Of a DNA stretch of 64,000 nt, positions 1-64,000 are shown one piece after another. Source of the DNA: an uncultured Alphaproteobacteria bacterium (GTDB lineage: Bacteria > Pseudomonadota > Alphaproteobacteria > RF32 > CAG-239). Under the pieces are notes generated by a model. It worked only from the letters and a program-made list of their open reading frames with translations. It was not told where the DNA came from and did not search any database. Within the stretch, counting starts at the first letter, position 1; the number at the start of each line of letters is the position of its first letter. Position numbers and translations under genes: made by a program. Location of the stretch: contig CALXWB010000001.1 in NCBI GenBank assembly GCA_944392225.1, positions 855 through 64,854 on the forward strand. Reading direction: 5' to 3'.

Positions 1-802
1 TTGGAGGCAAGGATTTTATTTTCTTTTTTTCTTGTTTCTTATCTTCTATCAGAGGTGTGGATATCGGTTTGTCAATCATTTTCTGGATGGCATAATTAAA
101 ATCTTGCGGCGCAAAAAGCAGATTAACCAGCTCCATGGGGTTTTGTCCCAAAGCAATTTGTTGTCGGGCAATTTCGGCAGCTGCTTGCTGGACAATGCTG
201 TTGCGAAAAGCTTCTTGTGCGCTCTCTTTGCTGGCTAGTTCTTTGCCTTGTTTGTGTTCATAGAGTTTCCTTTCAAAGCGGGCAAACTCATAAACAGGAG
301 AGCCACCCTTTTGATAATCTGCCATATCTTGATGAAAGGTTTTGGCATCCATCAGCGCGCGAATGCCTTTGCCGTTGCAGTCCCGATAAATCATCCAATC
401 GCAAGCAAGCTCAACGTTCAAGGCTTTGTCTACCTCTTTTTCGGAGATGTTTTTAAATGAGATGGCTTTGATGTTGCCGGCCAAGGTTTCAATGGTGATA
501 TTTTCTTCAAAATATTCTTTATTATAGTTTTTGGGGGCACGTGGGTTCATCAAAGAACGGCTTAAACATAAGGCAACCAGCGCAAGCTTTAGTTCTTGGT
601 TGGACATATAACCAATTTTACGCGGGTCTTTTTTGACCTCTATATCTTCCAGCACTTGTTGCACGCAAAAAACATTCAATTGATGCAACAATTCCAATTG
701 TTCTTCGTCAAGAGGAACATCTGATTGAATTTGGCAATTGCTGGCTCTTTCCACAATTTTGTGAATGGCTTCATCAATGAGGTGTTGCTTATCAATCATC
801 AT
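1..802 (-). CDS. hypothetical protein (C-terminus cut by window edge)
   Basis: Not in the ORF track because it has no in-window stop. I checked the minus frame codon by codon: ATG at 802-800, in-frame upstream stop at 820-818, and no stop down to position 2. Translation starts MMIDKQHLIDEAIHKIVERASN. No family recognised. Confidence 0.5.
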   Translation of the reverse strand, partial: MMIDKQHLIDEAIHKIVERASNCQIQSDVPLDEEQLELLHQLNVFCVQQVLEDIEVKKDPRKIGYMSNQELKLALVALCLSRSLMNPRAPKNYNKEYFEENITIETLAGNIKAISFKNISEKEVDKALNVELACDWMIYRDCNGKGIRALMDAKTFHQDMADYQKGGSPVYEFARFERKLYEHKQGKELASKESAQEAFRNSIVQQAAAEIARQQIALGQNPMELVNLLFAPQDFNYAIQKMIDKPISTPLIEDKKQEKKKIKSLPP

Positions 803-1074
803 AAATATCCATATAAATCATTTCATTTGCCGTAATATAGCATATTTTTGTTCCTATGGCTATATCTTTTTTAAGGCTTATTTTTTCTTTTTACAGCGTT
901 TTTGCGTTAACTTTTAAAATCCAAATTTTAATATAAATCAAAATTAAGGCCGTTTTTTTGCCCGTGGAGCGCAATTTATGCTTTTTTATGTGCGTAAGTT
1001 CCAATATTTGCTGGAGAGGTGAAGATATTTTTGCTATATTTTGGGCAGTTTGTAATTAAAAAAAGGATAAAAAA

Positions 1075-3918
1075 GTGAGTGAAGATAATGAAAATTTAGA
1101 CACGGTTGCCGAGCCGGTTAATCCAAACAGCGGTCAGGATATTTCCCCCATCGGCATTTGTGATGAAATGAGACGCTCTTATCTTGATTATGCCATGAGC
1201 GTTATTGTTTCCCGTGCCTTGCCTGATGTGCGCGACGGTTTGAAGCCGGTGCACCGTCGTATTATTTATTCTGCTTATGAAAACGGCTATGATTATAACA
1301 AGCCATTTCGTAAATCTGCCCGTATCGTCGGTGATGTTTTAGGTAAATATCACCCGCACGGCGATAGCTCGGTTTATGAGGCTATGGTCAGAATGGCGCA
1401 GCCTTTCTCCATGCGTGTTCCTTTGATTGACGGTCAAGGTAACTTCGGTTCTATGGACGGTGACAGTGCCGCTGCCATGCGTTATACCGAGGCTCGTTTG
1501 GCCAAGGTGGCTCATGCCCTTATTGACGATATTGAAAAAGATACCGTTGACTTTATGCCGAACTATGATGAAAGTTTGCAAGAGCCAACCGTGCTCCCGG
1601 CCGCTTATCCAAACTTGCTTGTCAACGGTGCTAACGGTATTGCCGTCGGTATGGCTACCAATATTCCGCCGCATAATTTGGGTGAGGTGTTGGATGCTTG
1701 TTGCGCTTATATTGATGACCCGCAAATTTCTATTGATGATCTCATCCGCATCGTGCCGGGGCCGGACTTTCCGACCGGTGGTTTGATTTTGGGCTACAGC
1801 GGTGCCAAGTCGGCTTATTTGACCGGCCGCGGTTCCGTTGTTATGCGCGCTAAATGCACCATCGAAGAGCTCAGAAAAGATAAAGAAGCCATCATTGTGC
1901 ATGAAGTGCCGTATCAAGTTAACAAATCAATGCTCGTGACCAAAATTGCCGAGCTCGTTAAAGAAAAGAAAATTGACGGTATCTCCGATATCCGTGATGA
2001 ATCTGACCGCCAAGGCGTGCGCGTGGTGATTGAAATCAAAAAAGATTTCCAAGCCGATGTGGTTTTGAACCAACTTTACAAATTCACCCAATTGCAAACC
2101 AGCTTTGGTATGAATATGCTCGCTATTAACGGCGGTCGTCCGATGATGATGAACCTCAAAGACATTATCTCGGCCTTTGTTTCTTTCCGCGAAGAGGTTA
2201 TTCGCCGCCGCACCATTTTCTTACTCAACAAAGCACGCGACAGAGCGCACGTTTTGGTTGGTTTGGCCATCGCCGTGGAAAATATTGACCCCGTGATTGA
2301 CCTTATCCGCACATCTTCCAACCCGCAAGAAGCCAAAGATGCTTTGCTTGCCAAAGCTTGGCCGGCCGGAGATGTTGAGCCTTTGGTCAAACTGATTGAT
2401 GAGCCGGATAGAAAAGTTGAAAACGGCACATATCGCCTTTCTGAGGCTCAAGCCAAAGCTATTCTCGATTTGAAATTGCAACGCTTGACCGGCTTGGAAA
2501 GAGATAAAATCCATGAAGAACTCACAGGAATTGGGGAAGATATTAAAGAATATCTTTCTATTTTGGCCTCACGCGAGAAACTTTACGGCATTATGCGTGA
2601 CGAATTTGTGGCCATTAAAGATGAATATGCCACACCGCGTCGCTCCAAGATTGAAGATATTGAATATGATACCGATATCGAATCTCTTATTCAACGTGAA
2701 GAAATGGTGGTGACCGTTACCGATGCCGGCTATATCAAACGCGTTCCGCTTAATGCCTATAAAGCACAAAAACGCGGCGGTAAAGGAAAATCCGGCATGG
2801 CTACCAAAGAAGAAGATTTTGTTTCTCGTCTGTTTGTGGCCTCTACCCACACGCCGGTGCTCTTCTTCTCTTCCAAAGGTTTGGTCTATAAGATGAAGGT
2901 GTATAAACTACCTTTGGGTTCTCCGACCTCTAAGGGCAAACCTTTTATCAACCTCTTGCCGCTCGACGCCGGTGAAACCATCACCACAATCATGAAGTTG
3001 CCGGAGAATGAGGCAGAATGCGAGAATATGTCTATTATGTTTGCCACATCGCAAGGTAATGTGCGTCGTAACTCGTTGATGGACTTTGTCAATGTTCAAT
3101 CAAACGGTAAGATTGCAATGAAACTTGATGAAGGTGACAAACTTATCAATGTTCGTATCTGTAATGAAGATAATGATGTTATGCTTGCCGCACGCAGCGG
3201 TAAATGCATCCGCTTCCCGGTTACTGAAGTTCGTGTTTTCGTCGGTCGTAACTCAACGGGTGTCCGCGGTATCAAACTAGCCGATGGCGATGAAGTTATT
3301 TCCATGTCTATCTTGAACCACAGTGAAGCCACCACCGAAGAGCGTGATGAATATGCTCGTGTTCGTTCAGTTGTGAAACGCTTGATGGCAGAAAGAAACG
3401 TCAGCGAAGATGAAATTGCTCTTGCCGATACGGGAATTGATTTGCGCATTTTGCCGGAAGACAAATATTATAAGATGAAGGCTAATGAGCAGTTTATTCT
3501 TTCCGTTACTTCAACAGGATATGGCAAACGCACGTCTTCTTATGAATATCGTGTGACAGGCAGAGGCGGCCAGGGTATTGCCAATATGGAAATGTCTGCC
3601 CGCAACAAAGAAATTGTCAGCTCATTCCCGATTGAAGATGACAACCAGATTATGATGGTGACCGACGGCGGTAAACTCATTCGTATGCCGGTTTCCGATA
3701 TCCGTATTGCCGGACGTAAGACTCAAGGTGTTATTCTCTTCAGAACAGCCGAAAATGAAAAGGTTGTTTCCGTCACTTGGCTTGATGCCGATGCCGAAGA
3801 TGAGGAAGAACTTGAGGAAGAAACCGGAAGCGAAATCTTGGGCGAAAGCGTTGCCGACACGGAAGAAGACAATGTCGTCAGCGAACCAGAGGTTGAATCT
3901 GATGATGATGACGCCTAG
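1075..3918 (+). CDS. gyrA: DNA gyrase subunit A
   Basis: 947-aa ORF with a GTG start. N-terminal [25 protein letters not shown] and the active-site region [10 protein letters not shown] are the classic GyrA signature. C-terminal beta-pinwheel repeats and an acidic tail are present. Confidence 0.97.
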
Positions 3919-3930
3919 TGCTTTTTGATA

Positions 3931-3979
3931 AATAAGGCTTCCTGACTATTGTGTGTTTGGAAGCCTTATTCTTTTTTTT
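3931..3979 (+). terminator. rho-independent terminator after gyrA
   Basis: 12-bp stem aataaggcttcc / ggaagccttatt with a 16-nt loop, followed by cttttttttt. Confidence 0.6.
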
Positions 3980-3991
3980 AGGAGAAAAAAT

Positions 3992-4330
3992 ATGCCTTTT
4001 TTGACGGTTCATACCAATTGTGCGGTAAAAAACGCAAAAGAGTTTTTGCTCAATGCTTCCGAATTTGTGGCGACTGAATTGCATAAGCCGATTTCTTATG
4101 TGATTGTGACTTTGGATTGCCAACCTCAGATGATGTTTGGCGGCGACAAAGATGTTAAAAGTGCTTTGGTGGAGATGAAATCCATCGGCTTTGCCGATAA
4201 AGCTGCGCTGGCACAAAAACTTACCGCTTTTTTGGCACAAGAGCTTGATGCCGATGAAGGTTTTATCAATATTCATTTTATGGATATGCTGGGCAGAGAT
4301 TTATCTATCGGCGGGCACTTACTCGGCTAA
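3992..4330 (+). CDS. MIF / phenylpyruvate tautomerase family protein
   Basis: Start moved to the ATG at 3992, with AGGAG 8 nt upstream, giving MPFLTVHTN with the Pro-1 typical of the tautomerase superfamily. Collinear with MIF along its length (TN, KP..Y, M.FGG, SIG, I.I.F.DM), and ~113 aa as in MIF. Confidence 0.8.
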   Translation: MPFLTVHTNCAVKNAKEFLLNASEFVATELHKPISYVIVTLDCQPQMMFGGDKDVKSALVEMKSIGFADKAALAQKLTAFLAQELDADEGFINIHFMDMLGRDLSIGGHLLG

Positions 4331-4355
4331 GTTCATTTTAAAACTTAAGATTTTG

Positions 4356-4387
4356 AAACGACTTTTCATACGAAAGGTCGTTTTTTT
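4356..4387 (+). terminator. probable rho-independent terminator
   Basis: Stem aaacgactttt / aaaggtcgttt (one G-U pair) followed by a T-run at 4381-4387. Confidence 0.45.
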
Positions 4388-4449
4388 ATGTTGATTTTTT
4401 GTCTAAAAAGTGTATAAGTTTTTTAGAAAACAATTAAATTATATATATT

Positions 4450-5292
4450 ATGGATCCTAAAAAATATGCTGAGAAAATTTTATCTCAGCTGAGTGTTAAG
4501 ACAAATTGCTTTATCGGAGAAAAGGTAGTCAAAGCTCACTATTTGGTGTGTATTGATGATGATATTACCTCGGCTTTTTATGCGGCACGGTTGTACCATA
4601 AAATTCGTAAGGTGCACGGTTTCTATCCTCATGTGATATGTGTGGGTGGTGTTGGTCCGCTTTCAAAATTTGTGAATAAAAAGGGAGAAAGCGAGGGGCG
4701 AAAGCTTCAACAAGTTTGTGTCGATTTGGGGGTGCATCCCAACCGCACTTTCGTGTTGGATAAAGGAACAAACACAGGCTTGAACTGTTTGGAAATATAT
4801 TATCTCCGTGAGCCTATGCCTGATATAAAAACAATTTTTTGTTTGACCCAGCGTTTGTCATTACGGGTTAAGCAAACGTTTGAATTTTTAGATCATCAAT
4901 ATCAGAATCAAGTCAATACCGCAAAGCTCCAAAAAATGATTGATTCGACCTATTACTATGTGCCGGAACAATCAATGGAAGAGCAGATGCAGGTTTATAA
5001 CTGCAAAGGTATCTGCGGTGGCGTGTTATTTTTTTCCGAAGTGGCTTCAATTTATGACCGAATTGAGCGATATTCGGGAAAACTTCAGAAACCTCTGGAT
5101 TTCGAAGTACCAATGGAAATTCAATTGCTTTCCGCCATTCTGGCCAAGAAGTATCCGCTCAAAATTAATATGAAATGTTGGCGGAGCGTTTGGCAATTTC
5201 TTTATGCTTTCCTTTATGTTTCTACGCATCGGTGGAAAATAAGAAAAGAAACCTGGAAAGCCATTGAGAGAGAAAAAAGCCGTATCGAATGA
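4450..5292 (+). CDS. hypothetical protein, weak YdcF/DUF218-like resemblance
   Basis: 280-aa ORF. VICVGGVG and DKGTNTGLNCLE loosely resemble the DUF218 (ElyC/SanA/YdcF) pattern. The function call is tentative. Confidence 0.55.
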   Translation: MDPKKYAEKILSQLSVKTNCFIGEKVVKAHYLVCIDDDITSAFYAARLYHKIRKVHGFYPHVICVGGVGPLSKFVNKKGESEGRKLQQVCVDLGVHPNRTFVLDKGTNTGLNCLEIYYLREPMPDIKTIFCLTQRLSLRVKQTFEFLDHQYQNQVNTAKLQKMIDSTYYYVPEQSMEEQMQVYNCKGICGGVLFFSEVASIYDRIERYSGKLQKPLDFEVPMEIQLLSAILAKKYPLKINMKCWRSVWQFLYAFLYVSTHRWKIRKETWKAIEREKSRIE

Positions 5293-5305
5293 TACGGCTT
5301 TTTTT
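5273..5305. terminator. bidirectional hairpin terminator between convergent genes
   Basis: aaaaa-agccgtatc-gaat-gatacggct-tttttt, with a 9-bp stem and A/T runs on both sides. It lies between the 4450-5292 ORF and motB. Confidence 0.6.
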
Positions 5306-5306
5306 G

Positions 5307-5963
5307 TTATTGGAACGAAGGTTCTATATGGATAACCACGCGGCGGTTGCGGCGGCGGTTATTGGGAATGGGTTCGCCATAGGGATCCAGGTTTGGATAT
5401 TTGGGCGCAACGTCATATAAACCAACGGCTTGCATCCGAACTCTGGGAATGCCTCGGCTTTCCAAAAAACGCACCACGGTTGCGGCACGAGCTGCCGATA
5501 GTTCCCAGTTTGAAGGAAATTGCGGGCTGGAAAAAGCTTCATCACTGGTGTGGCCTTCAACACTGTATTTGAAGTTTTTGTAGCGTTCGGAAAGAAGCGT
5601 TGCGGCAACTCTCTTCAAAAAAGCAATGGCTGTGGGGCTGAGCTCTGTTGAGCCTTGGTTGAAAAATGTATCTCCGTCCATCTCCAAAACCAAACCTTGC
5701 GAATCGCTGCCCAAAGAGAGTTTATCGCTGATGTCGGTGGATTTGATGTCATCTTCCAGATCTGCTTTCATCAATTGTAACGGGCGTTCGTTCTTTTTAT
5801 CTCCAAGAGCATCGTTCATGCTGGCTTGGATTTGTTCAAACAAAGCTAAATCAGGCTTGGAAACAGTGGCCATCATGACAAAGAAACACAGCAACAAGGT
5901 CACCATGTCGCCATAGGTGTTCATCCAGCTTTCATCAATGGGTTCATCAGGTTTTCTTTTCAT
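5307..5963 (-). CDS. motB: flagellar motor stator protein MotB (OmpA-like C-terminus)
   Basis: 218 aa. N-terminal WMNTYGDMVTLLLCFFVMM plug/TM segment typical of MotB. C-terminal OmpA-like peptidoglycan-binding region (NWELSAARAATV, NRRRNRRVVI). Lies directly downstream of motA. Confidence 0.8.
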   Translation of the reverse strand: MKRKPDEPIDESWMNTYGDMVTLLLCFFVMMATVSKPDLALFEQIQASMNDALGDKKNERPLQLMKADLEDDIKSTDISDKLSLGSDSQGLVLEMDGDTFFNQGSTELSPTAIAFLKRVAATLLSERYKNFKYSVEGHTSDEAFSSPQFPSNWELSAARAATVVRFLESRGIPRVRMQAVGLYDVAPKYPNLDPYGEPIPNNRRRNRRVVIHIEPSFQ

Positions 5964-5973
5964 GAAAAAATCC

Positions 5974-6792
5974 TTAGTTTTCCGTGGTTTTTGCTGTGTT
6001 CATGTCGCGGTCAATCAAGAACTGGTCTTTGACATCAACAAAGGAGTTGATCTTATCTTGAATGTAACGCGGGCTTTTTCTTTCAGCAAGCAAAACCAAG
6101 CCTTCTTTGATCATGGTGTTTTTGAACAAGCTGACATCATATCTGGCGGCAATTTTGGTGGAAAGCGGAATGAAAATCAAACGCGCCAGAATAATACCAT
6201 AAAATGTGGTCACCAAAGCAACAGCCATACTCGGTCCGATGGCGGCCGGATCTCCACCCATTTTGCCAAGCATGATAATCAAGCCGATGAGGGTGCCGAG
6301 CATACCAAAAGCCGGTGCATCTCCGCCCATCTTCTTCAAGGCATCAAGCGGAATCTTGTTGCGCTCGATTTCCGATTCAAGCATTTGGTTCAAAATTTGG
6401 TTGATTTCTTGCCCGGTATAGCCGGTGACAACCAAATCCGTGCCATAGGCAATGAAGGCGTCTTTTTGTCTCAATTCATCGGTGATTTCATTTTCCAAAC
6501 CTTGCAAGCCGTTTTTTTGAACAATATATGCCCAACGCACAATGCGGCCGATTTCATCTTTTAAGGAGACATCCGAATCGGGGTGTTTCATAAAGGTGGT
6601 TCCCATAAGGCGCAAGGCGTTTATTGCCGTTTTGGTCTCATATGAAATGAACAAGGCAACGAAAGTGCCACCAACCACGATAATGATACTCGGAATATCA
6701 ACAAAAGCGCCGGGGGCATCGGTTGCAGTGAAAATTGAGCCCAGAACAATTATAGCTGCGGCGATAAAAGAAAATATGGTTCCCAATGACAT
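5974..6792 (-). CDS. motA: flagellar motor stator protein MotA/PomA
   Basis: 272 aa with the MotA/TolQ/ExbB proton-channel pattern (PAFGMLGTLIGLI, ALVTTFYGIILA). Paired with motB. Confidence 0.85.
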   Translation of the reverse strand: MSLGTIFSFIAAAIIVLGSIFTATDAPGAFVDIPSIIIVVGGTFVALFISYETKTAINALRLMGTTFMKHPDSDVSLKDEIGRIVRWAYIVQKNGLQGLENEITDELRQKDAFIAYGTDLVVTGYTGQEINQILNQMLESEIERNKIPLDALKKMGGDAPAFGMLGTLIGLIIMLGKMGGDPAAIGPSMAVALVTTFYGIILARLIFIPLSTKIAARYDVSLFKNTMIKEGLVLLAERKSPRYIQDKINSFVDVKDQFLIDRDMNTAKTTEN

Positions 6793-6823
6793 AATTTGTT
6801 TTTCCTATAATGAATAATTATAA

Positions 6824-7348
6824 TTATTTTTTTGATACTTTTACATAAGCAATGGCGGCGTGTTCATCGCAATAGGTTTGTCCGATGCGGACTTTTTTGC
6901 CGCAGAAGTGAAAGTTTTCATCTTTCGGGTCGCCTATCGGCCAACGACAAGTGTGATTATCCAGGTCGGTCAAAGATACCTTGCCGTCTTGCGGTCTTTT
7001 CTTTTCTTCCCACAAAGGATCTTTGGCGGGAGCAAGCGGGGTTTCTTCTTTGACATGTGTCGGAGCGGTTTCTTTTTTCTCTTTTTTATTTTCCGTTTTA
7101 TTTTCTTTTTTATCAACAGGGGCGGTGGTTTCTTTGCTCTTTTTGGGGGCTTTTCCCGTTTCTGCCGCAGTTTCCGTTGTTGTTTCTTTTTTCTTGATGG
7201 GGGAAGGACGTCCCGACAAGCCCAAACGGTGAACCTTGCCGACAATTGAGTTTTTGGAAACGCCCAAACGTTTGCCGATTTCTCCGGTTGTCAGGCCTTC
7301 TTTCCACATTTTTCTCAAATCTTCAACCATTTCATCTGTCCAGGCCAT
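6824..7348 (-). CDS. gcrA: cell cycle regulator GcrA
   Basis: MAWTDEMVEDLRKMWKEGLTTGEIGKRLGVSKNSIVGKVHRLGL N-terminus and CRWPIGDP...FCG...YCDEHA C-terminus are the GcrA family hallmarks. Confidence 0.9.
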   Translation of the reverse strand: MAWTDEMVEDLRKMWKEGLTTGEIGKRLGVSKNSIVGKVHRLGLSGRPSPIKKKETTTETAAETGKAPKKSKETTAPVDKKENKTENKKEKKETAPTHVKEETPLAPAKDPLWEEKKRPQDGKVSLTDLDNHTCRWPIGDPKDENFHFCGKKVRIGQTYCDEHAAIAYVKVSKK

Positions 7349-7499
7349 ATCGTTGCTCCTTTCTTGTTAAACCCATTTTTTTACATATATTTATATTGCA
7401 ATATTTTTTGCGAGTCTAGTAATAATCATAAATTATCACTTCTTTTTTGTTTTTTTTTATTTATAATGGCTCGTATATTTCTTAAGGAGTTGCCGATAA

Positions 7500-8930
7500 A
7501 TGAAAAAAAACGTGTTTTTATTTGCTTTTTTGAACGTGTTAACCATGGCAGACTTTTCTTTGTGCCTGGCTGCCGAAAAAGATTCTTTGCCCGATCTTTC
7601 TCTTAATATTTATTCTAACATCGGGTTGGTTCATGATACGCGCGCCGTTGCCTTAAAAAAAGGTGAAAACGAAGTTTCTTTTGATGGCGTTTCGGCTCTC
7701 TTAAAGCCGGAAACAGCTCTTTTGAGCGGAGAAAATATTGATGTTACGGAACAAAGTTATGACTATAATATCTTAAATGCCAACAATATTATGGACGCAT
7801 TTGTCGGCAAAGAGGTGAAAACACTTTGGCAAAGCCCGGAAACGGGAAAACTTGTTTTTGATAAAGCCGTTTTGCTTAATGCCAATTACGGGGCTCCGAT
7901 TTTGAAGTTTGATTATGGTATTGAAACTTCTTTTCCCGGACGTGTGGTTTTTGAAAATCTGCCACAAAATTTGCAAACAAAGCCCACCCTGCAGGCCAAG
8001 GTTTCCTCTTCCGTTGCCGCTGCGCGGCCTTTGACCTTGACATATTTGACAACGGGGATTTCTTGGCGCGCCGATTATGCGGCAGAGGTTGTTGCCGAGG
8101 ATAGATTGAACCTCAAAACCTGGGCTTATCTTAAAAATGATACCGGCGCTGATTTTGATGATGCAAAAATCAGCTTGGTTTCCGGCAATGTGAATTTTGT
8201 TTCACAAGATTATGGCGTGGCTCGGCCTTTGATGCTTAACCGTGCCGTGAAAGCGGAAAGCGCGCCGATGGATGCCGTTGCCGCGGCTCCAAGCTTTGCC
8301 GCCGTGCCGGAAAATGTGGCCGATTATCATGTTTATGTTTTGCCAAATAAAATCACGCTCAAAAACAAGCAAGCCAAACAAGTGCGGCTGATGGAATTTG
8401 ATAATGTTAAGTTTGAAAAAGAATATGTTTTTTCTTCTCCGCTTTATTTGAGCAGCGGAACCAAAAACGGAGCGTTTAAAAAACAAAATCCGAATATGGT
8501 TTATAAAATCAAAAATGATAAGGCTTCCAATTTGGGACAAGCTTTGCCCGAAGGAACCGTGCGCTTTTATGAAAATATGCCGCAAAACGGAACCTTGTTT
8601 ATCGGTGAAAGCCGGATTTTGCCAAAAGCCATCGGCGAAGATTTGGATATGACTTTGGGAAAAGCTTTTGATGTTTATGCAAAAGGAAAAATTGTTAATG
8701 TGAAACAAATTTCCAAAGACGTGTCGGAATATGCAATAAAAATTAAGTTCAGCAATGTTGCCGACAAAGATAAAAAAGTTGTCTATAAACAAAATATATA
8801 TGGCAATTGGGATATGCTGGATGAAAATATGCAAAGCCAAAAAGAAAACTCTTCCATGCTTTCTTGGACATTTACTTTGCCGGAAAATAGCGAAAAAAGT
8901 TTGGATTTCAGCGTTAGGATAAGTCGATAA
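7500..8930 (+). CDS. secreted protein, DUF4139-like (tentative)
   Basis: 476 aa with a signal peptide (FLNVLTMADFSLCLA). LTLTYLTTGISWRADY resembles the DUF4139 signature. The family call is from memory only. Confidence 0.55.
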   Translation: MKKNVFLFAFLNVLTMADFSLCLAAEKDSLPDLSLNIYSNIGLVHDTRAVALKKGENEVSFDGVSALLKPETALLSGENIDVTEQSYDYNILNANNIMDAFVGKEVKTLWQSPETGKLVFDKAVLLNANYGAPILKFDYGIETSFPGRVVFENLPQNLQTKPTLQAKVSSSVAAARPLTLTYLTTGISWRADYAAEVVAEDRLNLKTWAYLKNDTGADFDDAKISLVSGNVNFVSQDYGVARPLMLNRAVKAESAPMDAVAAAPSFAAVPENVADYHVYVLPNKITLKNKQAKQVRLMEFDNVKFEKEYVFSSPLYLSSGTKNGAFKKQNPNMVYKIKNDKASNLGQALPEGTVRFYENMPQNGTLFIGESRILPKAIGEDLDMTLGKAFDVYAKGKIVNVKQISKDVSEYAIKIKFSNVADKDKKVVYKQNIYGNWDMLDENMQSQKENSSMLSWTFTLPENSEKSLDFSVRISR

Positions 8931-8932
8931 TC

Positions 8933-10189
8933 ATGAAAAAGTTGTTGCTGCTTTTTTTGTTTTTTTTCTTATTTGACTTGTCTGCGGTCAAAGCTCTTTT
9001 GCCGCAAGATTATGCCAAATATTTTGAAATTGACTTGGACAAGCCTTTGCCCACAATGGAACAGCTGACACAAAAATATGCCAATCTTAAAGATTTTTAT
9101 GATTATAAATATGACTATTCGTGGAATATCAGTGAGATCTTTGACGAGATTTTCAAAATCAGAATCACGGCAACCGGCAACCGTGAAAAAAGAATTTCAT
9201 CCGCGCAGGAAAAAATGCTCCTCGAAATGCTTAATGCCGTGCCTAAAGAAATTTATCCTTATATCGGGCCTTATATGCACACCATTCCCGGAATGCCGGA
9301 GAAAATTTTGAATATGCCGGGCATTAAAGAAACAAAAAACAAATTTCCTCAACGAATTGCCCCACAATTGGCTGATGTTCCAGACTTGGAATTTCTTTCT
9401 CCGTCGCTTTATTTTATTTTGATGCCGGAAGCTTGGCCCGATAATAATCCGCAACGAGAAAAATTTTATACTTATAAAACTTATCCCAAAGTTGCTTATG
9501 ATAAGGAATTTTATCAAAAAATCAGAAAATTGGTGCCGCCGGAACAGTTTTTTCAAAGCAAAGACGAACCTAAAAAAGTCAGCCGAAGCGATTTCAGAAC
9601 ACTTCACCCTACCAAAACCAGCCTTCTGACCTCGGCCGATGTAAAAGCTTTTGCCCAGAGTTTGGACGATGTGCAGGCTTTCGGGCAAAAAGATAATAAT
9701 GTTTTGGATACGTTTAATGCCGGTGTGTTTTTGGATATGTATGAAACCGAAAACGGTGAAGGTATTGCCAATAACAACCAAATCAAAGATCAGGTTAATC
9801 CGTGTCAAAGATTGGTGCAAAAGATAAAAATTTTGGGTAAAAACAAAGAAAATCAGTTTAGAGAAATTGTCGGCAAATATGGTTTTGATCTTGATACCTG
9901 GGCTTATACTTGCGACAAAACCATTAAGGCTTATCGAGTGGGCAATATCAATCGCAACGTTTTGTCCAGCCTCAAAGCTTATATGAGCGGCGTTTATATG
10001 CCGGAAATTAGGGCATATAGCCCGTTTCATCAAAATTTTCAGCTCTCTACCATTCAGGGAATTTTGGAAATGTATAAAGCTCCTTTAAGCGATGTGTTGG
10101 AGGTTAAAAAGAATCGCAGTTTGCTGCGCGAAAAATTTAAAAAAATGAATGATATGCTCGTTTCGAGTCCGATTGCTCTTCATTATTGA
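8933..10189 (+). CDS. hypothetical secreted protein
   Basis: 418 aa with a signal peptide (LLLLFLFFFLFDLSAVKA). Starts 2 nt after the previous stop, so probably co-transcribed. No family recognised. Confidence 0.55.
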   Translation: MKKLLLLFLFFFLFDLSAVKALLPQDYAKYFEIDLDKPLPTMEQLTQKYANLKDFYDYKYDYSWNISEIFDEIFKIRITATGNREKRISSAQEKMLLEMLNAVPKEIYPYIGPYMHTIPGMPEKILNMPGIKETKNKFPQRIAPQLADVPDLEFLSPSLYFILMPEAWPDNNPQREKFYTYKTYPKVAYDKEFYQKIRKLVPPEQFFQSKDEPKKVSRSDFRTLHPTKTSLLTSADVKAFAQSLDDVQAFGQKDNNVLDTFNAGVFLDMYETENGEGIANNNQIKDQVNPCQRLVQKIKILGKNKENQFREIVGKYGFDLDTWAYTCDKTIKAYRVGNINRNVLSSLKAYMSGVYMPEIRAYSPFHQNFQLSTIQGILEMYKAPLSDVLEVKKNRSLLREKFKKMNDMLVSSPIALHY

Positions 10190-10321
10190 AAAAATGATGA
10201 AAATACAAATATATAAAAAAATAAAAAACATTTTTTTTCAAAAATTTATTGCATTTCAATTTCATAATATGTATAAGTATGATTAATTTTGTTTAACTCA
10301 GTTTTTTTAAGGTATAAAACT

Positions 10322-10807
10322 ATGGCTCGCGTTACTGTTGAAGATTGTATTGATAAAGTTCCGAATCGTTATGAGTTGCTGATGGTGGCGGCTCAAAGAG
10401 CAAAAGATATTGCCTCCGGCGCCCCGATTACCGTTGCCAGAGATAATGACAAAAATACGGTTGTGGCTTTGCGTGAAATTGCTGAAGGAACCGTTAGTAT
10501 TGAAGAATTGCAAAAATCTTTGGTTATGGGCTTGCAAAAATATGTGGAAGTGGAAGAGCCCGAAGAAGAAGAGATGGAAATTATGGCTGCCGAAAAAGAA
10601 TTGTCCGATTTGGACGACCAGTTCTCCGGCTTGCTCTTGGATTCCGATGTTAATGAAAATATGCAGGTTCACGGTGAAGATGATGATATCGACCTTGATG
10701 CCGAGGTCGAGGCTACGGATACCGATGATTTGGACTTGGATGATGAGCCCGGATACGGCGATGGTGCCGATTTTGGCGGCGACTCCGATGACTATGATGA
10801 AGAATAA
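10322..10807 (+). CDS. rpoZ: RNA polymerase omega subunit with long acidic C-terminal tail
   Basis: Start placed at the ATG at 10322, giving [30 protein letters not shown], the canonical omega N-terminus. The C-terminal ~75 aa are D/E-rich. Confidence 0.9.
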
Positions 10808-10821
10808 TCTTTCGTAATTTG

Positions 10822-10852
10822 AAAAAAAAAGGAGCTTTGAGCTCCTTTTTTT
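10822..10852 (+). terminator. rho-independent terminator after rpoZ
   Basis: aaaaaaaaa-ggagct-ttg-agctcc-ttttttt. Confidence 0.65.
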
Positions 10853-10965
10853 GTGTCTCGGCCTTGGGTTTTTTAATAAAATTTTATTTTTTTTCTGTTG
10901 TAGTATTTTAATATTTTTTGTAATATTTTTTTAATTGGTGTTTTTTTTGAGTGGGCTGAGGTGCT

Positions 10966-13110
10966 ATGTTAAGACAGTATGAGTTGGTGGATTTGGTGAA
11001 ATCTTATGACCCTGATGCAGATGAAGATGCGTTGAACAGGGCTTATGTCTTTGCCATGAAAAAACATGGCGCACAGCTGCGTGCTTCAGGCGACCCGTAT
11101 TATTCTCACCCGGTGGAAGTGGCCGGTATTTTGACCAAGTTTAAGCTCGATTGCGCCTCAATTATTGCCGGATTGTTGCATGATACGGTGGAAGATACGG
11201 ATACCACCGTGGAAGAAATTAAAAATTTGTTTGGCGAGCAGGTGGCTCAGATTGTTGACGGCGTGACAAAACTTGCCATGATTGAACAAAAATCTGCCGA
11301 CAAAAAACAAGCTGAAAATTTTAGAAAACTCCTCTTGGCCATGTCTGAAGATATTCGCGTTTTGCTCATCAAACTGGCTGATAGATTGCACAATATGCGC
11401 ACGTTGCATTTTTGTGCGCCGGAAAAAAGAGCACGCATTGCCAAAGAAACTCTGGATATTTATGCCCCTCTGGCAGAGCGTATCGGTATGCAAGAGGTTA
11501 AAAGCGAATTAGAGGAAATTGCTTTTGCCGAGCTACACAAAGAAGCTCATGACTCCATTGTTGCGCGTTTGAACTTTTTGCGCGAGCAGGGAAATAACCT
11601 GGTGCCGAAAATTATTGCCCAATTGCAAAAAGATATGGAGGAAAACGGCATTAAGGCCACCATTACCGGCAGAGAAAAAACGCCTTATTCCATTTGGCGC
11701 AAAATGCAGCAAAAAAATGCTTCCTTTGAGCAACTTTGCGATATTATGGCTTTTAGAATTTGCGTGGATGATGTGGCAACATGCTATCAGGCTTTGGGTG
11801 TGGTACACAGCAAATATCATATGGTGCCGCGCCGATTTAAAGATTATATCTCAACACCAAAACCCAATGGTTATAAATCTATTCACACCGGGGTTATCGG
11901 GCCGGAAAATACACGCATCGAAATTCAGATCCGCACTTATGAAATGCATGAAGTGGCCGAAAAAGGCGTGGCCGCACACTGGGCTTATAAACAAGGCGAA
12001 CGCGTGGTCGGCAAAAACTTTAAATGGATCAGAGAACTATTGGAAATTTTGGAACAGGCTTCCAATCCTGAGGAGTTTTTGGAAAATACCAAGCTCGAAA
12101 TGTATAACGACCAGGTCTTTTGTTTTACGCCCAAAGGTGATTTAATCGGTTTGCCGATTAATTCTACACCTGTGGATTTTGCTTATGCCGTGCACTCTTC
12201 CGTCGGTGATACCTGTGTGGGTGCAAAAATTAATGGTGAAATCAGGCCGCTTAGAACAATTTTGCAAAATGGTGACCAAGTTGAAATTTTAACTTCCAAA
12301 GCACAGCATCCGTCAACCGAGTGGGAGCGCTTTGTGGTGACGGGAAAAGCCAAAGCCGCCATCAGACGGTATGTGCGCACGCATAAACGCGAACAATTTA
12401 TTGCCATGGGGCAGCAAACTCTGGAACGTATGTTCAAAGGTGAGGGGTTGGAGTTTTCCGAAAAAGCATTGGTTAATGTGTTCCCCAATTTTGAAGCAAC
12501 TTCCATTGATGATATTTATGCCAAAGTCGGTGAAGGCTTGGTCAGCGGTTGGGATGTCTTGCGCGCCGTTTATCCGGCTTATAAACAATCTAAACTTGAA
12601 AAGGTGGTTAATTCTCTTAAACCCGTGTTTAAGAAAAGTTTGCGCAAGCAAAAGAAAAATGATATGAAAATCAACGGCCTTATCCCCGGTATGGCCGTGC
12701 ATTTTTCAGGTTGTTGCCACCCGCTTCCCGGAGACAGAATTGTGGGTATTGTCACCACGGGTAAAGGCGTGGCCGTGCACACGATTGATTGTAAACAGCT
12801 GGAAAAATATGCCGATGAGCCGGAACGCTGGCTCGATATTTCTTGGGGTGATGATGCCACACAAGAAGGTGTTTATACCGGCCGCTTGAAGGTTATGCTG
12901 ACCAATGAACCCGGTTCTTTGGCAGAGTTTTCCAATTTGGTGGCCCGCTATAACGGCAATATCTCCAATTTGAACATTACCAATCGAACAATCAGTTACT
13001 TCGAGCTGCTTGTTGATGTGGAAGTTAAAGATTTAAAACATTTGACCGATATTATTACGGCTCTTAAATCTTCTAAGGTCGTATCTTATGTGGCCAGAGC
13101 TAATCAATAA
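10966..13110 (+). CDS. spoT: bifunctional (p)ppGpp synthetase/hydrolase (RelA/SpoT homologue)
   Basis: 714 aa. HD domain (YYSHPVEVAGIL, LLHDTVEDT), synthetase motif GREKTPYSIWRKM, and TGS and ACT regions. Sits downstream of rpoZ, as in many alphaproteobacteria. Confidence 0.95.
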   Translation: MLRQYELVDLVKSYDPDADEDALNRAYVFAMKKHGAQLRASGDPYYSHPVEVAGILTKFKLDCASIIAGLLHDTVEDTDTTVEEIKNLFGEQVAQIVDGVTKLAMIEQKSADKKQAENFRKLLLAMSEDIRVLLIKLADRLHNMRTLHFCAPEKRARIAKETLDIYAPLAERIGMQEVKSELEEIAFAELHKEAHDSIVARLNFLREQGNNLVPKIIAQLQKDMEENGIKATITGREKTPYSIWRKMQQKNASFEQLCDIMAFRICVDDVATCYQALGVVHSKYHMVPRRFKDYISTPKPNGYKSIHTGVIGPENTRIEIQIRTYEMHEVAEKGVAAHWAYKQGERVVGKNFKWIRELLEILEQASNPEEFLENTKLEMYNDQVFCFTPKGDLIGLPINSTPVDFAYAVHSSVGDTCVGAKINGEIRPLRTILQNGDQVEILTSKAQHPSTEWERFVVTGKAKAAIRRYVRTHKREQFIAMGQQTLERMFKGEGLEFSEKALVNVFPNFEATSIDDIYAKVGEGLVSGWDVLRAVYPAYKQSKLEKVVNSLKPVFKKSLRKQKKNDMKINGLIPGMAVHFSGCCHPLPGDRIVGIVTTGKGVAVHTIDCKQLEKYADEPERWLDISWGDDATQEGVYTGRLKVMLTNEPGSLAEFSNLVARYNGNISNLNITNRTISYFELLVDVEVKDLKHLTDIITALKSSKVVSYVARANQ

Positions 13111-13124
13111 ATTTTGTGAGGAAA

Positions 13125-13532
13125 ATGATGATCGTCGGAACAGGAAGTGATTTGGCCAGTATTTCTCGTATTGAAAATACATTGGCAAAATATGGTCCCC
13201 ACTTTATGAACAAGATTTTTACCAAAGCCGAAATGGCAGAAATGGATAAAAGAAAAAATGTTTCCAAACGCGAATTTGCCTGCATGGTGACCAAGCGTTT
13301 TGCCGCTAAAGAAGCTTGCTCTAAGGCTCTTGGAACAGGCTTTAGAGAAGGCGTGTTCTGGAAAAATATTGAGATTAGGCACTTGCCTTCCGGCAAACCG
13401 ACTTTGCGCTTGAGCGGCGGAGCCATGAGACATGCTCAAAATTTGTGCGAAGGCGGAAATATCAATTTGCACGTTTCCATGAGCGATGATTATCCTTGGG
13501 CACAGGCTTTTGTGGTTTTGGAAAAAATCTAA
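13125..13532 (+). CDS. acpS: holo-ACP synthase
   Basis: MMIVGTGSDLASISRIE and FAAKEACSKALG match AcpS. Start placed at the ATG at 13125, after GAGGA; the track ORF begins at the GTG at 13116. Confidence 0.9.
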   Translation: MMIVGTGSDLASISRIENTLAKYGPHFMNKIFTKAEMAEMDKRKNVSKREFACMVTKRFAAKEACSKALGTGFREGVFWKNIEIRHLPSGKPTLRLSGGAMRHAQNLCEGGNINLHVSMSDDYPWAQAFVVLEKI

Positions 13533-13546
13533 ATAAGGCAAAAAAG

Positions 13547-14191
13547 TTGAAGAAGAACAAAAAATTTCATCTGGCAAGAGTTATTATTGTCGGGGTGGTT
13601 CTTTCGCTCTTTTGCCGTTTATTTATATTTGAAAAATTTAAAATTTTTTCTGTTTCCATGCTGCCGACCATGCAATCCGGCGAGTTTGATTTTGTGACCA
13701 AATATAATTACGGCTATTCTCGCTATTCTTTTCCGTTTAGCGTGCCTATTCCCGAAGGAAAAAGGATTTTTGCCGCTTATCCGCAAAGAGGCGATATCGT
13801 TGTTTTCAAATCTACTTATCCCAGAGCCAAATGGCCCTTTGTTAAACGTATTATCGGTATTCCGGGAGATAAAATAGCCTTCAAAAACGGTCGCCTGATT
13901 CTTAACGGCAAAACGGTTCCGCGGACATATGTGGGCACTTATCAATATACCGATTATAAGGGGCGCTCTTGGATATATAAAATGTATGAGGAAGAGCTGC
14001 CTGAGAATAAAAAACATAAGATTATTGAACTTTCCGATGAAGCGTTTTTGGATAATGTTGAAGAAATTACCGTGCCTGAAGATTATTATTATTTTGTCGG
14101 CGATAATCGTGATCAATCCGAAGACAGCCGCGGCAGCTTGGGCTTAATTCCGTTTGGCAATCTTATCGGCAAACTGATCTTAACAAAATAA
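13547..14191 (+). CDS. lepB: signal peptidase I (paralogue 1)
   Basis: Contains VSMLPTM (Ser box), RGDIVVFK, VKRIIGIPGDKI (Lys box) and GDNRDQSEDSR. Start uncertain: I chose the TTG at 13547 after the acpS stop, whereas the track ORF starts at 13496 inside acpS. Confidence 0.8.
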   Translation: MKKNKKFHLARVIIVGVVLSLFCRLFIFEKFKIFSVSMLPTMQSGEFDFVTKYNYGYSRYSFPFSVPIPEGKRIFAAYPQRGDIVVFKSTYPRAKWPFVKRIIGIPGDKIAFKNGRLILNGKTVPRTYVGTYQYTDYKGRSWIYKMYEEELPENKKHKIIELSDEAFLDNVEEITVPEDYYYFVGDNRDQSEDSRGSLGLIPFGNLIGKLILTK

Positions 14192-14352
14192 TCTAAAGTT
14201 TTGTTAAATTGGAAAAATATGTATTGCTATCTAAAAATTTATGTATAGTATGTAAAAGCAATGCCTCGTTAGAAATTATTTTTGCTTGAGAAACTAATTT
14301 CTAAAGAGGTGTTGGGACTTGAAATCGTGGCTTTTTTTGTTTTGAGGTTGCT

Positions 14353-15081
14353 ATGGAAAAAGATGAAGGTCTGTTTGACACCGTTAAAACCGTTATTTTG
14401 GCTATTCTGATTGCAATTGTTATTCGAACTTTTTTGTTTGAACCATTCAGAATCCCATCCGGCTCTATGTATCCGACACTTTATGTCGGAGACTATTTGT
14501 TTGTCTCTAAATATACTTACGGCTATTCCAAACACTCTTTCCCGTTCAGCTTGCCGTTGTTTGACGGACGTATTTGGAAAGATGAACCGCAACGCGGTGA
14601 CGTGGTGGTCTTTAAATTTCCGCAAGATAATCGCACCGATTTTATCAAACGAATCATCGGTTTGCCCGGAGACAAGATAAAACTTGAAAACGGACGTGTT
14701 TATATCAACGGAAAAATGCTTGAACGCGAAAAAATTGATGATTTTGTTTTGCGCGATCATCAGGGTAATGCCGAAAGGTTTAACCAGTATATTGAAACTT
14801 TGCCTGAGGGTAAAAAACACAAAATTCTTGAAATTTCAGATTTTGAACCGGCTGATGATATGCCGGAAATTACCATTCCCAAAGGAAACTATTTTATGAT
14901 GGGCGACAATCGCGATCGCTCCGATGACAGCCGAATCAGCGTCGGTTTTGTGCCGGAAGAAAACTTGGTCGGTAAGGCGCGCTTCCTCTTCTTTTCTTAT
15001 AATGACGAAGGAGCTTGGTATTTGCCTTGGACCTGGCCCAAGAAAATCCGTTGGGAAAGATTGTTTGATTCCATTGATTAA
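14353..15081 (+). CDS. lepB: signal peptidase I (paralogue 2)
   Basis: Contains IPSGSMYPTL, RGDVVVFKFP, IKRIIGLPGDKI and GDNRDRSDDSR, the canonical S26 signal peptidase boxes. Confidence 0.9.
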   Translation: MEKDEGLFDTVKTVILAILIAIVIRTFLFEPFRIPSGSMYPTLYVGDYLFVSKYTYGYSKHSFPFSLPLFDGRIWKDEPQRGDVVVFKFPQDNRTDFIKRIIGLPGDKIKLENGRVYINGKMLEREKIDDFVLRDHQGNAERFNQYIETLPEGKKHKILEISDFEPADDMPEITIPKGNYFMMGDNRDRSDDSRISVGFVPEENLVGKARFLFFSYNDEGAWYLPWTWPKKIRWERLFDSID

Positions 15082-15092
15082 AGGAGCCTGAA

Positions 15093-15749
15093 ATGACCGA
15101 TGCTTTAGAAAAAATTTTGGGCTATTCTTATAAAAATAAGCAACTCTTAAAACAGGCTCTGACGCATAGCAGCGTTTCTTCTGACGTGGATAAAAATTAT
15201 GAGCGATTGGAGTTTTTGGGTGACCGCGTGTTAGGACTTACCATTGCGGCTTTGCTCTACAAAATTTTTCCGCACGAGCCCGAGGGTAGTCTTTCGCAAA
15301 GACACACTGCTCTGGTTTGCAAAGAAACCGTGGCCATGATTGCTCAGCGTTTGCAGCTCGATAAATTTATGATTGTGGCTAATGAAGAAATCAGAGACAA
15401 TGAAAATGTGCTCTGCGATGTGTGTGAGGCCGTTATCGGCTCAATTTATGAAGATGCCGATTGCGACAAAGCCATTGAGTTTGTGCAAGAGCACTGGAAA
15501 GAGCTGATTGATAAAAACGTGGCTCCGCCCAAAGATGCCAAAACCTTGTTGCAAGAAGTGGCTCATGCCAAAGGATACGGCGCGCCGGTTTATCAGCTGG
15601 AAAGCCGCGAGGGAAGCGAGCACGAGCCGATGTTCCATATTTCCGTCAGCTTGAAAGGTTTGGCGCCGGAAGTCGGAAGTGGCAAAAATAAAAAATTGGC
15701 TGAACAAGAAGCGGCTTCCAAAATGCTGAAAAAATTGGAAAAAGTATGA
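15093..15749 (+). CDS. rnc: ribonuclease III
   Basis: ERLEFLGDRVLGL signature and a C-terminal dsRBD (GSGKNKKLAEQEAASKML). Confidence 0.95.
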   Translation: MTDALEKILGYSYKNKQLLKQALTHSSVSSDVDKNYERLEFLGDRVLGLTIAALLYKIFPHEPEGSLSQRHTALVCKETVAMIAQRLQLDKFMIVANEEIRDNENVLCDVCEAVIGSIYEDADCDKAIEFVQEHWKELIDKNVAPPKDAKTLLQEVAHAKGYGAPVYQLESREGSEHEPMFHISVSLKGLAPEVGSGKNKKLAEQEAASKMLKKLEKV

Positions 15750-16663
15750 GCGAAGAAAATTTTGAAAACTTGCCTAAAAGATGCGGATTTGTGGCTTTAA
15801 TCGGTGCTCCGAATGCCGGAAAGTCGACCGTGACCAACAATTTTGTCGGCTCAAAAGTCTCGATTGTTTCGCCCAAGGTGCAAACCACACGCACGCAGGT
15901 TAAGGGAATCGGAATTTATCAAAATACGCAAATCATCTTTATTGATACGCCCGGAATTTTTAAGCCGAAAAGACGCTTGGACAGAGCCATGGTTGCTTCT
16001 TCTTGGAGCGGGGTGGGCGATGCCGATATCGTGGTTTTGGTGGTGGATGCCAAACGCGGTTTTGATGATGAAACAAGAGCCATTATCAGCAAGCTCAACA
16101 AAAACAAAATCAAAGCCGTTCTACTCATCAATAAAATTGACCTTATCCAAAAAGAAAAATTGCTTGCTTTGTCGGCCGAGCTTAATGCGGCTGGAAATTT
16201 TAGCGAAACGTTTATGGTTTCGGCTTTGACCGGCGAACAAATTGACGATTTTTATAAATATTTGGCAGATAATCTGCCCGAAAGTCCGTGGTATTATGAC
16301 GAGGACCAAATCTCCGATATGCCGTTGAAACTTTTGTCGGCCGAGATTGTGCGTGAAAAATTGTTTCTATATCTGCGTCACGAGTTGCCTTATGCTTTGA
16401 CGGTGGAGCCGGAATTGTGGGAGCGGCGTGACGACGGTTCGGTGCGGGCGGAAATCACCATCTATGTGGAAAGAGATTCACAAAAAGTTATCGTGCTTGG
16501 TAAAGGCGGCGCGATGATTAAAAAAATCGGCCAATCGGCACGCAAAGAAATTGAAGAACTGCTGGAAGAGCGTGTGCATTTGTTCTTGTTTGTTAAAGTG
16601 CGTGAAAATTGGATTGATGACCCTGAGCGATATAAAGATTGGGGTTTGAATTTCAACGCTTGA
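15746..16663 (+). CDS. era: GTPase Era
   Basis: GFVALIGAPNAGKSTV (G1), DTPGI (G3), NKID (G4) and a C-terminal KH domain. Overlaps the rnc stop by 4 nt. Confidence 0.95.
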   Translation: MSEENFENLPKRCGFVALIGAPNAGKSTVTNNFVGSKVSIVSPKVQTTRTQVKGIGIYQNTQIIFIDTPGIFKPKRRLDRAMVASSWSGVGDADIVVLVVDAKRGFDDETRAIISKLNKNKIKAVLLINKIDLIQKEKLLALSAELNAAGNFSETFMVSALTGEQIDDFYKYLADNLPESPWYYDEDQISDMPLKLLSAEIVREKLFLYLRHELPYALTVEPELWERRDDGSVRAEITIYVERDSQKVIVLGKGGAMIKKIGQSARKEIEELLEERVHLFLFVKVRENWIDDPERYKDWGLNFNA

Positions 16664-16669
16664 TATTTT

Positions 16670-17914
16670 CTATTTCACAATGGCCAAATCGTCCCAAGAG
16701 GTGGTGAAGTTGCGCGATTTGAACTCGCGTTTGATATAATGTTGCACGCCGTTTTTCTGGATGCCGAAATAGATGCTTTTTTTGCCGAGCTTGGCGTTGA
16801 TATCATCAAAAGCTTTCATCAGCTTCTTTTCTTTTTCATTTTCTTGCACGGGCGCAAAAAAGTCGGTTTGCGGCTCGTTTTCTCCTTTGATGTCGGTCAA
16901 AGTAACGCCGGCACGTTTATAAGCAATGCCTTCTAGAAAAATTTGTTTCAACCCTTCTTTCATGGCTTGTAAAAACTTGGCGGTGTTGTTGCTGGGGAAG
17001 GGCAAGCTGACCAGTACCGAATTTTGATATTGTTTGGCTTGCGGATTGAAACGATTGGAGCTGATATAAGTAATGATGCCGCCGGCTAAAGATTTTTGTT
17101 TTCTCAAGCGCAAGCAAGCACTATCGACAAACTCGGAAATGATTTGCTCCAAGGCATTAAAATCGGTGATTTCTTTTTCAAAACTGCGAGAAGAAATGAT
17201 GCTCTTTTGTTGCGGTGTGTTTTCCATTTCCAAACAGGGAAAACCGTTTAATTCCATTACGGTTTTTTCAACATTAATCCCAAAGGTTTTGCGAATCAAA
17301 TCTTTGGGAGCAAGGCGCAATTCTTCTCCGGTGAAAATGCCCATAAAGCGAAGTCTTTGCGCAATATGCCTCCCAACGCCCCAGATATTTTCCACTTCTG
17401 TTTTTTGCAGCAAATCGGAAATATCTTTCTCATTTTGCAGATAAAAAACTTTATCTCTGGTTTTGGCATATTCTCCGGCCAGTTTGCACAAGGTTTTGCT
17501 TTTGGCGATGCCGATGGAAACGGAAACGCCGATTTGCTTTAAGATTTTTTCTCTGAACTTGATGGACAATTGCTCATAATTATTATTTTCGGGCAACTTT
17601 ACAAAGGCTTCATCGATGGAATAAATCTCCAGATTTTGAAACTCTTCTCGAATCAGGCTCATAATGCGTTGCGAGATATCGGCATAGAGTTCATAGTTTG
17701 AAGACAGGGCAATGCCGCCGGCTGCGCGAAACATTTTTTCAATCTTGAAAAAGGGGCAGGCCATGGGAATCCCCAAAGCCTTGGCCTCGTAAGAACGCGC
17801 CACGACGCAGCCGTCATTGTTGGACAAGACCACCACCGGGCGATTTTTCAAGTTGGGCTGAAAAATGCGCTCGCAGGAAACAAAAAAATTGTCACAATCA
17901 ATGAGGGCAAACAT
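16670..17914 (-). CDS. umuC: Y-family translesion DNA polymerase, UmuC-like
   Basis: MFALIDCDNFFVSCERIFQPNLKNRPVVVLSNNDGCVVARSYEAKALGI is the UmuC/ImpB-type N-terminus. Lies directly downstream of a UmuD-like gene (3-nt gap). Confidence 0.85.
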   Translation of the reverse strand: MFALIDCDNFFVSCERIFQPNLKNRPVVVLSNNDGCVVARSYEAKALGIPMACPFFKIEKMFRAAGGIALSSNYELYADISQRIMSLIREEFQNLEIYSIDEAFVKLPENNNYEQLSIKFREKILKQIGVSVSIGIAKSKTLCKLAGEYAKTRDKVFYLQNEKDISDLLQKTEVENIWGVGRHIAQRLRFMGIFTGEELRLAPKDLIRKTFGINVEKTVMELNGFPCLEMENTPQQKSIISSRSFEKEITDFNALEQIISEFVDSACLRLRKQKSLAGGIITYISSNRFNPQAKQYQNSVLVSLPFPSNNTAKFLQAMKEGLKQIFLEGIAYKRAGVTLTDIKGENEPQTDFFAPVQENEKEKKLMKAFDDINAKLGKKSIYFGIQKNGVQHYIKREFKSRNFTTSWDDLAIVK

Positions 17915-17917
17915 GGC

Positions 17918-18268
17918 TTAAAGTTTTCTGAAAACGGCGGAAACACATCCCCAGATGACGAGTTCTTCACTGCTCTTGAGAAAATGGGGAGCATATTTTT
18001 CATTTTCCGGCATCAAGCAGATTTGGTCGTTTTGTTGCTTGAATCTTCTCACCACCAATTCGCCGTTTTCTTCCACGACGATGATTTGGTTGTGGCTGAT
18101 TTCTCTTGCTCGGTCTACCACCAAAAAATCGCCATCAATAATGCCGGCATTTTTCATGGCATCGCCACTGACTTTCAAAAAATATGTCGAGGCTTTGTGC
18201 GGAACCAAAAACTGATTCAAATCCAAGTTGTTTTGCACATAATCGCTGGCGGGAGAACCAAAACTCAT
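17918..18268 (-). CDS. UmuD'-like S24-fold protein lacking the catalytic Ser/Lys
   Basis: 116 aa. SFGSPASDYVQNNLDLNQFLVPHKASTYFLKVSGDAM aligns with E. coli UmuD [37 protein letters not shown]. AAGGA lies 9 nt upstream of the ATG. See the finding on this gene pair. Confidence 0.8.
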   Translation of the reverse strand: MSFGSPASDYVQNNLDLNQFLVPHKASTYFLKVSGDAMKNAGIIDGDFLVVDRAREISHNQIIVVEENGELVVRRFKQQNDQICLMPENEKYAPHFLKSSEELVIWGCVSAVFRKL

Positions 18269-18287
18269 TGCTTTTATCCTTTCAAAT

Positions 18288-18302
18288 GTTCTATATTTGT
18301 TC
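18288..18302 (-). promoter_or_regulatory. putative LexA (SOS) box, GTTC-N7-GTTC
   Basis: gttc-tatattt-gttc is a perfect alphaproteobacterial-type direct-repeat SOS motif. It lies 20-34 nt upstream of the UmuD-like start codon. Confidence 0.55.
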
Positions 18303-18403
18303 TTATGTTAAAAGCTAATTTTAAAATTGCAAGCATTTTTTATTATCTTTTTTATGATTTTGTTTTATAGTCTTTACAAACGTGATTTTATAAGGAGAAA
18401 AAA

Positions 18404-19387
18404 ATGAAAAAAATTGTTCCTGCCAAATTACAAAAAGGCGATGAAGTGCGCATTGTGGCGCCGGCCAGAAGTTTCAAAATCATCGGTCAAGACAGCCGCG
18501 AATGTGCCGCCAAGCGCTTTGCCGATATGGGCCTGAAAGTGACTTTCGGTAAATATATGGCCTCGGAAGAGATGGATTTGATGGGTTCTTCCAGCGTTGA
18601 ACATCGTGTTTTCGACATGATGGAAGCCTTTAAAGACAAAAACGTGAAAGCCATTTTCACCATCATCGGCGGAGCAAACTCAAACCAGATTTTGCCTTAT
18701 TTGGACTATGACGTGATTAAAAATAATCCGAAAATTTTTTGCGGCTTTTCCGATATTACGGCTTTGCTCAATGCCATTTATGCCAAAACCGGCATGATTA
18801 CTTTTCACGGGCCGCATTACAGCTCTATCGGCTGTATCAAGGGGAGTGAATATACACTTGAAAACCTGCAAAATATGTTGATGGGGGCGCAGAAAGGCGA
18901 GCTCTTGCCCTCTAAAGAATGGAGCGATGATCCGTGGTTTATCGACCAAAACGACCGTCATTTCATCAAAAACGAAGGCTGGTGGGTTATCAATCCCGGT
19001 CAAGCCAGAGGCACGATTATCGGCGGTAATATCGGCACGTTTGATTTGCTTTTGGGCACATCTTTCCGTCCGAAATTTGAAAAAGATACCATCCTCTTTA
19101 TTGAAGATTGTTTCACCTCGGCCGGAGATGCCGGTGCTTTTGACCGCCACCTGCAAGCTCTGATGTATCAAGACGACTTTAAAAACGTTGCCGGAATCGT
19201 GGTCGGTCGTTTTCAAAAAGCTTCCGAAGTCAGCAGAGAAAAACTTGAGTTTATTTTGAATAAACCCGAGCTCAAACACCTGCCTATTATTGCCAATGTG
19301 GACTTTGGACACACCACGCCGCTCACCACATTCCCCATTGGCGGAACGGCTACAATTGACGGAGATAAAATCTTTATTGAACTTTAA
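18404..19387 (+). CDS. LD-carboxypeptidase (peptidase S66, LdcA/MccF-like)
   Basis: LQKGDEVRIVAPA, nucleophile motif FCGFSDITAL and C-terminal NVDFGHTTP match the S66 family. Confidence 0.8.
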   Translation: MKKIVPAKLQKGDEVRIVAPARSFKIIGQDSRECAAKRFADMGLKVTFGKYMASEEMDLMGSSSVEHRVFDMMEAFKDKNVKAIFTIIGGANSNQILPYLDYDVIKNNPKIFCGFSDITALLNAIYAKTGMITFHGPHYSSIGCIKGSEYTLENLQNMLMGAQKGELLPSKEWSDDPWFIDQNDRHFIKNEGWWVINPGQARGTIIGGNIGTFDLLLGTSFRPKFEKDTILFIEDCFTSAGDAGAFDRHLQALMYQDDFKNVAGIVVGRFQKASEVSREKLEFILNKPELKHLPIIANVDFGHTTPLTTFPIGGTATIDGDKIFIEL

Positions 19388-19394
19388 TTTTGAC

Positions 19395-19424
19395 AGAGCC
19401 CCTTTTCAGGGGCTCTTCTTTTAT
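19395..19424. terminator. hairpin terminator between convergent genes
   Basis: agagcccc-ttttca-ggggctct followed by tcttttat. Confidence 0.5.
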
Positions 19425-19426
19425 CC

Positions 19427-20146
19427 TTAAAACAACTCGCCTTGCGAATCGTCTGCCAAATTTTTCATTGCTTCTTTTATCAAGGGAATCGAAACAGCGC
19501 GTTTTAAGCGCAGGGAAAGCATATCTGTTTCTTCCACAATCTTTCTGGCATAAGAAAAAGAGCGTTGCATATTGTTCAAAATAAACGAGATGATTTCGGG
19601 CGAAACATTGATTTGTCTGTCCATAAATAGCTTGATCAGCAAGCCGGAGAGCAAATTATCATCCGGGGCTTTTATCTCAATGGAGGGCACAATGTTTAAT
19701 CTGGACTGCAAGTCTTTGAGTGTGAAATGAAGCCTTGCCGGTGCCTCGTGAGAGGTAAATAATATATTGCCGCCCTCGTTGCGGTATAAATTATATAAAT
19801 GAAACATGGCTTCCTGATTGATGTCGGTGCTCAAATCTTCCACAATCAGACAAGGGTTTTGTTTAAAAAGCTCGTGCACGTCTTCCAATTTTAAGTTTTT
19901 GGCTTGAATTTTCGGCAGCTTGTAAGGGTAGTTGGTCAACAAGCTGACGCGGTTGGAAAAAACATTGGCCAAGTGCGTTTTGCCGCAACCTTCAGGACCA
20001 TAAATGCAGAGGGCAAAAAAGTCCCATCTCGGCCAAAGATCAATGGCTTTGACTGCTTCTTCATTGCAGGGAGAAATGAGAAAATCTTCCTTATCAAGCG
20101 CCGGACGATGCGGCAATGTGAATGCGAGTTGTTGCGTTTCTGACAT
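19427..20146 (-). CDS. hdaA: DnaA regulatory inactivator HdaA
   Basis: QLAFTLPHRPALDKEDFLISPCNEEA N-terminus and IYGPEGCGKTHLANVF Walker A. The ~235-aa size matches alphaproteobacterial HdaA. Confidence 0.8.
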   Translation of the reverse strand: MSETQQLAFTLPHRPALDKEDFLISPCNEEAVKAIDLWPRWDFFALCIYGPEGCGKTHLANVFSNRVSLLTNYPYKLPKIQAKNLKLEDVHELFKQNPCLIVEDLSTDINQEAMFHLYNLYRNEGGNILFTSHEAPARLHFTLKDLQSRLNIVPSIEIKAPDDNLLSGLLIKLFMDRQINVSPEIISFILNNMQRSFSYARKIVEETDMLSLRLKRAVSIPLIKEAMKNLADDSQGELF

Positions 20147-20179
20147 ATTTTGTGCACTTTGTTTTTTTTATGATTTATC

Positions 20180-22840
20180 TTATTTATTTAATACATCAAA
20201 AACTTTTGCCGTCAAGTCTCCCAAGCTGAAAGGCTTGGACATAAACTCAAAATTCTCACTTTCCGAAAGTTCGCGTTTGGCAATTTCTTCCGAATAGCCT
20301 GAGGCCAAAATGACCTTAATATTGGGAATCTTCTCTTTAACAATGGCGGCCAGTTCGGCACCTGTCTTGCCGGGCATAACCATATCGGTTATCAATAGAT
20401 CAAAGTTGCTGTTTTCTTCCAATTGTTCCAGAGCATTTTCGGCCGAGTTGCAGCCCACAACATCATAGCCTTTTTTCTTTAAGGCGCGGACGGCAAAGGT
20501 CCTGACCGAATCTTCATCTTCAACAAACAAAATGTGTGTTTCCGCGGCGTCTTTGTTGGCAGCTTCTTTGCGGTCAATGGCTGATGATAAGTTTAAGCCG
20601 AATATCATTTTTTCATTAATGGACACCGGGGCGGCGATTTTTTCCTGAACGGTTAAAATCGGGGTGCCGTCTTTGCTCTTTACCACTTCTTGCGCTACTT
20701 GTGCATTTTCATTTTCTTCAATATCACTTTCAAAACGCGGCAGATAAATTGAGAAAGTGGTGCCGACACCAACTTCACTTTCTACTTTGATAAAGCCTTT
20801 GGTTTGTTGAACAATACCGTAAACCATGGCCAGACCCAAACCCGTGCCGGAGCCGACAACATTCTCCTTGGTGGAGAAAAACGGCTCAAAAATGCGTGTC
20901 AAATTCTCTTTGGGAATACCGCAACCCGTATCCTTGACATCTATAACTACAAATTCTCCGGGTTGAACCACGTCTGAACCAAACTGGTATGGCTCGGTCA
21001 ATACATCTATATAGGTGGAAATGGATAAGGTGCCGTTGCCTTTCATGGCGTCTTTGGCATTGACCGCAAGGTTGATAATTACCTGTGAAAACTGAACCGG
21101 GTCTACCCTGATGTAGCCTAAATCCGTGCCGTGGTGGAATTTTAAGACAATCTGCTCGCCCAAAATGCGTTTGAGCATTTGGTTGAGCTCGATAAAGTTT
21201 TCTGTAACATCTATTAATTTTGGTTTTAGGGGTTGCTTTCTGGAAAAGGCCAGCAATTGTCTGACCAAACCTGCCGCACGGTTGGCGTTTTGTTTGATTT
21301 GAATTAAATCGGCAAAAGAGGGGTCACCAACACCGTGGCGCTGTAACAATAAGTCGCAAAAACCAATCATGGCCGTAAGCAAGTTGTTAAAGTCATGGGC
21401 CACACCACCTGCTAACTGACCGACAGCTTGCATCTTTTGTGCTTGGGCAAACTGAACTTCCAGGTTCTTTTGCTTGGTGGCATCTGTCATGTAAATAACC
21501 ACGCCGTCTATGTTGTTGACGTTGTCAGAATATTGTTTTTTCATCGGAGAAAGATATAAATGGGCAATTTTTTCTTCTTTGTTTGTGTTTAAGTGAACAT
21601 CCAGCTTGGTGTTGTTTTTATGATGCTCAAAAATATCTGAGATTTCATTTTTCAGATGAATGTTGTCTTCGGGTTTTATAAAAGAAAAAATGCTGGTGCC
21701 GACAAGCTCTTCTTTTTTGTGCTGATCATCAAAAAAGTCTTTGGCTTCATCATTGAAGTTTTGCAACAGGCCTTCTTTGTTGATGAAACTGATGCCAACC
21801 GGGGCATAGTCAAACAGCCAGCTGATTTTATCTAAGGCTTGGCTCAGTTTTTCTTTGGTTTCGGCATCTCCGGGAATATCGGTTATGACAACGCCTCGGG
21901 TCTTGCTGCCTTTGATGTTTTTGTATTTTTCTTGGAATAATAAGGTCTCAGAGGTGGTATCCTTGGGCGTGTTGAAATATACCGTGCCGTGCCATTGGCT
22001 CAAACTTGTCGGAATTTCAGAATGTTTGGGAATAAACTCATTGAGCTCTTTACCAATCAGTTCTTCGCGGTTTTTGCCTAAAAATTTGGCCAGGGCGTGG
22101 TTTACATATTCAATCTTATTTTCATTGTTGCAAACATATAAGCCAATCGGCAGATAATCAATCACATCATGCAGGGCTTGGCTTTCATTTTGCAGAACAG
22201 ATTCAATGTTCTTTTTGGCGGTTATGTTCTCAATGCTCCAATATAAATAGGCATTTTTTTTGATGGCTTTGATGGAAAACGGGCCGTTGAAAATATCGGT
22301 CTTTTTCAAATAAATCGGCTTGACGGAAACCAAAAACCATTCTTCATTGTTGAAAATATGCTCGTCTTCTTCCTGAAAAGAAAGAGAAATTTCTGCCGTT
22401 TCAGCGTTAAGGTTATTGCAGGCGTTTTTTATGCGCTGGAAAGCGCTCTTATTATTTATTTCATCTGTCAGATAATGTTCCAAAAAACTCAAAACGGGAA
22501 TGCTTTGAAAAAACTCTTTCGACGGGGTGTTTTCAATGACGGCTTGGCCTGCAGAATTTTCGATGCGCTTTAATTTGAAGTCATCTTTTATGATTTCATT
22601 GGCAAAACCACCATAACTCATGGCTTGTTCGGCGGCGTTCAGGGTTTTTATGGTTAATATCAAGCATAGAATTATGAAAAACAATGTGCCCAGAACCCAA
22701 AGCATGAAATATTGCGGATATACAAACATGGATATCAGACTCATGCTCAAAATGACAAGAGCATATGATAGTCCGACTAAGAGCTTTTTTAAGCGTTTGT
22801 CCGGTCTATTGTTGGTTTTTGAGTTGCATAACATATCCAA
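20180..22840 (-). CDS. hybrid sensor histidine kinase/response regulator, CckA-like
   Basis: 886 aa. N-terminal TM segments, PAS-like regions, H-box GGVAHDFNNLLTAMIGFCDLLL, N/G boxes (NLAVNAKDAM, DTGCGI, GTGLGL) and a C-terminal receiver (LFVEDEDSVR, LLITDMVMPG). The H-box resembles CckA, but orthology is not proven. Confidence 0.8.
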   Translation of the reverse strand: MDMLCNSKTNNRPDKRLKKLLVGLSYALVILSMSLISMFVYPQYFMLWVLGTLFFIILCLILTIKTLNAAEQAMSYGGFANEIIKDDFKLKRIENSAGQAVIENTPSKEFFQSIPVLSFLEHYLTDEINNKSAFQRIKNACNNLNAETAEISLSFQEEDEHIFNNEEWFLVSVKPIYLKKTDIFNGPFSIKAIKKNAYLYWSIENITAKKNIESVLQNESQALHDVIDYLPIGLYVCNNENKIEYVNHALAKFLGKNREELIGKELNEFIPKHSEIPTSLSQWHGTVYFNTPKDTTSETLLFQEKYKNIKGSKTRGVVITDIPGDAETKEKLSQALDKISWLFDYAPVGISFINKEGLLQNFNDEAKDFFDDQHKKEELVGTSIFSFIKPEDNIHLKNEISDIFEHHKNNTKLDVHLNTNKEEKIAHLYLSPMKKQYSDNVNNIDGVVIYMTDATKQKNLEVQFAQAQKMQAVGQLAGGVAHDFNNLLTAMIGFCDLLLQRHGVGDPSFADLIQIKQNANRAAGLVRQLLAFSRKQPLKPKLIDVTENFIELNQMLKRILGEQIVLKFHHGTDLGYIRVDPVQFSQVIINLAVNAKDAMKGNGTLSISTYIDVLTEPYQFGSDVVQPGEFVVIDVKDTGCGIPKENLTRIFEPFFSTKENVVGSGTGLGLAMVYGIVQQTKGFIKVESEVGVGTTFSIYLPRFESDIEENENAQVAQEVVKSKDGTPILTVQEKIAAPVSINEKMIFGLNLSSAIDRKEAANKDAAETHILFVEDEDSVRTFAVRALKKKGYDVVGCNSAENALEQLEENSNFDLLITDMVMPGKTGAELAAIVKEKIPNIKVILASGYSEEIAKRELSESENFEFMSKPFSLGDLTAKVFDVLNK

Positions 22841-23879
22841 TTACCTCTGCGACTGCTTTAAAATGTTCCGGCGGAATTTGCTGGTCTACCTCAACACTGG
22901 CAAACAAGGCTCTGGCCAAAGGCGGATTTTCCACAATCGGAATTTCGTGCTCTTCCGCAATCTCTCTGATGCGCAAGGCCAAAAAGTCTACACCTTTGGC
23001 AACAACCACCGGGGCGTCCATCTCTTCCATCTTATATTCCATGGCAACGGCATAGTGCGTCGGGTTGACCACAACAACATCTGCTCTTGGAACATTTTCC
23101 ATCATGCGGTGCTTTGCACGCTCCATACGAACCTGCCTAATGCGCGATTTGACCAACGGATCGCCTTCAACCTCTTTATATTCATCTTTCAGCTCTTGCT
23201 TGGTCATGCGCAATTTCTTTAAATGACTATATCTTTGGTAAAGATAATCTGCAACTGCTAATACAAAAATAGCTATCACAACTGTGAATATCAGCAAAAC
23301 CACAATCTTGTGAATGAAAGATAAAATGCTTATCGGCGCCATGGTCGGCAGCAGATTGACATCATCTAAATAAGGCTTGATGACAATGAGCCCGACATAG
23401 GCTATGATGCAAATTTTCAAAATACCTTTCAAGCTTTCTACCACTTTTCTCATATTGATAAAATTAGGCAGGGCGGCAAAAATATTGAGTTTGTTCCAAT
23501 TGGGCGCGAGTTTTTTCGGGGCATAAATAAAGCCGGTTTGCGAGATGCTGGCCGCTACCCCGAAAACAATGAATATAACAAACGGAATGCTCAAAATTTT
23601 GAGCAAGGCAACAGCGGCGCTGATAAACACTCTTTGCAGATGTGCCGCATCCATCGGGATATTTTCCGGCATTTCTATAAACTTAATGCTATAACCGTAA
23701 AACCACCGAAACATCAGGGGAATAACCATCCACACCACGGCCAACATGGCTAAAAACATGATAAAGCTTTTCGCATCTTGCGAGATGGCCGTATCGCCTT
23801 CTTCTTTGGCTTTTTCTATCTTTCGTTCCGAAGGTTCTTCGGTTTTCGAGGCTTCGTCATCATCTTCAGGGGCAACCAT
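22806..23879 (-). CDS. flhB: flagellar export protein FlhB
   Basis: KTEEPSERKIEKAKEEGD N-terminus and the NPTHYAVAM autocleavage motif. Confidence 0.95.
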   Translation of the reverse strand: MVAPEDDDEASKTEEPSERKIEKAKEEGDTAISQDAKSFIMFLAMLAVVWMVIPLMFRWFYGYSIKFIEMPENIPMDAAHLQRVFISAAVALLKILSIPFVIFIVFGVAASISQTGFIYAPKKLAPNWNKLNIFAALPNFINMRKVVESLKGILKICIIAYVGLIVIKPYLDDVNLLPTMAPISILSFIHKIVVLLIFTVVIAIFVLAVADYLYQRYSHLKKLRMTKQELKDEYKEVEGDPLVKSRIRQVRMERAKHRMMENVPRADVVVVNPTHYAVAMEYKMEEMDAPVVVAKGVDFLALRIREIAEEHEIPIVENPPLARALFASVEVDQQIPPEHFKAVAEVIGYVMQLKNQQ

Positions 23880-23889
23880 TTTCTTCCTC

Positions 23890-24645
23890 CTAACTCAGAA
23901 ACATTTGCAATGCTTCTTCATAATATTGGCAAAACCATATTATGATGACGGGTAAAACCATGAACATTAAGCCAACACCTAAATATATTTGCAAAGGCAT
24001 GGACAGAAAAAAGATGTTTAATTGCGGCATGAGGCGCGATAATAAGCCCATGCCGACATAAAAAACAATGGTGAAAGCCACAAAAGGTGAACCCAGCTTG
24101 AAACCGATGATAAAGCTTTGATTGAGCGTTTGTGACAAGCTCTGCGCCAAATCTTCTACCGGCAGACGGCTCCCGACCGGAAACAGCTCATAACTTTCTA
24201 TGACCCCACTTATCATTAAATGATGTAAATCGGTGACAAATATGACGGTTAGGGCCACAATCATCAAAAATGTATCAATGATGATGGATTGTTGCTGAAA
24301 AGCCGGATCAAACATTTGCGCGTTGGAAAAACCAATGGCTTGTCCGGCCAGGTTGCCGGCCAGGTTAACGGCAAAAATTAAAAACTGCATGAATATTCCG
24401 ATGAAAATGCCATAAGTTATCTCCAGACTCATCATGCTGAAGACAGAGGCAAAATTTTGCGGAATGGCCGGCAGCTTGTCGTTCAAATAGGGCATGAGAA
24501 TAACCGTAAGTGCCAGAGCAATGCTCAGTCTTAATTGCGAATTGACATAACTTGCTCTAAAGCCCGGCATGACCATGATGGCACTGCCGAGCCTTAAAAA
24601 AATCAATAAAAACTTATAAAGTTCAAAACTCAAAAGTTCGGTCAT
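23890..24645 (-). CDS. fliR: flagellar export protein FliR
   Basis: 251-aa polytopic membrane protein in the fliQ-fliR-flhB order. The sequence pattern is typical of FliR. Confidence 0.88.
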   Translation of the reverse strand: MTELLSFELYKFLLIFLRLGSAIMVMPGFRASYVNSQLRLSIALALTVILMPYLNDKLPAIPQNFASVFSMMSLEITYGIFIGIFMQFLIFAVNLAGNLAGQAIGFSNAQMFDPAFQQQSIIIDTFLMIVALTVIFVTDLHHLMISGVIESYELFPVGSRLPVEDLAQSLSQTLNQSFIIGFKLGSPFVAFTIVFYVGMGLLSRLMPQLNIFFLSMPLQIYLGVGLMFMVLPVIIIWFCQYYEEALQMFLS

Positions 24646-24647
24646 CT

Positions 24648-24914
24648 TCAGCCGCCGTTCGCTATTTTGTCAAACAAGCCATCGGTTAATATTTTCATTT
24701 GATTGAGCATGAACGGAAAAAGAATGATGATGGTGCCAAAAACACAAATGATTTTTGGCACAAAGGCCAAGGTCATTTCCTGAATTTGGGTCAAGGCTTG
24801 GAAAATACCGATAATCAGACCGATAAACAAGGCAACCAATAAAACCGGAGAAACCACTTTCAGTAATGTGAAAACAGCCTCTCTTGATATGTCTAATACC
24901 TCAATCTCATTCAT
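24648..24914 (-). CDS. fliQ: flagellar export protein FliQ
   Basis: 88 aa. IGIFQALTQIQEMTLAFVPKI is the conserved FliQ core. Confidence 0.9.
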   Translation of the reverse strand: MNEIEVLDISREAVFTLLKVVSPVLLVALFIGLIIGIFQALTQIQEMTLAFVPKIICVFGTIIILFPFMLNQMKILTDGLFDKIANGG

Positions 24915-24924
24915 CTTTGTTTCC

Positions 24925-26010
24925 TTATTCCAGCGGTGTTAAGTCTTCAAAATATTTATGGTTGTTCAGCCCGGTTAAAAAAACACCGTCAAAATCTAAT
25001 GCCATAATTCCTTTGAAATATTTGGAAATTATGTTTTGCCACTCTTCTGACCAATATTCAACAATAACACCTTCTTTATCGACAAAAGAGGGGCGCTTTA
25101 ACCATGCAGGCGAGCCGATTTTCCATTCCGGCTGCCAATAATATTTGTTTGGATCTGCCTCCGAAATGTTGAAGGCAGCAACTACTTTTCTCAAGGCGCC
25201 GTTTTTTTTGTATTTCAAATCATTTATATCTTCTTTTTCCAAAGGTTTGCCTTGAAAAAACGGAGAAATGACCACAATGTCAAAGTTGGAATTTCTGATA
25301 TCTGACAGGTAGGCTTCTTTGTCTTTATATTTGCTACTGTCCAGCAAAAACAAAATGTTTTTGGCTTCAGACAAATTTTCTATGTTTTTGGCATTTTCAT
25401 TTATCAAAAGCTGATTTTTGGCATCTTTGAAAGCATATTGCGGATTGCTGAAAATATAGGTCAAACTGCGTTGTCTGACACTCTCTTCAATGGCCGAATC
25501 CAAATCTTGAGCCGAGCATTGGTCAATGGAAATCAGCGGAATTTTTCCGGCAGAAACTTTTCCGTGATATTGGCAGAATAGGTTGTTTAAAACCAAAGCA
25601 TCTATATTTTGATTATATTCTTTGCTCAAATTGTTGAGCTTTTTCTTTCTTGTTTCTTCTTCCGTGTTCAAAAGCGTGTCATTTTCTGCCTTATAACCAA
25701 AAGCTCTGGAATTGTTATAATCTTCCAGATGATATTCCCACAAGCTATCGGTGAGCAAATCTTCTCCTTCATGCACCAAGGTGATGAAGTTTGGATTTTT
25801 GCTTTTGGCGTAGCGATTGAGCATGATGACATTTTGCCGCATGGCATCACGATAATTTAATATTTTGCGCGGAAAGCCGCTCTTTTGCGCATCTAACTCA
25901 GCTTGCGTGTAAGGGTTGGCAGAGGTAAAACCTTCTACTCCGGCGCGGCAATCCGTGCAGAAAAATAATCCTAATATCAGGGTGCTCAAAAACAGGTTTC
26001 TAAGTAACAA
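24925..26010 (-). CDS. putative secreted/lipoprotein glycoside hydrolase family 114-like TIM-barrel protein
   Basis: The track ORF (to 26211) overlaps pgm by 212 nt. I shortened it to the in-frame TTG at 26010, giving the signal-like LLRNLFLSTLILGLFFC. C-terminal VEYWSEEWQNII...ALDFDGVFLTGLNN resembles GH114 (endo-alpha-1,4-polygalactosaminidase-like). The call is tentative. Confidence 0.5.
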   Translation of the reverse strand: MLLRNLFLSTLILGLFFCTDCRAGVEGFTSANPYTQAELDAQKSGFPRKILNYRDAMRQNVIMLNRYAKSKNPNFITLVHEGEDLLTDSLWEYHLEDYNNSRAFGYKAENDTLLNTEEETRKKKLNNLSKEYNQNIDALVLNNLFCQYHGKVSAGKIPLISIDQCSAQDLDSAIEESVRQRSLTYIFSNPQYAFKDAKNQLLINENAKNIENLSEAKNILFLLDSSKYKDKEAYLSDIRNSNFDIVVISPFFQGKPLEKEDINDLKYKKNGALRKVVAAFNISEADPNKYYWQPEWKIGSPAWLKRPSFVDKEGVIVEYWSEEWQNIISKYFKGIMALDFDGVFLTGLNNHKYFEDLTPLE

Positions 26011-27619
26011 CGTCAGCCTCTTTCTTTCCCGTGCGTGATGTGATTTCGGCAATCTCCATGGCAACGGATAACAGGGTTTCAAGCATCTGGCGCGGATTGT
26101 TATCAATCTTTTCTTTATCATAGTTTTCAAGATAAACGCGCAAGGTGGCGCCGCTGCTGCCGGTGCCCGATAAACGATATACAATTCTTGAACCGCCGAT
26201 AAAGTCAACAATCAAGCCGTTTTTGGTGGAGCTCTTGTCTACCGGGTCGTTATATATGAACGGGTAGGCTTTGTCTACTTGATATGAGCCAAAAGTTTTG
26301 CCGTTCAAAGAGGAAAGTTTTTCTTCCAAATCTGCCATCAGTTTGTCGGCAACTTTGGTGTCCAAACCTTCAAAGTCAAAACGCAGATAATAGCTGCGGC
26401 CATATTTTTTCCAGTGATCGCGGGTGATTTGTTCCACACTCATGCCGGTTTTGGCAATAATGCTCAGCCAGAACAAAACAGCCCAGATGCCGTCTTTTTC
26501 TCTGATATGGCTGGAGCCGGTGCCAAAGCTTTCTTCTCCGCACAAGGTGATGCGTTTGGAATCCATCAAGTTGACAAAATATTTCCACCCGGTCGGCACT
26601 TCATAATAGGGGAGGTTGTGTGCTTTGGCCACACGGCTGACGGCGGTTGATGTCGGACAAGATTTTGCCACGCCGTAAATGCCGTTTTTATAGGCCGGAA
26701 TCAGCTGATAATAGTCTGTTAAAATGGCCAAAGAATCGCTCGGTGAAACAAAAAACTTTTTCCCTAAAATCATGTTTCGGTCACCGTCACCGTCATTGGC
26801 TGCGCCAAAATCAGGTGCCGAATCCGAGTTCATAATTGCCAAGAGCTCGGTAGCATAGGTCATATTGGGATCGGGATGCTTGCCGCCAAAATCCGGCAAA
26901 GGATTGCTGTTGATAACACTGCCTTTTTTTGCCCCCAATATCTCTTCAAAAATTTTGATGGCATAGGGCCCGGTCACGGCATTGAAAGCATCAAATTTCA
27001 TGGTGAAACCGTTGCGGAACAATTTCTTCAAGGCTTCAAAATCAAAGATATTTTCCATCATCTCAACATAATCTTTGACCGAATCTATGACCTCAATCTC
27101 CATATTGCCGAGTTTGCTCTTGCCAAGCTTGGATAAATCTATATCCGGCGCATCATAAATTTTATATTCGCTGATTTTCTTTGAATTTTCATAGATTTTA
27201 TCACTGATGGAAGTTGGAATTTGGCCGCCGGTTTCGTTGGCATATTTAATGCCGAAATCTCCATTCAAACCGCCCGGATTATGTGAGGCAGAAAAAACAA
27301 AGCCGCCGTCGGTTTTGTTTTTTAACAAAATGTTTGAAGAGGCCGGGGTTGAAAGCAAGCCGTTTTGGCCGATTATCAATTTTGCAACATTGTTGGCCGC
27401 AGCCATTTTGATGAATTGTTGTATGGCTTTGTCATTATAATAACGGCCGTCGCCGCCAACAACAAAAACTTTGCCGCTTAAATCGCCAATCGTGTTGAAA
27501 ATGCTTTGAATGAAGTTTTCAAAGTAGTTTTCTTGCATCATCACCTTGGTCTTTTTGCGCAGACCGCCGGTGCCCATTTTTTGGTCATCATAGGGTGTGG
27601 TTTTGATTGTTTTAATCAT
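26000..27619 (-). CDS. pgm: phosphoglucomutase (alpha-D-glucose phosphate-specific)
   Basis: 539 aa with the active-site motif FSASHNPGG, a metal loop DGDGDRN and GEESFG. Confidence 0.95.
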   Translation of the reverse strand: MIKTIKTTPYDDQKMGTGGLRKKTKVMMQENYFENFIQSIFNTIGDLSGKVFVVGGDGRYYNDKAIQQFIKMAAANNVAKLIIGQNGLLSTPASSNILLKNKTDGGFVFSASHNPGGLNGDFGIKYANETGGQIPTSISDKIYENSKKISEYKIYDAPDIDLSKLGKSKLGNMEIEVIDSVKDYVEMMENIFDFEALKKLFRNGFTMKFDAFNAVTGPYAIKIFEEILGAKKGSVINSNPLPDFGGKHPDPNMTYATELLAIMNSDSAPDFGAANDGDGDRNMILGKKFFVSPSDSLAILTDYYQLIPAYKNGIYGVAKSCPTSTAVSRVAKAHNLPYYEVPTGWKYFVNLMDSKRITLCGEESFGTGSSHIREKDGIWAVLFWLSIIAKTGMSVEQITRDHWKKYGRSYYLRFDFEGLDTKVADKLMADLEEKLSSLNGKTFGSYQVDKAYPFIYNDPVDKSSTKNGLIVDFIGGSRIVYRLSGTGSSGATLRVYLENYDKEKIDNNPRQMLETLLSVAMEIAEITSRTGKKEADVVT

Positions 27620-27712
27620 AATATTCTCCCAAATTGGTATTTTATAAAAAATAAGATATCACTTTGCCTTCTAAACACAAGTGTTCATTGCAGTTTATTA
27701 CCAAGTCTTATT

Positions 27713-28522
27713 TTATTCGGGAGAGATGAACTCGGCTAACGCCGTGATTTCTCTTTTGGCGGCAATGTGTGAAACCGTCATCTTGCATTTCAAACGATCA
27801 TTGTTCAGGTCTAAAACAGTTAAACCTTCCAAGAAAAGCTCTTTATATATAACGCGGTCTTTTAGCCCCGGAAACAGGCGAAAACCATATAATTTTGACA
27901 ATCTTTCCAGATGTGAAAAAATGGCCGTTTTGTTTTTGGATTTATAATTGGATAATTTGTTGCCGCAAACAATCCAGTTCAAATAAGGTTTGTTTTGGGT
28001 GGCTAAATATTTTTTTATATCCCAGATAAAGTTGGAATAGGGACCCGGCTTTAAAACTCGGCCGGTTTGATAATCAATATCGGCAATGACGTTTAAGTCT
28101 ATCAAACTGTCTGATATCGGGGTGATAACCGTGTCGGCATATTTGTGGCTTTCTTCAAAAAGATAGTTCTTGGTGCCGGGCGTGTCTATGATGATGGCAT
28201 CATAATTATTTTTCTTTTGCAAAATTTGGCTGGAAAGATTTTCTCTGGCTTGCGTTATCAAATATGGGTTTTCTTCCAGATAGACTCGCGTATGATCGGG
28301 AATCGGCAAATGCAAATTTTGCTGCGTGCAAAATTTTTTGCGGTTTTCTATATATTTAGATAAACTTCCTTGTCTGCCATCTAAGTCAAACGTGGCTACG
28401 CTGAAACCTTCCTGCATTAATCTAATTGCCAAATGCATGGAGATGGTGGATTTTCCCGTTCCGCCTTTTTCATTGCTCAAAACAATGACATGGGCTTTTT
28501 TTTCAGATATATTTTCGCTCAT
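27713..28522 (-). CDS. mipZ: division-plane positioning ATPase MipZ
   Basis: VIVLSNEKGGTGKSTISMHL, FDLDGRQGSL, IIIDTPG and GLKDRVIYKELF align along the whole length with Caulobacter MipZ. Confidence 0.9.
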   Translation of the reverse strand: MSENISEKKAHVIVLSNEKGGTGKSTISMHLAIRLMQEGFSVATFDLDGRQGSLSKYIENRKKFCTQQNLHLPIPDHTRVYLEENPYLITQARENLSSQILQKKNNYDAIIIDTPGTKNYLFEESHKYADTVITPISDSLIDLNVIADIDYQTGRVLKPGPYSNFIWDIKKYLATQNKPYLNWIVCGNKLSNYKSKNKTAIFSHLERLSKLYGFRLFPGLKDRVIYKELFLEGLTVLDLNNDRLKCKMTVSHIAAKREITALAEFISPE

Positions 28523-29721
28523 CAGATTTTGTTTGCCAGTGTGTATTCATCTTTTTCAACTGTAACCACTATGCATGACTTTTGTGATTTTTTCAAGCGG
28601 TCACATACTTTTTTTGCTTCGGCTTTTTCAAACCCGATGATTTTTGAGCGGTAGACTACGGCTGAGCCTGTTTGATAAGGTTCAATATCTATGTTTTTGT
28701 CTTTTGCCTGGTGAATAACTTTTTCTTTGATGTCCAGAGCATAGTTTCTGGCCTTGGCATAGTTCGAAAAGGCTCCAATCTGAATGCCCCACTGGGTTTG
28801 CACGCTGCTTCTTTCTGCCGTAAGGCTGTTGTCGGCAACTTGCTCTGCTAAAGCGGCTTTAGAATCTGTTTCATTGTTTGCAACCATGGTCTCAGTATTT
28901 TGAGTGGCATTCAAAGCCAGCTTTTGTAAGCCTTTCTCCATCATTGAGGCAACGGTTTTGTCTCTTTGTTTGAGCATTCTGTGGCCCATGGTGACGGCAA
29001 TCACGCGATGACCATCGCGCTCGGCTGAGGTAACAATGTTGTATCCGGCTGCGTTGGTAAAACCTGTTTTCATGCCATCTGCACCTTCAAAGGTTTTCAA
29101 AAGGTGATTGTGCGTATAAATCGTTCGGCCTTTATAGGTGAATTTTTTGGTGGAGAAAAGCTTATAATATTGCGGAAAATGGTGATATAAGGCCGCACCT
29201 AACAAGGCCATGTCTCTTGCCGTGGTTTTTTGTCTTTTGTTGGGCAAACCCGAAGCATTATAAAAAGTGGTATTTTTCATGCCCAGCTCATGGGCGACTC
29301 TGGTCATCGTCTTGGCAAATTCGGGTTCGGAATAGCCCAAACCTTCTGCCAAAACCGTGGCACAATCGTTGGCCGATTTGACAATCAAAGCCATAACGGC
29401 ATCGCCAACCTTTATTTTTTCTCCGGCTCGAACCCCGATTTTTGACGGCGAGCGATTGGCTGCCGTTCTGGATACGGGAAGCTTGTCATCCCATTTGATA
29501 ATCCCTTTGTCAAGAGCATCAAATGTGATGTATAAGGTCATTAATTTGGTTAAAGATGCCGGATATCTTAGCTCATCTGCGTTGTTTGATGATAAAACTT
29601 CTCCGCTTTGCGCATCAATCATAATCGATGAAACAGAGGCTTGTGCTCTTTCTGCAGAACTCAAAACAATCGTCAAAGCACAAATCATCGTGCCAAAAAA
29701 AGACATCGGCTTATAATTCAT
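28522..29721 (-). CDS. D-alanyl-D-alanine carboxypeptidase (PBP5/6-like, S11) with C-terminal SPOR domain
   Basis: Signal peptide, SxxK (ASLTKLMT), SxN (KSANDCA) and KTG (MKTGFT). The C-terminal WGIQIGAFSNYAKARNYA is SPOR-like. Confidence 0.85.
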   Translation of the reverse strand: MNYKPMSFFGTMICALTIVLSSAERAQASVSSIMIDAQSGEVLSSNNADELRYPASLTKLMTLYITFDALDKGIIKWDDKLPVSRTAANRSPSKIGVRAGEKIKVGDAVMALIVKSANDCATVLAEGLGYSEPEFAKTMTRVAHELGMKNTTFYNASGLPNKRQKTTARDMALLGAALYHHFPQYYKLFSTKKFTYKGRTIYTHNHLLKTFEGADGMKTGFTNAAGYNIVTSAERDGHRVIAVTMGHRMLKQRDKTVASMMEKGLQKLALNATQNTETMVANNETDSKAALAEQVADNSLTAERSSVQTQWGIQIGAFSNYAKARNYALDIKEKVIHQAKDKNIDIEPYQTGSAVVYRSKIIGFEKAEAKKVCDRLKKSQKSCIVVTVEKDEYTLANKI

Positions 29722-29840
29722 TTTATCTAAAACCTTATTAATCCTTATTTATTACGTTATTTGCAGCTATCTTAGGAGAAAAAAGAAAATAAATTGTTAA
29801 AATTAACCGTTATAAAAAAATATTCTTTCATTTTTTTTGC

Positions 29841-29869
29841 TTGACTTTATTGCGGTTTGTTTGTAAAAA
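29841..29869 (+). promoter_or_regulatory. candidate sigma-70 promoter for tRNA-His
   Basis: TTGACT (29841-29846), a 17-nt spacer, then TAAAAA (29864-29869), ending ~18 nt before the tRNA 5' end. Confidence 0.4.
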
Positions 29870-29886
29870 TCTAGCTCGTGATACAT

Positions 29887-29963
29887 GGCGAACGTAGCTC
29901 AGTTGGTAGAGCCCCGGTTTGTGGTACCGGTTGTCGTGAGTTCGAGCCTCATCGTTCGCCCCA
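29887..29963 (+). tRNA. tRNA-His (anticodon GTG) with encoded G-1 and CCA
   Basis: Manual cloverleaf: G-1, acceptor GCGAACG/CGTTCGC, D arm GCTC-AGTTGGTA-GAGC, anticodon arm CCGGT-TTGTGGT-ACCGG, T arm GTGAG-TTCGAGC-CTCAT, C73, CCA. Confidence 0.9.
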
Positions 29964-30463
29964 GATTTCATATTTAAGCACCTGTAATAAGGTGCTTTTT
30001 TTGTATCTATCCATAATGAGGCTCGAACCGAGGTTCGTCTGACTTGTAAGTGTTTTATAAAACACTAACGCGCTGCGGTCACTTGATTTGTAACGCTTTG
30101 TCAGCGGCGTTATCACTTGCTTCAAAGCTAACAAATCTGCGCCTGTCGTCAGAAAATTCTCCGCTGGAGAATTTTCTTTCCTCCAGCCTCATCGTTCGCT
30201 CCAGATTTCATGTTTAAGCACCTGTAATAAGGTGCTTTTTTTGTGCCTATCCATAATGAGGCTCGAACCGAGGTTCGTCTGACTTGTAAGTGTTTTATCA
30301 AACACTAACTGCGCTGCGGTCACTTGATTTGTAACGCTTTGTCAGCGGCGTTATCACTTGCTTCAAAGCTAACAAATCTGCGCCTGTCGTCAGAAAATTC
30401 TCCGCTGGAGAATTTTCTTTCCTCCTCTGACTTGTAAGTGTTTTATCAAACACTAACGCGCTG
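29945..30463. repeat. tandem direct repeat (2 units of ~240 nt plus a 38-nt fragment) starting inside the tRNA-His 3' end
   Basis: Unit 1 is 29945-30184 and unit 2 is 30185-30425 (5 substitutions and one 1-nt indel by my comparison). The fragment 30426-30463 matches 30038-30075. Confidence 0.9.
29976..30002 (+). terminator. rho-independent terminator after tRNA-His (second copy at 30216-30242)
   Basis: aagcacc-tgtaataa-ggtgctt followed by ttttt. Confidence 0.7.
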
Positions 30464-30540
30464 TAGCAACAAAAAAAAAGCTTCGTCTTTTTTTTCAAAA
30501 CAAAGCTTTTTTGTTAAATTAATACTTTTCCTGTTCGGGC

Positions 30541-32763
30541 TTAACGCTCTAATTCTTCTTCAGAAAATTCTTCTCCTCCCGAATTGTCGTTATCCTCATC
30601 CACATCAATACCCAGTTTGGCCAGCATATTGTCGTTAATATCTTCTCGCTGCGCCACAATCCAATCCGGCACGTTGGGTGAGGGCGGTAGTTTTGCCATG
30701 GCCGTCATCTGTTTGTCCCAGAACCAACGCGGCGCATCGGCCATAATCGGACGGTCAATATAACTTTGCATCAGCACCACTTGCTTTGATGTCGGCAAGC
30801 TCAACAATTGTGTCGTGCTGATAACCGGCACACCTTGTAATTGGTAACTCACATTTTTGGAGAACGGGTTTTGTCCCTTTGCCATACCAAAAGTATTTTC
30901 CGTTTTGGAAAATGAGGTTGTTTGCACGGTCTTATTACCAATCATCTTGGAAAAACGCTGGGCCGTTACCTCGTTGTTTTGTGACAAAATAACTTTGCAG
31001 GCTGTGGTTGAAATAACGGTTTCAAGATCGTCTTTACCATATTTACCTGAAATTTGTCCTAAATCTTGTCCGATGAGCAGGTATGAAACTTTTTGACCAC
31101 GTCCGACTGCCGGGCCTTCAATGATGGCGCTTAACTTCGGCATGGTCGGAAACTCGTCGAGCACAAACAAGGTTGGAAAAGGTCCCATCTTACCGTCACT
31201 CTTGTTGACAAAGTTTGGCGGATTTGCAATCAGATAGTTGGACATTAAGTCAATAAATGTTCCTGAAATCACGCTCAAAGCTTTGGCATCAACCTGGTTT
31301 ACCGACAGATAAACCGAAATTGGTTTCCATTGCCCGGTTATCGGGTCTTTCATACCGCGCAGGTCTTTGAAGTTGATATCACTGAAACTTGTTCTGGCCA
31401 CAACGGCGGCGTTTTTGAAAATGCCAATACCGCTGAATGCCGTTGACAAAACTGAACCTCTTTCTTTATCCGGCATGGAGCTTAATTGGCTCAACTCAAC
31501 CACACAACGTTGCGAATAGCCAAATTTTCTGGCTTCCACAATGGCTTCTTCCAACAAATCTCTCATCGGATCAGCCATGGCAGCCATTTGGTCTCCTTCT
31601 TCCAAGCGGCGCTTGATGTCTTGCGATTGTTTGATTTGTGCTTCCGTAATCCATTCCAAAATCATGGCAATGCACGCTTCTCGGCCAACCCAACGTTCGG
31701 GCAACAGATTCCAGGTGCCGATGGGCAGATAGTTGTCTATGGTCAGATTGTTGTTTCTCAAGTTGGCCACGGCACGGCTCGCCATCGGGTCATTCATTTC
31801 CAAATAATAGCCTTCCAGAACCTTTTTGTCTTCTTCATCCAACTTTCCTTCATAGATGCGTCCGATGAAATAGTCGTTGGCACGTGCTTTTTCACACTTA
31901 AAGGCAATAAAATGCAAAAATCCGGTCAAGGCCGCACGACCTGTTTTGGACCAGTGCGGGTCTGCGCCGCCTTTGGGGTCTTCCACCAAAACATTGCACA
32001 TGGAGTCAATATACATGTCTCGCGCCGGGCCGGGAGCAGGAATGGCTGACGGAGAAAGCGGATTCCAGCTCGGATAATAAATACCCTCTGCCGGGTTGTC
32101 TTCTGCACCCCAGTTGATGACAAATACCGGGCCAACCTTAGCTCTGGCCCCGGTCGTCGAAAAACACAATTCCGGCTTGGGGTCGTTGACCACAATGCTC
32201 ATGCCGTTGGAGTAAAAAATCGTGGGCATCACCACACCAACGGTTTTACCTGTTCCCGGAGGGGCACAACACAATGTTGACAAGGTTTCATTTAGTTTCA
32301 AAAGGTGGCCTTTGTATTTTCCAACCACTTGACAAAAACCGTTTAACAAGCCCATCTTTTTGATATCTCTCATTTCGGCTAACCTTGCCGAACCATGAAT
32401 GTTGGACTGAAAACGATATGGATTGGTGATTATTCCAACTGCCAAAATCAGCGGAAAACTAATAAATGGCAGAATCGGCAACCACAAGCCAAAAGAAAAT
32501 GCACCGTTATAGTGATATATTTGGCTCATCCAACTGCCATAACGTGAAAAAAGATAGTCCGGGTTGTTAAATATCATGCTTAAAAAACGACCCACATCGC
32601 TGATGGATTGTTTTGAGATACCACTGCCAATCAGATATCCCAACGGCATTGATATGATGGCTAATGCTATGGTCACACCTAAGGCTGTTAAAACCGTAAT
32701 GGACATCCATTTTACAGCGCTGTTATATTCTTCCCATTCTTCACCTTTTTTTTCTACGGCCAT
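30541..32763 (-). CDS. type IV secretion coupling protein (VirD4/TraG family ATPase)
   Basis: 740 aa. N-terminal TM helices, HGSARLAEMRDIKKMGLL, Walker A CCAPPGTGKTVGVVMPT, Walker B LFVLDEFPTMPKL, LIGQDLGQISGKYG and an acidic C-terminal tail. Confidence 0.9.
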   Translation of the reverse strand: MAVEKKGEEWEEYNSAVKWMSITVLTALGVTIALAIISMPLGYLIGSGISKQSISDVGRFLSMIFNNPDYLFSRYGSWMSQIYHYNGAFSFGLWLPILPFISFPLILAVGIITNPYRFQSNIHGSARLAEMRDIKKMGLLNGFCQVVGKYKGHLLKLNETLSTLCCAPPGTGKTVGVVMPTIFYSNGMSIVVNDPKPELCFSTTGARAKVGPVFVINWGAEDNPAEGIYYPSWNPLSPSAIPAPGPARDMYIDSMCNVLVEDPKGGADPHWSKTGRAALTGFLHFIAFKCEKARANDYFIGRIYEGKLDEEDKKVLEGYYLEMNDPMASRAVANLRNNNLTIDNYLPIGTWNLLPERWVGREACIAMILEWITEAQIKQSQDIKRRLEEGDQMAAMADPMRDLLEEAIVEARKFGYSQRCVVELSQLSSMPDKERGSVLSTAFSGIGIFKNAAVVARTSFSDINFKDLRGMKDPITGQWKPISVYLSVNQVDAKALSVISGTFIDLMSNYLIANPPNFVNKSDGKMGPFPTLFVLDEFPTMPKLSAIIEGPAVGRGQKVSYLLIGQDLGQISGKYGKDDLETVISTTACKVILSQNNEVTAQRFSKMIGNKTVQTTSFSKTENTFGMAKGQNPFSKNVSYQLQGVPVISTTQLLSLPTSKQVVLMQSYIDRPIMADAPRWFWDKQMTAMAKLPPSPNVPDWIVAQREDINDNMLAKLGIDVDEDNDNSGGEEFSEEELER

Positions 32764-32785
32764 GTTTTTCCCTCAAAAAAATTTT

Positions 32786-34120
32786 CTATGCTATGTTTCG
32801 TATCAGTTTCTTTATTTTTTCTAATTTGTCTTTGTCAATATTTTCAATTGTTTCATCAAGAGCTTTGACAAAAGGTTTAATCTCTTTTGGCGTGCCTCTG
32901 TCTATGCGGCAGACATTAACCCCTATTTCATCCCAAATATCAAACATATCCTCTGCATTGATGATGTTGCCGATTTGTTCAATCACATATGCCTTGACCT
33001 CAAAATGAAAATCGGCTTCTTCTAGTTTTTCTACCAAATATTGGCGTGCCAAATCGGCTTTTCTGACCGGCGATATGCGGTGTGAACTTTCTGAAAACCA
33101 CAAGGGTTCTTCATCGTTGAACCGCTCTTCATCTGCCAGCCAATCTCCCGGTTCTTTATCTATCATACAAATACAAATTTGGTTGGCGGCTATGCCGATA
33201 AAATCTATTAAGGTGTTTTTGATGGTTAATCCCGTTAAAACTTCATAACCTTTTTGCTTGATTACATCCAGAACGGAGTTCCCTGACCCTTGTGTGCCGG
33301 AAGCAGAATTTCTTTGTTGCTTGTTGCCCCTATTGTTGTTTTGGCTGGAAACAGGCGTTCCGTTTGACTTCTTGTTTTTATTCTTGTTCCTATCTCTATC
33401 TCTATCTCTTTCCGTCGGCGCAGGCTTGCCGTTTACTGCTGATTTGTTACTTCCTTCATCGGATTCCGGCTTGGCTTTTGCATCATCATCAAAGGCATCA
33501 AAGTCAAACTCAAAATCATCATCATCGTCAAAATTGAACAAAGAATGGCTGAACGTGCCGTTGTCTGTTGTTTGAGAATTTGCCGGAGCAGGTTGGTTGT
33601 TTGATGCCGGCAACACATTTGCTGACTGAGCTATTGGAGCGGCAATTGTTGGAATAGGGGTGTTGTTGGTTGTTGATGCCGTTTCATAAATTTTTTCATC
33701 CATCGGCATGCGAACACTTTTGGGCCTGATTTCTTTGTATGATTTTTTCTTTTTTATCTTCTTTATCCCGGTGGTGCTGGCTATTACTTTGACTTGTTGG
33801 AAAAAGATTTTTTTCAACAAGTTGACGGGAAGTGCAATTATTGAGCGCAAAAGTTTTTCCCAGTTGATTACGCTTAAGGCAGCCCAGCCCGTTAACCAAA
33901 GCGGAATAAATGTTAAAATGATTAAAACAAAGGCCCATTCTTTGGCATCGGCTATCACCCAGCCGGATAACCATAAATCCCACGCATATTCCCAATGATC
34001 TTTGCGCAAAATGTCAAACCGCCAGTTCTTGAGCATGATAACGCGTATACCTTCCAGAAAAAATATGCTCCAGAAGATACCAACGCAGATTATTCTTATC
34101 AATATCAATAACGGTTTCAA
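32786..34120 (-). CDS. membrane protein with low-complexity linker and C-terminal NERD/PD-(D/E)xK-like domain (tentative)
   Basis: 444 aa. The N-terminal ~100 aa are paralogous to the ORF at 34171-34665. The linker has DDDDDFEFDFDAFDDD and DRDRDRNKNKNKK. The C-terminus GYEVLTGL...IDFIGIA...ICICMIDKEPGDW...ISPVRKADLARQYL resembles NERD. Confidence 0.65.
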   Translation of the reverse strand: MKPLLILIRIICVGIFWSIFFLEGIRVIMLKNWRFDILRKDHWEYAWDLWLSGWVIADAKEWAFVLIILTFIPLWLTGWAALSVINWEKLLRSIIALPVNLLKKIFFQQVKVIASTTGIKKIKKKKSYKEIRPKSVRMPMDEKIYETASTTNNTPIPTIAAPIAQSANVLPASNNQPAPANSQTTDNGTFSHSLFNFDDDDDFEFDFDAFDDDAKAKPESDEGSNKSAVNGKPAPTERDRDRDRNKNKNKKSNGTPVSSQNNNRGNKQQRNSASGTQGSGNSVLDVIKQKGYEVLTGLTIKNTLIDFIGIAANQICICMIDKEPGDWLADEERFNDEEPLWFSESSHRISPVRKADLARQYLVEKLEEADFHFEVKAYVIEQIGNIINAEDMFDIWDEIGVNVCRIDRGTPKEIKPFVKALDETIENIDKDKLEKIKKLIRNIA

Positions 34121-34170
34121 ACTTTATGCTCCAGGTCTTTTCCTTATGTCTTGCTGTGGATTCTTTTTTC

Positions 34171-34665
34171 TTATTCTTTATAATGAACGGAATTTATTTT
34201 TTCTGCAACTGCTTGTCTTATTTTATTCACTTCTTCATCGGTTCTAATGGGTTCTTTCGGTTTGCTTTTCATTTCAAGCTCTTCTTCGGCTTTCATCAAT
34301 TTTGTGCCCATGTTCTTTATTTTTAATTTGGATATGTCTTTTTCATAATTTTCCAAAGTTTTTTTATTGTATAGTGCAAAAGGTTCCAACAACAGCTGAA
34401 TATAGTCTATATGGTAGCATTTTTTCCAGCCCCAGAGCCATAGCGGAATGTATAAAACAAAAATGAACAGCAGGAGATAATCTTGCCAGGTGCGAATAAC
34501 GCCGCCGGCTTCCCAATATGAATTTATTAATTGCCAACTCTGTGCCGATAATAAATTGAAATTCCAAAAATAATCAAGAATAAAGTTTACCAGCTTGAAA
34601 AAAACTATTGTCCATATAATTCCAACAATCAGAAACTTAATCAACTTTAAAATTTTTTTCAGCAT
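34171..34665 (-). CDS. membrane protein, paralogue of the N-terminal module of the 32786-34120 product
   Basis: 164 aa. Shared motifs are VGIIWTIVFF/VGIFWSIFFL, NFNLL..SW/RFDIL..HW and IPLWLWGW/IPLWLTGW. Confidence 0.65.
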   Translation of the reverse strand: MLKKILKLIKFLIVGIIWTIVFFKLVNFILDYFWNFNLLSAQSWQLINSYWEAGGVIRTWQDYLLLFIFVLYIPLWLWGWKKCYHIDYIQLLLEPFALYNKKTLENYEKDISKLKIKNMGTKLMKAEEELEMKSKPKEPIRTDEEVNKIRQAVAEKINSVHYKE

Positions 34666-34668
34666 GGC

Positions 34669-36597
34669 CTATTCTCGTCCTCTGGCAAAAGGAATTTTAA
34701 TGTCGGGCGAACCTTTTTGCTCGGGAGCTTTTTCTTGAGTTAAGTAGCTTCGGATTTCATTTCTTTTGTTTCTTGCTTGATCTGCCATTATCAAAAGTCC
34801 TTGTTGGTCTGCATCTAAACCATCCAGTGCAATTTTATGTGTGCGATCAACTTGCTGCCATTGAACCGCTTCTTCTCTTAGCGGTGTTGGCTCTTCTTCC
34901 TCCAGCAACCCATTATAGGAAATTAATATCATATTGTTTTTGGTTCTTACGCCTTTTTCGTCATAGCGATCGTCAGTTAGCTCTTTTTTGCCAAATTTTA
35001 TGGCTTTTTCCATATCTTTTGATATTTGTGTCATTGTGGTTTTGAAAAAGTCAAATTTCTGAGATGCTTGCGGGTCTTTTTGAGCTTCCTTGTATAATTT
35101 CTTTTTTATGATTTTGTTGGCTCGTTGGCTTCTTTCTTCATACAAAGCATTTACATCTTTGTCTTTATGCGCATCTTTATCGTGTAGTTTATCATCCAAC
35201 AAGCTGGCTCTGGTATAATCATCTATGGTTTTCATATAAGTCATGGCCAAGTTTGTGAGCAGGGGCACGGTTTTTTTCGGATCGCCGACACTTAAAAGCT
35301 GCCCGATGTTTACGCCGGAAAGTTCGGCAAAATCTCTCAACAGCGGGTTTTCTGCTATCACATTGCCAAGCTTGCCTTCTTTTATGTCTTTGATAATTTG
35401 TTTATTGTTGCAAGCATCGGTATAAGCTTGCATTTTCTTGTTTGATGTCTTTTGCAGCGAATCGGCAAATTTGTGCGTTTCATCAGGATCGTTTTGTTTC
35501 TTTGCAGTCTCTGCCTTGCTGTCATTGTAGCTGCTTCTTATTTCATTGATGATGCCGGTTAATAAATATTCCGTTTGATCCAAAACCCAGTTGGTGGCGG
35601 CATTGGCTGCTGCCAAAAACCATTCTTTGAACATGGCATCAATAATATCCATTTCTTGCCATTTGAAGTCATTATGACCGGGAGCGTGCTTGTTGTCAGT
35701 GCCTGCTTTGAAGTCACTGGTTTTCTCCGGCGTTGATTTTCCTTCATCTACTTTTGTGGTTTGCGGGCCTTCTTTTTCTCCTTCATTGACGGTTGTGGTC
35801 TTTTGTCCTTCATTGACCTTGGTGTTTGCTTTTTCGTTAATTTTAAGCGTTTTTATTTTGCTTTCTTTTTGAATCAGATGATCTACTTGGCCATTGGCAA
35901 ATTTTTCCCACAAAAGACGTGAAGAATATATGTTGTTTATGGCTCTCTTGGCTTGATCCGATAAGGCGCTGGCTTTTAGCTCAAGCTCTTGCGGCTTGTT
36001 GTCTTGCATTCGGTATAATTTATTATCGCGCGTTAAAACATATTGCACTTCGTTTCCGTTTTCATCCAACTGGCGGATATACCCGCTTTCGTTTTCATCA
36101 AACTCAACCATGCTCACGGCATCGCCGTTGCCGTCTAAATAGGTGAATGTTTTGCCGGAAAGATTGTTCTTTCCTTTTGCTTTTTGATGATCAAAACTGA
36201 TAACTATATCATTAACCTTTTCCGGCTGGCGCAGGCCGCTTTTTAATTCGGGAGTGGCTTTGAGCTCAATTTCTTTGCTCATGACCAAACGCTTATCACG
36301 CATTTGCTCTTTCAAGTTTGCTATTTGTTTTCTGATTGCATCATTGGCAAACATGGAGTCATATGCTCCGCAAAACTCTTCAATCTTGGAGAAATCTGAG
36401 ATATTGTATCGTCCCATGTTCAAATCTACAAAAAAACCGTCAAGCTGGGCTTGAATGTTTTCTTGTGAAATGTTTTTCAAAAATGTTTCTTTTTCTTCCG
36501 GTTTTTGTTGCGCATAAGAATTTGCCGTGTTGGCCAGATTGCGTCTTTGTTCAACAAACGTTTGGACTGCATTTTTGATATCTTCTTTTCCCGACAT
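34669..36597 (-). CDS. hypothetical protein (642 aa)
   Basis: Long ORF, co-directional with its neighbours, with a 3-nt gap to the next gene. K/E/D-rich with a short V(N/D)EG repeat patch. No family recognised. Confidence 0.65.
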   Translation of the reverse strand: MSGKEDIKNAVQTFVEQRRNLANTANSYAQQKPEEKETFLKNISQENIQAQLDGFFVDLNMGRYNISDFSKIEEFCGAYDSMFANDAIRKQIANLKEQMRDKRLVMSKEIELKATPELKSGLRQPEKVNDIVISFDHQKAKGKNNLSGKTFTYLDGNGDAVSMVEFDENESGYIRQLDENGNEVQYVLTRDNKLYRMQDNKPQELELKASALSDQAKRAINNIYSSRLLWEKFANGQVDHLIQKESKIKTLKINEKANTKVNEGQKTTTVNEGEKEGPQTTKVDEGKSTPEKTSDFKAGTDNKHAPGHNDFKWQEMDIIDAMFKEWFLAAANAATNWVLDQTEYLLTGIINEIRSSYNDSKAETAKKQNDPDETHKFADSLQKTSNKKMQAYTDACNNKQIIKDIKEGKLGNVIAENPLLRDFAELSGVNIGQLLSVGDPKKTVPLLTNLAMTYMKTIDDYTRASLLDDKLHDKDAHKDKDVNALYEERSQRANKIIKKKLYKEAQKDPQASQKFDFFKTTMTQISKDMEKAIKFGKKELTDDRYDEKGVRTKNNMILISYNGLLEEEEPTPLREEAVQWQQVDRTHKIALDGLDADQQGLLIMADQARNKRNEIRSYLTQEKAPEQKGSPDIKIPFARGRE

Positions 36598-36675
36598 CTT
36601 TTTTTCCCCAATAGTTATCTTTTTTGTTCTAATTTTAGCATTGTTTTTGCGTTTTGTCTATATTTTTCTCTAAAA

Positions 36676-37626
36676 CTAAGCCTTTAAATTTTTGAGAAAA
36701 TTTCCCAGTTCTTTGTTCACTCTGATTCCGTCTTCGGGCTTGGCTTTTATCAGGCCAAAAAAGCGGTCTTTAATCTTGCTTACCTCTATCGGGGAAAATG
36801 TGGCCGGGTTGTTGGTCAAAACTTTATAGGCACCGTCGGCATCGCGGGCGGCATTTTTGAAGTAGTTGTTGACCAAACGTTCGGCATTGACGGGAAATTC
36901 TTTATCCTCAATGGCGTTAATATATTTTTTCATTTTTTCTACGCGGCGTTGATGCTCTTCAACAATTTCTTTTTCTATCTTTTTTCTTTTGGCTTTAAGA
37001 CGCCTTTTTTCATAGGCAATTTCACAGCCTTCAAGCTCTATCAACGTTTCTACATATGAAATGATAAACATTTGCAAATCTTCATCCGTGACTTTTTCTG
37101 CATAATTTAGCAGGTCTTCGTCACTGGCTCCGGGGTTGATATTTTGAACTCTGCTCGGATAAGCCTTGATTAAAATGTCCCAACAACGAAGTGTGTCATA
37201 GGCAAAATCTTGGTTCAAATAAGGTTTGTAACGCGGTAATAGTAATTCTTCTTTGATTCTGAATTTTGGTAAGTTTATTTTGTTCTTTTTGGCAATTTGT
37301 TCGGCGCTTTTGATAAAGTTTGAATATGCATCAAAAAGGTTTTTTTCTTCTTCTGCCAGTTTTGACGGAGTTCCGTTTTGTTCCTGTTTGACAACGGAAT
37401 CTTTATAATCGTTGATCATGGTGGAGGTATCATCCGGGGTGATTTCAGAAGAAATAAATTCCTGCAGCAATTTTTCAAATTCTTCATCGTCATCGTTGTC
37501 GGAAGAAGATGTGGCTTCATCAGTTGTATCTTTGCCGTTTGAAGCCTTTGGTTGCACAGTTTCTATATCTGCGTTTTTTAACAGCTCATCAATTTTTTTA
37601 TCTAATTCTTCTAATTCGTTACTCAT
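36676..37626 (-). CDS. hypothetical protein (316 aa, acidic N-terminus)
   Basis: First large ORF of the minus-strand block. No family recognised. Confidence 0.65.
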   Translation of the reverse strand: MSNELEELDKKIDELLKNADIETVQPKASNGKDTTDEATSSSDNDDDEEFEKLLQEFISSEITPDDTSTMINDYKDSVVKQEQNGTPSKLAEEEKNLFDAYSNFIKSAEQIAKKNKINLPKFRIKEELLLPRYKPYLNQDFAYDTLRCWDILIKAYPSRVQNINPGASDEDLLNYAEKVTDEDLQMFIISYVETLIELEGCEIAYEKRRLKAKRKKIEKEIVEEHQRRVEKMKKYINAIEDKEFPVNAERLVNNYFKNAARDADGAYKVLTNNPATFSPIEVSKIKDRFFGLIKAKPEDGIRVNKELGNFLKNLKA

Positions 37627-37638
37627 GATTTGTTCCCT

Positions 37639-37923
37639 TTAATTTGCTTTAAGAGTTGCTTCACGCTGCAGGCTTTCGGTGTTGAAGATGATGATGCGGT
37701 CTGAAACACCGCCCCCAATGCTCAATATGTATAATCGGTTGTTGTCGGCCTTAAAATCTTTGATATAGCTCCCTTCAGGCAGGCGTAACGAGATTTCTTT
37801 TTCCGGCATTTTTTCCGTATTGTGCGTTTTTTTCAGCAGCGTTCCGAGAAAAAGCAATGTGCTGAATATCAATAAAAAAGTTAGGACAAAAACAATTGTT
37901 TTAACAAGTTTTAATTTATCCAT
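37639..37923 (-). CDS. small membrane-anchored hypothetical protein
   Basis: 94 aa with one N-terminal TM helix (TIVFVLTFLLIFSTLLFLGTLL) and a short beta-rich domain. It may be a conserved core gene divergent from rluD rather than part of the VirD4 block. Confidence 0.55.
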   Translation of the reverse strand: MDKLKLVKTIVFVLTFLLIFSTLLFLGTLLKKTHNTEKMPEKEISLRLPEGSYIKDFKADNNRLYILSIGGGVSDRIIIFNTESLQREATLKAN

Positions 37924-38005
37924 ATTTTTTTCCTTGCGTTATCTTGTTGCAAAAACTTAAATTTTATGTATTTTGTTATTGTGTGAAACTTTTATAAATA
38001 AAAAT

Positions 38006-38980
38006 ATGCTTACTGATAATATTTATACAACACAAATTGTTAATAAAGATTTTAAAGGGCTTAGAATTGATAAGTTCTTAACAACTTGTTTCCCCGAATT
38101 GTCTCGTTCGCAGCTCCAAAAACTGATTAAGAACGGCAATGTTTCTTGCGATGATGATATTATCCCCGATGTCTCTTTCAAAGTGCGTGAAAATGACTCT
38201 TATCAGCTCTATCTTCCGCCGCCGGCCGATGCTGAGCCTCAGCCTGAAAATATTCCCCTTAACGTGGTGTATGAAGATGAAGATGTTATTGTGGTTGACA
38301 AACCGGCCGGTATGACCGTGCATCCGGCTCCGGGGGCTCCAAACGGAACTTTGGTCAATGCTCTTCTTTATCATTGCGGCAACAGCTTGTCCGGGGTAGG
38401 CGGCGTTAAACGCCCGGGAATTGTGCATCGTATTGATCGCTTCACCAGCGGATTGTTGGTGGTGGCCAAAAATGATGCGGCACACCAATCTTTGAGCGCA
38501 CAGTTTTTTGATCATTCCATTGAAAGGACTTATTTTGCTCTTGTTTACGGCGTGCCTAATCCTTTGAACGGAACCATTGATAAAAATATTGCCAGAAGCT
38601 CGTTTGACAGAAAAAAAATGGCGGTTGTGGCTTCTGCCGGAAAACACGCCGTGACACACTATCAAACCAAAGAAGTTTTTAAAAATATTGCCTCTTTGGT
38701 GCAATGCAATTTGGAAACGGGCCGAACCCACCAAATCAGAGTGCATATGGCTTCAATTGGCTGCAATCTGATTGGGGACCAGGTCTATGAAAAAGCTAAA
38801 AAAACACTGATTAAAGCTATTTCCGAAGAAGATAAAAAATTTATCAACTCTTTTCCAAGACAGGCCTTACATGCGGCAACACTCGGGTTTGTTCATCCCA
38901 GAACCGGGCAATTGATGCATTTTGCTTCTCCTTTCCCTGAAGACTTTTTAGCTTTGCTTAATGTCCTCAAACATATTTGA
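38006..38980 (+). CDS. rluD: 23S rRNA pseudouridine synthase RluD
   Basis: S4 domain (RIDKFL), catalytic HRIDRFTSGLLVVAK and RTHQIRVH. Start moved to the ATG at 38006; the track ORF starts at the TTG at 37973. Confidence 0.9.
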   Translation: MLTDNIYTTQIVNKDFKGLRIDKFLTTCFPELSRSQLQKLIKNGNVSCDDDIIPDVSFKVRENDSYQLYLPPPADAEPQPENIPLNVVYEDEDVIVVDKPAGMTVHPAPGAPNGTLVNALLYHCGNSLSGVGGVKRPGIVHRIDRFTSGLLVVAKNDAAHQSLSAQFFDHSIERTYFALVYGVPNPLNGTIDKNIARSSFDRKKMAVVASAGKHAVTHYQTKEVFKNIASLVQCNLETGRTHQIRVHMASIGCNLIGDQVYEKAKKTLIKAISEEDKKFINSFPRQALHAATLGFVHPRTGQLMHFASPFPEDFLALLNVLKHI

Positions 38981-39064
38981 CCTATCTAATTTTTAGTTAC
39001 CTGATATATAAAATATATATATTCATAAAAATACAACTTAAGGTGTAGTCTTGTCATTGTAAAC

Positions 39065-39970
39065 ATGCCGCAAAAAGGAGTTGCCATGATTATTAATGAT
39101 AGATTGAAAGTTGATGGTTTTGATTTCTCCCCGGAAATTAATTTGGTCAGATATTTGCAAAAAATTAAAAAATTTCCGATTTTGTCTTCGGAAGAAGAAT
39201 ATCAACTCGCTTGTGCTTATAAAAAAACTAAAAATCCGGCTCTCTCCTACAAACTCTTGACTTCCCATCTGCGCTTGGTGGTTAAAATCGTGGCCAGATA
39301 TAAAGGATATGGTTTGCCTCTGGCAGAGATGATTGCTGAAGGAAATATCGGCCTTTTGCAGGCTTTGGATAAATTTGAGCCCGATAAAGGAAACAGGTTT
39401 TCAACTTATGCCATGTGGTGGATTAAAGCCGCCGTGCAAAAATATATTCTCAGCTCTTGGTCTTTGGTTAAAATCGGAACAACTTCGGCACAGAAAAAGC
39501 TTTTCTTTAATCTTAAAAAAGTCAAAGATAAACTAAACCTCATTCATGACAACCAAATGTCTGATGATATTATCAATGATATTGCTTCTCATTTGGAGGT
39601 TTCCAGAAAAGATGTTATTGATATGAATGAAAGAATGCGCTCTCATGACGGCTCACTGAATGAACCGATGAATGCCGATGATACGCATCAGCATGAGTGG
39701 ATGGACTTTATTTCTGATACAAAACCTAACCAGGAAGAGATTTTTGCGCAGACTGAATCTTTTATCAAACGCAGAAAGATTTTTGCAGCCTCTCTCGTTT
39801 GTCTTAACCCGAGGGAAAAAGATATTTTATTCAAACGCCGTCTCGAAACTCGGCCCGTTACGCTTGAAGCTTTGAGCTCCATGTATCATATTTCTAAAGA
39901 AAGAGTGCGCCAAATTGAGCTTAACTCTATCAAAAAAATGCAAAAATTTGTGGCAGAACATCAAGGTTGA
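39065..39970 (+). CDS. rpoH: RNA polymerase sigma-32 factor RpoH
   Basis: Region 2 (AEGNIGLLQALDKFEPDKGNRFSTYAMWWIKAAV) followed by an RpoH box (AQKKLFFNLKK). Confidence 0.92.
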   Translation: MPQKGVAMIINDRLKVDGFDFSPEINLVRYLQKIKKFPILSSEEEYQLACAYKKTKNPALSYKLLTSHLRLVVKIVARYKGYGLPLAEMIAEGNIGLLQALDKFEPDKGNRFSTYAMWWIKAAVQKYILSSWSLVKIGTTSAQKKLFFNLKKVKDKLNLIHDNQMSDDIINDIASHLEVSRKDVIDMNERMRSHDGSLNEPMNADDTHQHEWMDFISDTKPNQEEIFAQTESFIKRRKIFAASLVCLNPREKDILFKRRLETRPVTLEALSSMYHISKERVRQIELNSIKKMQKFVAEHQG

Positions 39971-39977
39971 TTGTTGT

Positions 39978-40484
39978 CTATTTTGATATGCCGTTGATTT
40001 GTTGGTCAATGATTTCTTCACCCCAATCTTCAGAAATTTTTTTCAATTGCTTATCTATATATATCAGGCGTTTTTGTGAACTGATTTTGGTGATGAAGGC
40101 AAAAAGATTTGGCATTTCATAATATAAGACAAAACCTAAAGCTGCCGAGCCCAACATAATCAGCATATTGAGCACATCTCCGAATAGGAAAATGTTTTCA
40201 TCAAAGGTCATTTTGTTTAAAACATTTACCAGATAAATAAACAAACCGGCAACGTTGAAACAGCCGATGATGATGAGCTTTGCCGAATCTTTCGGGCTGA
40301 CAAACATGACCGTCAATGTTGGTAACAGACCAATCAAAAGAACGATGATGGCCGGCAAAAATGACGATGCCACAATGGCTATGAACACAAAAAGCAAAAC
40401 CTTTCTGGCCAAGGATAATGACTTAAAGGACTTTGAAAAATTTGCACTTTTTTTCTTGATGGGCTTTTTCATTGCGATATCCAC
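39978..40484 (-). CDS. hypothetical polytopic membrane protein
   Basis: 168 aa with about four hydrophobic helices. Its start overlaps the upstream pseudokinase gene by 16 nt. Confidence 0.55.
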   Translation of the reverse strand: MDIAMKKPIKKKSANFSKSFKSLSLARKVLLFVFIAIVASSFLPAIIVLLIGLLPTLTVMFVSPKDSAKLIIIGCFNVAGLFIYLVNVLNKMTFDENIFLFGDVLNMLIMLGSAALGFVLYYEMPNLFAFITKISSQKRLIYIDKQLKKISEDWGEEIIDQQINGISK

Positions 40485-42508
40485 TGTATGAGGTTATAGG
40501 TAAATGAAACAATCATGGTCATGACGGCTAAAATGCCGGTGAACTTTAAAGCATTTTCTTGCGCTTCTTCAATCATCTTGTTGCTTTGAGTCAGAATCTT
40601 GTTCTTTTCATTAATCAAGGCGATGATCTCTTTCTTGACCTTTTGATAGAGCTCCAGATCTTCTTTCTTGGTTTCTTCATCTTCAAGGGCTTGATAAATC
40701 TCTATGATTTTTCCGCTTTTGGAAACTTTGACCAAGTCTTTTTCAATTTTCTTTTGAATTTTTAGGTTATGATAACTTTCAATCACGGGCTTGCTTATGC
40801 TGGCCAGCCATTGACCCAAGTTGGCCAGTTGAGCCGGGCCGTATTTCTTTTGCATGTCGGCATATAATCTGATAATGGCCGATATTTGAAGGCTTTCTTT
40901 GTTGGAGTTTAGGTCCAATATAATACCGTCAATTTTTTTGCCGAGCTTGCTTCTTAAAAAGGCTACCAGGTTCTTATCATAGGGTTTTACATCTCCCTTG
41001 ATATTGGCATAGTTATTATCCAAGGCTTTTAAAACTCGGGTGGCATTGTTGACATATTCATCGCCAACCAAGGGGCTCAGACAAGGCAAATCTTCATCAA
41101 AGTCATATATGATACGGTCGATGCCATAGCCAATATCTTTGCGGTTGATGTTTATTTTCTGTTCCGATAAATTGCTCGGTGAACGGATATCTTCTTGTTT
41201 GATATACCAGGAACGGATTAAGTCTGAGTTGAACAAATCATAAAAATTATTGATATTGATATTGTTTTTCAGACAATAGAAAATGGCCTTGGGTGCACCG
41301 TCCGGAAATACGGAAATATCGCGAATGTGAATCGGTGCCAAAGGATCTAATATGATACCGATTTGTGCAATGGTTATGTCTCGATTGTCGCCTTCGGATA
41401 TTTGGGTGATGATCTTGTCCAGTTGGTTATATATATCTTCGTTTTCCAGACCGTTTTTGACCCATTCAAGCAGTTTTCCAGACTTTATCAGCTCCCAGGC
41501 ATCATTGGGGTTGAGGTATAGGTTATAGGCCACCTCTTTTGAGGTGTAGCATTTTTCATTATTGATAACCAAGGCACGTTTAGGGCGCTCAACCAAACTT
41601 GTGTTTTGCAGATAGGGCGATTTTCCTTCAATGAAATTGTAGGTCTGGATAAATGACCAACGCAGGCTCGGCGTGTCTGCCAGCATACCTTTTAACAAGT
41701 TGACCAGCCCGGTTGATATTTTTTCATCTGCCGTTAGGGCATTATAAGAACCTTTTTTCAGCTTAATGCGAATTATTTCTGCCGTGCTTAACCCTGCCAT
41801 CGGCTCTTTGTTTGAGAGCAAGCGTATACATGAGGCGGCAATGGCATAAATATCATTTTTTTCGCTGCCGTTTCCTCTGCCGGATGTCATAGCCATCAGG
41901 CTTTCTATTGTTTCATAAGCAGCGGGTTGATAATATCCGGGAAAAGCAGCCAAGCAATCTCCCAGCATAATTTCATTATAGTCTTTTGATTTGAAATATA
42001 AATTTTCCGGTCTGATGGCGCGGTGCGTTATGCCATAACCTTTTAAGACTTCCGAAGCTGAAATCAAGCTCAAGATGACTTGTTTTAACTTTTGCGGGTT
42101 TGTTTTGTATCCGGCTTCTTCCAAATGGTCAAGCACTCTGCCGCCTTGCGGAATGACATATATTAAAACCACGGTGTTTCTTTTTTCCGTGGGGGCAAAT
42201 ATTATGCCGTATTCTACCAATTTTAAGATGTTGGGGTGGTCTATGGATTTTAAATATGGTAAAAATGAGCTGCGCGGGCAGGTTTCTGACCCGCAGACAA
42301 GAGCAAACAGCTCTCTTCTGGAATCTATCCGGTCTGACACACGAAAAGCCGTGCCGCCGTTGTTGTTTAACCATTCCAAGGGGGCGTTAAAATCAATTTC
42401 ATAACGCTCTTTAAGCAAAACTTTCTTTTTTGTCGGTTCGGCCGGAACGGATTCGTTGGCTATCGGCGTTTCCTCAATTTTGCTTGGATTATCTGTGTTT
42501 TCTTCCAT
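40469..42508 (-). CDS. tail-anchored protein with degenerate Ser/Thr-kinase-like domain (predicted pseudokinase)
   Basis: 679 aa. Kinase-fold landmarks are HPNILKLVEYG, ITHRAIRPENLYF (HRD changed to HRA), IMLGDCLA (DFG changed to GDC), DIYAIAASCIRLL and ADTPSLRW. There is no Gly-rich loop and no VAIK lysine. A C-terminal TM helix is present. Confidence 0.7.
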   Translation of the reverse strand: MEENTDNPSKIEETPIANESVPAEPTKKKVLLKERYEIDFNAPLEWLNNNGGTAFRVSDRIDSRRELFALVCGSETCPRSSFLPYLKSIDHPNILKLVEYGIIFAPTEKRNTVVLIYVIPQGGRVLDHLEEAGYKTNPQKLKQVILSLISASEVLKGYGITHRAIRPENLYFKSKDYNEIMLGDCLAAFPGYYQPAAYETIESLMAMTSGRGNGSEKNDIYAIAASCIRLLSNKEPMAGLSTAEIIRIKLKKGSYNALTADEKISTGLVNLLKGMLADTPSLRWSFIQTYNFIEGKSPYLQNTSLVERPKRALVINNEKCYTSKEVAYNLYLNPNDAWELIKSGKLLEWVKNGLENEDIYNQLDKIITQISEGDNRDITIAQIGIILDPLAPIHIRDISVFPDGAPKAIFYCLKNNININNFYDLFNSDLIRSWYIKQEDIRSPSNLSEQKININRKDIGYGIDRIIYDFDEDLPCLSPLVGDEYVNNATRVLKALDNNYANIKGDVKPYDKNLVAFLRSKLGKKIDGIILDLNSNKESLQISAIIRLYADMQKKYGPAQLANLGQWLASISKPVIESYHNLKIQKKIEKDLVKVSKSGKIIEIYQALEDEETKKEDLELYQKVKKEIIALINEKNKILTQSNKMIEEAQENALKFTGILAVMTMIVSFTYNLIQWISQ

Positions 42509-42638
42509 ATTTAAATTCTCACACTTATCTTATTTTTGAAGTTATTTTAATACATATTTGTTAATAAAGAACAAATAAATTGAGAATTGTTTTTTTTTAT
42601 GTATTATATTCTTAAAAATTCATTCTTTTTATGGTTTC

Positions 42639-43745
42639 GTGATGGTAAATTTTAATAAAGTTAATTTCGGGGCTGATAATTTGGCCTTTTTGGAAGAGCC
42701 GGATACGCAAAATGCTGCAAATTCCGGTGTGAAAATTGTTTCTCAAGCTGCCGGCGATGAAGTTAATCTGGATAAGCTGGAAACTCCCGGCAATGATGTG
42801 CCTTTGGTGCAGACTCCCGTGGCTGCAAAACTTCCTCCCGTTGCCGATTTTTCTGCTCAAAATTCTTCAAAAAGTGCCCAACTCAAAGCTGAATGGGGCG
42901 CTTTTTCTTTATCCCTGGCCGATGCCGTTGTGAAAATTTTTGAACTTTCCGACAGACCTTTCATTATTATTCGCGATGATATGGTCGTCTATCTCAACAA
43001 TACGGCCATGGCCATTTTGGAAATTCAGGATGAAAGAGATATCATCAATCAAAGCTTTTGGAATTTTGTGGATAAACAAGATTGGGAAATGCTCGCACAA
43101 AATATCGGCGCCATGCTCACCAATGACAAAATCATTCAAACGCGTTTGAAAACCTTCAAAGAACGCATCTATAAAATCAATCTCCAGGCTTTGTATATTG
43201 ATGATGGCGAGCATTTTACCTTTGCTCTTGTCGGTGACCGCAAAGTTAAATATAATCCGGGTGCCGGACTTTATGATACCGTGACCGGCTTGCCTAACTT
43301 TTATTTGTTTGAAGATCGTGTGCAAATTGCCGTGAATAATGAAAAATATAAAGATATGCGCCAACGCAAAAATATGATGGCCGTTTTGGGCGTGAATATT
43401 GATAATATTGAAGAGCTCAAAGAAGCCAATATGCTTGATTTTGTCTTGAAAAAACTGGCTTCTAAACTCGTTTTCCGTTTGAAAAAAAGCTATACCGTGG
43501 CACGCGGCCTCAAATATCCGTTTTGGCTTTTGATTAATGATTTTAACAATGAACACGATTTGGAAGTGGAAATTGAAAAAATCAAAGCCATTTTTGATGA
43601 GCCGATTGTCGGTAACTATATGGATTATAATGTTTCAACCTGCTTTGGTTACAGTATTTTCCCCAATAATGCCAAAACAGCCAATAAGCTCATTGAAACG
43701 GCTATTGATGCCATTCGCACCGCCGTGCGTTATCGCAAAGCCTAA
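42639..43745 (+). CDS. PAS-like plus degenerate GGDEF domain protein
   Basis: YDTVTGLPNFYLFEDRV is the GGDEF-domain start. The active-site position reads ARGLKYPFWLL instead of RxGGDEF. A PAS-like segment lies upstream. Confidence 0.65.
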   Translation: MMVNFNKVNFGADNLAFLEEPDTQNAANSGVKIVSQAAGDEVNLDKLETPGNDVPLVQTPVAAKLPPVADFSAQNSSKSAQLKAEWGAFSLSLADAVVKIFELSDRPFIIIRDDMVVYLNNTAMAILEIQDERDIINQSFWNFVDKQDWEMLAQNIGAMLTNDKIIQTRLKTFKERIYKINLQALYIDDGEHFTFALVGDRKVKYNPGAGLYDTVTGLPNFYLFEDRVQIAVNNEKYKDMRQRKNMMAVLGVNIDNIEELKEANMLDFVLKKLASKLVFRLKKSYTVARGLKYPFWLLINDFNNEHDLEVEIEKIKAIFDEPIVGNYMDYNVSTCFGYSIFPNNAKTANKLIETAIDAIRTAVRYRKA

Positions 43746-44491
43746 AGCTCATCATAACTTTGGCCCAAACGCAAGATTTTATGTGCGGCGGGTCCGTATT
43801 CACCGTTTGCTTCATGAATAATCAATCCGGCATGGATTTGGGTGGGCGTGTGGTTGTCTTTTTGCGCGCGAATGACTACCCTCTTGGCCTTTTGGCCGGC
43901 CTTTGAAAACAGCGGAATCACCTCTATATGACCGAGTTTGCCGTGAATGACGGATAAAATTTCATCCAAAGCTTCTGCCCGGTTAATCATATAAAAATGG
44001 CCGAGCGGCGCAGTCATCTTGATGCAAAATTCAATCCACCCCTTGAGAGAAAAATTAGCGTGATTATGGGCCAGAGCTTTGCTCTGGTTAGGTGAGGGCA
44101 TATCGCTTTCCGAATAGGGTGGGTTGGTGATGACATGCTCAAAACTGCAATTCTTAATTTCTTGCGGTTTGTTCTTAATATCGCAGTTTATATACTTCAA
44201 AAAACTATCAAAATTGTTGGCTTTGGCGCTCAAATTGGAAAGTTCGGCCAATTCCGGCTGCAACTCCAGACCGGTGATTTGCGGCTGCTTTTCAGCAAAA
44301 CGCGAAGCCAAACACAAAGAAATGGCGCCGGTGCCGGAGCCAACGTCTAAGATACTTTCACCTTTTTTGATTTTGCCGACCATGGATGATAAAATCACCG
44401 CATCGGTCGAAGCACGGTAACCGTTCCGCGGTTGAAAAATTTTAACCCTCTTGTCTAATAAATAATCTTGGCTATAATCATCCATATTCAA
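43742..44491 (-). CDS. SAM-dependent N6-adenine methyltransferase, TrmN6/YfiC-like
   Basis: ILDVGSGTGAISL (motif I) and VITNPPY (motif IV). The ~250-aa size fits tRNA1(Val) m6A37 methyltransferase. Substrate not established. Confidence 0.65.
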   Translation of the reverse strand: MNMDDYSQDYLLDKRVKIFQPRNGYRASTDAVILSSMVGKIKKGESILDVGSGTGAISLCLASRFAEKQPQITGLELQPELAELSNLSAKANNFDSFLKYINCDIKNKPQEIKNCSFEHVITNPPYSESDMPSPNQSKALAHNHANFSLKGWIEFCIKMTAPLGHFYMINRAEALDEILSVIHGKLGHIEVIPLFSKAGQKAKRVVIRAQKDNHTPTQIHAGLIIHEANGEYGPAAHKILRLGQSYDEL

Positions 44492-44545
44492 TCAACCTTT
44501 CCTTATCTCTTCGGTAAGGCGTATCTTAAACAGGAAATTGAAAAA

Positions 44546-45391
44546 ATGCTAGATAATATTTTGAGTTTAAAAGATAAATTTGATGTTTTTGTGCTTGATA
44601 TTTATGGCGTAACCTGGAACGGCAAAGCTCCGATTGAAGGTGCAAAAGAACATATGATTGAGTTGCGCCAAGCCAAGAAAAAAGTGATTTTGCTCTCAAA
44701 CGGAACCGAGCTTCAGGCTCATGCCGAAGAAAGTCAAGCCAAACGTGGCTTTGTCAAAGGTGTGCATTATGATGAAATTGTCACCTCTGGAGATTTGGCT
44801 TATGATACTTTTTCTTCCGATACACGCAAACTCAAATTTTATCAATTCGGTCGTGCCAATAAAGCTTTGTTTACAGATTGTCCTTACACGGAAGTGCAAA
44901 CCCCTGAGGAAGCTGATTTTGTTTATATCGGTGTGCCGCAAATTTTTGAAAACGGTATTTGGAAAGATTTTTTAAATCTGCAGCCTTTTGAAGCAGAACT
45001 ACGCAAAATTTATAAACTCGGGCTGCCGCTCATTTGTGCCAACCCGGATTTGCGGGCGCATGAAAACCAATATGAAGAAGCTGTGGTGCGCCAAGGTTTG
45101 GTGGCGCGTTTTTATGAAGATTTGGGGGGTGAGGTGGAATATTTCGGCAAGCCGTATCCTCTTATTTTTGATTTTGCCTTGCAACATATCGACACCCCGG
45201 ATAATCGCATTATTATGGTGGGAGACACTTTGGAGACAGATATTTTGGGCGGTAAAAGTTATGGCATTAAAACTGCGCTTACGATGACCGGCATTGCCAA
45301 AGAAAATATGGAAATTGAGGGCTTTGCATCAATTGGGCAATATTGCGGCGAGGTGCAGATTATTCCCGATTTTATTTTGAAAACATTATAA
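44546..45391 (+). CDS. HAD-superfamily hydrolase (subfamily IIA-like)
   Basis: FVLDIYGVTWNG (DxxG nucleophile motif), LLSNG and VGDTLETDILGG. Start moved to the ATG at 44546. Confidence 0.75.
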   Translation: MLDNILSLKDKFDVFVLDIYGVTWNGKAPIEGAKEHMIELRQAKKKVILLSNGTELQAHAEESQAKRGFVKGVHYDEIVTSGDLAYDTFSSDTRKLKFYQFGRANKALFTDCPYTEVQTPEEADFVYIGVPQIFENGIWKDFLNLQPFEAELRKIYKLGLPLICANPDLRAHENQYEEAVVRQGLVARFYEDLGGEVEYFGKPYPLIFDFALQHIDTPDNRIIMVGDTLETDILGGKSYGIKTALTMTGIAKENMEIEGFASIGQYCGEVQIIPDFILKTL

Positions 45392-45417
45392 AAAAAGAGG
45401 GAATTTTCCCTCTTTTT

Positions 45418-46374
45418 TTATTCTTTGTAAGAAGCCCTCTTAATCCGATCATTAATGGCCAAGCCCAAGTCATTTTCGGGAATGGGCGCCATGGCAATGC
45501 CTTTGAAATTGGGCTGAGCATCGGCAAAGCGCAGATAGGCAAACAGATTGGCTGCGGCCTCTCTTAAATCGCCTTTGGGACTCAAATTGAGGTGTGCTTG
45601 CGGCGTATTGCCAAAACCAATGTAAAATTCATCGGCTTGCGGCTCGGCGACGTTAATGCGCAAGGTTTTTCCGGGGGCATAGTGCTTGAGCAACTGTCCG
45701 GGGGCGCTGGGTTTGTTGGGGTCTCCGTGCGAGATGAGAATCTTTTCTCCCGTATATTCTTCCAACTCTTCTTTGCTCATGCCGCCGGCTCTGAGCATGA
45801 CAATGTCTTTGGTGGTCAAATCAATAATCGTGGTTTCCACGCCAACCTTGCAACGACCGCCATCCAAAATCATATCCACCTTATCGCCCAGGCTGTTGTA
45901 AACGTGATATGCCGTGGTGGGCGAAATGCTCTTAAATTTGTTGGCGGAAGGGGCGGCAATTGGGGTGCCGGACAAACGTATCAGCTCCAGAGCAATCGGG
46001 TGATTAGGCATTCTGACCGCAATATTTGGCAGGCCGGAGCAAACCAAATCAAGCGCATGATTTTTGTCTTTTCTCTTTAAAACAAAAGTCAGAGGTCCGG
46101 GCCAAAAATGGCGCGCCAAATCCATCACGCGGCTATCGGTCTCAGCATATTCGGGCAAAAAATCTATATCGGCAATATGCGAAATCAATGGATCAAAAGT
46201 CGGGCGTTGCTTGACGGCAAAAATGTTGGCAACGGCTTTTGTATTATATACATCGGCTCCCAAACCATAAACCGTATCGGTTGGAAAAGCAACCAAGCCG
46301 CCGTTTTTGATGGTTTCGGCTGCTTTTTGGATGTTTTCTTTGCTATATTCAAAAATATTGTTCGTCATCTTCAA
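45418..46374 (-). CDS. L-threonylcarbamoyladenylate synthase (Sua5/YwlC type TsaC)
   Basis: GGLVAFPTDTVYGLGAD, RPTFDPLI and SANKF, plus a Sua5 C-terminal domain. Confidence 0.9.
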   Translation of the reverse strand: MKMTNNIFEYSKENIQKAAETIKNGGLVAFPTDTVYGLGADVYNTKAVANIFAVKQRPTFDPLISHIADIDFLPEYAETDSRVMDLARHFWPGPLTFVLKRKDKNHALDLVCSGLPNIAVRMPNHPIALELIRLSGTPIAAPSANKFKSISPTTAYHVYNSLGDKVDMILDGGRCKVGVETTIIDLTTKDIVMLRAGGMSKEELEEYTGEKILISHGDPNKPSAPGQLLKHYAPGKTLRINVAEPQADEFYIGFGNTPQAHLNLSPKGDLREAAANLFAYLRFADAQPNFKGIAMAPIPENDLGLAINDRIKRASYKE

Positions 46375-46777
46375 TCTTAAATAAATATTTTATTGCTTTG
46401 ATTAAACTCGGAAAACTTTCTAGCACTTCCATACTGTCTTTGTCAATTGTTTGATAACATTTATTTTTCTGATTATAGGCCATATATTCAAATTCATCAT
46501 AGCCCAAAATGAGCAAGTTTTCTTTGTTTGGCAAGTCCAAATTAGCATTTTCGGCAAAAATATCCAGATAGTATGAATTGGGATTAATGCCAAATAAAAA
46601 GCTGCCGTCATATTCCATTGTGTTGATATGGTGCATCAGTTCTGCAAAATCTTGCGGGATGGCCGCCATTTTGTTGATTTTCAAATCTTGTTGCGTGCGG
46701 ATGATTTGTTCTGCCGTTGCCGGCTTGGCCGTCAGTGTCAGAGGCAGATTTTGCAATATTTCTATCAGTTCTTTCAT
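46349..46777 (-). CDS. SUKH/SMI1-KNR4-like protein (putative immunity protein)
   Basis: 142 aa. AEQIIRTQQDLKINKMAAIPQDFAELMHHINTMEYDGSFLFGI follows the SMI1/KNR4 pattern. ATGA overlap with the upstream HNH-like gene. Confidence 0.5.
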   Translation of the reverse strand: MKELIEILQNLPLTLTAKPATAEQIIRTQQDLKINKMAAIPQDFAELMHHINTMEYDGSFLFGINPNSYYLDIFAENANLDLPNKENLLILGYDEFEYMAYNQKNKCYQTIDKDSMEVLESFPSLIKAIKYLFKIEDDEQYF

Positions 46778-47991
46778 TTTTTATTTTGTTTGCCATTTAT
46801 TAAAACGGTTAATATTTTGGCATATTCTGCTTCTTGTTGGTGGTATATTTGGAATTTTTTATCAAACCCGCCAAAGAATATCATGCCTTGGGGCAGCAAA
46901 ACTCTTTTGACCTTGCGGTTGAAAATGGTTTTGCCTAAAACATTGGTATCAAACAGATGCAGCATGTTGTGATATGGAGCTTCCAAAATTAAGCAAAGGT
47001 TGTTCGGATTGTTGGCCGTGCTCAAATTTTCTTCGGTTTTGCTGTCTTTGACCGGGTTTTTATGATGTATGTTGAACAAGGGTGGAACCGAGCCTTTGGT
47101 CTTCATTTGCAAAATGTTTTTTTCTACCCATTCTTTATATGCGCGCGGATTTTTTTTGTCATCCAAACTTATGCCTTTATTGTGCAAGGCTTGACGAATG
47201 GTTTGCTCGTTTTCAAACATATAGCTTCTGAATTCTTTTTCATGATGCCCGATAAAAAATTTAATGAACTTTGATTTTGCCGTTTCAAAGCTTGGAATGT
47301 CATGTCTTTGATTATAGCCTTTGAGAAGAGCAATTAGATCATAAGCATTGAGCTGACCAATGTCTGACGGTGGAATTTTTGCTTCGGCCATAGCTTGAGC
47401 AAAATAGCCGGCACGTTTTTTGAAAGAGGAAAATTGTCTGAAATATTTCCAAGAAGGAATCATATCAACATTATATTGTTCACCGATATATTCTTTTTCT
47501 TCGGTTTTTGCCTTGTCTTGTTCAATATGTGCTCTGAAATATGGAGAGAGCATTTCTTTTGACGGATAGTGCGACATGCCGTGGAACTCGGTTTTAATCA
47601 AAAATTTTTGTTCCGGGGAGATGAGGCTTTCTTCTCGCTCTACAAAATTTAAGCCTTCATCTTTCATAATCTGAGCAATGTTTTGTTTTATTTCAGAATT
47701 TTTGCCGGCGGCAATGTTCAAAATAAGCTTTTCCGTTAATATTTTTTTATAAAGCTGTAATTTATATTCTTCGGTATTTTTTTTGTTGGTCTGAATGAAT
47801 AAGATATCAAGAGAGTTCTTGAGGCAGAGCAAATTTTCATATGTGGTGCTGGTGTTTGTTCTTTCTTGGTTTCTATTATGGCGGCGTTTTTTTTGCGAGA
47901 GAGCGTCCAAAGCTTTTGGCAAAACAATCATGTATGCTAACTCTTTGCCAATGCTGATATTTAATCCTTGCGGTTTTTCCTTTTTCGCCAT
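46774..47991 (-). CDS. protein with C-terminal HNH/AHH-like nuclease motif
   Basis: 405 aa. NIHHKNPV...NNPNNLCLILEAPYHNMLH fits the HNH/EndoVII pattern (HH..P, NL, H...H). The N-terminal 300 aa are unrecognised, and there is no signal peptide. Confidence 0.55.
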   Translation of the reverse strand: MAKKEKPQGLNISIGKELAYMIVLPKALDALSQKKRRHNRNQERTNTSTTYENLLCLKNSLDILFIQTNKKNTEEYKLQLYKKILTEKLILNIAAGKNSEIKQNIAQIMKDEGLNFVEREESLISPEQKFLIKTEFHGMSHYPSKEMLSPYFRAHIEQDKAKTEEKEYIGEQYNVDMIPSWKYFRQFSSFKKRAGYFAQAMAEAKIPPSDIGQLNAYDLIALLKGYNQRHDIPSFETAKSKFIKFFIGHHEKEFRSYMFENEQTIRQALHNKGISLDDKKNPRAYKEWVEKNILQMKTKGSVPPLFNIHHKNPVKDSKTEENLSTANNPNNLCLILEAPYHNMLHLFDTNVLGKTIFNRKVKRVLLPQGMIFFGGFDKKFQIYHQQEAEYAKILTVLINGKQNKK

Positions 47992-48122
47992 TTTTTCTCC
48001 GCACTTATTATTTTATGTATTCAAAATACTATAATTTTGCTTTTTTGTCTAATATTTTTTCTTGTTTTATACACTTTTTTTTCATCAATTGTGTTTTATA
48101 TATCATCTAAAGGAGAAAAATT

Positions 48123-48788
48123 TTGCTTGAGATTGGTTTTGATGAAAAAAATGTGGCTGCGTTTTTGGGGCAATCTTGCCCGTTGATTGATGTTGACGTA
48201 ACACACGTTTCTGATTGGAAATCCTGCCTTGCTTTGGCAAAAAAATATATTGCCGATTTTTCATCTGAAAGGGTGCTTAAATTCAATCTACCAGACAAAA
48301 GCAAACTTAATCTTTTGGCCCTGGCTTTCTCGGTTGCGGCTTATGAGGAACAAACCACTTTGGAAACGGTTGTTTTTGTTTGTGATAATTTTTTGCAAAC
48401 ATCAAATGATTATAAACCCATTGCGGCTTTGACCAACGCACTTCGTTATATGCGCGATTTGATGCGGATGGATGAAAAAGAAGCTTATGCCGATATCAAA
48501 CGTTTGGGCTATCTCGGGCTCAAGGTGCAGGAAGACTATCTCAAGAAGCAAATTGTGCTGCAGTGGCTGGAAAGCAAAACGCCGCAATATTTTTGCGCCA
48601 CACAGAAAAATGCGGCCTTTATCTTGATTGCCTTATTTAAGTTTTGGGCTATTTGCAAAGACCCAAAACCTCGAGTGGGGATTATCGGTGAAAATGTTTG
48701 GGGTGATGTGATCCTCCCAAACCCCTCAAGCGAAGATGAAATGATTGAATATGTGATTAACAATACGGTGAGGAAAAATGAAAATTGA
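48123..48788 (+). CDS. hypothetical protein
   Basis: 221 aa with a TTG start 7 nt after AGGAG. The 3' end overlaps the aminopeptidase gene by 11 nt. No family recognised. Confidence 0.5.
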   Translation: MLEIGFDEKNVAAFLGQSCPLIDVDVTHVSDWKSCLALAKKYIADFSSERVLKFNLPDKSKLNLLALAFSVAAYEEQTTLETVVFVCDNFLQTSNDYKPIAALTNALRYMRDLMRMDEKEAYADIKRLGYLGLKVQEDYLKKQIVLQWLESKTPQYFCATQKNAAFILIALFKFWAICKDPKPRVGIIGENVWGDVILPNPSSEDEMIEYVINNTVRKNEN

Positions 48789-49905
48789 TGACAGATTAAC
48801 CCAAATGGCCGAGCAGATTGTGAAAAAATCTATCAAGGTTAAAAAAGGGGAAAAAGTATTTATTGAAGGTTTCAGCGAATCGGTCAAAACACTGTTTAAT
48901 GAAGTGATTAAACAAGTGACCAAAGCCGGCGGCGTGCCTTTTTGGTATTTTAACGACAATGCTTTTATCAAAAGTTTTATCGACAAAGCCTCAAAAGACC
49001 AACTTCACGCTTTTGGTCAGATGCACGCCGAAATTATGAAACAATGCGATGCTTATGTCGGTATTCGCGGCTATGATGATATGTTTTTGCTCTCGGATGT
49101 CTCAGAAAAACAAATGGAGCTTTATCAGCATGAGTTTTATACGCCGGTGCATTTTGAGGTGCGGATTCCTAAAACGCGCTGGGTGGTGATGCGTTATCCC
49201 AACAACACGATGTCGGCTCTTTCTCGGATGTCAACAGAGGCTTTTGAAGACTTTTATTTTAAGGCTTGTTTGGTTGACTATGATAAAATGGCCAAAGCCA
49301 TGCTACCGTTGAAAAAACTTATGGATAAAACAGATAAGGTGAAAATCATTGCCCCTGACACGCATCTTGAGTTTTCTATCAAAAATCTGAAAGCGGTTGC
49401 TTGTGCCGGAGAGATGAATTTGCCTGATGGTGAGGTTTATACGGCACCGGTTAAAACTTCTATCAATGGCGTTATTCAGTTTAATACCGATACGGTTTAT
49501 GAAGGAGAATATTTCTCTAACATTCGCTTAGAATTCAAAGACGGAAAGATTGTTAAAGGTACATCCATGGCCAATAATGACAAGTTCCAAAAACTACTCA
49601 ATCTTGATGCCGGAAGTCGATATATGGGCGAGTTTGCACTAGGTGTAAATCCATATATTACTAAGCCGATGCTTGATATTTTGTTTGATGAGAAAATATC
49701 CGGCTCTCTTCATATGGCCATCGGAAACTCCTATAGCGATGAAACCTTTAATGGTAATCGTTCGGCCATTCACTGGGATTTGGTTCTTATCCAAACAGCT
49801 GAAAGAGGCGGCGGAGAAATTTGGTTTGATGACAAACTCATTCGCAAAGACGGCATTTTTATTCCTAAAGAATTGCAAGGTTTAAATCCTGAAAACTTGA
49901 AATAA
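48778..49905 (+). CDS. aminopeptidase, M29 (AmpS/PepS) family
   Basis: 375 aa. Length and overall pattern (KGEKVFIEG, GEMNLPDGEVYTAP, HMAIGNSY) match the thermophilic metalloprotease M29 family. Confidence 0.8.
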   Translation: MKIDDRLTQMAEQIVKKSIKVKKGEKVFIEGFSESVKTLFNEVIKQVTKAGGVPFWYFNDNAFIKSFIDKASKDQLHAFGQMHAEIMKQCDAYVGIRGYDDMFLLSDVSEKQMELYQHEFYTPVHFEVRIPKTRWVVMRYPNNTMSALSRMSTEAFEDFYFKACLVDYDKMAKAMLPLKKLMDKTDKVKIIAPDTHLEFSIKNLKAVACAGEMNLPDGEVYTAPVKTSINGVIQFNTDTVYEGEYFSNIRLEFKDGKIVKGTSMANNDKFQKLLNLDAGSRYMGEFALGVNPYITKPMLDILFDEKISGSLHMAIGNSYSDETFNGNRSAIHWDLVLIQTAERGGGEIWFDDKLIRKDGIFIPKELQGLNPENLK

Positions 49906-49910
49906 GACAC

Positions 49911-49940
49911 AAAAAAGCCCATCTTTCGATGGGCTTTTTT
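49911..49940. terminator. bidirectional hairpin terminator
   Basis: aaaa-aagcccatc-tttc-gatgggctt-tttt between convergent genes. Confidence 0.65.
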
Positions 49941-50593
49941 CATATTTGAAAGAGTTTTTCTTTGACAATGAAAAACTCTTTCTCACTATCTTGATAGACA
50001 CGCCAGAGTTCTTTTCCGTGTTTGACAAGTTCGCCTTTACATATTTCTTCAAAATCAAGCTCATTGTAGTCATACTGCCTGATTTTTTCATAGTCTTCTG
50101 AAAAGAGCGGAACCGTGCAGCAATATTGCTGATTATATACACGCCAGCAATATCCAATGAGGGATAAGGCTTGTTTTTTGCTCTTGCCGATGACGCTGGC
50201 TTTGGCAATGTGGCATTCAACATTTTTTAACCCCAGAGAAGCGGCAAACAGCTTTACTTCATAGGCTGTGGTATACATGTCAATCTCTGAAATTTCAAAC
50301 TCTTCGTTCAGTCGGTGGAATAAGTAAATTTTTTTTCTATGGAAAAATAAACTATTCTCCTCAATGGTTCTTATCTGAAAACCATCAAGCTGCTGCGGTA
50401 AGGCCGTATCAACCTCGAAAACAGGCACCATATCTAATCGATTGGGAGAATATATTCCCCAAACATAATGCATCTCTCTACCATTGCTGATGAGCAGAAG
50501 ATGGCACGTTCCAATAGGAAACTTTTCTCTGACTATTGCCTCTCGGAATATTCCAAATTCTGAGCAAGGCTTTATAATAATTTGCGGTTTCAT
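49940..50593 (-). CDS. hypothetical protein
   Basis: 217-aa ORF with no recognised family, flanked by hairpin terminators. Confidence 0.5.
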   Translation of the reverse strand: MKPQIIIKPCSEFGIFREAIVREKFPIGTCHLLLISNGREMHYVWGIYSPNRLDMVPVFEVDTALPQQLDGFQIRTIEENSLFFHRKKIYLFHRLNEEFEISEIDMYTTAYEVKLFAASLGLKNVECHIAKASVIGKSKKQALSLIGYCWRVYNQQYCCTVPLFSEDYEKIRQYDYNELDFEEICKGELVKHGKELWRVYQDSEKEFFIVKEKLFQI

Positions 50594-50653
50594 AATTTTT
50601 TATTTATAATATCTTGTTATTCAGAGCATAATTTCTTTTGTGTTTTTGTCAAC

Positions 50654-50689
50654 AAAAAGTTCCCTTTTCGTCAAAAAAGGGAACTTTTT
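50654..50689 (-). terminator. hairpin terminator downstream of the 50718-51233 ORF
   Basis: aaaagttccctttt-cgtc-aaaaaagggaactttt with flanking A/T runs. Confidence 0.5.
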
Positions 50690-50717
50690 ATATTTAGATT
50701 GTGAAAATTTATGCCAC

Positions 50718-51233
50718 TTAGTAATATCTTTTATTTAAGTTGGCATATATAATTTGCAAGCTCTCTTGCGGATTAAGCCACTTGCCCTCGGCTTTGCCGG
50801 CGGCAATATCTTTGTTGATGTGTTTGGCGCGGCGATAGGTTTTATCTTGTCGCGGATCTTCTTCTCGGGCAGCTCCTCTGCTTATGGCGTGGCTGTCTGC
50901 TTCCAACAAAGTGGCAAAAAAACGGCTATAATCAGAATGATTTTGCCTCATTTCCGTCAGGCCTTTATGGGCATAATATTCGCAAATGGCGTCATGCAGA
51001 GTTTGTGCTTCTGCCATCTCATCTTTGGTTAAAAGCTCGGATAAGCCCTCGGTTTGAGACAGTGTTTTAACTTGAAAAGCGGCTTCGCGGCTGATGGCAC
51101 GTTGATAATGCCCCGGAAGTTTGGCATATTCACTTTCTTGATTGAAATCTTTGAAAAAAAAGTGCTTATTGATAATAATTTTGGCAAGTGTTAAGTCTAT
51201 TTTGAACACTTGCAACGGATTGTCATTTTGCAT
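50718..51233 (-). CDS. hypothetical protein
   Basis: 171-aa ORF with no recognised family. Confidence 0.5.
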   Translation of the reverse strand: MQNDNPLQVFKIDLTLAKIIINKHFFFKDFNQESEYAKLPGHYQRAISREAAFQVKTLSQTEGLSELLTKDEMAEAQTLHDAICEYYAHKGLTEMRQNHSDYSRFFATLLEADSHAISRGAAREEDPRQDKTYRRAKHINKDIAAGKAEGKWLNPQESLQIIYANLNKRYY

Positions 51234-51371
51234 TATTCAAATTCTCCTTAAATAATATTTTATTATGCCTATAGTCTATGAAAAATTTTGTTGCTGTCTA
51301 TTGAGATTTTGGGCTTTTGCACTGTTTTTGCAAATTCTGTCTTTAAAATTGTCAAGTTTTGTCTCGAAGCA

Positions 51372-51409
51372 CAAAAAAACACTCTGACTTTCGCCAGAGT
51401 GCTTTTTTT
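51372..51409 (-). terminator. hairpin terminator downstream of the PFOR gene
   Basis: aaaaaaa-cactctg-actttcgc-cagagtg-cttttttt, usable in both directions. Confidence 0.6.
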
Positions 51410-51428
51410 ATGCTTAGGTTAAAACCGA

Positions 51429-54400
51429 TTATTCACCGGCTTCAATTTTGAACTCGGACATATGCTCCAACAGAGAACGTTTTTCGTTGACGTTTTCTTG
51501 AGCTTTGTTGAGCAAGTTCTCATAACGTTCCGGGTTGGCCTTGTGAACGATTTGGAAACGTGTTTCGTTTGCCATATAATCGGACAAAGGTTTAGACGGA
51601 GCTTTAGAGTCAAGCATCAACGGAGCTTTGCCTTGAGCAATGTTTTCCGGATTGTAACGATACAACGGCCAAGAACCGGTCTCGACAGCATCTTTTTGGT
51701 GGCTCAAACCATCGGCAAGGTTGAAACCTTGGGCAATACAGTGAGAGTATGCAATGATGATTGACGGACCATTGTAAGCTTCAGCTTCGTTCATGGCTTT
51801 GATGACTTGAGCATCGTTGGCACCAAAGGCAACTTGAGCAACATAAACATTGCCATAAGACATGGCAATCATGCCCAAATCTTTCTTCGGCAAAGATTTG
51901 CCGGCTGTGGCAAACTTGGCAGAAGCACCCATCGGGGTTGCTTTGGATTGTTGACCACCCGTGTTAGAGTAAACACCTGTATCCATAACCAAGATGTTGA
52001 TGTTTTTGCCGGAAGCAATGGCGTGATCCAAACCACCGAAGCCAATATCATAGGCCCAGCCGTCACCACCCAAAATCCATACGGATTTCTTAATCAGGTA
52101 GTCAGCCAATTTATCCAAGTGGCTGGCTTCTTCGGTCTTGATTCCGGCCAATTTAGCACGCAATTCTTTAACATTATCGCGTTGAGCATCAATTTCAACA
52201 TCGGTTGATTGCGGGTTGTTCAAGATTTTTTCAACCAATTCGGCACCAATCTTGTCTTTCAAACCTTCAAGCAAAGATTTGGCAAAACCGGTTTGTTGGT
52301 CGATAGAAAATCTCATACCCAAACCAAATTCGGCGTTGTCTTCAAACAAAGAGTTTGCCCAAGCCGGACCATGGCCTTTTTCATCTTTAGCATAAGGTGT
52401 GGTCGGCAAGTTACCAGAGTAAATTGAAGAGCAACCTGTTGCGTTGGCAACAACCATGCGGTCACCAAACAATTGGGTCAACAATTTAACATACGGGGTT
52501 TCGCCGCAGCCTGCGCAAGCACCAGAGAATTCAAACAAAGGTTGAATCAACTGAGTGGTCTTCGGCAAGTTCTTAACAACTTCGGTGCGTTTGACATAAG
52601 GCAATGTGGTGAAGAAGTTCCAGCAAGCTTTTTGCTCTTCCAAGTGAGATTCAATATGATCCATATTGATGGCTTTCTTAGAAGGATCGGCTTTGTTCTT
52701 AGCCGGGCAAGCGCTGACGCAGATGCCGCAGCCGGTGCAGTCTTCAGGAGACATTTGCCAGATGAATTGTTTGCCGGCAAATTCTTTTCCTTTGTAGGTA
52801 GCAGATTTGAAGCCTTTCGGAGCGTTCTTCAATTCTTCTTCAGTTGCAACTTTCATACGGATAACGCCGTGCGGGCATACCAAAGAGCATTTACCGCATT
52901 GGATACATGTATCCGGATCCCAAACCGGAATTTCGGTTGCAATGCAGCGTTTTTCGTATTGAGTTGTGGCTGTCGGCCAGGTTCCGTCAACAACTTCTTC
53001 GAAAGCAGATACCGGCAATTCATTACCGCGGTCGGCAATGATTTCGGCGGTTACTTTCTTGACAAATTCTGGAGCGTTGGCCGGAACAGGGTCCAAACGA
53101 TGGAATTTGGAAGTAACTTTTGACGGATATTCAACTTTGTGCAAGTGAGCCAAAGAGGCATCAACAGCGGCAAAGTTCTTTTGAACAATGGCGTCGCCTT
53201 TCTTGCTATAAGTTTTCTTAATGGCATTTTTAATTTGAGCAATAGCTTCATCTTTCGGCAAAATGTTAGAAATTGCAAAGAAGCAAGCTTGCATGATGGT
53301 GTTGATGCGTTGACCCATGCCGGTTTCACGAGCAACGTCTACGGCGTTGATGGTGTAGAAGTTCAATTTCTTGTTGATGATTTCTTCTTGAACTTCAATC
53401 GGCAACTGATCCCAAACTTCTTTTTCGCTGTAAGGAGCGTTCAACAAGAAGGTGGCACCGGGTTTGGCAATCTTCAAAATATCAACTTTTCTCATGAACG
53501 GGAATTGGTGGCAAGCCACAAAGTCTGCCTTGTTGATGAGGTAAGCCGATTTAATCGGGTTGTCAGAAAAACGCAAGTGAGATGTGGTCATAGAACCAGA
53601 TTTACGAGAATCGTAAACAAAGTAGCCTTGACCATATTTGCCGGCGTCTTCAGCAATAATCTTAATGGAGTTTTTGTTTGCACCAACGGTACCGTCTGCA
53701 CCCAAGCCGAAGAATACGGCACGAACAACATCTTTGGGTTCGGTATCAATAGAATCGTCAAACGGCAAAGAAGTTTTGCTGACATCATCGGTGATACCAA
53801 CGGAGAAACCGTTAATCGGGTGAGCAGAAGCACCATTGTCAAATACGGCTTTAACCATGCCCGGAGTGAACTCTTTAGAAGACAAGCCATAGCGGCCGCC
53901 AACGATTTTCGGCATGGAAGCAATGTCACCGCGTGCAAAAGCTTGTGTGATGGTGGCAACAACATCTAAATACAAAGGTTCACCGATGGAGCCTGATTCT
54001 TTGGTTCTATCCAAAACAGAAACCATCTTAACGGTTTTGGGCAAAACTTTTAAGAATGATTTTTCAGGGAACGGACGATACAAGTGAACTTTCAAAACGC
54101 CGAGTTTGGCACCTTGAGCATTGAGGTAGTCAATAGCTTCTTCAGCCGTTTCACCGCCAGAGCCCATGATGACGATAACTTGGTCGGCATCTTTGGCACC
54201 ATAGTAGTCAACAACATGATATTGACGACCAGAAATCTTGGCAAACTTGTCCATTTCTTCCTGAACAATTTCTTCAACCTTGTGGTAGTAGGGGTTGGCT
54301 GCTTCACGACCTTGGAAAAATACGTCAGGGTTTTGAGCCGTGCCGCGGATAACAGGGGCTTCCGGACGAAGAGCGTGTTTAGCGTTGAAGGTGTAGTCAA

Positions 54401-54995
54401 CACCTTTGAGCATGGCTCTCAAATCATCATCAGAAAGGAGTTTGATTTTTTTGATTTCATGAGAAGTGCGGAAACCATCAAAGAAGTGCATGAACGGAAC
54501 GCGAGAACGCAAGGTTGAAGTTTGCGCAATGGCGGCAAAGTCATGAGCTTCTTGAACAGAGTTTGAGCAGAGCATGGCAAAACCGGTTTGGCGGCAAGCC
54601 ATAACGTCAGAGTGGTCACCGAAAATGGACAAAGCATGGTATGCCAATGAACGAGCGGCAACATGCATTACAAACGGAGAAAGTTCACCGGCGATTTTGA
54701 ACATATTCGGAATCATTAACAACAGACCTTGAGAAGCTGTGAATGTTGTTGTCAACGAACCGGCTTGGATTGAGCCGTGGCAAGCACCGGCAGCACCGGC
54801 TTCGGATTGCATTTCCTGAACTTCAGGAATAACGCCCCAAATATTCTTTTGTTTAGCTGCAGACCACGCATCAGCCCATTCACCCATCGGTGAAGACGGG
54901 GTAATCGGGTAAATCACGCAGACTTCATTCATGCGGTGGGCAACGGAAGCGGCAGCTTCGTTACCATCCATCATTTTCATCTTAACGTCAGACAT
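51429..54995 (-). CDS. nifJ: pyruvate:ferredoxin (flavodoxin) oxidoreductase
   Basis: 1188 aa, single-polypeptide PFOR. MDGNEAAASVAH N-terminus, two 4Fe-4S motifs (CIQCGKCSLVCPHG, CTGCGICVSACP), and a TPP domain (GGDGWAYDIGFGGLDH). Confidence 0.97.
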   Translation of the reverse strand: MSDVKMKMMDGNEAAASVAHRMNEVCVIYPITPSSPMGEWADAWSAAKQKNIWGVIPEVQEMQSEAGAAGACHGSIQAGSLTTTFTASQGLLLMIPNMFKIAGELSPFVMHVAARSLAYHALSIFGDHSDVMACRQTGFAMLCSNSVQEAHDFAAIAQTSTLRSRVPFMHFFDGFRTSHEIKKIKLLSDDDLRAMLKGVDYTFNAKHALRPEAPVIRGTAQNPDVFFQGREAANPYYHKVEEIVQEEMDKFAKISGRQYHVVDYYGAKDADQVIVIMGSGGETAEEAIDYLNAQGAKLGVLKVHLYRPFPEKSFLKVLPKTVKMVSVLDRTKESGSIGEPLYLDVVATITQAFARGDIASMPKIVGGRYGLSSKEFTPGMVKAVFDNGASAHPINGFSVGITDDVSKTSLPFDDSIDTEPKDVVRAVFFGLGADGTVGANKNSIKIIAEDAGKYGQGYFVYDSRKSGSMTTSHLRFSDNPIKSAYLINKADFVACHQFPFMRKVDILKIAKPGATFLLNAPYSEKEVWDQLPIEVQEEIINKKLNFYTINAVDVARETGMGQRINTIMQACFFAISNILPKDEAIAQIKNAIKKTYSKKGDAIVQKNFAAVDASLAHLHKVEYPSKVTSKFHRLDPVPANAPEFVKKVTAEIIADRGNELPVSAFEEVVDGTWPTATTQYEKRCIATEIPVWDPDTCIQCGKCSLVCPHGVIRMKVATEEELKNAPKGFKSATYKGKEFAGKQFIWQMSPEDCTGCGICVSACPAKNKADPSKKAINMDHIESHLEEQKACWNFFTTLPYVKRTEVVKNLPKTTQLIQPLFEFSGACAGCGETPYVKLLTQLFGDRMVVANATGCSSIYSGNLPTTPYAKDEKGHGPAWANSLFEDNAEFGLGMRFSIDQQTGFAKSLLEGLKDKIGAELVEKILNNPQSTDVEIDAQRDNVKELRAKLAGIKTEEASHLDKLADYLIKKSVWILGGDGWAYDIGFGGLDHAIASGKNINILVMDTGVYSNTGGQQSKATPMGASAKFATAGKSLPKKDLGMIAMSYGNVYVAQVAFGANDAQVIKAMNEAEAYNGPSIIIAYSHCIAQGFNLADGLSHQKDAVETGSWPLYRYNPENIAQGKAPLMLDSKAPSKPLSDYMANETRFQIVHKANPERYENLLNKAQENVNEKRSLLEHMSEFKIEAGE

Positions 54996-55142
54996 ATTTT
55001 ATCCTTAGTTTAGAGTTATCACAAATAAAGCCGGAAAATAGACGGTTTTGTGCCTTATCTGCCGGCTTCGGGTTTAATTTCTTATAGAATCTTTCTATAT
55101 GCGCGTTTTATAGCATGAAACTTTTCAAAAAGCTATCAAAAA

Positions 55143-55913
55143 ATGAGAGTTTATCAGCTTATTTTTTTATGTTTATCTTTGGGCTGGACATCTATCTTTT
55201 TTTATGATATTTGCCAAAACATATTAACTATTAAAATATTAATTATGATGTATAAAAATTTTGAATATGTGGTCAATTGCCTTGAAAATGACCACACAGT
55301 TGGAAAAAAAGTTCAATTTGATGAAAGACAGAAAAAGCAGTTCGTTGTGGATTTGCTCTATTTTGTTTCCGTTATGCGGAAATATTATGCCGAAAATATG
55401 GCTGCATTGGTGCAGGAACAGAAAGCGTTTTTTCAAAAATTTGAGCTGATTGCACAATATTCTCCAGACTTGTTGCAAGAAGATTTCTTCTGCGATTGGA
55501 TAGATGATATTTTGGCGGCCGGTGAATTGCCTCATCCGTTGGTTTATTATAATGCCGGCTTGATAAGTGTTGAGTCTATGGCGGCAGCTGTTACGGCTTA
55601 TCTGGATGAAAAAGAAGTTCAGACTTGGACCTTGGAACATTGGGATTATTGTCGGCTTTTTGCACCGGTTATATATAACACTTTGAAAAAACAAAATATT
55701 GATGCGCCGCTGCTCAAAAAAATCTCAAATAACCATTATGGAATAAAGGCTTTGATTGTTTTTGTTTTGTTGATTGCGGTGGCTATCCTCGGTTTCAAAG
55801 ATTGTATTAACGGGTCTGTCTTTTTGTTGTTGCTGATTTTTATAATCGGTTTCAATGAACTTGTTTTCTTATGTTACGGAAAGTTTTTTTCCGCCAAAAA
55901 AAAGGTGCAATGA
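55143..55913 (+). CDS. hypothetical membrane protein
   Basis: 256-aa ORF with two C-terminal hydrophobic helices. The true start may be the MMYKNF codons near 55245. No family recognised. Confidence 0.45.
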   Translation: MRVYQLIFLCLSLGWTSIFFYDICQNILTIKILIMMYKNFEYVVNCLENDHTVGKKVQFDERQKKQFVVDLLYFVSVMRKYYAENMAALVQEQKAFFQKFELIAQYSPDLLQEDFFCDWIDDILAAGELPHPLVYYNAGLISVESMAAAVTAYLDEKEVQTWTLEHWDYCRLFAPVIYNTLKKQNIDAPLLKKISNNHYGIKALIVFVLLIAVAILGFKDCINGSVFLLLLIFIIGFNELVFLCYGKFFSAKKKVQ

Positions 55914-55977
55914 TTTTTCATTGCACCTTTTTTTGTGCTTGAAACTATTTTTTTTTGTAATATTATCAAAACGCTTT

Positions 55978-56052
55978 GCAGGCATAATTCAATGGTTAGA
56001 ATGCGAGCTTCCCAAGCTTGAAATGCGGGTTCGATTCCCGTTGCCTGCTCCA
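55978..56052 (+). tRNA. tRNA-Gly (anticodon CCC)
   Basis: Manual cloverleaf: acceptor GCAGGCA/TGCCTGC, D arm ATTC-AATGGTTA-GAAT, anticodon arm CGAGC-TTCCCAA-GCTTG, T arm GCGGG-TTCGATT-CCCGT, U73, CCA. Confidence 0.9.
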
Positions 56053-56352
56053 TACACATAGAGCGCCCCAAAGCGGGCGCTCTATGTGTATGACTACAAA
56101 AGACCGGAATCGAACCCGAGAGGGCGCGAACCGATAGAAAAGCTCCGGTGGAGCTTTTCGTTGTGAGCGGTGCCGTTTTGTTAATTTGCGAGAAGTGACA
56201 ACGCACGCAGCAAATATTACAAAACAAACTGGCGAATTCCCGAAAGCCTGCTCCATACACATAGAGCGCCCCAAAGCGGGCGCTCTATGTGTATGACTAC
56301 AAAAGACAGGAATCGAACAGAAAAGGGTGCGATAGAAAAGAAAAGCTCCGCC
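56043..56352. repeat. direct repeat re-copying the tRNA-Gly 3' end plus a 16-bp hairpin
   Basis: 56043-56115 and 56246-56318 are identical except for one base. Looser similarity continues ~35 nt beyond each copy. Confidence 0.85.
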
Positions 56353-56762
56353 TAATTTCCGCGATAGGTGGCATAGCCGTTGGCAGACATGGTCAACGGA
56401 ATGTGATAGTGTGTGTTCTCATTTATTTCAAAAACCACATCCACATAAGGATAAATCGAGTTCAAATTTTGTTTGGCAAAATAGTCTTTAGTGGCAAAGC
56501 TCAATTTATAAGTTCCCGAATTGTCTTTGTTTTGCGGCAAAAAGTTTGCAATGCGGCCGTTTGCATCGGTGATGCCGGAAGCAATTTCCTGCCATGCGCC
56601 GTTTTCTTGTTGTTGATAGAGCTTGATGGTGACGCCTGATGCCGGTTTGCCCGCACTTACATCTAAAATATGGGTGCTTAATTGATAAGAAATTTGCTCC
56701 TCAGCCTTGAGCGAAAAAGGAGCGGACAGAAGAACAATAAGAGGTAAAATAAACTTTATCAT
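56352..56762 (-). CDS. hiuH: 5-hydroxyisourate hydrolase (transthyretin-like), periplasmic
   Basis: Signal peptide, transthyretin signature HILDVSAGKPASGVTIKL, YHIPLTMSANGY and C-terminal YRGN (the family typically ends in YRGS). Confidence 0.8.
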   Translation of the reverse strand: MIKFILPLIVLLSAPFSLKAEEQISYQLSTHILDVSAGKPASGVTIKLYQQQENGAWQEIASGITDANGRIANFLPQNKDNSGTYKLSFATKDYFAKQNLNSIYPYVDVVFEINENTHYHIPLTMSANGYATYRGN

Positions 56763-56906
56763 GATATTATCCTTTTAGAAATGAAATCTTTGCTTATGCT
56801 AGGGGCGGAATTTGTTTTTGTAAAGAAAAATCGGATTGATAATCTTCTTTACATTCAATTTGATTTATTTTATTTTGAGCCTAGTTTTTTTATGTGAGAT
56901 TTGTGA

Positions 56907-57479
56907 ATGGTGAATGAACAATATAAACTCCTTGGTCGCAAGGTGGAAGATTTGCGACAAAAAGAAGATTTTTATCCGACCCCGAAATATGTGACCGAAG
57001 CACTTTTGAATAATTATCACTTCACGGGCAAAATTTGGGAGCCGGCTTGCGGTGACGGACGCTTGTCCGAGGTGTTGTTGCAACATTATAAAGATGTGGA
57101 AAGCTCCGATTTGGTTGACAGAGGTTACGGACAAGGCGGAGTGGATTTTCTCACCTCCACCAAAACTGCCCCCAATATCATTACCAATCCGCCGTTTCAT
57201 CTAGCATATGAATTTATTGTGCAAGGCTTGAAGCTTTCGGAAAAGTGCTTGGCTTTGCTCTTGCCCATTCGTTATCTGACCGGCAAAAAACGTGCCAAAC
57301 TTTATGCCAAGTTTCCACCGGCCAAAGTGATTGTTATTCCCAATAAAGTGGATTTTTTGGGCTTTGGTTCGCCGGCCATGGAGTTTGCCTGGTTTGTCTG
57401 GGAGAAGGGTGTGACACAAACCACTATTACCTGGGCAGATGTTCAAGATGCCGATTTGAAAGAAAAGAGAGAGAAATAA
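56907..57479 (+). CDS. compact gamma-class N6-adenine methyltransferase-like protein
   Basis: 190 aa. FYPTP (motif X), EPACGDG (motif I) and ITNPPF (motif IV), with no obvious target-recognition domain. Confidence 0.6.
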   Translation: MVNEQYKLLGRKVEDLRQKEDFYPTPKYVTEALLNNYHFTGKIWEPACGDGRLSEVLLQHYKDVESSDLVDRGYGQGGVDFLTSTKTAPNIITNPPFHLAYEFIVQGLKLSEKCLALLLPIRYLTGKKRAKLYAKFPPAKVIVIPNKVDFLGFGSPAMEFAWFVWEKGVTQTTITWADVQDADLKEKREK

Positions 57480-58057
57480 TGCGTAAAGATTTTTATGTTT
57501 TTCGTCATGGTGAAACCGAACTCAATAAGCAAAAGCGCTGGCAAGGTTCCGGCATGGATTATGATTTGAATGAAAACGGTATTCTGCAAGCACAAGGGCT
57601 GATTGACAAGCTCAATAACAAAGGTTTGGAAAAAATTTTTTCAAGTCCTCTCATCCGTGCCAAGCACACGGCAGAAATTGTGGCAAAAGCTTTGAATATT
57701 TCGGTGGAAATTCGTCCTGATTTGCGTGAGTGTTTTTACGGCAAAGCCGAAGGGCAGCTGATTGTCGATTTGCAAAAAGAAGTGCCCGAAATTGTCAACA
57801 ACTGGAACAACCCTCAATATTTCAACATCAAATTTGAGGGTGGCGAAAGCAAGAAAGACGCTCTAAACAGAGTGATGAAAGAGCTCCTTAAACTAACTTC
57901 TGAAGATTTTAAAATTGCCGGTGTAGCCATTCACGGCGGCACGATGGGGGCTATGCTCAACTTTTTGCATTATGACTTTGATAAGCTACCGAATTGTGCT
58001 GCTTTCCATTTGGTGTTTGACAATGGAAAATGGTTTGTTGACGGAGGTATTTTCTAA
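57479..58057 (+). CDS. histidine phosphatase family protein (phosphoglycerate mutase-like)
   Basis: FYVFRHGETELN (RHG motif), SSPLIRAKHTAEIV and VAIHGGTM. The start overlaps the methyltransferase stop (TAATG). Confidence 0.85.
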   Translation: MRKDFYVFRHGETELNKQKRWQGSGMDYDLNENGILQAQGLIDKLNNKGLEKIFSSPLIRAKHTAEIVAKALNISVEIRPDLRECFYGKAEGQLIVDLQKEVPEIVNNWNNPQYFNIKFEGGESKKDALNRVMKELLKLTSEDFKIAGVAIHGGTMGAMLNFLHYDFDKLPNCAAFHLVFDNGKWFVDGGIF

Positions 58058-58090
58058 TTGAAGTTAATCTGATCTTTATATTTTGCAAGT

Positions 58091-58124
58091 AAAAAAAAGC
58101 ACCCTGTGCAGGGTGCTTTTTTTT
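58091..58124. terminator. bidirectional hairpin terminator
   Basis: aaaaaaaa-gcaccc-tgtgca-gggtgc-tttttttt between convergent genes. Confidence 0.7.
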
Positions 58125-58141
58125 GTGGTTCTCCTTTCTAT

Positions 58142-59878
58142 TTAAAATTTGTGGCTTTTAACAGTATTATCTAGGATGCCTAATGAATTATTACTGGATT
58201 GCTCTAATGATGCGCAACTTGATGGAGCATGTCCATTCTTTTTGACATATTCTACGCATTTATTTAGGCATTCATCACTGATATTTTGACCAAGCACAGC
58301 ATAGCAAGTAGACTCTTCAGGTATAACCAAATCATGATTTCCTGAATTGTTTCCTCCTATTTCCGGATCAATTTGAATGAGGCTCTTATTACAAGAATTT
58401 CCGTTTGCAGATACAATATATCCTTCAGCGCAGCTTGTCAGTTTGTATTTATTGCCGCTGGATGAACAATCTGTGTTTTTCAAAGTACATTTATCGCAAA
58501 CGCCATTTTCCGGGCATTCATCCAATGTGTAGCCGGAGCAGGTGTTTTCTGTGCATTTTTTGACGGCAACCCATTGTCCTTTAACATAGTTGGGATCATA
58601 GGGGCATTTAGTCCTTATTTCAAACTCGTAAGTTGTAAAGCTTACGCCGCTGGAAATTCCGTCAATTGTCCAATCGCCGGTTGAGACTGTTGGTTTGCAG
58701 ATATCAGCATCTTTACATTCTGCTCTGGAACAATCATTTTTTGAGATGCAAGCAAGTGTTTGGCAGAATGAGCAATATTGGCATGCCGCTGTGCCGCAGC
58801 TATTGGCTGTGCAGCTTGATGAGCATCCTTGTGTCGGGACAACCAATCCGCTAGTTCCTCCACCGCCAAGCAGTTGGTTTTTTTGATCTAAATCTGTTGT
58901 AACTAGGTCTTCAGCCTGAGCGGTTTTTATACCAACTAAGTTGTTCAAAATATATGCAAAAGAGTTGGAATTGGTGTTGTTATAGCTCAAGCCCGGGATT
59001 TTTCCAAAACCACTGGTTGGTTTTAGGGTTTCCCAATAATCCATGGTGTGATAACCTTCTTTTTCACATTTTTCTTGATCTGTTTCAGGCGGTTGGCATT
59101 GAAAACAGGTTGAACCGGCTTCGGTAAAGGTAAATTTATCCGTTTTGCCGGTTTCACATTCTTTAAAGAATCCGCTGGGGCAGGTATCATCTTTGGGAAC
59201 GCATGACAGGCCGTCTTCGCTTAATTTATATCCGTCATTACATTCTGAAATTTTGCAAAAATCCGTGCCGCATTCGGCTACAACCGTGCCTTGATTATAT
59301 TGACCCGAACCAAAGTCCACAGTCATGTTGCTGCCAGACGGATTGCATGACGGACATTTGACCATGGTTTTGGCATTTGCCGGTTTATTTAAACAGTTGT
59401 ATTTATATTCATCGGCACAATCAATCTTTTGACAGTCGGTATAACATGTTAAAACACCTTCAACAGAAACTTTGAGACATTTTTCTCCTTTTGAGATTGT
59501 TTCAGACATGTTGCCACAGGTGATTTTTGTACAATCGGTAATTACGCCGTCGGTATAGACTGCTTTGTATCCGCTTTTGCAGCTGTTAATTCTATAGCGA
59601 TTGCGGTCATATGGACAACGTGAAGCATTGGCACTGACACTTGAAACTGAGGTCAAGGTAAAGCCGGCACATTTATCTGCGGCATTGCCTCTGTATGTTT
59701 CATCTTCATATGAATAATCAGGAAGAAATTGAATCGCGGCCAGTTTGTAGCCTGTTTGAGAATTGGTATCAAGGTAAAGAGATGGTGAAGCTTTTGCTGA
59801 TGTTGCATTTGAACAGAGAAATGTCAGCATCGCAATAAGACTATATAAGCATAGCCTTTTAAGGTTTGGTATTTGCAT
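58142..59878 (-). CDS. secreted cysteine-rich protein with EGF-like CxxGY modules
   Basis: 578 aa with a signal peptide. By my count ~46 Cys. Repeated modules are SCKSGYKAVYTDGVITDC, ECNDGYKLSEDGLSC and SCAEGYIVSANGNSC, and CPYD(R/P)N occurs twice. Confidence 0.7.
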   Translation of the reverse strand: MQIPNLKRLCLYSLIAMLTFLCSNATSAKASPSLYLDTNSQTGYKLAAIQFLPDYSYEDETYRGNAADKCAGFTLTSVSSVSANASRCPYDRNRYRINSCKSGYKAVYTDGVITDCTKITCGNMSETISKGEKCLKVSVEGVLTCYTDCQKIDCADEYKYNCLNKPANAKTMVKCPSCNPSGSNMTVDFGSGQYNQGTVVAECGTDFCKISECNDGYKLSEDGLSCVPKDDTCPSGFFKECETGKTDKFTFTEAGSTCFQCQPPETDQEKCEKEGYHTMDYWETLKPTSGFGKIPGLSYNNTNSNSFAYILNNLVGIKTAQAEDLVTTDLDQKNQLLGGGGTSGLVVPTQGCSSSCTANSCGTAACQYCSFCQTLACISKNDCSRAECKDADICKPTVSTGDWTIDGISSGVSFTTYEFEIRTKCPYDPNYVKGQWVAVKKCTENTCSGYTLDECPENGVCDKCTLKNTDCSSSGNKYKLTSCAEGYIVSANGNSCNKSLIQIDPEIGGNNSGNHDLVIPEESTCYAVLGQNISDECLNKCVEYVKKNGHAPSSCASLEQSSNNSLGILDNTVKSHKF

Positions 59879-59993
59879 CTTTTGTCTCCATAGAATAATT
59901 ATTATGTAAACTCATACTTTATGGTAGTTTTTTTTTCTATATTTTGCAACCTTAAAAGTGTTATTTATTTGTTACAATTTTTATAAATTGCAT

Positions 59994-60563
59994 CTATGCG
60001 TGCCCGGAATCGGCCGACAAGCAAGAAATGTCTATGCCCAGTTCATCAATGGCTTTTTGCCATTTTTCCTCATCTTTGGTGCGAAAAATGAGCTCATTAT
60101 CCGGCTGAACAACAAGCCAGGTGTTGTTTTTGATCTCATTTTCCAATTGTTGCGGGGCCCAGCTGGAATAGCCCAAAGCAATCAGGTTTTCTTTGGGGCC
60201 GATGCCATAGGCTATATCACTGATTATGTCTATGGAAGAGGAAATGGCAATGTCTTTGTTGATGACGACTGTGTCATTTTTGATATAGTCCGTTGAGTGC
60301 AGAACAAAACCACGGATACGCTCCAACAAGCCGCCCTGGTGAAGTTTTATCGGTTCAACGGGATATTGTGGCGTGATGGGCAATTGGTTGGCCAGATCAG
60401 CAAAGTTAAAGTCTTTTATCTGTTGGTTTAAAACAAAGCCGATTGCGCCATCTGTTGTGTGAGAACAGATTAAAATGATGGATTTTGCAAAATATTCATC
60501 TCGCAGATTGGGCATTGCAATCAGACATTTTCCCGTTAAAAAATCTGTTTTGTTTTTTTCCAT
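59994..60563 (-). CDS. YqgE/AlgH family protein (UPF0301)
   Basis: GKCLIAMPNLRDEYFAKSIILICSHTTDGAIGFVLNQ matches the AlgH family N-terminus. Size is 189 aa. Confidence 0.85.
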   Translation of the reverse strand: MEKNKTDFLTGKCLIAMPNLRDEYFAKSIILICSHTTDGAIGFVLNQQIKDFNFADLANQLPITPQYPVEPIKLHQGGLLERIRGFVLHSTDYIKNDTVVINKDIAISSSIDIISDIAYGIGPKENLIALGYSSWAPQQLENEIKNNTWLVVQPDNELIFRTKDEEKWQKAIDELGIDISCLSADSGHA

Positions 60564-60666
60564 TGCCGCACCTTCAAAATAAATCTTCTTGTATTAAATC
60601 TCCAATATGTATAATATCATAAAATATAATAATATTAAAACAATTTTTCATCGGCGGGAAGGTTTT

Positions 60667-63360
60667 ATGAAAAAATTTTTATTATTTTTATTGGCTTTTG
60701 TTTGTTTTGGGGAAAATTGTCTGGCTCAGAACAAAATTATTTATGATTTTAAGCCCGATGAAGAACAAAAATCTGAGAATCCGCCTTCCATTTATGCTCA
60801 GATTGAAAAAATATTGGGCAATTATACTTTTTTTGAGGCTAACTATCCCGGTGATAAAATTGACGGAAATATTATGCCGGATGTAAAAAAACATTATCCA
60901 GGCTTGTCTGATGAGGCTTTGGAAGAAAAAGCTCAGGATATTCGCTCAAAGGTGAAATTCTACCGCGCCGTGAAGGCAAAATATAATGAAATTAAAGAAA
61001 AAATGCTGCTCCCGGAACCGCCGCCGCTGGTTTTGGATGACAGTGAATATGATGTGCCAAAAAAAATTGAATATATTGACAATGGTGATGTTACTCCGCT
61101 CATTGTGACAGATTTTAAAAAAGTTTTGAGCTATGGCAATGATAAACGCGATTTTGAGGCTATGGAGCTTTATTATCAGAAAAAAATGGCGGAAAAAAAT
61201 TCGGCTTACGGCAATTTTTTCAAATTGGCTCAATTGCTTGGCGCTTTGGAATTCAAAAAACTCTTTTTCTACGGCATTGCTTATGATAATCCGTTTACCG
61301 GGTTGCAGGGGCTCGGGGCTTGGCAAAAAAATCAATATGCCGATGTGCGCCTCATTTCCAATGATGTTTCCGTGGGTAAAAATGCTCATATCTTGGCTGC
61401 TATCCATTTTGACCTTCCAAACGGCTATATGCTTTTGTGGAGCCCGGAAAAAAACATTGCCAAACCCACATTTGATTTTTCTGCTTCCAAAAATGTGAAA
61501 AATGTTAAAATCCATATGCCGATGCCGACACGCGTGATTGATAATACGGATGATAATATCATCGGCTATGTCGGCGATTTTGCCATTCCTTTGGAAATTG
61601 AGCTCCAAAATACCACGCAACCGCTTGAGCTGAATGCCGATATTAAGGCTCATGTTTGCGGAAAAAATCAGTGCCATGGGCTGGAGTTCAAACCGCAACT
61701 GAAACTCAAAACAGGTGATACGTTCTTAAAATCGGCCTTGAGCAACTTTATTGAGCGTAGTTTTGCCAATTTGCCCAAGGAAGAAAGCAAGGCCTTTTTT
61801 GTGAAAAAAGCCGTGGTGGACAGCGATGCCAACGGTGAACAAACTCTGCGTGTGGTTTTTGAAACAGATACCTCCCCGGAAAAAATCAGCTTGTTTATTC
61901 AATCGCAAGACGATATCAGATTTTATCGACCAAAAATTACTTTGAATGATGACGAAATCATTGCGCGTTTTAAGGTGCAAAATAAAGATGAAAATATTGT
62001 CGGAAAAGAGTTTGAAATCACAGCCGGAATCAGCCCCTCGCAGATGATTAGAACCCAGATTAAACCTCAAAAAGCCTCGATTTTTGATACCAACAAACCC
62101 ACATTTTCCGTTATGCTGATAATCATGGCTTTGGTCGGTGGGTTTATCTTGAACCTGATGCCGTGTGTTTTCCCGGTATTGTCTTTGAAGTTTTTAACAC
62201 TCACCCGCTATGGCGCGATGGAAGAAAAAGCCATTCGCAAGAGTTTTGCCTACACCGCATTGGGCATTATGCTGGCTTTTGCTTTGTTAACAGCCGTCCT
62301 TTGCGCTTTGAAAGCCGCCGATGTGGCGATTGGTTGGGGGATGCAGTTCCAAAACCCATATTTCTTGGTGTTTATGGCAATCGTAATGGTGTTTTTTATG
62401 GCGCAGATTTTCGGGCTGATTGATATCAAAACGCCGGAATTCATTTTGAAACGGCTTAAAAATAAGGACCCAAGGCAAGATAACTTTATCAATATTTTGG
62501 CCGGGCTGTTTATCGTTTTGGTGGCCACGCCCTGCACGGCGCCGTATCTTGGCACAACGCTCGGTTTTGCCTTGGCCGGCACCATAACGGATATCATCAT
62601 TTTGTTGCCGCTGGTGGGCTTGGGGCTGGCAATGCCTTATATCCTTTTGGCGGTTTATCCTGATTTGGGCGCATTGATGCCCAAACCGGGGCCGTGGATG
62701 CAAAAGCTCAGCGCCTTTATGATTTTGATGCTTATTTTAACCATCGTTTGGTTGCTTTCAATTTTACAAGCGCAAACCGATTGGAATACGGTTCTTTGGG
62801 TGGGGGCAGGGCTTGCCTTTTTCCTCCTGATGTTTTATTTGCGGCGGTTGATTTATGATTCAATTGAAAATCAGAATGAAGATTTGGCCGTGCGACAGAG
62901 TGCCAAAAAGCTGGTGCGCCGCGTGATTAGCCTTTTATTGCTTGCGGTGACAATCGGTTGTTTGTATCAAGCCGATAAGGCCTTCAAAATCCACATGGCG
63001 GAAGTGGCGCTGACAAGGGAAGTGAAAATTGACCGCGCGCAAATTGATGCTTATTTGAAAGAAGGGAATATTGTCATTGTTCGTGTGGGGGCAGATTGGT
63101 GTCTGACCTGCAAATTTAATGACGTGACGGTGTTTGACAACAGCAAAATTGAGGAATTAGCCAAGTTCTACAAAGTGAAATATATTGATGTGGACTGGAC
63201 CGATTATAATCGCAAAGTGCTGGAATTTATGCGCCAGTTCGGGCGCTCGGGCTTGCCGTTTTATATCATCTTCAGCCGCAGTGTGCCGGACGGAATGGTC
63301 TTGCCCGAGATTTTGACTGAAGATGAGCTGACCAAAGTGATTAAAGGTTTTGCAGATTAG
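60667..63360 (+). CDS. thiol:disulfide interchange protein, DsbD/ScsB-like
   Basis: Start moved to the ATG at 60667 (MKKFLLFLLAFVCFG signal). Large periplasmic N-terminal domain. TM core with LNLMPCVFPVLSLKF and ATPCTAPYLG. C-terminal thioredoxin-like GADWCLTCKFN. Confidence 0.85.
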   Translation: MKKFLLFLLAFVCFGENCLAQNKIIYDFKPDEEQKSENPPSIYAQIEKILGNYTFFEANYPGDKIDGNIMPDVKKHYPGLSDEALEEKAQDIRSKVKFYRAVKAKYNEIKEKMLLPEPPPLVLDDSEYDVPKKIEYIDNGDVTPLIVTDFKKVLSYGNDKRDFEAMELYYQKKMAEKNSAYGNFFKLAQLLGALEFKKLFFYGIAYDNPFTGLQGLGAWQKNQYADVRLISNDVSVGKNAHILAAIHFDLPNGYMLLWSPEKNIAKPTFDFSASKNVKNVKIHMPMPTRVIDNTDDNIIGYVGDFAIPLEIELQNTTQPLELNADIKAHVCGKNQCHGLEFKPQLKLKTGDTFLKSALSNFIERSFANLPKEESKAFFVKKAVVDSDANGEQTLRVVFETDTSPEKISLFIQSQDDIRFYRPKITLNDDEIIARFKVQNKDENIVGKEFEITAGISPSQMIRTQIKPQKASIFDTNKPTFSVMLIIMALVGGFILNLMPCVFPVLSLKFLTLTRYGAMEEKAIRKSFAYTALGIMLAFALLTAVLCALKAADVAIGWGMQFQNPYFLVFMAIVMVFFMAQIFGLIDIKTPEFILKRLKNKDPRQDNFINILAGLFIVLVATPCTAPYLGTTLGFALAGTITDIIILLPLVGLGLAMPYILLAVYPDLGALMPKPGPWMQKLSAFMILMLILTIVWLLSILQAQTDWNTVLWVGAGLAFFLLMFYLRRLIYDSIENQNEDLAVRQSAKKLVRRVISLLLLAVTIGCLYQADKAFKIHMAEVALTREVKIDRAQIDAYLKEGNIVIVRVGADWCLTCKFNDVTVFDNSKIEELAKFYKVKYIDVDWTDYNRKVLEFMRQFGRSGLPFYIIFSRSVPDGMVLPEILTEDELTKVIKGFAD

Positions 63361-63432
63361 GAAAAAATTCCTTGACTTTTGAGACTTTTTGTATTATATT
63401 GAATTATCACTTGGGATAAGTGTGTTCGTTTT

Positions 63433-63462
63433 AAAGCTGATGAGTTTTCATCAGCTTTTTTT
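63433..63462 (+). terminator. rho-independent terminator downstream of the DsbD-like gene
   Basis: aaagctgatga-gttt-tcatcagcttt followed by tttt. Confidence 0.6.
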
Positions 63463-63492
63463 GTTTTAAAAATTTTAATAGGAGTTTTATTT

Positions 63493-64000
63493 ATGCAACC
63501 ATTTAATTTGAAAAAAGAAGTTTCTGAAACAACAGCAGACATTGATTCTGATGATGTTATCAATGTCAAAAAACATTTAAAGAATTTTGGCTATTATAAA
63601 GAACCTGAATGGGGAATTGATGCCATAGTCGATACAAAAATGTTTGATGGAATAAGGTCTTTTCAAAAAGATAAAAATTTAAAAATTGATGGCGTTATGA
63701 AACCTAAAGGTGAAACGGAATCTATGTTTAATAAGATATTGAAAAAAGGAGAATATGGAGCAACAGGAGGTTTGCAGGGACTAAGCTTTGGATGGGCAGA
63801 TGAAGCTGAAGGAGCTATCGGTGGTGTCGGTTATGCTTTGGGAAGTTTAAATCCAAAGTGGAATAAGCAAAAAGAAAGTATGTCTGAAGCATTTGAGCGC
63901 GGATATAAAAAATACCGTGATAATAGAAGAAGTGTTTTGGAAGAGGGATATAAAAAGGCGCCGATATTAACAGGAGGAATGGAAGTGTCCGGTGCTATTG
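63493..64000 (+). CDS. protein with N-terminal peptidoglycan-binding-like domain (N-terminal fragment, runs off window)
   Basis: Not in the ORF track because it is open-ended. ATG at 63493, 9 nt after AGGAG; I checked that there is no stop to 64000. LKNFGYYKEPEWGIDAIVDTKMFDGIRSFQKDKNLKIDGVMKPKGET resembles PG_binding_1, followed by a Gly-rich GATGGLQGLSFGWADEAEGAIGGVGYALG. Confidence 0.55.
   Translation, partial: MQPFNLKKEVSETTADIDSDDVINVKKHLKNFGYYKEPEWGIDAIVDTKMFDGIRSFQKDKNLKIDGVMKPKGETESMFNKILKKGEYGATGGLQGLSFGWADEAEGAIGGVGYALGSLNPKWNKQKESMSEAFERGYKKYRDNRRSVLEEGYKKAPILTGGMEVSGAI

What the first reader, a model, noticed from the sequence alone, without database searches (positions are those of the whole stretch)
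30541..37626. Orphan VirD4/TraG-type coupling ATPase closing a five-gene operon of unplaceable proteins, next to the tRNA-His repeats
Seen: the ORFs at 36676-37626, 34669-36597, 34171-34665, 32786-34120 and 30541-32763 are all on the minus strand, with gaps of 78, 3, 50 and 22 nt, so they look co-transcribed. The last product has every VirD4/TraG landmark: N-terminal TM helices, HGSARLAEMRDIKKMGLL, Walker A CCAPPGTGKTVGVVMPT and Walker B LFVLDEFPTMPKL. Nothing else in the 64 kb resembles a T4SS channel or energiser (VirB4, VirB11, VirB6-10, Trb/Tra), a relaxase, a pilin or an integrase. The four upstream products gave me no family by eye. They are a 316-aa acidic protein, a 642-aa K/E-rich protein with a V(N/D)EG repeat patch, and two membrane proteins. 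The operon's 3' end lies 78 nt from the last tRNA-His-associated repeat, and both flanks (PBP5-like/mipZ and rluD/rpoH) are core genes, so the block looks inserted. Inference: the conservative reading is a decayed integrative/conjugative element that kept only its coupling protein. The more interesting reading is a coupling ATPase working with dedicated, undescribed membrane and soluble partners, either as substrate adaptors or as a different DNA- or protein-handling machine.
Basis: partly seen in the sequence, partly recalled or inferred. Interest (0 to 1): 0.7.

Follow-up and report, generated by a model that had tools for sequence, protein, structure and literature searches.

The report
Conserved coupling-ATPase module with nuclease-like partners
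A type IV secretion "coupling" motor gene that looked like a leftover of a mobile element is instead a strongly conserved core operon of uncultured gut Alphaproteobacteria, always paired with a membrane protein that carries a nuclease-like domain; whether it feeds a secretion channel encoded elsewhere or works in a new way is still open.

Summary
Five minus-strand ORFs, plus a sixth 94-aa ORF 12 nt upstream, end in a real VirD4/TraG-type coupling protein (T4CP). No T4SS, relaxase or integrase gene lies in the 64 kb.

The "inserted block / decayed ICE" reading fails:
- GC is flat.
- The gene order is kept in about 75 species-level gut alphaproteobacterial genomes.
- The T4CP (median 81% identity) is better conserved than RpoH (63%).
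- The variable part is the tRNA-His side, not the operon.

The "dedicated partners" reading is supported. The 444-aa protein has two TM helices, a disordered linker and a divergent NERD/PD-(D/E)xK-like domain. Its homologues sit directly upstream of a T4CP in six further, distant contigs (GC 28-51% where measured), in housekeeping context where enough flank exists. No VirB gene lies in the DNA held.

These T4CPs form a clade: 48-64% identity to the window protein against 33-36% for the nearest plasmid VirD4. In the five aligned they share a ~55-aa insertion in the all-alpha domain.

An HNH-like and SUKH-like gene pair follows the T4CP in many relatives. In the window a related pair lies at 46.3-48.0 kb. 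The 316-aa and 642-aa proteins are gut-clade additions.

My best guess (about 0.45) is a substrate-receptor complex for a T4SS encoded elsewhere. A T4SS-independent DNA-handling machine is not excluded.

The parts
30541..32763 (-). VirD4/TraG-type coupling protein (T4CP), 740 aa. It has two N-terminal TM helices, an intact Walker A and B, an all-alpha domain with a clade-specific ~55-aa insertion (about aa 297-350), and an acidic C-terminal tail.
   Evidence: Pfam PF02534, PF12696 and PF10412 all score above gathering. It falls below every NCBIfam VirD4/TraG subfamily cut-off. The insertion and motifs are shown in alignments A4. Median identity is 81% over 80 species.
32786..34120 (-). The conserved partner, 444 aa. 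It has a Trp-rich N-domain with two TM helices (1-116) and a disordered linker with a basic KKKKSYKEIRP patch and an acidic FDxDDDFDFDFDAFD patch. Its cytoplasmic C-domain (283-444) has an alpha-beta3-alpha-beta-alpha-beta NERD / PD-(D/E)xK-like fold and an invariant loop, GDWLADEERFNDEEPLWFSESSHR.
   Evidence: Supported by alignment A1 and the AF2 model. The top Foldseek PDB hits are all PD-(D/E)xK nucleases (E about 1e-2, probability 0.9-0.97). Pfam NERD scores E 0.024 here and is hit by 25 of 73 family members, best 2e-6. The gene sits upstream of a T4CP in L083-L086, L088 and L092.
34171..34665 (-). 164-aa membrane protein. It is a paralogue of the N-terminal 2-TM domain of the 444-aa protein followed by a short charged helix. 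In distant relatives this position holds a second full-length paralogue.
   Evidence: BLASTP gives 33% identity over 97 aa, E 5e-15. L083 and L084 carry two full-length paralogues in tandem.
34669..36597 (-). 642-aa fast-evolving, charged, probably soluble protein. It has one conserved hydrophobic/amphipathic helix (W.E.DII.AMFKEWFLAAANAATNW; GDIIxYM in relatives) and a basic, disordered C-terminal tail. It is specific to the gut clade and is a candidate cargo or adaptor.
   Evidence: A single ORF of 437-755 aa fills this position in all 74 related loci that have both flanking genes. An iterated HMM joins all 75 sequences, the window's included. Identity is only 25-36% where BLAST detects it. 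The last 30 aa carry a net charge of +2.8, against -0.25 per 30 aa overall. It has no Pfam, NCBIfam or PHROG family and is absent from the distant loci.
36676..37626 (-). 316-aa acidic soluble protein (pI 4.98). It has a conserved N-terminal DDDEFE+LL+EFI motif followed by a confident all-helical domain with no known fold relative. It is specific to the gut clade.
   Evidence: Supported by alignment A2. The AF2 model has pLDDT 79.5, above 90 for residues 90-210. The best Foldseek PDB match has E 1.2. It is absent from the distant loci.
37639..37923 (-). 94-aa small membrane protein (DUF6476), 12 nt upstream of the 316-aa gene. It is possibly the first gene of the transcription unit. Whether it belongs to the system is uncertain.
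   Evidence: Pfam DUF6476 scores 26.2 bits against a cut-off of 24. It is syntenic in 73 of 80 loci. A promoter-like site lies at 38043-38016 on the minus strand.
30474..30512 (-). Terminator-like hairpin followed by a T-run, 29 nt after the T4CP stop. It is the likely end of the operon.
   Evidence: Found by the terminator scan and listed as inverted repeat I12.
46774..47991 (-). 405-aa protein with a C-terminal HNH-like motif (NIHHKNP...NNLCLIL..PYHNMLH). It is a divergent relative of 'protein A', which directly follows the T4CP in 31 of 80 related loci and in L083, L084 and L088.
   Evidence: The protein A HMM scores E 1.3e-5 against the window proteome. The family profile's best PDB hit is the pyocin AP41 HNH DNase, aligned over the HNH motif (E 0.053). 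The downstream A/B pair is shown.
46349..46777 (-). 142-aa relative of 'protein B' (SUKH/SMI1-KNR4-like). Its gene overlaps the end of the HNH-like gene.
   Evidence: The protein B HMM scores E 2.5e-15. The L033 copy hits Pfam SMI1_KNR4 at E 1.9e-4, which is below gathering.
29888..30463 (+). tRNA-His followed by 2.5 copies of a 240-nt unit. This is the boundary of the variable region and not part of the module.
   Evidence: tRNA-His is called and the repeats. The unit is conserved at 69-80% nt identity downstream of tRNA-His in seven other species. It matches no Rfam family.

Best explanation
This is a vertically inherited, lineage-core coupling-protein module, not a mobile-element remnant.

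Shown:
- A VirD4-type ATPase belongs to a distinct clade. The clade is marked by a ~55-aa insertion in the substrate-binding all-alpha domain.
- It is encoded together with one or two paralogous inner-membrane proteins. Each of these has a Trp-rich 2-TM domain. The full-length ones also carry a cytoplasmic, divergent NERD/PD-(D/E)xK-like domain with a hyper-conserved acidic-aromatic loop.
- In many genomes an HNH-like protein and a SUKH-like protein follow directly.
- The gut clade added an acidic helical protein (316 aa), a fast-evolving charged protein with a basic C-terminal tail (642 aa), and perhaps a small DUF6476 membrane protein.

Inferred mechanism:
- The 2-TM partners pack against the T4CP transmembrane stalk.
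- They place the NERD-like domain next to the ATPase ring, as a membrane-bound substrate receptor or adaptor. In logic this resembles DotM with DotL in Legionella.
- The complex selects cargo. Candidates are the 642-aa protein and the HNH-type nuclease, which the SUKH-like protein would hold in check in the producer.
- The complex then pumps the cargo into a type IV channel encoded elsewhere in these small genomes.

On this reading the locus is the receptor half of a split T4SS, used for contact-dependent delivery into neighbouring bacteria or host cells.
For: **Core status**
- Synteny is kept in about 75 species representatives.
- 275 species-level genomes encode a relative.
- T4CP median identity is 81%, against 63-64% for RpoH and RluD.
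- GC is flat.

**Real T4CP derived from MPF-T VirD4**
- Pfam scores are above gathering.
- The nearest annotated relatives are VirD4 proteins that close complete virB2-virB11 operons on alphaproteobacterial megaplasmids (33% identity, E 2e-104).
- All NTPase motifs are kept.

**Dedicated partner**
- Seven of seven examined members of the closer 444-aa subfamily lie directly upstream of a same-clade T4CP. These are the window, L083, L084, L085, L086/87, L088 and L092.
- The five compared T4CPs are 48-64% identical to the window protein and share the insertion.

**Orientation**
- A basic patch follows TM2, so the NERD-like domain is cytoplasmic, on the same side as the ATPase.

**Cargo-like neighbours**
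- The HNH-like protein A (its profile aligns to the pyocin AP41 DNase motif) and the SUKH-like protein B follow the T4CP in 31 of 80 gut-clade loci and in three distant loci.
- The 642-aa family evolves fast yet keeps a basic, disordered C-terminus. From general knowledge, that is a feature of VirB/D4 substrates.

**Established knowledge**
- T4CPs are known to act only as substrate receptors for a T4SS channel.
- T4SS genes are scattered in other reduced alphaproteobacterial genomes, such as Rickettsiales.
- RF32-type gut Alphaproteobacteria are genome-reduced and are thought to depend on other organisms (PMC13155120). That the window belongs to GTDB order RF32 is my inference from names such as 'Azospirillum sp. 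CAG:260'. It was not tested.
Against: - No VirB/Trb/Dot gene or relaxase was seen in the 64-kb window or within the DNA held (up to 10 kb each side) in 80 gut-clade loci (1.57 Mb in all).
- None was seen among the called genes of the six distant contigs. Two of these contigs are short (L084 8 kb, L092 3.8 kb), so they show little flank.
- The existence of a channel elsewhere is assumed, not shown.
- The A/B pair is conserved across distant lineages rather than polymorphic, which is unusual for toxin-immunity cargo.
- Most A copies have HL instead of HH in the HNH motif.
- No similarity to DotM, IcmS/W or any known T4CP adaptor was detected.
- More distant members of the 2-TM/NERD family occur without an adjacent T4CP: L089 and L093 next to lptD-surA, and L094 next to accBC. 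The family therefore has a T4CP-independent role somewhere.
Confidence: 0.45

Rival explanations
1. T4SS-independent DNA-handling machine. The VirD4-type hexamer acts as a membrane-anchored DNA pump. It works directly with the membrane-tethered NERD-like domain and the HNH-like protein, following the pump-plus-nuclease logic of HerA-NurA and HerA-nuclease systems. Possible roles are DNA export or uptake across the inner membrane, processing of chromosomal or foreign DNA at the membrane, or a division-linked role.
For: - Two nuclease-fold proteins (NERD-like and HNH-like) are linked to the ATPase across distant lineages.
- No T4SS gene lies within the DNA held in 86 loci.
- The module sits among housekeeping genes such as murB/murJ/bamD/thyX/rplT and accBC/tkt.
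- Its sequence conservation exceeds that of RpoH, which is more typical of a core cellular function than of an accessory secretion system.
- The NERD-like domain is also fused to other ATPases (SpoVK-type AAA+) in unrelated proteins.
- From general knowledge, T4CPs belong to the FtsK-HerA pumping-ATPase superfamily, and nucleases recur next to its members.
Against: - The canonical catalytic residues of the NERD-like domain are not conserved family-wide. D306 is lost in some members and K322 is variable.
- Most A proteins have a degenerate HH-to-HL motif.
- No T4CP is known to function without a T4SS.
- A diderm cell would still need an outer-membrane route for export or uptake.
- Absence of a T4SS elsewhere in the genome has not been shown.
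Confidence: 0.25
2. Conflict system: a membrane-bound toxin or defence module. The T4CP-like ATPase senses or captures incoming conjugative or phage DNA, or exports a nuclease toxin by another route. The NERD-like and HNH-like proteins are effectors and the SUKH-like protein is the immunity factor.
For: - An HNH-like and SUKH-like pair lies next to the T4CP.
- The NERD-like domain recurs inside TPR-Roc-COR-TIR giants and AAA+ fusions, architectures typical of conflict systems.
- A variable cargo region and, in L088, a prophage lie next to the module.
Against: - No PADLOC model hits any of the six proteins.
- Defence systems are normally patchy and fast-turning. This module is syntenic in about 75 species, with a T4CP at 75-91% identity.
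- The A/B pair is dispensable at this site, being absent after the T4CP in 49 of 80 loci and in the window, while the T4CP and its partner are always kept.
Confidence: 0.1
3. MOB_C-like mobilisation module. As in plasmid CloDF13 (MobB coupling protein plus the restriction-endonuclease-like relaxase MobC; recalled from memory, not tested here), the T4CP plus a PD-(D/E)xK-type nickase would mobilise the adjacent tRNA-His cargo islands, or the chromosome, through a T4SS supplied in trans.
For: - A T4CP is paired with a PD-(D/E)xK-like protein and has no T4SS of its own.
- The module abuts a tRNA-His site where cargo differs between species.
Against: - The 444-aa C-domain finds nothing in 72,556 plasmids even at E 10.
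- The protein is an integral membrane protein with poorly conserved catalytic residues.
- In the other lineages the module is not next to a tRNA or cargo island.
- Strict vertical conservation argues against a mobility function.
- No integrase lies in the window.
Confidence: 0.07
4. One reading: a decaying integrative/conjugative element inserted at tRNA-His that has lost everything except its coupling protein.
For: - The T4CP lies 78 nt from repeats that duplicate the 3' end of tRNA-His.
- No partner T4SS genes are nearby.
Against: - Composition is flat.
- All NTPase motifs are intact.
- The T4CP is 75-91% identical across 80 species and better conserved than its housekeeping neighbours.
- The same operon order holds throughout the clade.
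- The partner gene co-occurs with the T4CP in distant lineages at other chromosomal sites.
Confidence: 0.03

Closest known systems
VirD4 coupling proteins of alphaproteobacterial MPF-T (VirB-type) conjugative megaplasmids, such as the Erythrobacter aureus YH-07 plasmid NZ_CP031358 and Sphingosinicella p1 NZ_CP035502
   Same: These are the nearest annotated relatives: 33-36% identity over about 95% of the length, E 2e-104. They share the 2-TM N-terminus, Walker A and B, the NDPKPEL block and the all-alpha domain.
   Different: The plasmid proteins close a complete virB2-virB11 operon with a MobA/MobL relaxase. The window protein has neither nearby. It carries a ~55-aa insertion in the all-alpha domain shared only within its own clade, and it is chromosomal and lineage-core.
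Legionella Dot/Icm coupling complex (DotL with the membrane partner DotM, plus DotN, IcmS/IcmW and LvgA); general knowledge
   Same: It works like this in outline. The gene for a membrane partner with N-terminal TM helices and a cytoplasmic domain lies directly upstream of the T4CP gene. Small acidic soluble adaptors are present, and acidic peptide motifs occur in the partners.
   Different: No sequence or fold similarity was detected. phmmer of the T4CP finds no PDB chain. Foldseek of the 444-aa and 316-aa models does not return DotM, DotN, IcmS or IcmW. The partner domain here is NERD/PD-(D/E)xK-like. No Dot/Icm genes are nearby.
NERD (nuclease-related domain, Pfam PF08378), PD-(D/E)xK superfamily
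   Same: The C-domain of the 444-aa family has the alpha-beta3-alpha-beta core. Its best structural matches are PD-(D/E)xK nucleases. 25 of 73 members hit PF08378, best E 2e-6.
   Different: The window protein scores below the Pfam cut-off (15.6 against 22.1 bits). The (D/E)xK lysine is not conserved. The family-defining feature is instead the GDW(L)ADEE.F..E.PLWFSE..H..SP loop.
CloDF13-type MOB_C mobilisation module (T4CP-like MobB plus restriction-endonuclease-like relaxase MobC); recalled from memory
   Same: A coupling protein is encoded with a PD-(D/E)xK-fold protein and has no T4SS of its own.
   Different: That module is plasmid-borne and mobile, and its relaxase is soluble. Here the module is chromosomal, vertically inherited and membrane-anchored, with no detectable similarity to any plasmid protein.
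Bacteria-killing X-T4SS of Xanthomonadales (VirD4 recruiting toxins paired with immunity proteins); general knowledge
   Same: A VirD4-type protein is encoded next to a putative nuclease toxin and immunity-like pair.
   Different: In X-T4SS, virD4 sits with the virB operon and the effectors carry a C-terminal XVIPCD. Here no virB genes are near, the HNH-like domain is itself C-terminal, and the pair is conserved rather than polymorphic. XVIPCD was not tested.
HerA-NurA and HerA-nuclease assemblies (FtsK-HerA superfamily pump plus nuclease); general knowledge
   Same: A hexameric pumping ATPase of the same superfamily is genetically coupled to a nuclease-fold protein.
   Different: Those systems are soluble and have no homology to the proteins here beyond the superfamily level. 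The ATPase here is an unambiguous VirD4/TraG member with a membrane stalk.

Membership tests
Type IV coupling protein (VirD4/TraG/TrwB; Pfam PF02534, PF10412, PF12696) | Sequence match above the curated Pfam thresholds | tested here: met
   PF02534 scores 198.1 bits (cut-off 20.1), PF12696 80.5 (22) and PF10412 59.5 (20.5).
Type IV coupling protein (VirD4/TraG/TrwB; Pfam PF02534, PF10412, PF12696) | N-terminal transmembrane stalk, Walker A and Walker B, all-alpha domain | tested here: met
   The translation shows them. Alignments with plasmid VirD4 show APPGTGKT, NDPKPEL, (L/M)DEF and GRGQKVSY/GRSKKVSY conserved, and the all-alpha domain present with a ~55-aa insertion.
Type IV coupling protein (VirD4/TraG/TrwB; Pfam PF02534, PF10412, PF12696) | Encoded with, or functionally tied to, a T4SS channel (VirB4 and others) and/or a relaxase | tested here: not met
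   A tblastn of VirB2-B11 and MobA against the window plus 80 loci (1.57 Mb) hit nothing but the T4CP. No T4SS Pfam family appears among the called genes of six distant contigs. Genome-wide presence could not be tested.
Named VirD4/TraG subfamilies (NCBIfam equivalogs PRK13897, PRK13850, PRK13876, PRK13880, TraG-Ti, TraD_Ftype, CD1115) | Score above the curated equivalog or subfamily cut-off | tested here: not met
   The best scores are 136.6 against 250 and 132.7 against 728. phmmer finds no PDB chain at E <= 0.01.
NERD domain (PF08378) / PD-(D/E)xK fold, for the 444-aa C-domain | Pfam match above gathering | tested here: inconclusive
   The window protein scores 15.6 bits against 22.1. 25 of 73 family members match at E <= 0.1, best 2e-6. 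A 'weak' NERD hit is on record for the L084 paralogue.
NERD domain (PF08378) / PD-(D/E)xK fold, for the 444-aa C-domain | alpha-beta-beta-beta-alpha-beta core fold | tested here: met
   The AF2 secondary structure is H283-289, E293-300, E303-310, E314-320, H351-368, E374-382. The Foldseek top hits are R2 RLE, N.BspD6I, Card1/Can2 and Bax1, at probability 0.85-0.97 but E only about 1e-2.
NERD domain (PF08378) / PD-(D/E)xK fold, for the 444-aa C-domain | Catalytic D...(D/E)xK residues | tested here: inconclusive
   D306 and D321-K322-E323 are invariant in the gut clade. In distant T4CP-linked members D306 can be G or P and K322 varies, and only a D-x-(E/D) pattern is mostly kept.
Integrative/conjugative or mobilisable element | Integrase or relaxase, compositional deviation, patchy distribution, flanking att repeats around the block | tested here: not met
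   No integrase or relaxase is present. GC is flat. The gene order is conserved in about 75 species. The tRNA-derived repeats are tandem on one side only, and the unit is itself conserved in other species.
Dot/Icm T4CP complex (DotL-DotM-DotN-IcmSW) | Homology of the partners to DotM, DotN, IcmS, IcmW or LvgA | tested here: not met
   No Pfam or NCBIfam hits. Foldseek against PDB returns none of them for the 444-aa and 316-aa models. The 164-aa and 642-aa proteins were not modelled.
HNH nuclease toxin + SUKH immunity pair (polymorphic-toxin type), for proteins A and B | HNH (beta-beta-alpha-Me) motif in A | tested here: inconclusive
   The A-family profile's best PDB hit is the pyocin AP41 DNase, aligned over EnFnvHlKiPldfGG..NlsLi..HeniH (E 0.053). 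The only Pfam trace is HNH_2 in 1 of 23 members, at E 0.2. Most copies have HL in place of HH, but the window copy has HH.
HNH nuclease toxin + SUKH immunity pair (polymorphic-toxin type), for proteins A and B | SUKH/SMI1-KNR4 fold in B, and variability typical of toxin-immunity loci | tested here: inconclusive
   SMI1_KNR4 scores E 1.9e-4 (22.5 against 25.4 bits) for one copy only, and SUKH_5 and SUKH_6 are weaker. The pair is conserved across distant lineages rather than polymorphic.
Known anti-phage defence systems (PADLOC-DB) | Match to a PADLOC model | tested here: not met
   None of the six operon proteins gives a hit at E <= 1.

The most novel reading that the evidence does not exclude
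A VirD4-type coupling ATPase has been domesticated as the motor of a T4SS-independent, inner-membrane nucleic-acid-handling machine. Its parts would be the T4CP hexamer, 2-TM NERD-like partners, and an HNH-like/SUKH-like pair. The machine would be core to a whole radiation of uncultured, genome-reduced Alphaproteobacteria, including abundant human-gut lineages. This would be the first coupling protein shown to work without a type IV channel.
Probability: 0.22. Interest if true: 0.85.

Novelty: new variant of a known kind. Interest (0 to 1): 0.62.

Why it matters
Coupling proteins are textbook accessories of conjugation and effector-translocation machines. They normally travel with mobile elements. 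Here one clade is fixed in the core genome of a widespread group of uncultured, genome-reduced gut Alphaproteobacteria, and it is conserved more tightly than sigma-32.

The clade is locked to a partner family that no database describes: a Trp-rich 2-TM anchor plus a NERD-like domain with an invariant acidic-aromatic loop.

If a T4SS exists elsewhere in these genomes, this locus defines a new type of substrate-receptor complex. It would also point to a contact-dependent delivery system that may explain how these metabolically poor bacteria live off neighbours or host. If no T4SS exists, it would be the first coupling protein working outside type IV secretion.

Either way the finding gives:
- a clean sequence marker, the ~55-aa insertion;
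- a defined gene set for phylogenetic profiling and biochemistry;
- an unannotated domain that also appears in AAA+ and TPR-Roc-COR-TIR proteins.

Tried and rejected
**Dead ends**
1. A PADLOC scan of the six operon proteins (plus p168 and p679) gave no hit to any operon protein; only the kinase-like p679 matched, and a PHROGs scan of the six gave only chance-level hits.
2. phmmer of the T4CP against PDB found no chain at E <= 0.01.
3. A PDB profile search with the 444-aa C-domain gave only chance hits.
4. Foldseek of the 316-aa model found no fold relative (best E 1.2).
5. A tblastn of the 444-aa C-domain against plasmids found nothing.
6. Rfam on the tRNA-His repeat region found only the tRNA.
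7. No tandem repeats scored in TRF.
8. HMMs of the 316-aa and 642-aa families against all ORFs of the distant loci gave no hits, so these two are clade-specific.

**Lost or unproductive searches**
I replaced it with exact-sequence contig look-ups.
2. A viral-contig scan with the same alignment found no relative.
3. Extending the window's own contig failed. One edge protein is not on record, and the other returned only a 1.5-kb contig.
4. Literature searches found nothing relevant. The terms covered RF32 with type IV secretion, orphan VirD4/T4CP, NERD with coupling protein, SUKH with VirD4, and Azospirillum sp. CAG with secretion.

**Considered and rejected**
1. A Dot/Icm-type (T4BSS) identity for the T4CP. 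Its nearest relatives are MPF-T VirD4 proteins.
2. Recent insertion at tRNA-His.

Full report
**1. The observation**

All five ORFs exist at the stated coordinates on the minus strand, with gaps of 78, 3, 50 and 22 nt.
- The last product (740 aa) passes three Pfam T4CP models far above their thresholds: T4SS-DNA_transf E 3e-58, TraG-D_C and TrwB_AAD_bind.
- It contains the quoted Walker A, Walker B and HGSARLAEM motifs.
- It falls well below every curated VirD4/TraG/TraD subfamily cut-off of NCBIfam.
- phmmer finds no PDB chain. It is a real but divergent coupling protein.

The four upstream products have no family in Pfam, NCBIfam, PHROGs or PADLOC beyond chance-level hits.

tRNA-His (29888-29963) is followed by 2.5 copies of a 240-nt unit. 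The unit begins with the last 22 nt of the tRNA and ends 78 nt from the T4CP stop.

Nothing else in the 64 kb looks like a T4SS component, relaxase or integrase:
- The gene map shows gyrA, flagellar export genes, relA/spoT, lepB, rnc, era and similar.
- Ten ORFs I could not place by eye gave no such Pfam family.
- A tblastn with a complete VirB2-B11 + MobA set hits only the T4CP.

Two additions to the observation:
- A sixth ORF (94 aa, DUF6476) lies 12 nt upstream on the same strand.
- A terminator-like hairpin follows the T4CP stop.

**2. It is not an insertion**
- GC content does not change across the block.
- The T4CP has very many close homologues (81-91% identity among the best 120 listed) in gut metagenome assemblies. 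Sources name them 'Azospirillum sp. CAG:260' and similar.
- A scan of one genome per GTDB species found relatives in 275 species. I fetched the best 80 loci, all MAGs labelled Alphaproteobacteria, proteobacterium or Candidatus Scatocola.
- NCBI files Ca. Scatocola under Rhodospirillales incertae sedis. I believe GTDB places these lineages in order RF32, but that rests on my own knowledge.
- In every locus with enough flank the order is the same: p679-p168 / rpoH-rluD / p94-p316-[large ORF]-p164-p444-T4CP.

Median identities to the window proteins over these species:

| Protein | Median identity |
|---|---|
| T4CP | 81% (range 75-91) |
| Phosphoglucomutase | 76% |
| MipZ | 68% |
| PBP5-like | 66% |
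| RluD | 64% |
| RpoH | 63% |
| p444 | 54% |
| p316 | 48% |
| p94 | 45% |
| p164 | 36% |

The coupling protein is thus the best conserved gene of the neighbourhood. This is incompatible with a decaying remnant.

The variable part is the other side. tRNA-His/PBP5/mipZ lie 1.4 to 9 kb beyond the T4CP in 14 loci, and tRNA-His alone is seen in two more. Unrelated cargo lies in between, for example an ArsR-type regulator and a P-type ATPase in L033. The 240-nt unit after tRNA-His is itself conserved at 69-80% nt identity in seven other species. It is repeated in at least two of them and matches no Rfam family.

**3. The 444-aa and 164-aa proteins**

The 444-aa protein has over 1,000 unnamed homologues with no Pfam annotation. 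The alignment and an AF2 model show three parts:
- A Trp-rich N-domain with two TM helices (residues 1-116).
- A disordered linker (about 120-280). It has an invariant basic patch (KKKKSYKEIRP) just after the membrane and an acidic FDxDDDFDFDFDAFD patch.
- A C-domain (283-444) with an alpha-beta3-alpha-beta-alpha-beta topology. It contains an invariant 30-residue loop, DKEPGDWLADEERFNDEEPLWFSESSHRxSPVRK.

The evidence for a NERD/PD-(D/E)xK-like fold:
- Foldseek against PDB returns only weak matches (E about 1e-2), but the top ones are consistently PD-(D/E)xK nucleases. They are R2 retrotransposon RLE, N.BspD6I nickase, Card1/Can2 and Bax1, at probability 0.85-0.97.
- Pfam NERD is a sub-threshold hit for the window protein (E 0.024).
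- NERD is hit by 25 of 73 family members, best E 2e-6.

I therefore call it a divergent NERD-like domain. Whether it cleaves DNA is open. D306 and D321-K322-E323 are invariant in the gut clade. In distant members D306 and K322 vary, and the truly family-wide feature is the GDW(L)ADEE...PLWFSE..H..SP loop.

The basic patch after TM2 places this domain in the cytoplasm, on the side of the ATPase.

The 164-aa protein is a paralogue of the N-domain only (33% identity, E 5e-15).

**4. The partner co-occurs with the T4CP far beyond the gut clade**

A profile of the C-domain searched against 1.84 billion cluster representatives finds 318 clusters, 61 of them at E <= 1e-30. Many have the same three-part architecture.

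Exact-sequence look-ups of six distant representatives each show the gene immediately upstream of a 705-788-aa T4CP. Where enough flank is held, the context is ordinary chromosomal DNA and no T4SS family appears among the called genes.

| Representative | Locus | GC | Context |
|---|---|---|---|
| P0388 | L083 | 51% | unannotated neighbours |
| P0458 | L084 | 37% | 2-hydroxyacid dehydrogenase upstream |
| P0485 | L085 | 28.5% | murB, murJ, bamD-like; thyX, rpmI-rplT-pheS |
| P0426 | L086/87 | 42% | tkt, fba, accBC, dsbA |
| P0407 | L088 | not measured | next to a prophage and anmK |
| P0399 | L092 | not measured | 3.8-kb contig, almost no flank |

- The five T4CPs compared (L083-L086, L088) are 48-64% identical to the window protein. 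The nearest plasmid VirD4 proteins reach 33-36%.
- All five share a ~55-aa insertion in the all-alpha domain (NDYF...GTW) that the plasmid proteins lack.
- L083 and L084 carry two full-length paralogues of the partner in tandem. The gut clade's 164-aa gene therefore looks like a truncated second copy.
- Three still more distant members of the family are not next to a T4CP: L089 and L093 (paralogue pairs beside lptFG-lptD-surA-rsmA) and L094 (beside accBC).
- The C-domain also occurs fused to SpoVK/CbbX-type AAA+ ATPases and embedded in TPR-Roc-COR-TIR giants.
- Only one cluster carries a taxon name, 'Alphaproteobacteria bacterium'.

**5. Two more conserved genes**

In L083, L084, L088 and in 31 of the 80 gut-clade loci, two genes follow the T4CP directly.

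*Protein A* (184-360 aa)
- It has a conserved N-terminus (MWEWS / MWDWSG), a disordered linker, and a C-terminal block G..PEN.N.HLK.P.D.GG...F.N..LI.THP.H..IH.
- The family profile's best PDB hit is the HNH DNase domain of pyocin AP41, aligned exactly over the HNH motif. The E-value is only 0.053. The second hit is a group II intron maturase HNH domain.

*Protein B* (143-182 aa)
- One copy gives a sub-threshold SMI1_KNR4/SUKH hit (E 1.9e-4).

In the window the T4CP is followed by the terminator and the tRNA-His repeats instead. HMMs of A and B pick out an overlapping gene pair at 46774-47991 (E 1.3e-5; motif NIHHKNP...NNLCLIL..PYHNMLH) and 46349-46777 (E 2.5e-15).

**6. The gut-clade additions**

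*The 316-aa protein*
- It is acidic (pI 4.98).
- It has a conserved N-terminal DDDEFE+LL+EFI motif.
- Its all-helical model is confident (pLDDT 79.5) and has no structural relative in PDB.

*The 642-aa position*
- In every related locus a single ORF of 437-755 aa occupies it.
- BLAST sees only 25-36% identity in a minority of loci. An iterated HMM nevertheless unites all 75 sequences, the window's included.
- The family keeps one hydrophobic helix motif (GDIIxYM...W).
- It also keeps a disordered, basic C-terminus: net +2.8 over the last 30 residues, against -0.25 per 30 residues overall, often ending in G-(R/K)-(D/E).
- From general knowledge, a basic unstructured C-terminus is what VirB/D4 substrates carry. 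This is a resemblance, not a test.

Neither family is detectable in the distant loci.

**7. Origin of the T4CP**

The nearest annotated relatives are VirD4 proteins of alphaproteobacterial megaplasmids (Erythrobacter, Sphingosinicella, Microvirga; 33% identity, E 2e-104). Each sits at the end of a complete virB2-virB11 operon with a MobA/MobL relaxase. The clade therefore descends from an MPF-T type VirD4. It was separated from its channel genes before the sampled lineages diverged.

**8. What it most likely is**

Shown:
- a distinct, vertically conserved T4CP clade;
- obligate linkage to a 2-TM NERD-like partner in the closer subfamily;
- frequent linkage to an HNH-like/SUKH-like pair;
- no T4SS gene within the DNA held around it in any of 86 loci.

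Inferred:
- The partners assemble with the T4CP at the inner membrane into a substrate-receptor complex, the functional analogue of DotL-DotM.
- This complex feeds cargo into a T4SS encoded elsewhere. Candidates are the fast-evolving 642-aa protein and the HNH-like protein, which its SUKH-like neighbour would hold in check.

I prefer this reading (about 0.45) for three reasons. No coupling protein is known to work without a channel. Scattered T4SS genes are common in reduced alphaproteobacterial genomes. The neighbours look like adaptors and cargo.

The main rival (about 0.25) is a T4SS-independent pump-plus-nuclease machine. It is favoured by the two nuclease-fold partners, the housekeeping context and the extreme conservation. 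Defence/toxin, MOB_C-like mobilisation and decayed-ICE readings are less likely, for the reasons given under each.

The decisive test is a T4SS census of complete genomes of the clade.

**9. Novelty and context**

Full-text searches found no description of an orphan or chromosomal T4CP clade, of a NERD-T4CP pairing, or of secretion systems in these gut Alphaproteobacteria.

A general T4SS survey notes only that mobilisable elements occasionally carry a T4CP without a T4SS (PMC4027160).

RF32-type bacteria are described as uncultured, genome-reduced specialists with fewer than 2,000 genes that probably depend on other organisms (PMC13155120). A conserved contact-dependent delivery system would fit that lifestyle.

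I rate the finding as a new variant of a known kind: a coupling protein with a new, conserved partner set and a new genomic status.

Noticed in passing
window 29942-30463: The ~240-nt unit after tRNA-His holds three hairpins, including the tRNA terminator. It is tandemly repeated 2.5 times here. It is conserved at 69-80% nt identity downstream of tRNA-His in seven other species and repeated in at least L014 and L010. It matches no Rfam family. It could be a conserved small RNA or a recombination (att-like) site at a cargo hotspot.
   Followed up: partly
window 46349-47991 (minus strand): An overlapping gene pair encodes an HNH-like protein (405 aa, NIHHKNP...NNLCLIL..PYHNMLH) and a SUKH-like protein (142 aa). 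They are divergent relatives of the pair that follows the T4CP in many related genomes. They look like a nuclease toxin-immunity pair.
   Followed up: partly
window 39978-42508 (minus strand): A 679-aa Ser/Thr-kinase-like protein (kinase-domain hits to PADLOC MkoA, mad6 and PD-T4-6 models) overlaps a 168-aa multi-TM protein. The pair is syntenic with the operon's neighbourhood in 56 of the 80 related loci, on the far side of rpoH-rluD.
   Followed up: no
proteins P0421, P0433, P0466, P0472, P0473, P0478, P0497, P0504, P0508: The NERD-like domain with the GDW(L)ADEE...PL(W/Y)F(S/T)E loop also occurs at the N-terminus of SpoVK/CbbX-type AAA+ ATPases (AAA + AAA_lid_6). It is also embedded between the TPR repeats and the Roc-COR-TIR part of ~1,500-aa proteins. 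It is an unannotated, promiscuous domain.
   Followed up: partly
L089 6103-10656; L093 10001-13025; L094 691-1956: More distant members of the 2-TM/NERD-like family sit without a T4CP. Some are tandem paralogue pairs beside lptFG-lptD-surA-rsmA, and one lies beside accB-accC. The family therefore has a T4CP-independent role in other Alphaproteobacteria.
   Followed up: partly
L054 3696-8224: In this relative the fast-evolving 642-aa-type gene is duplicated (two 533-aa ORFs), with a 282-aa ORF between the copies.
   Followed up: no
L033 13375-15608; L088 1-7022: The DNA next to the module varies between genomes. L033 has an ArsR-like regulator and a P-type ATPase between the T4CP and tRNA-His. 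L088 has T7-like prophage structural genes just upstream of the partner gene.
   Followed up: no
window 30541-30600, 33480-33540, 37470-37500 (protein level): Three proteins of the operon carry short acidic motifs with Phe. The T4CP C-terminal tail has EEFSEEELER, the 444-aa linker has FDFDFDAFDDD, and the 316-aa N-terminus has DDDEEFEKLLQEFI. These may be docking peptides for a common basic surface. This was not tested.
   Followed up: no
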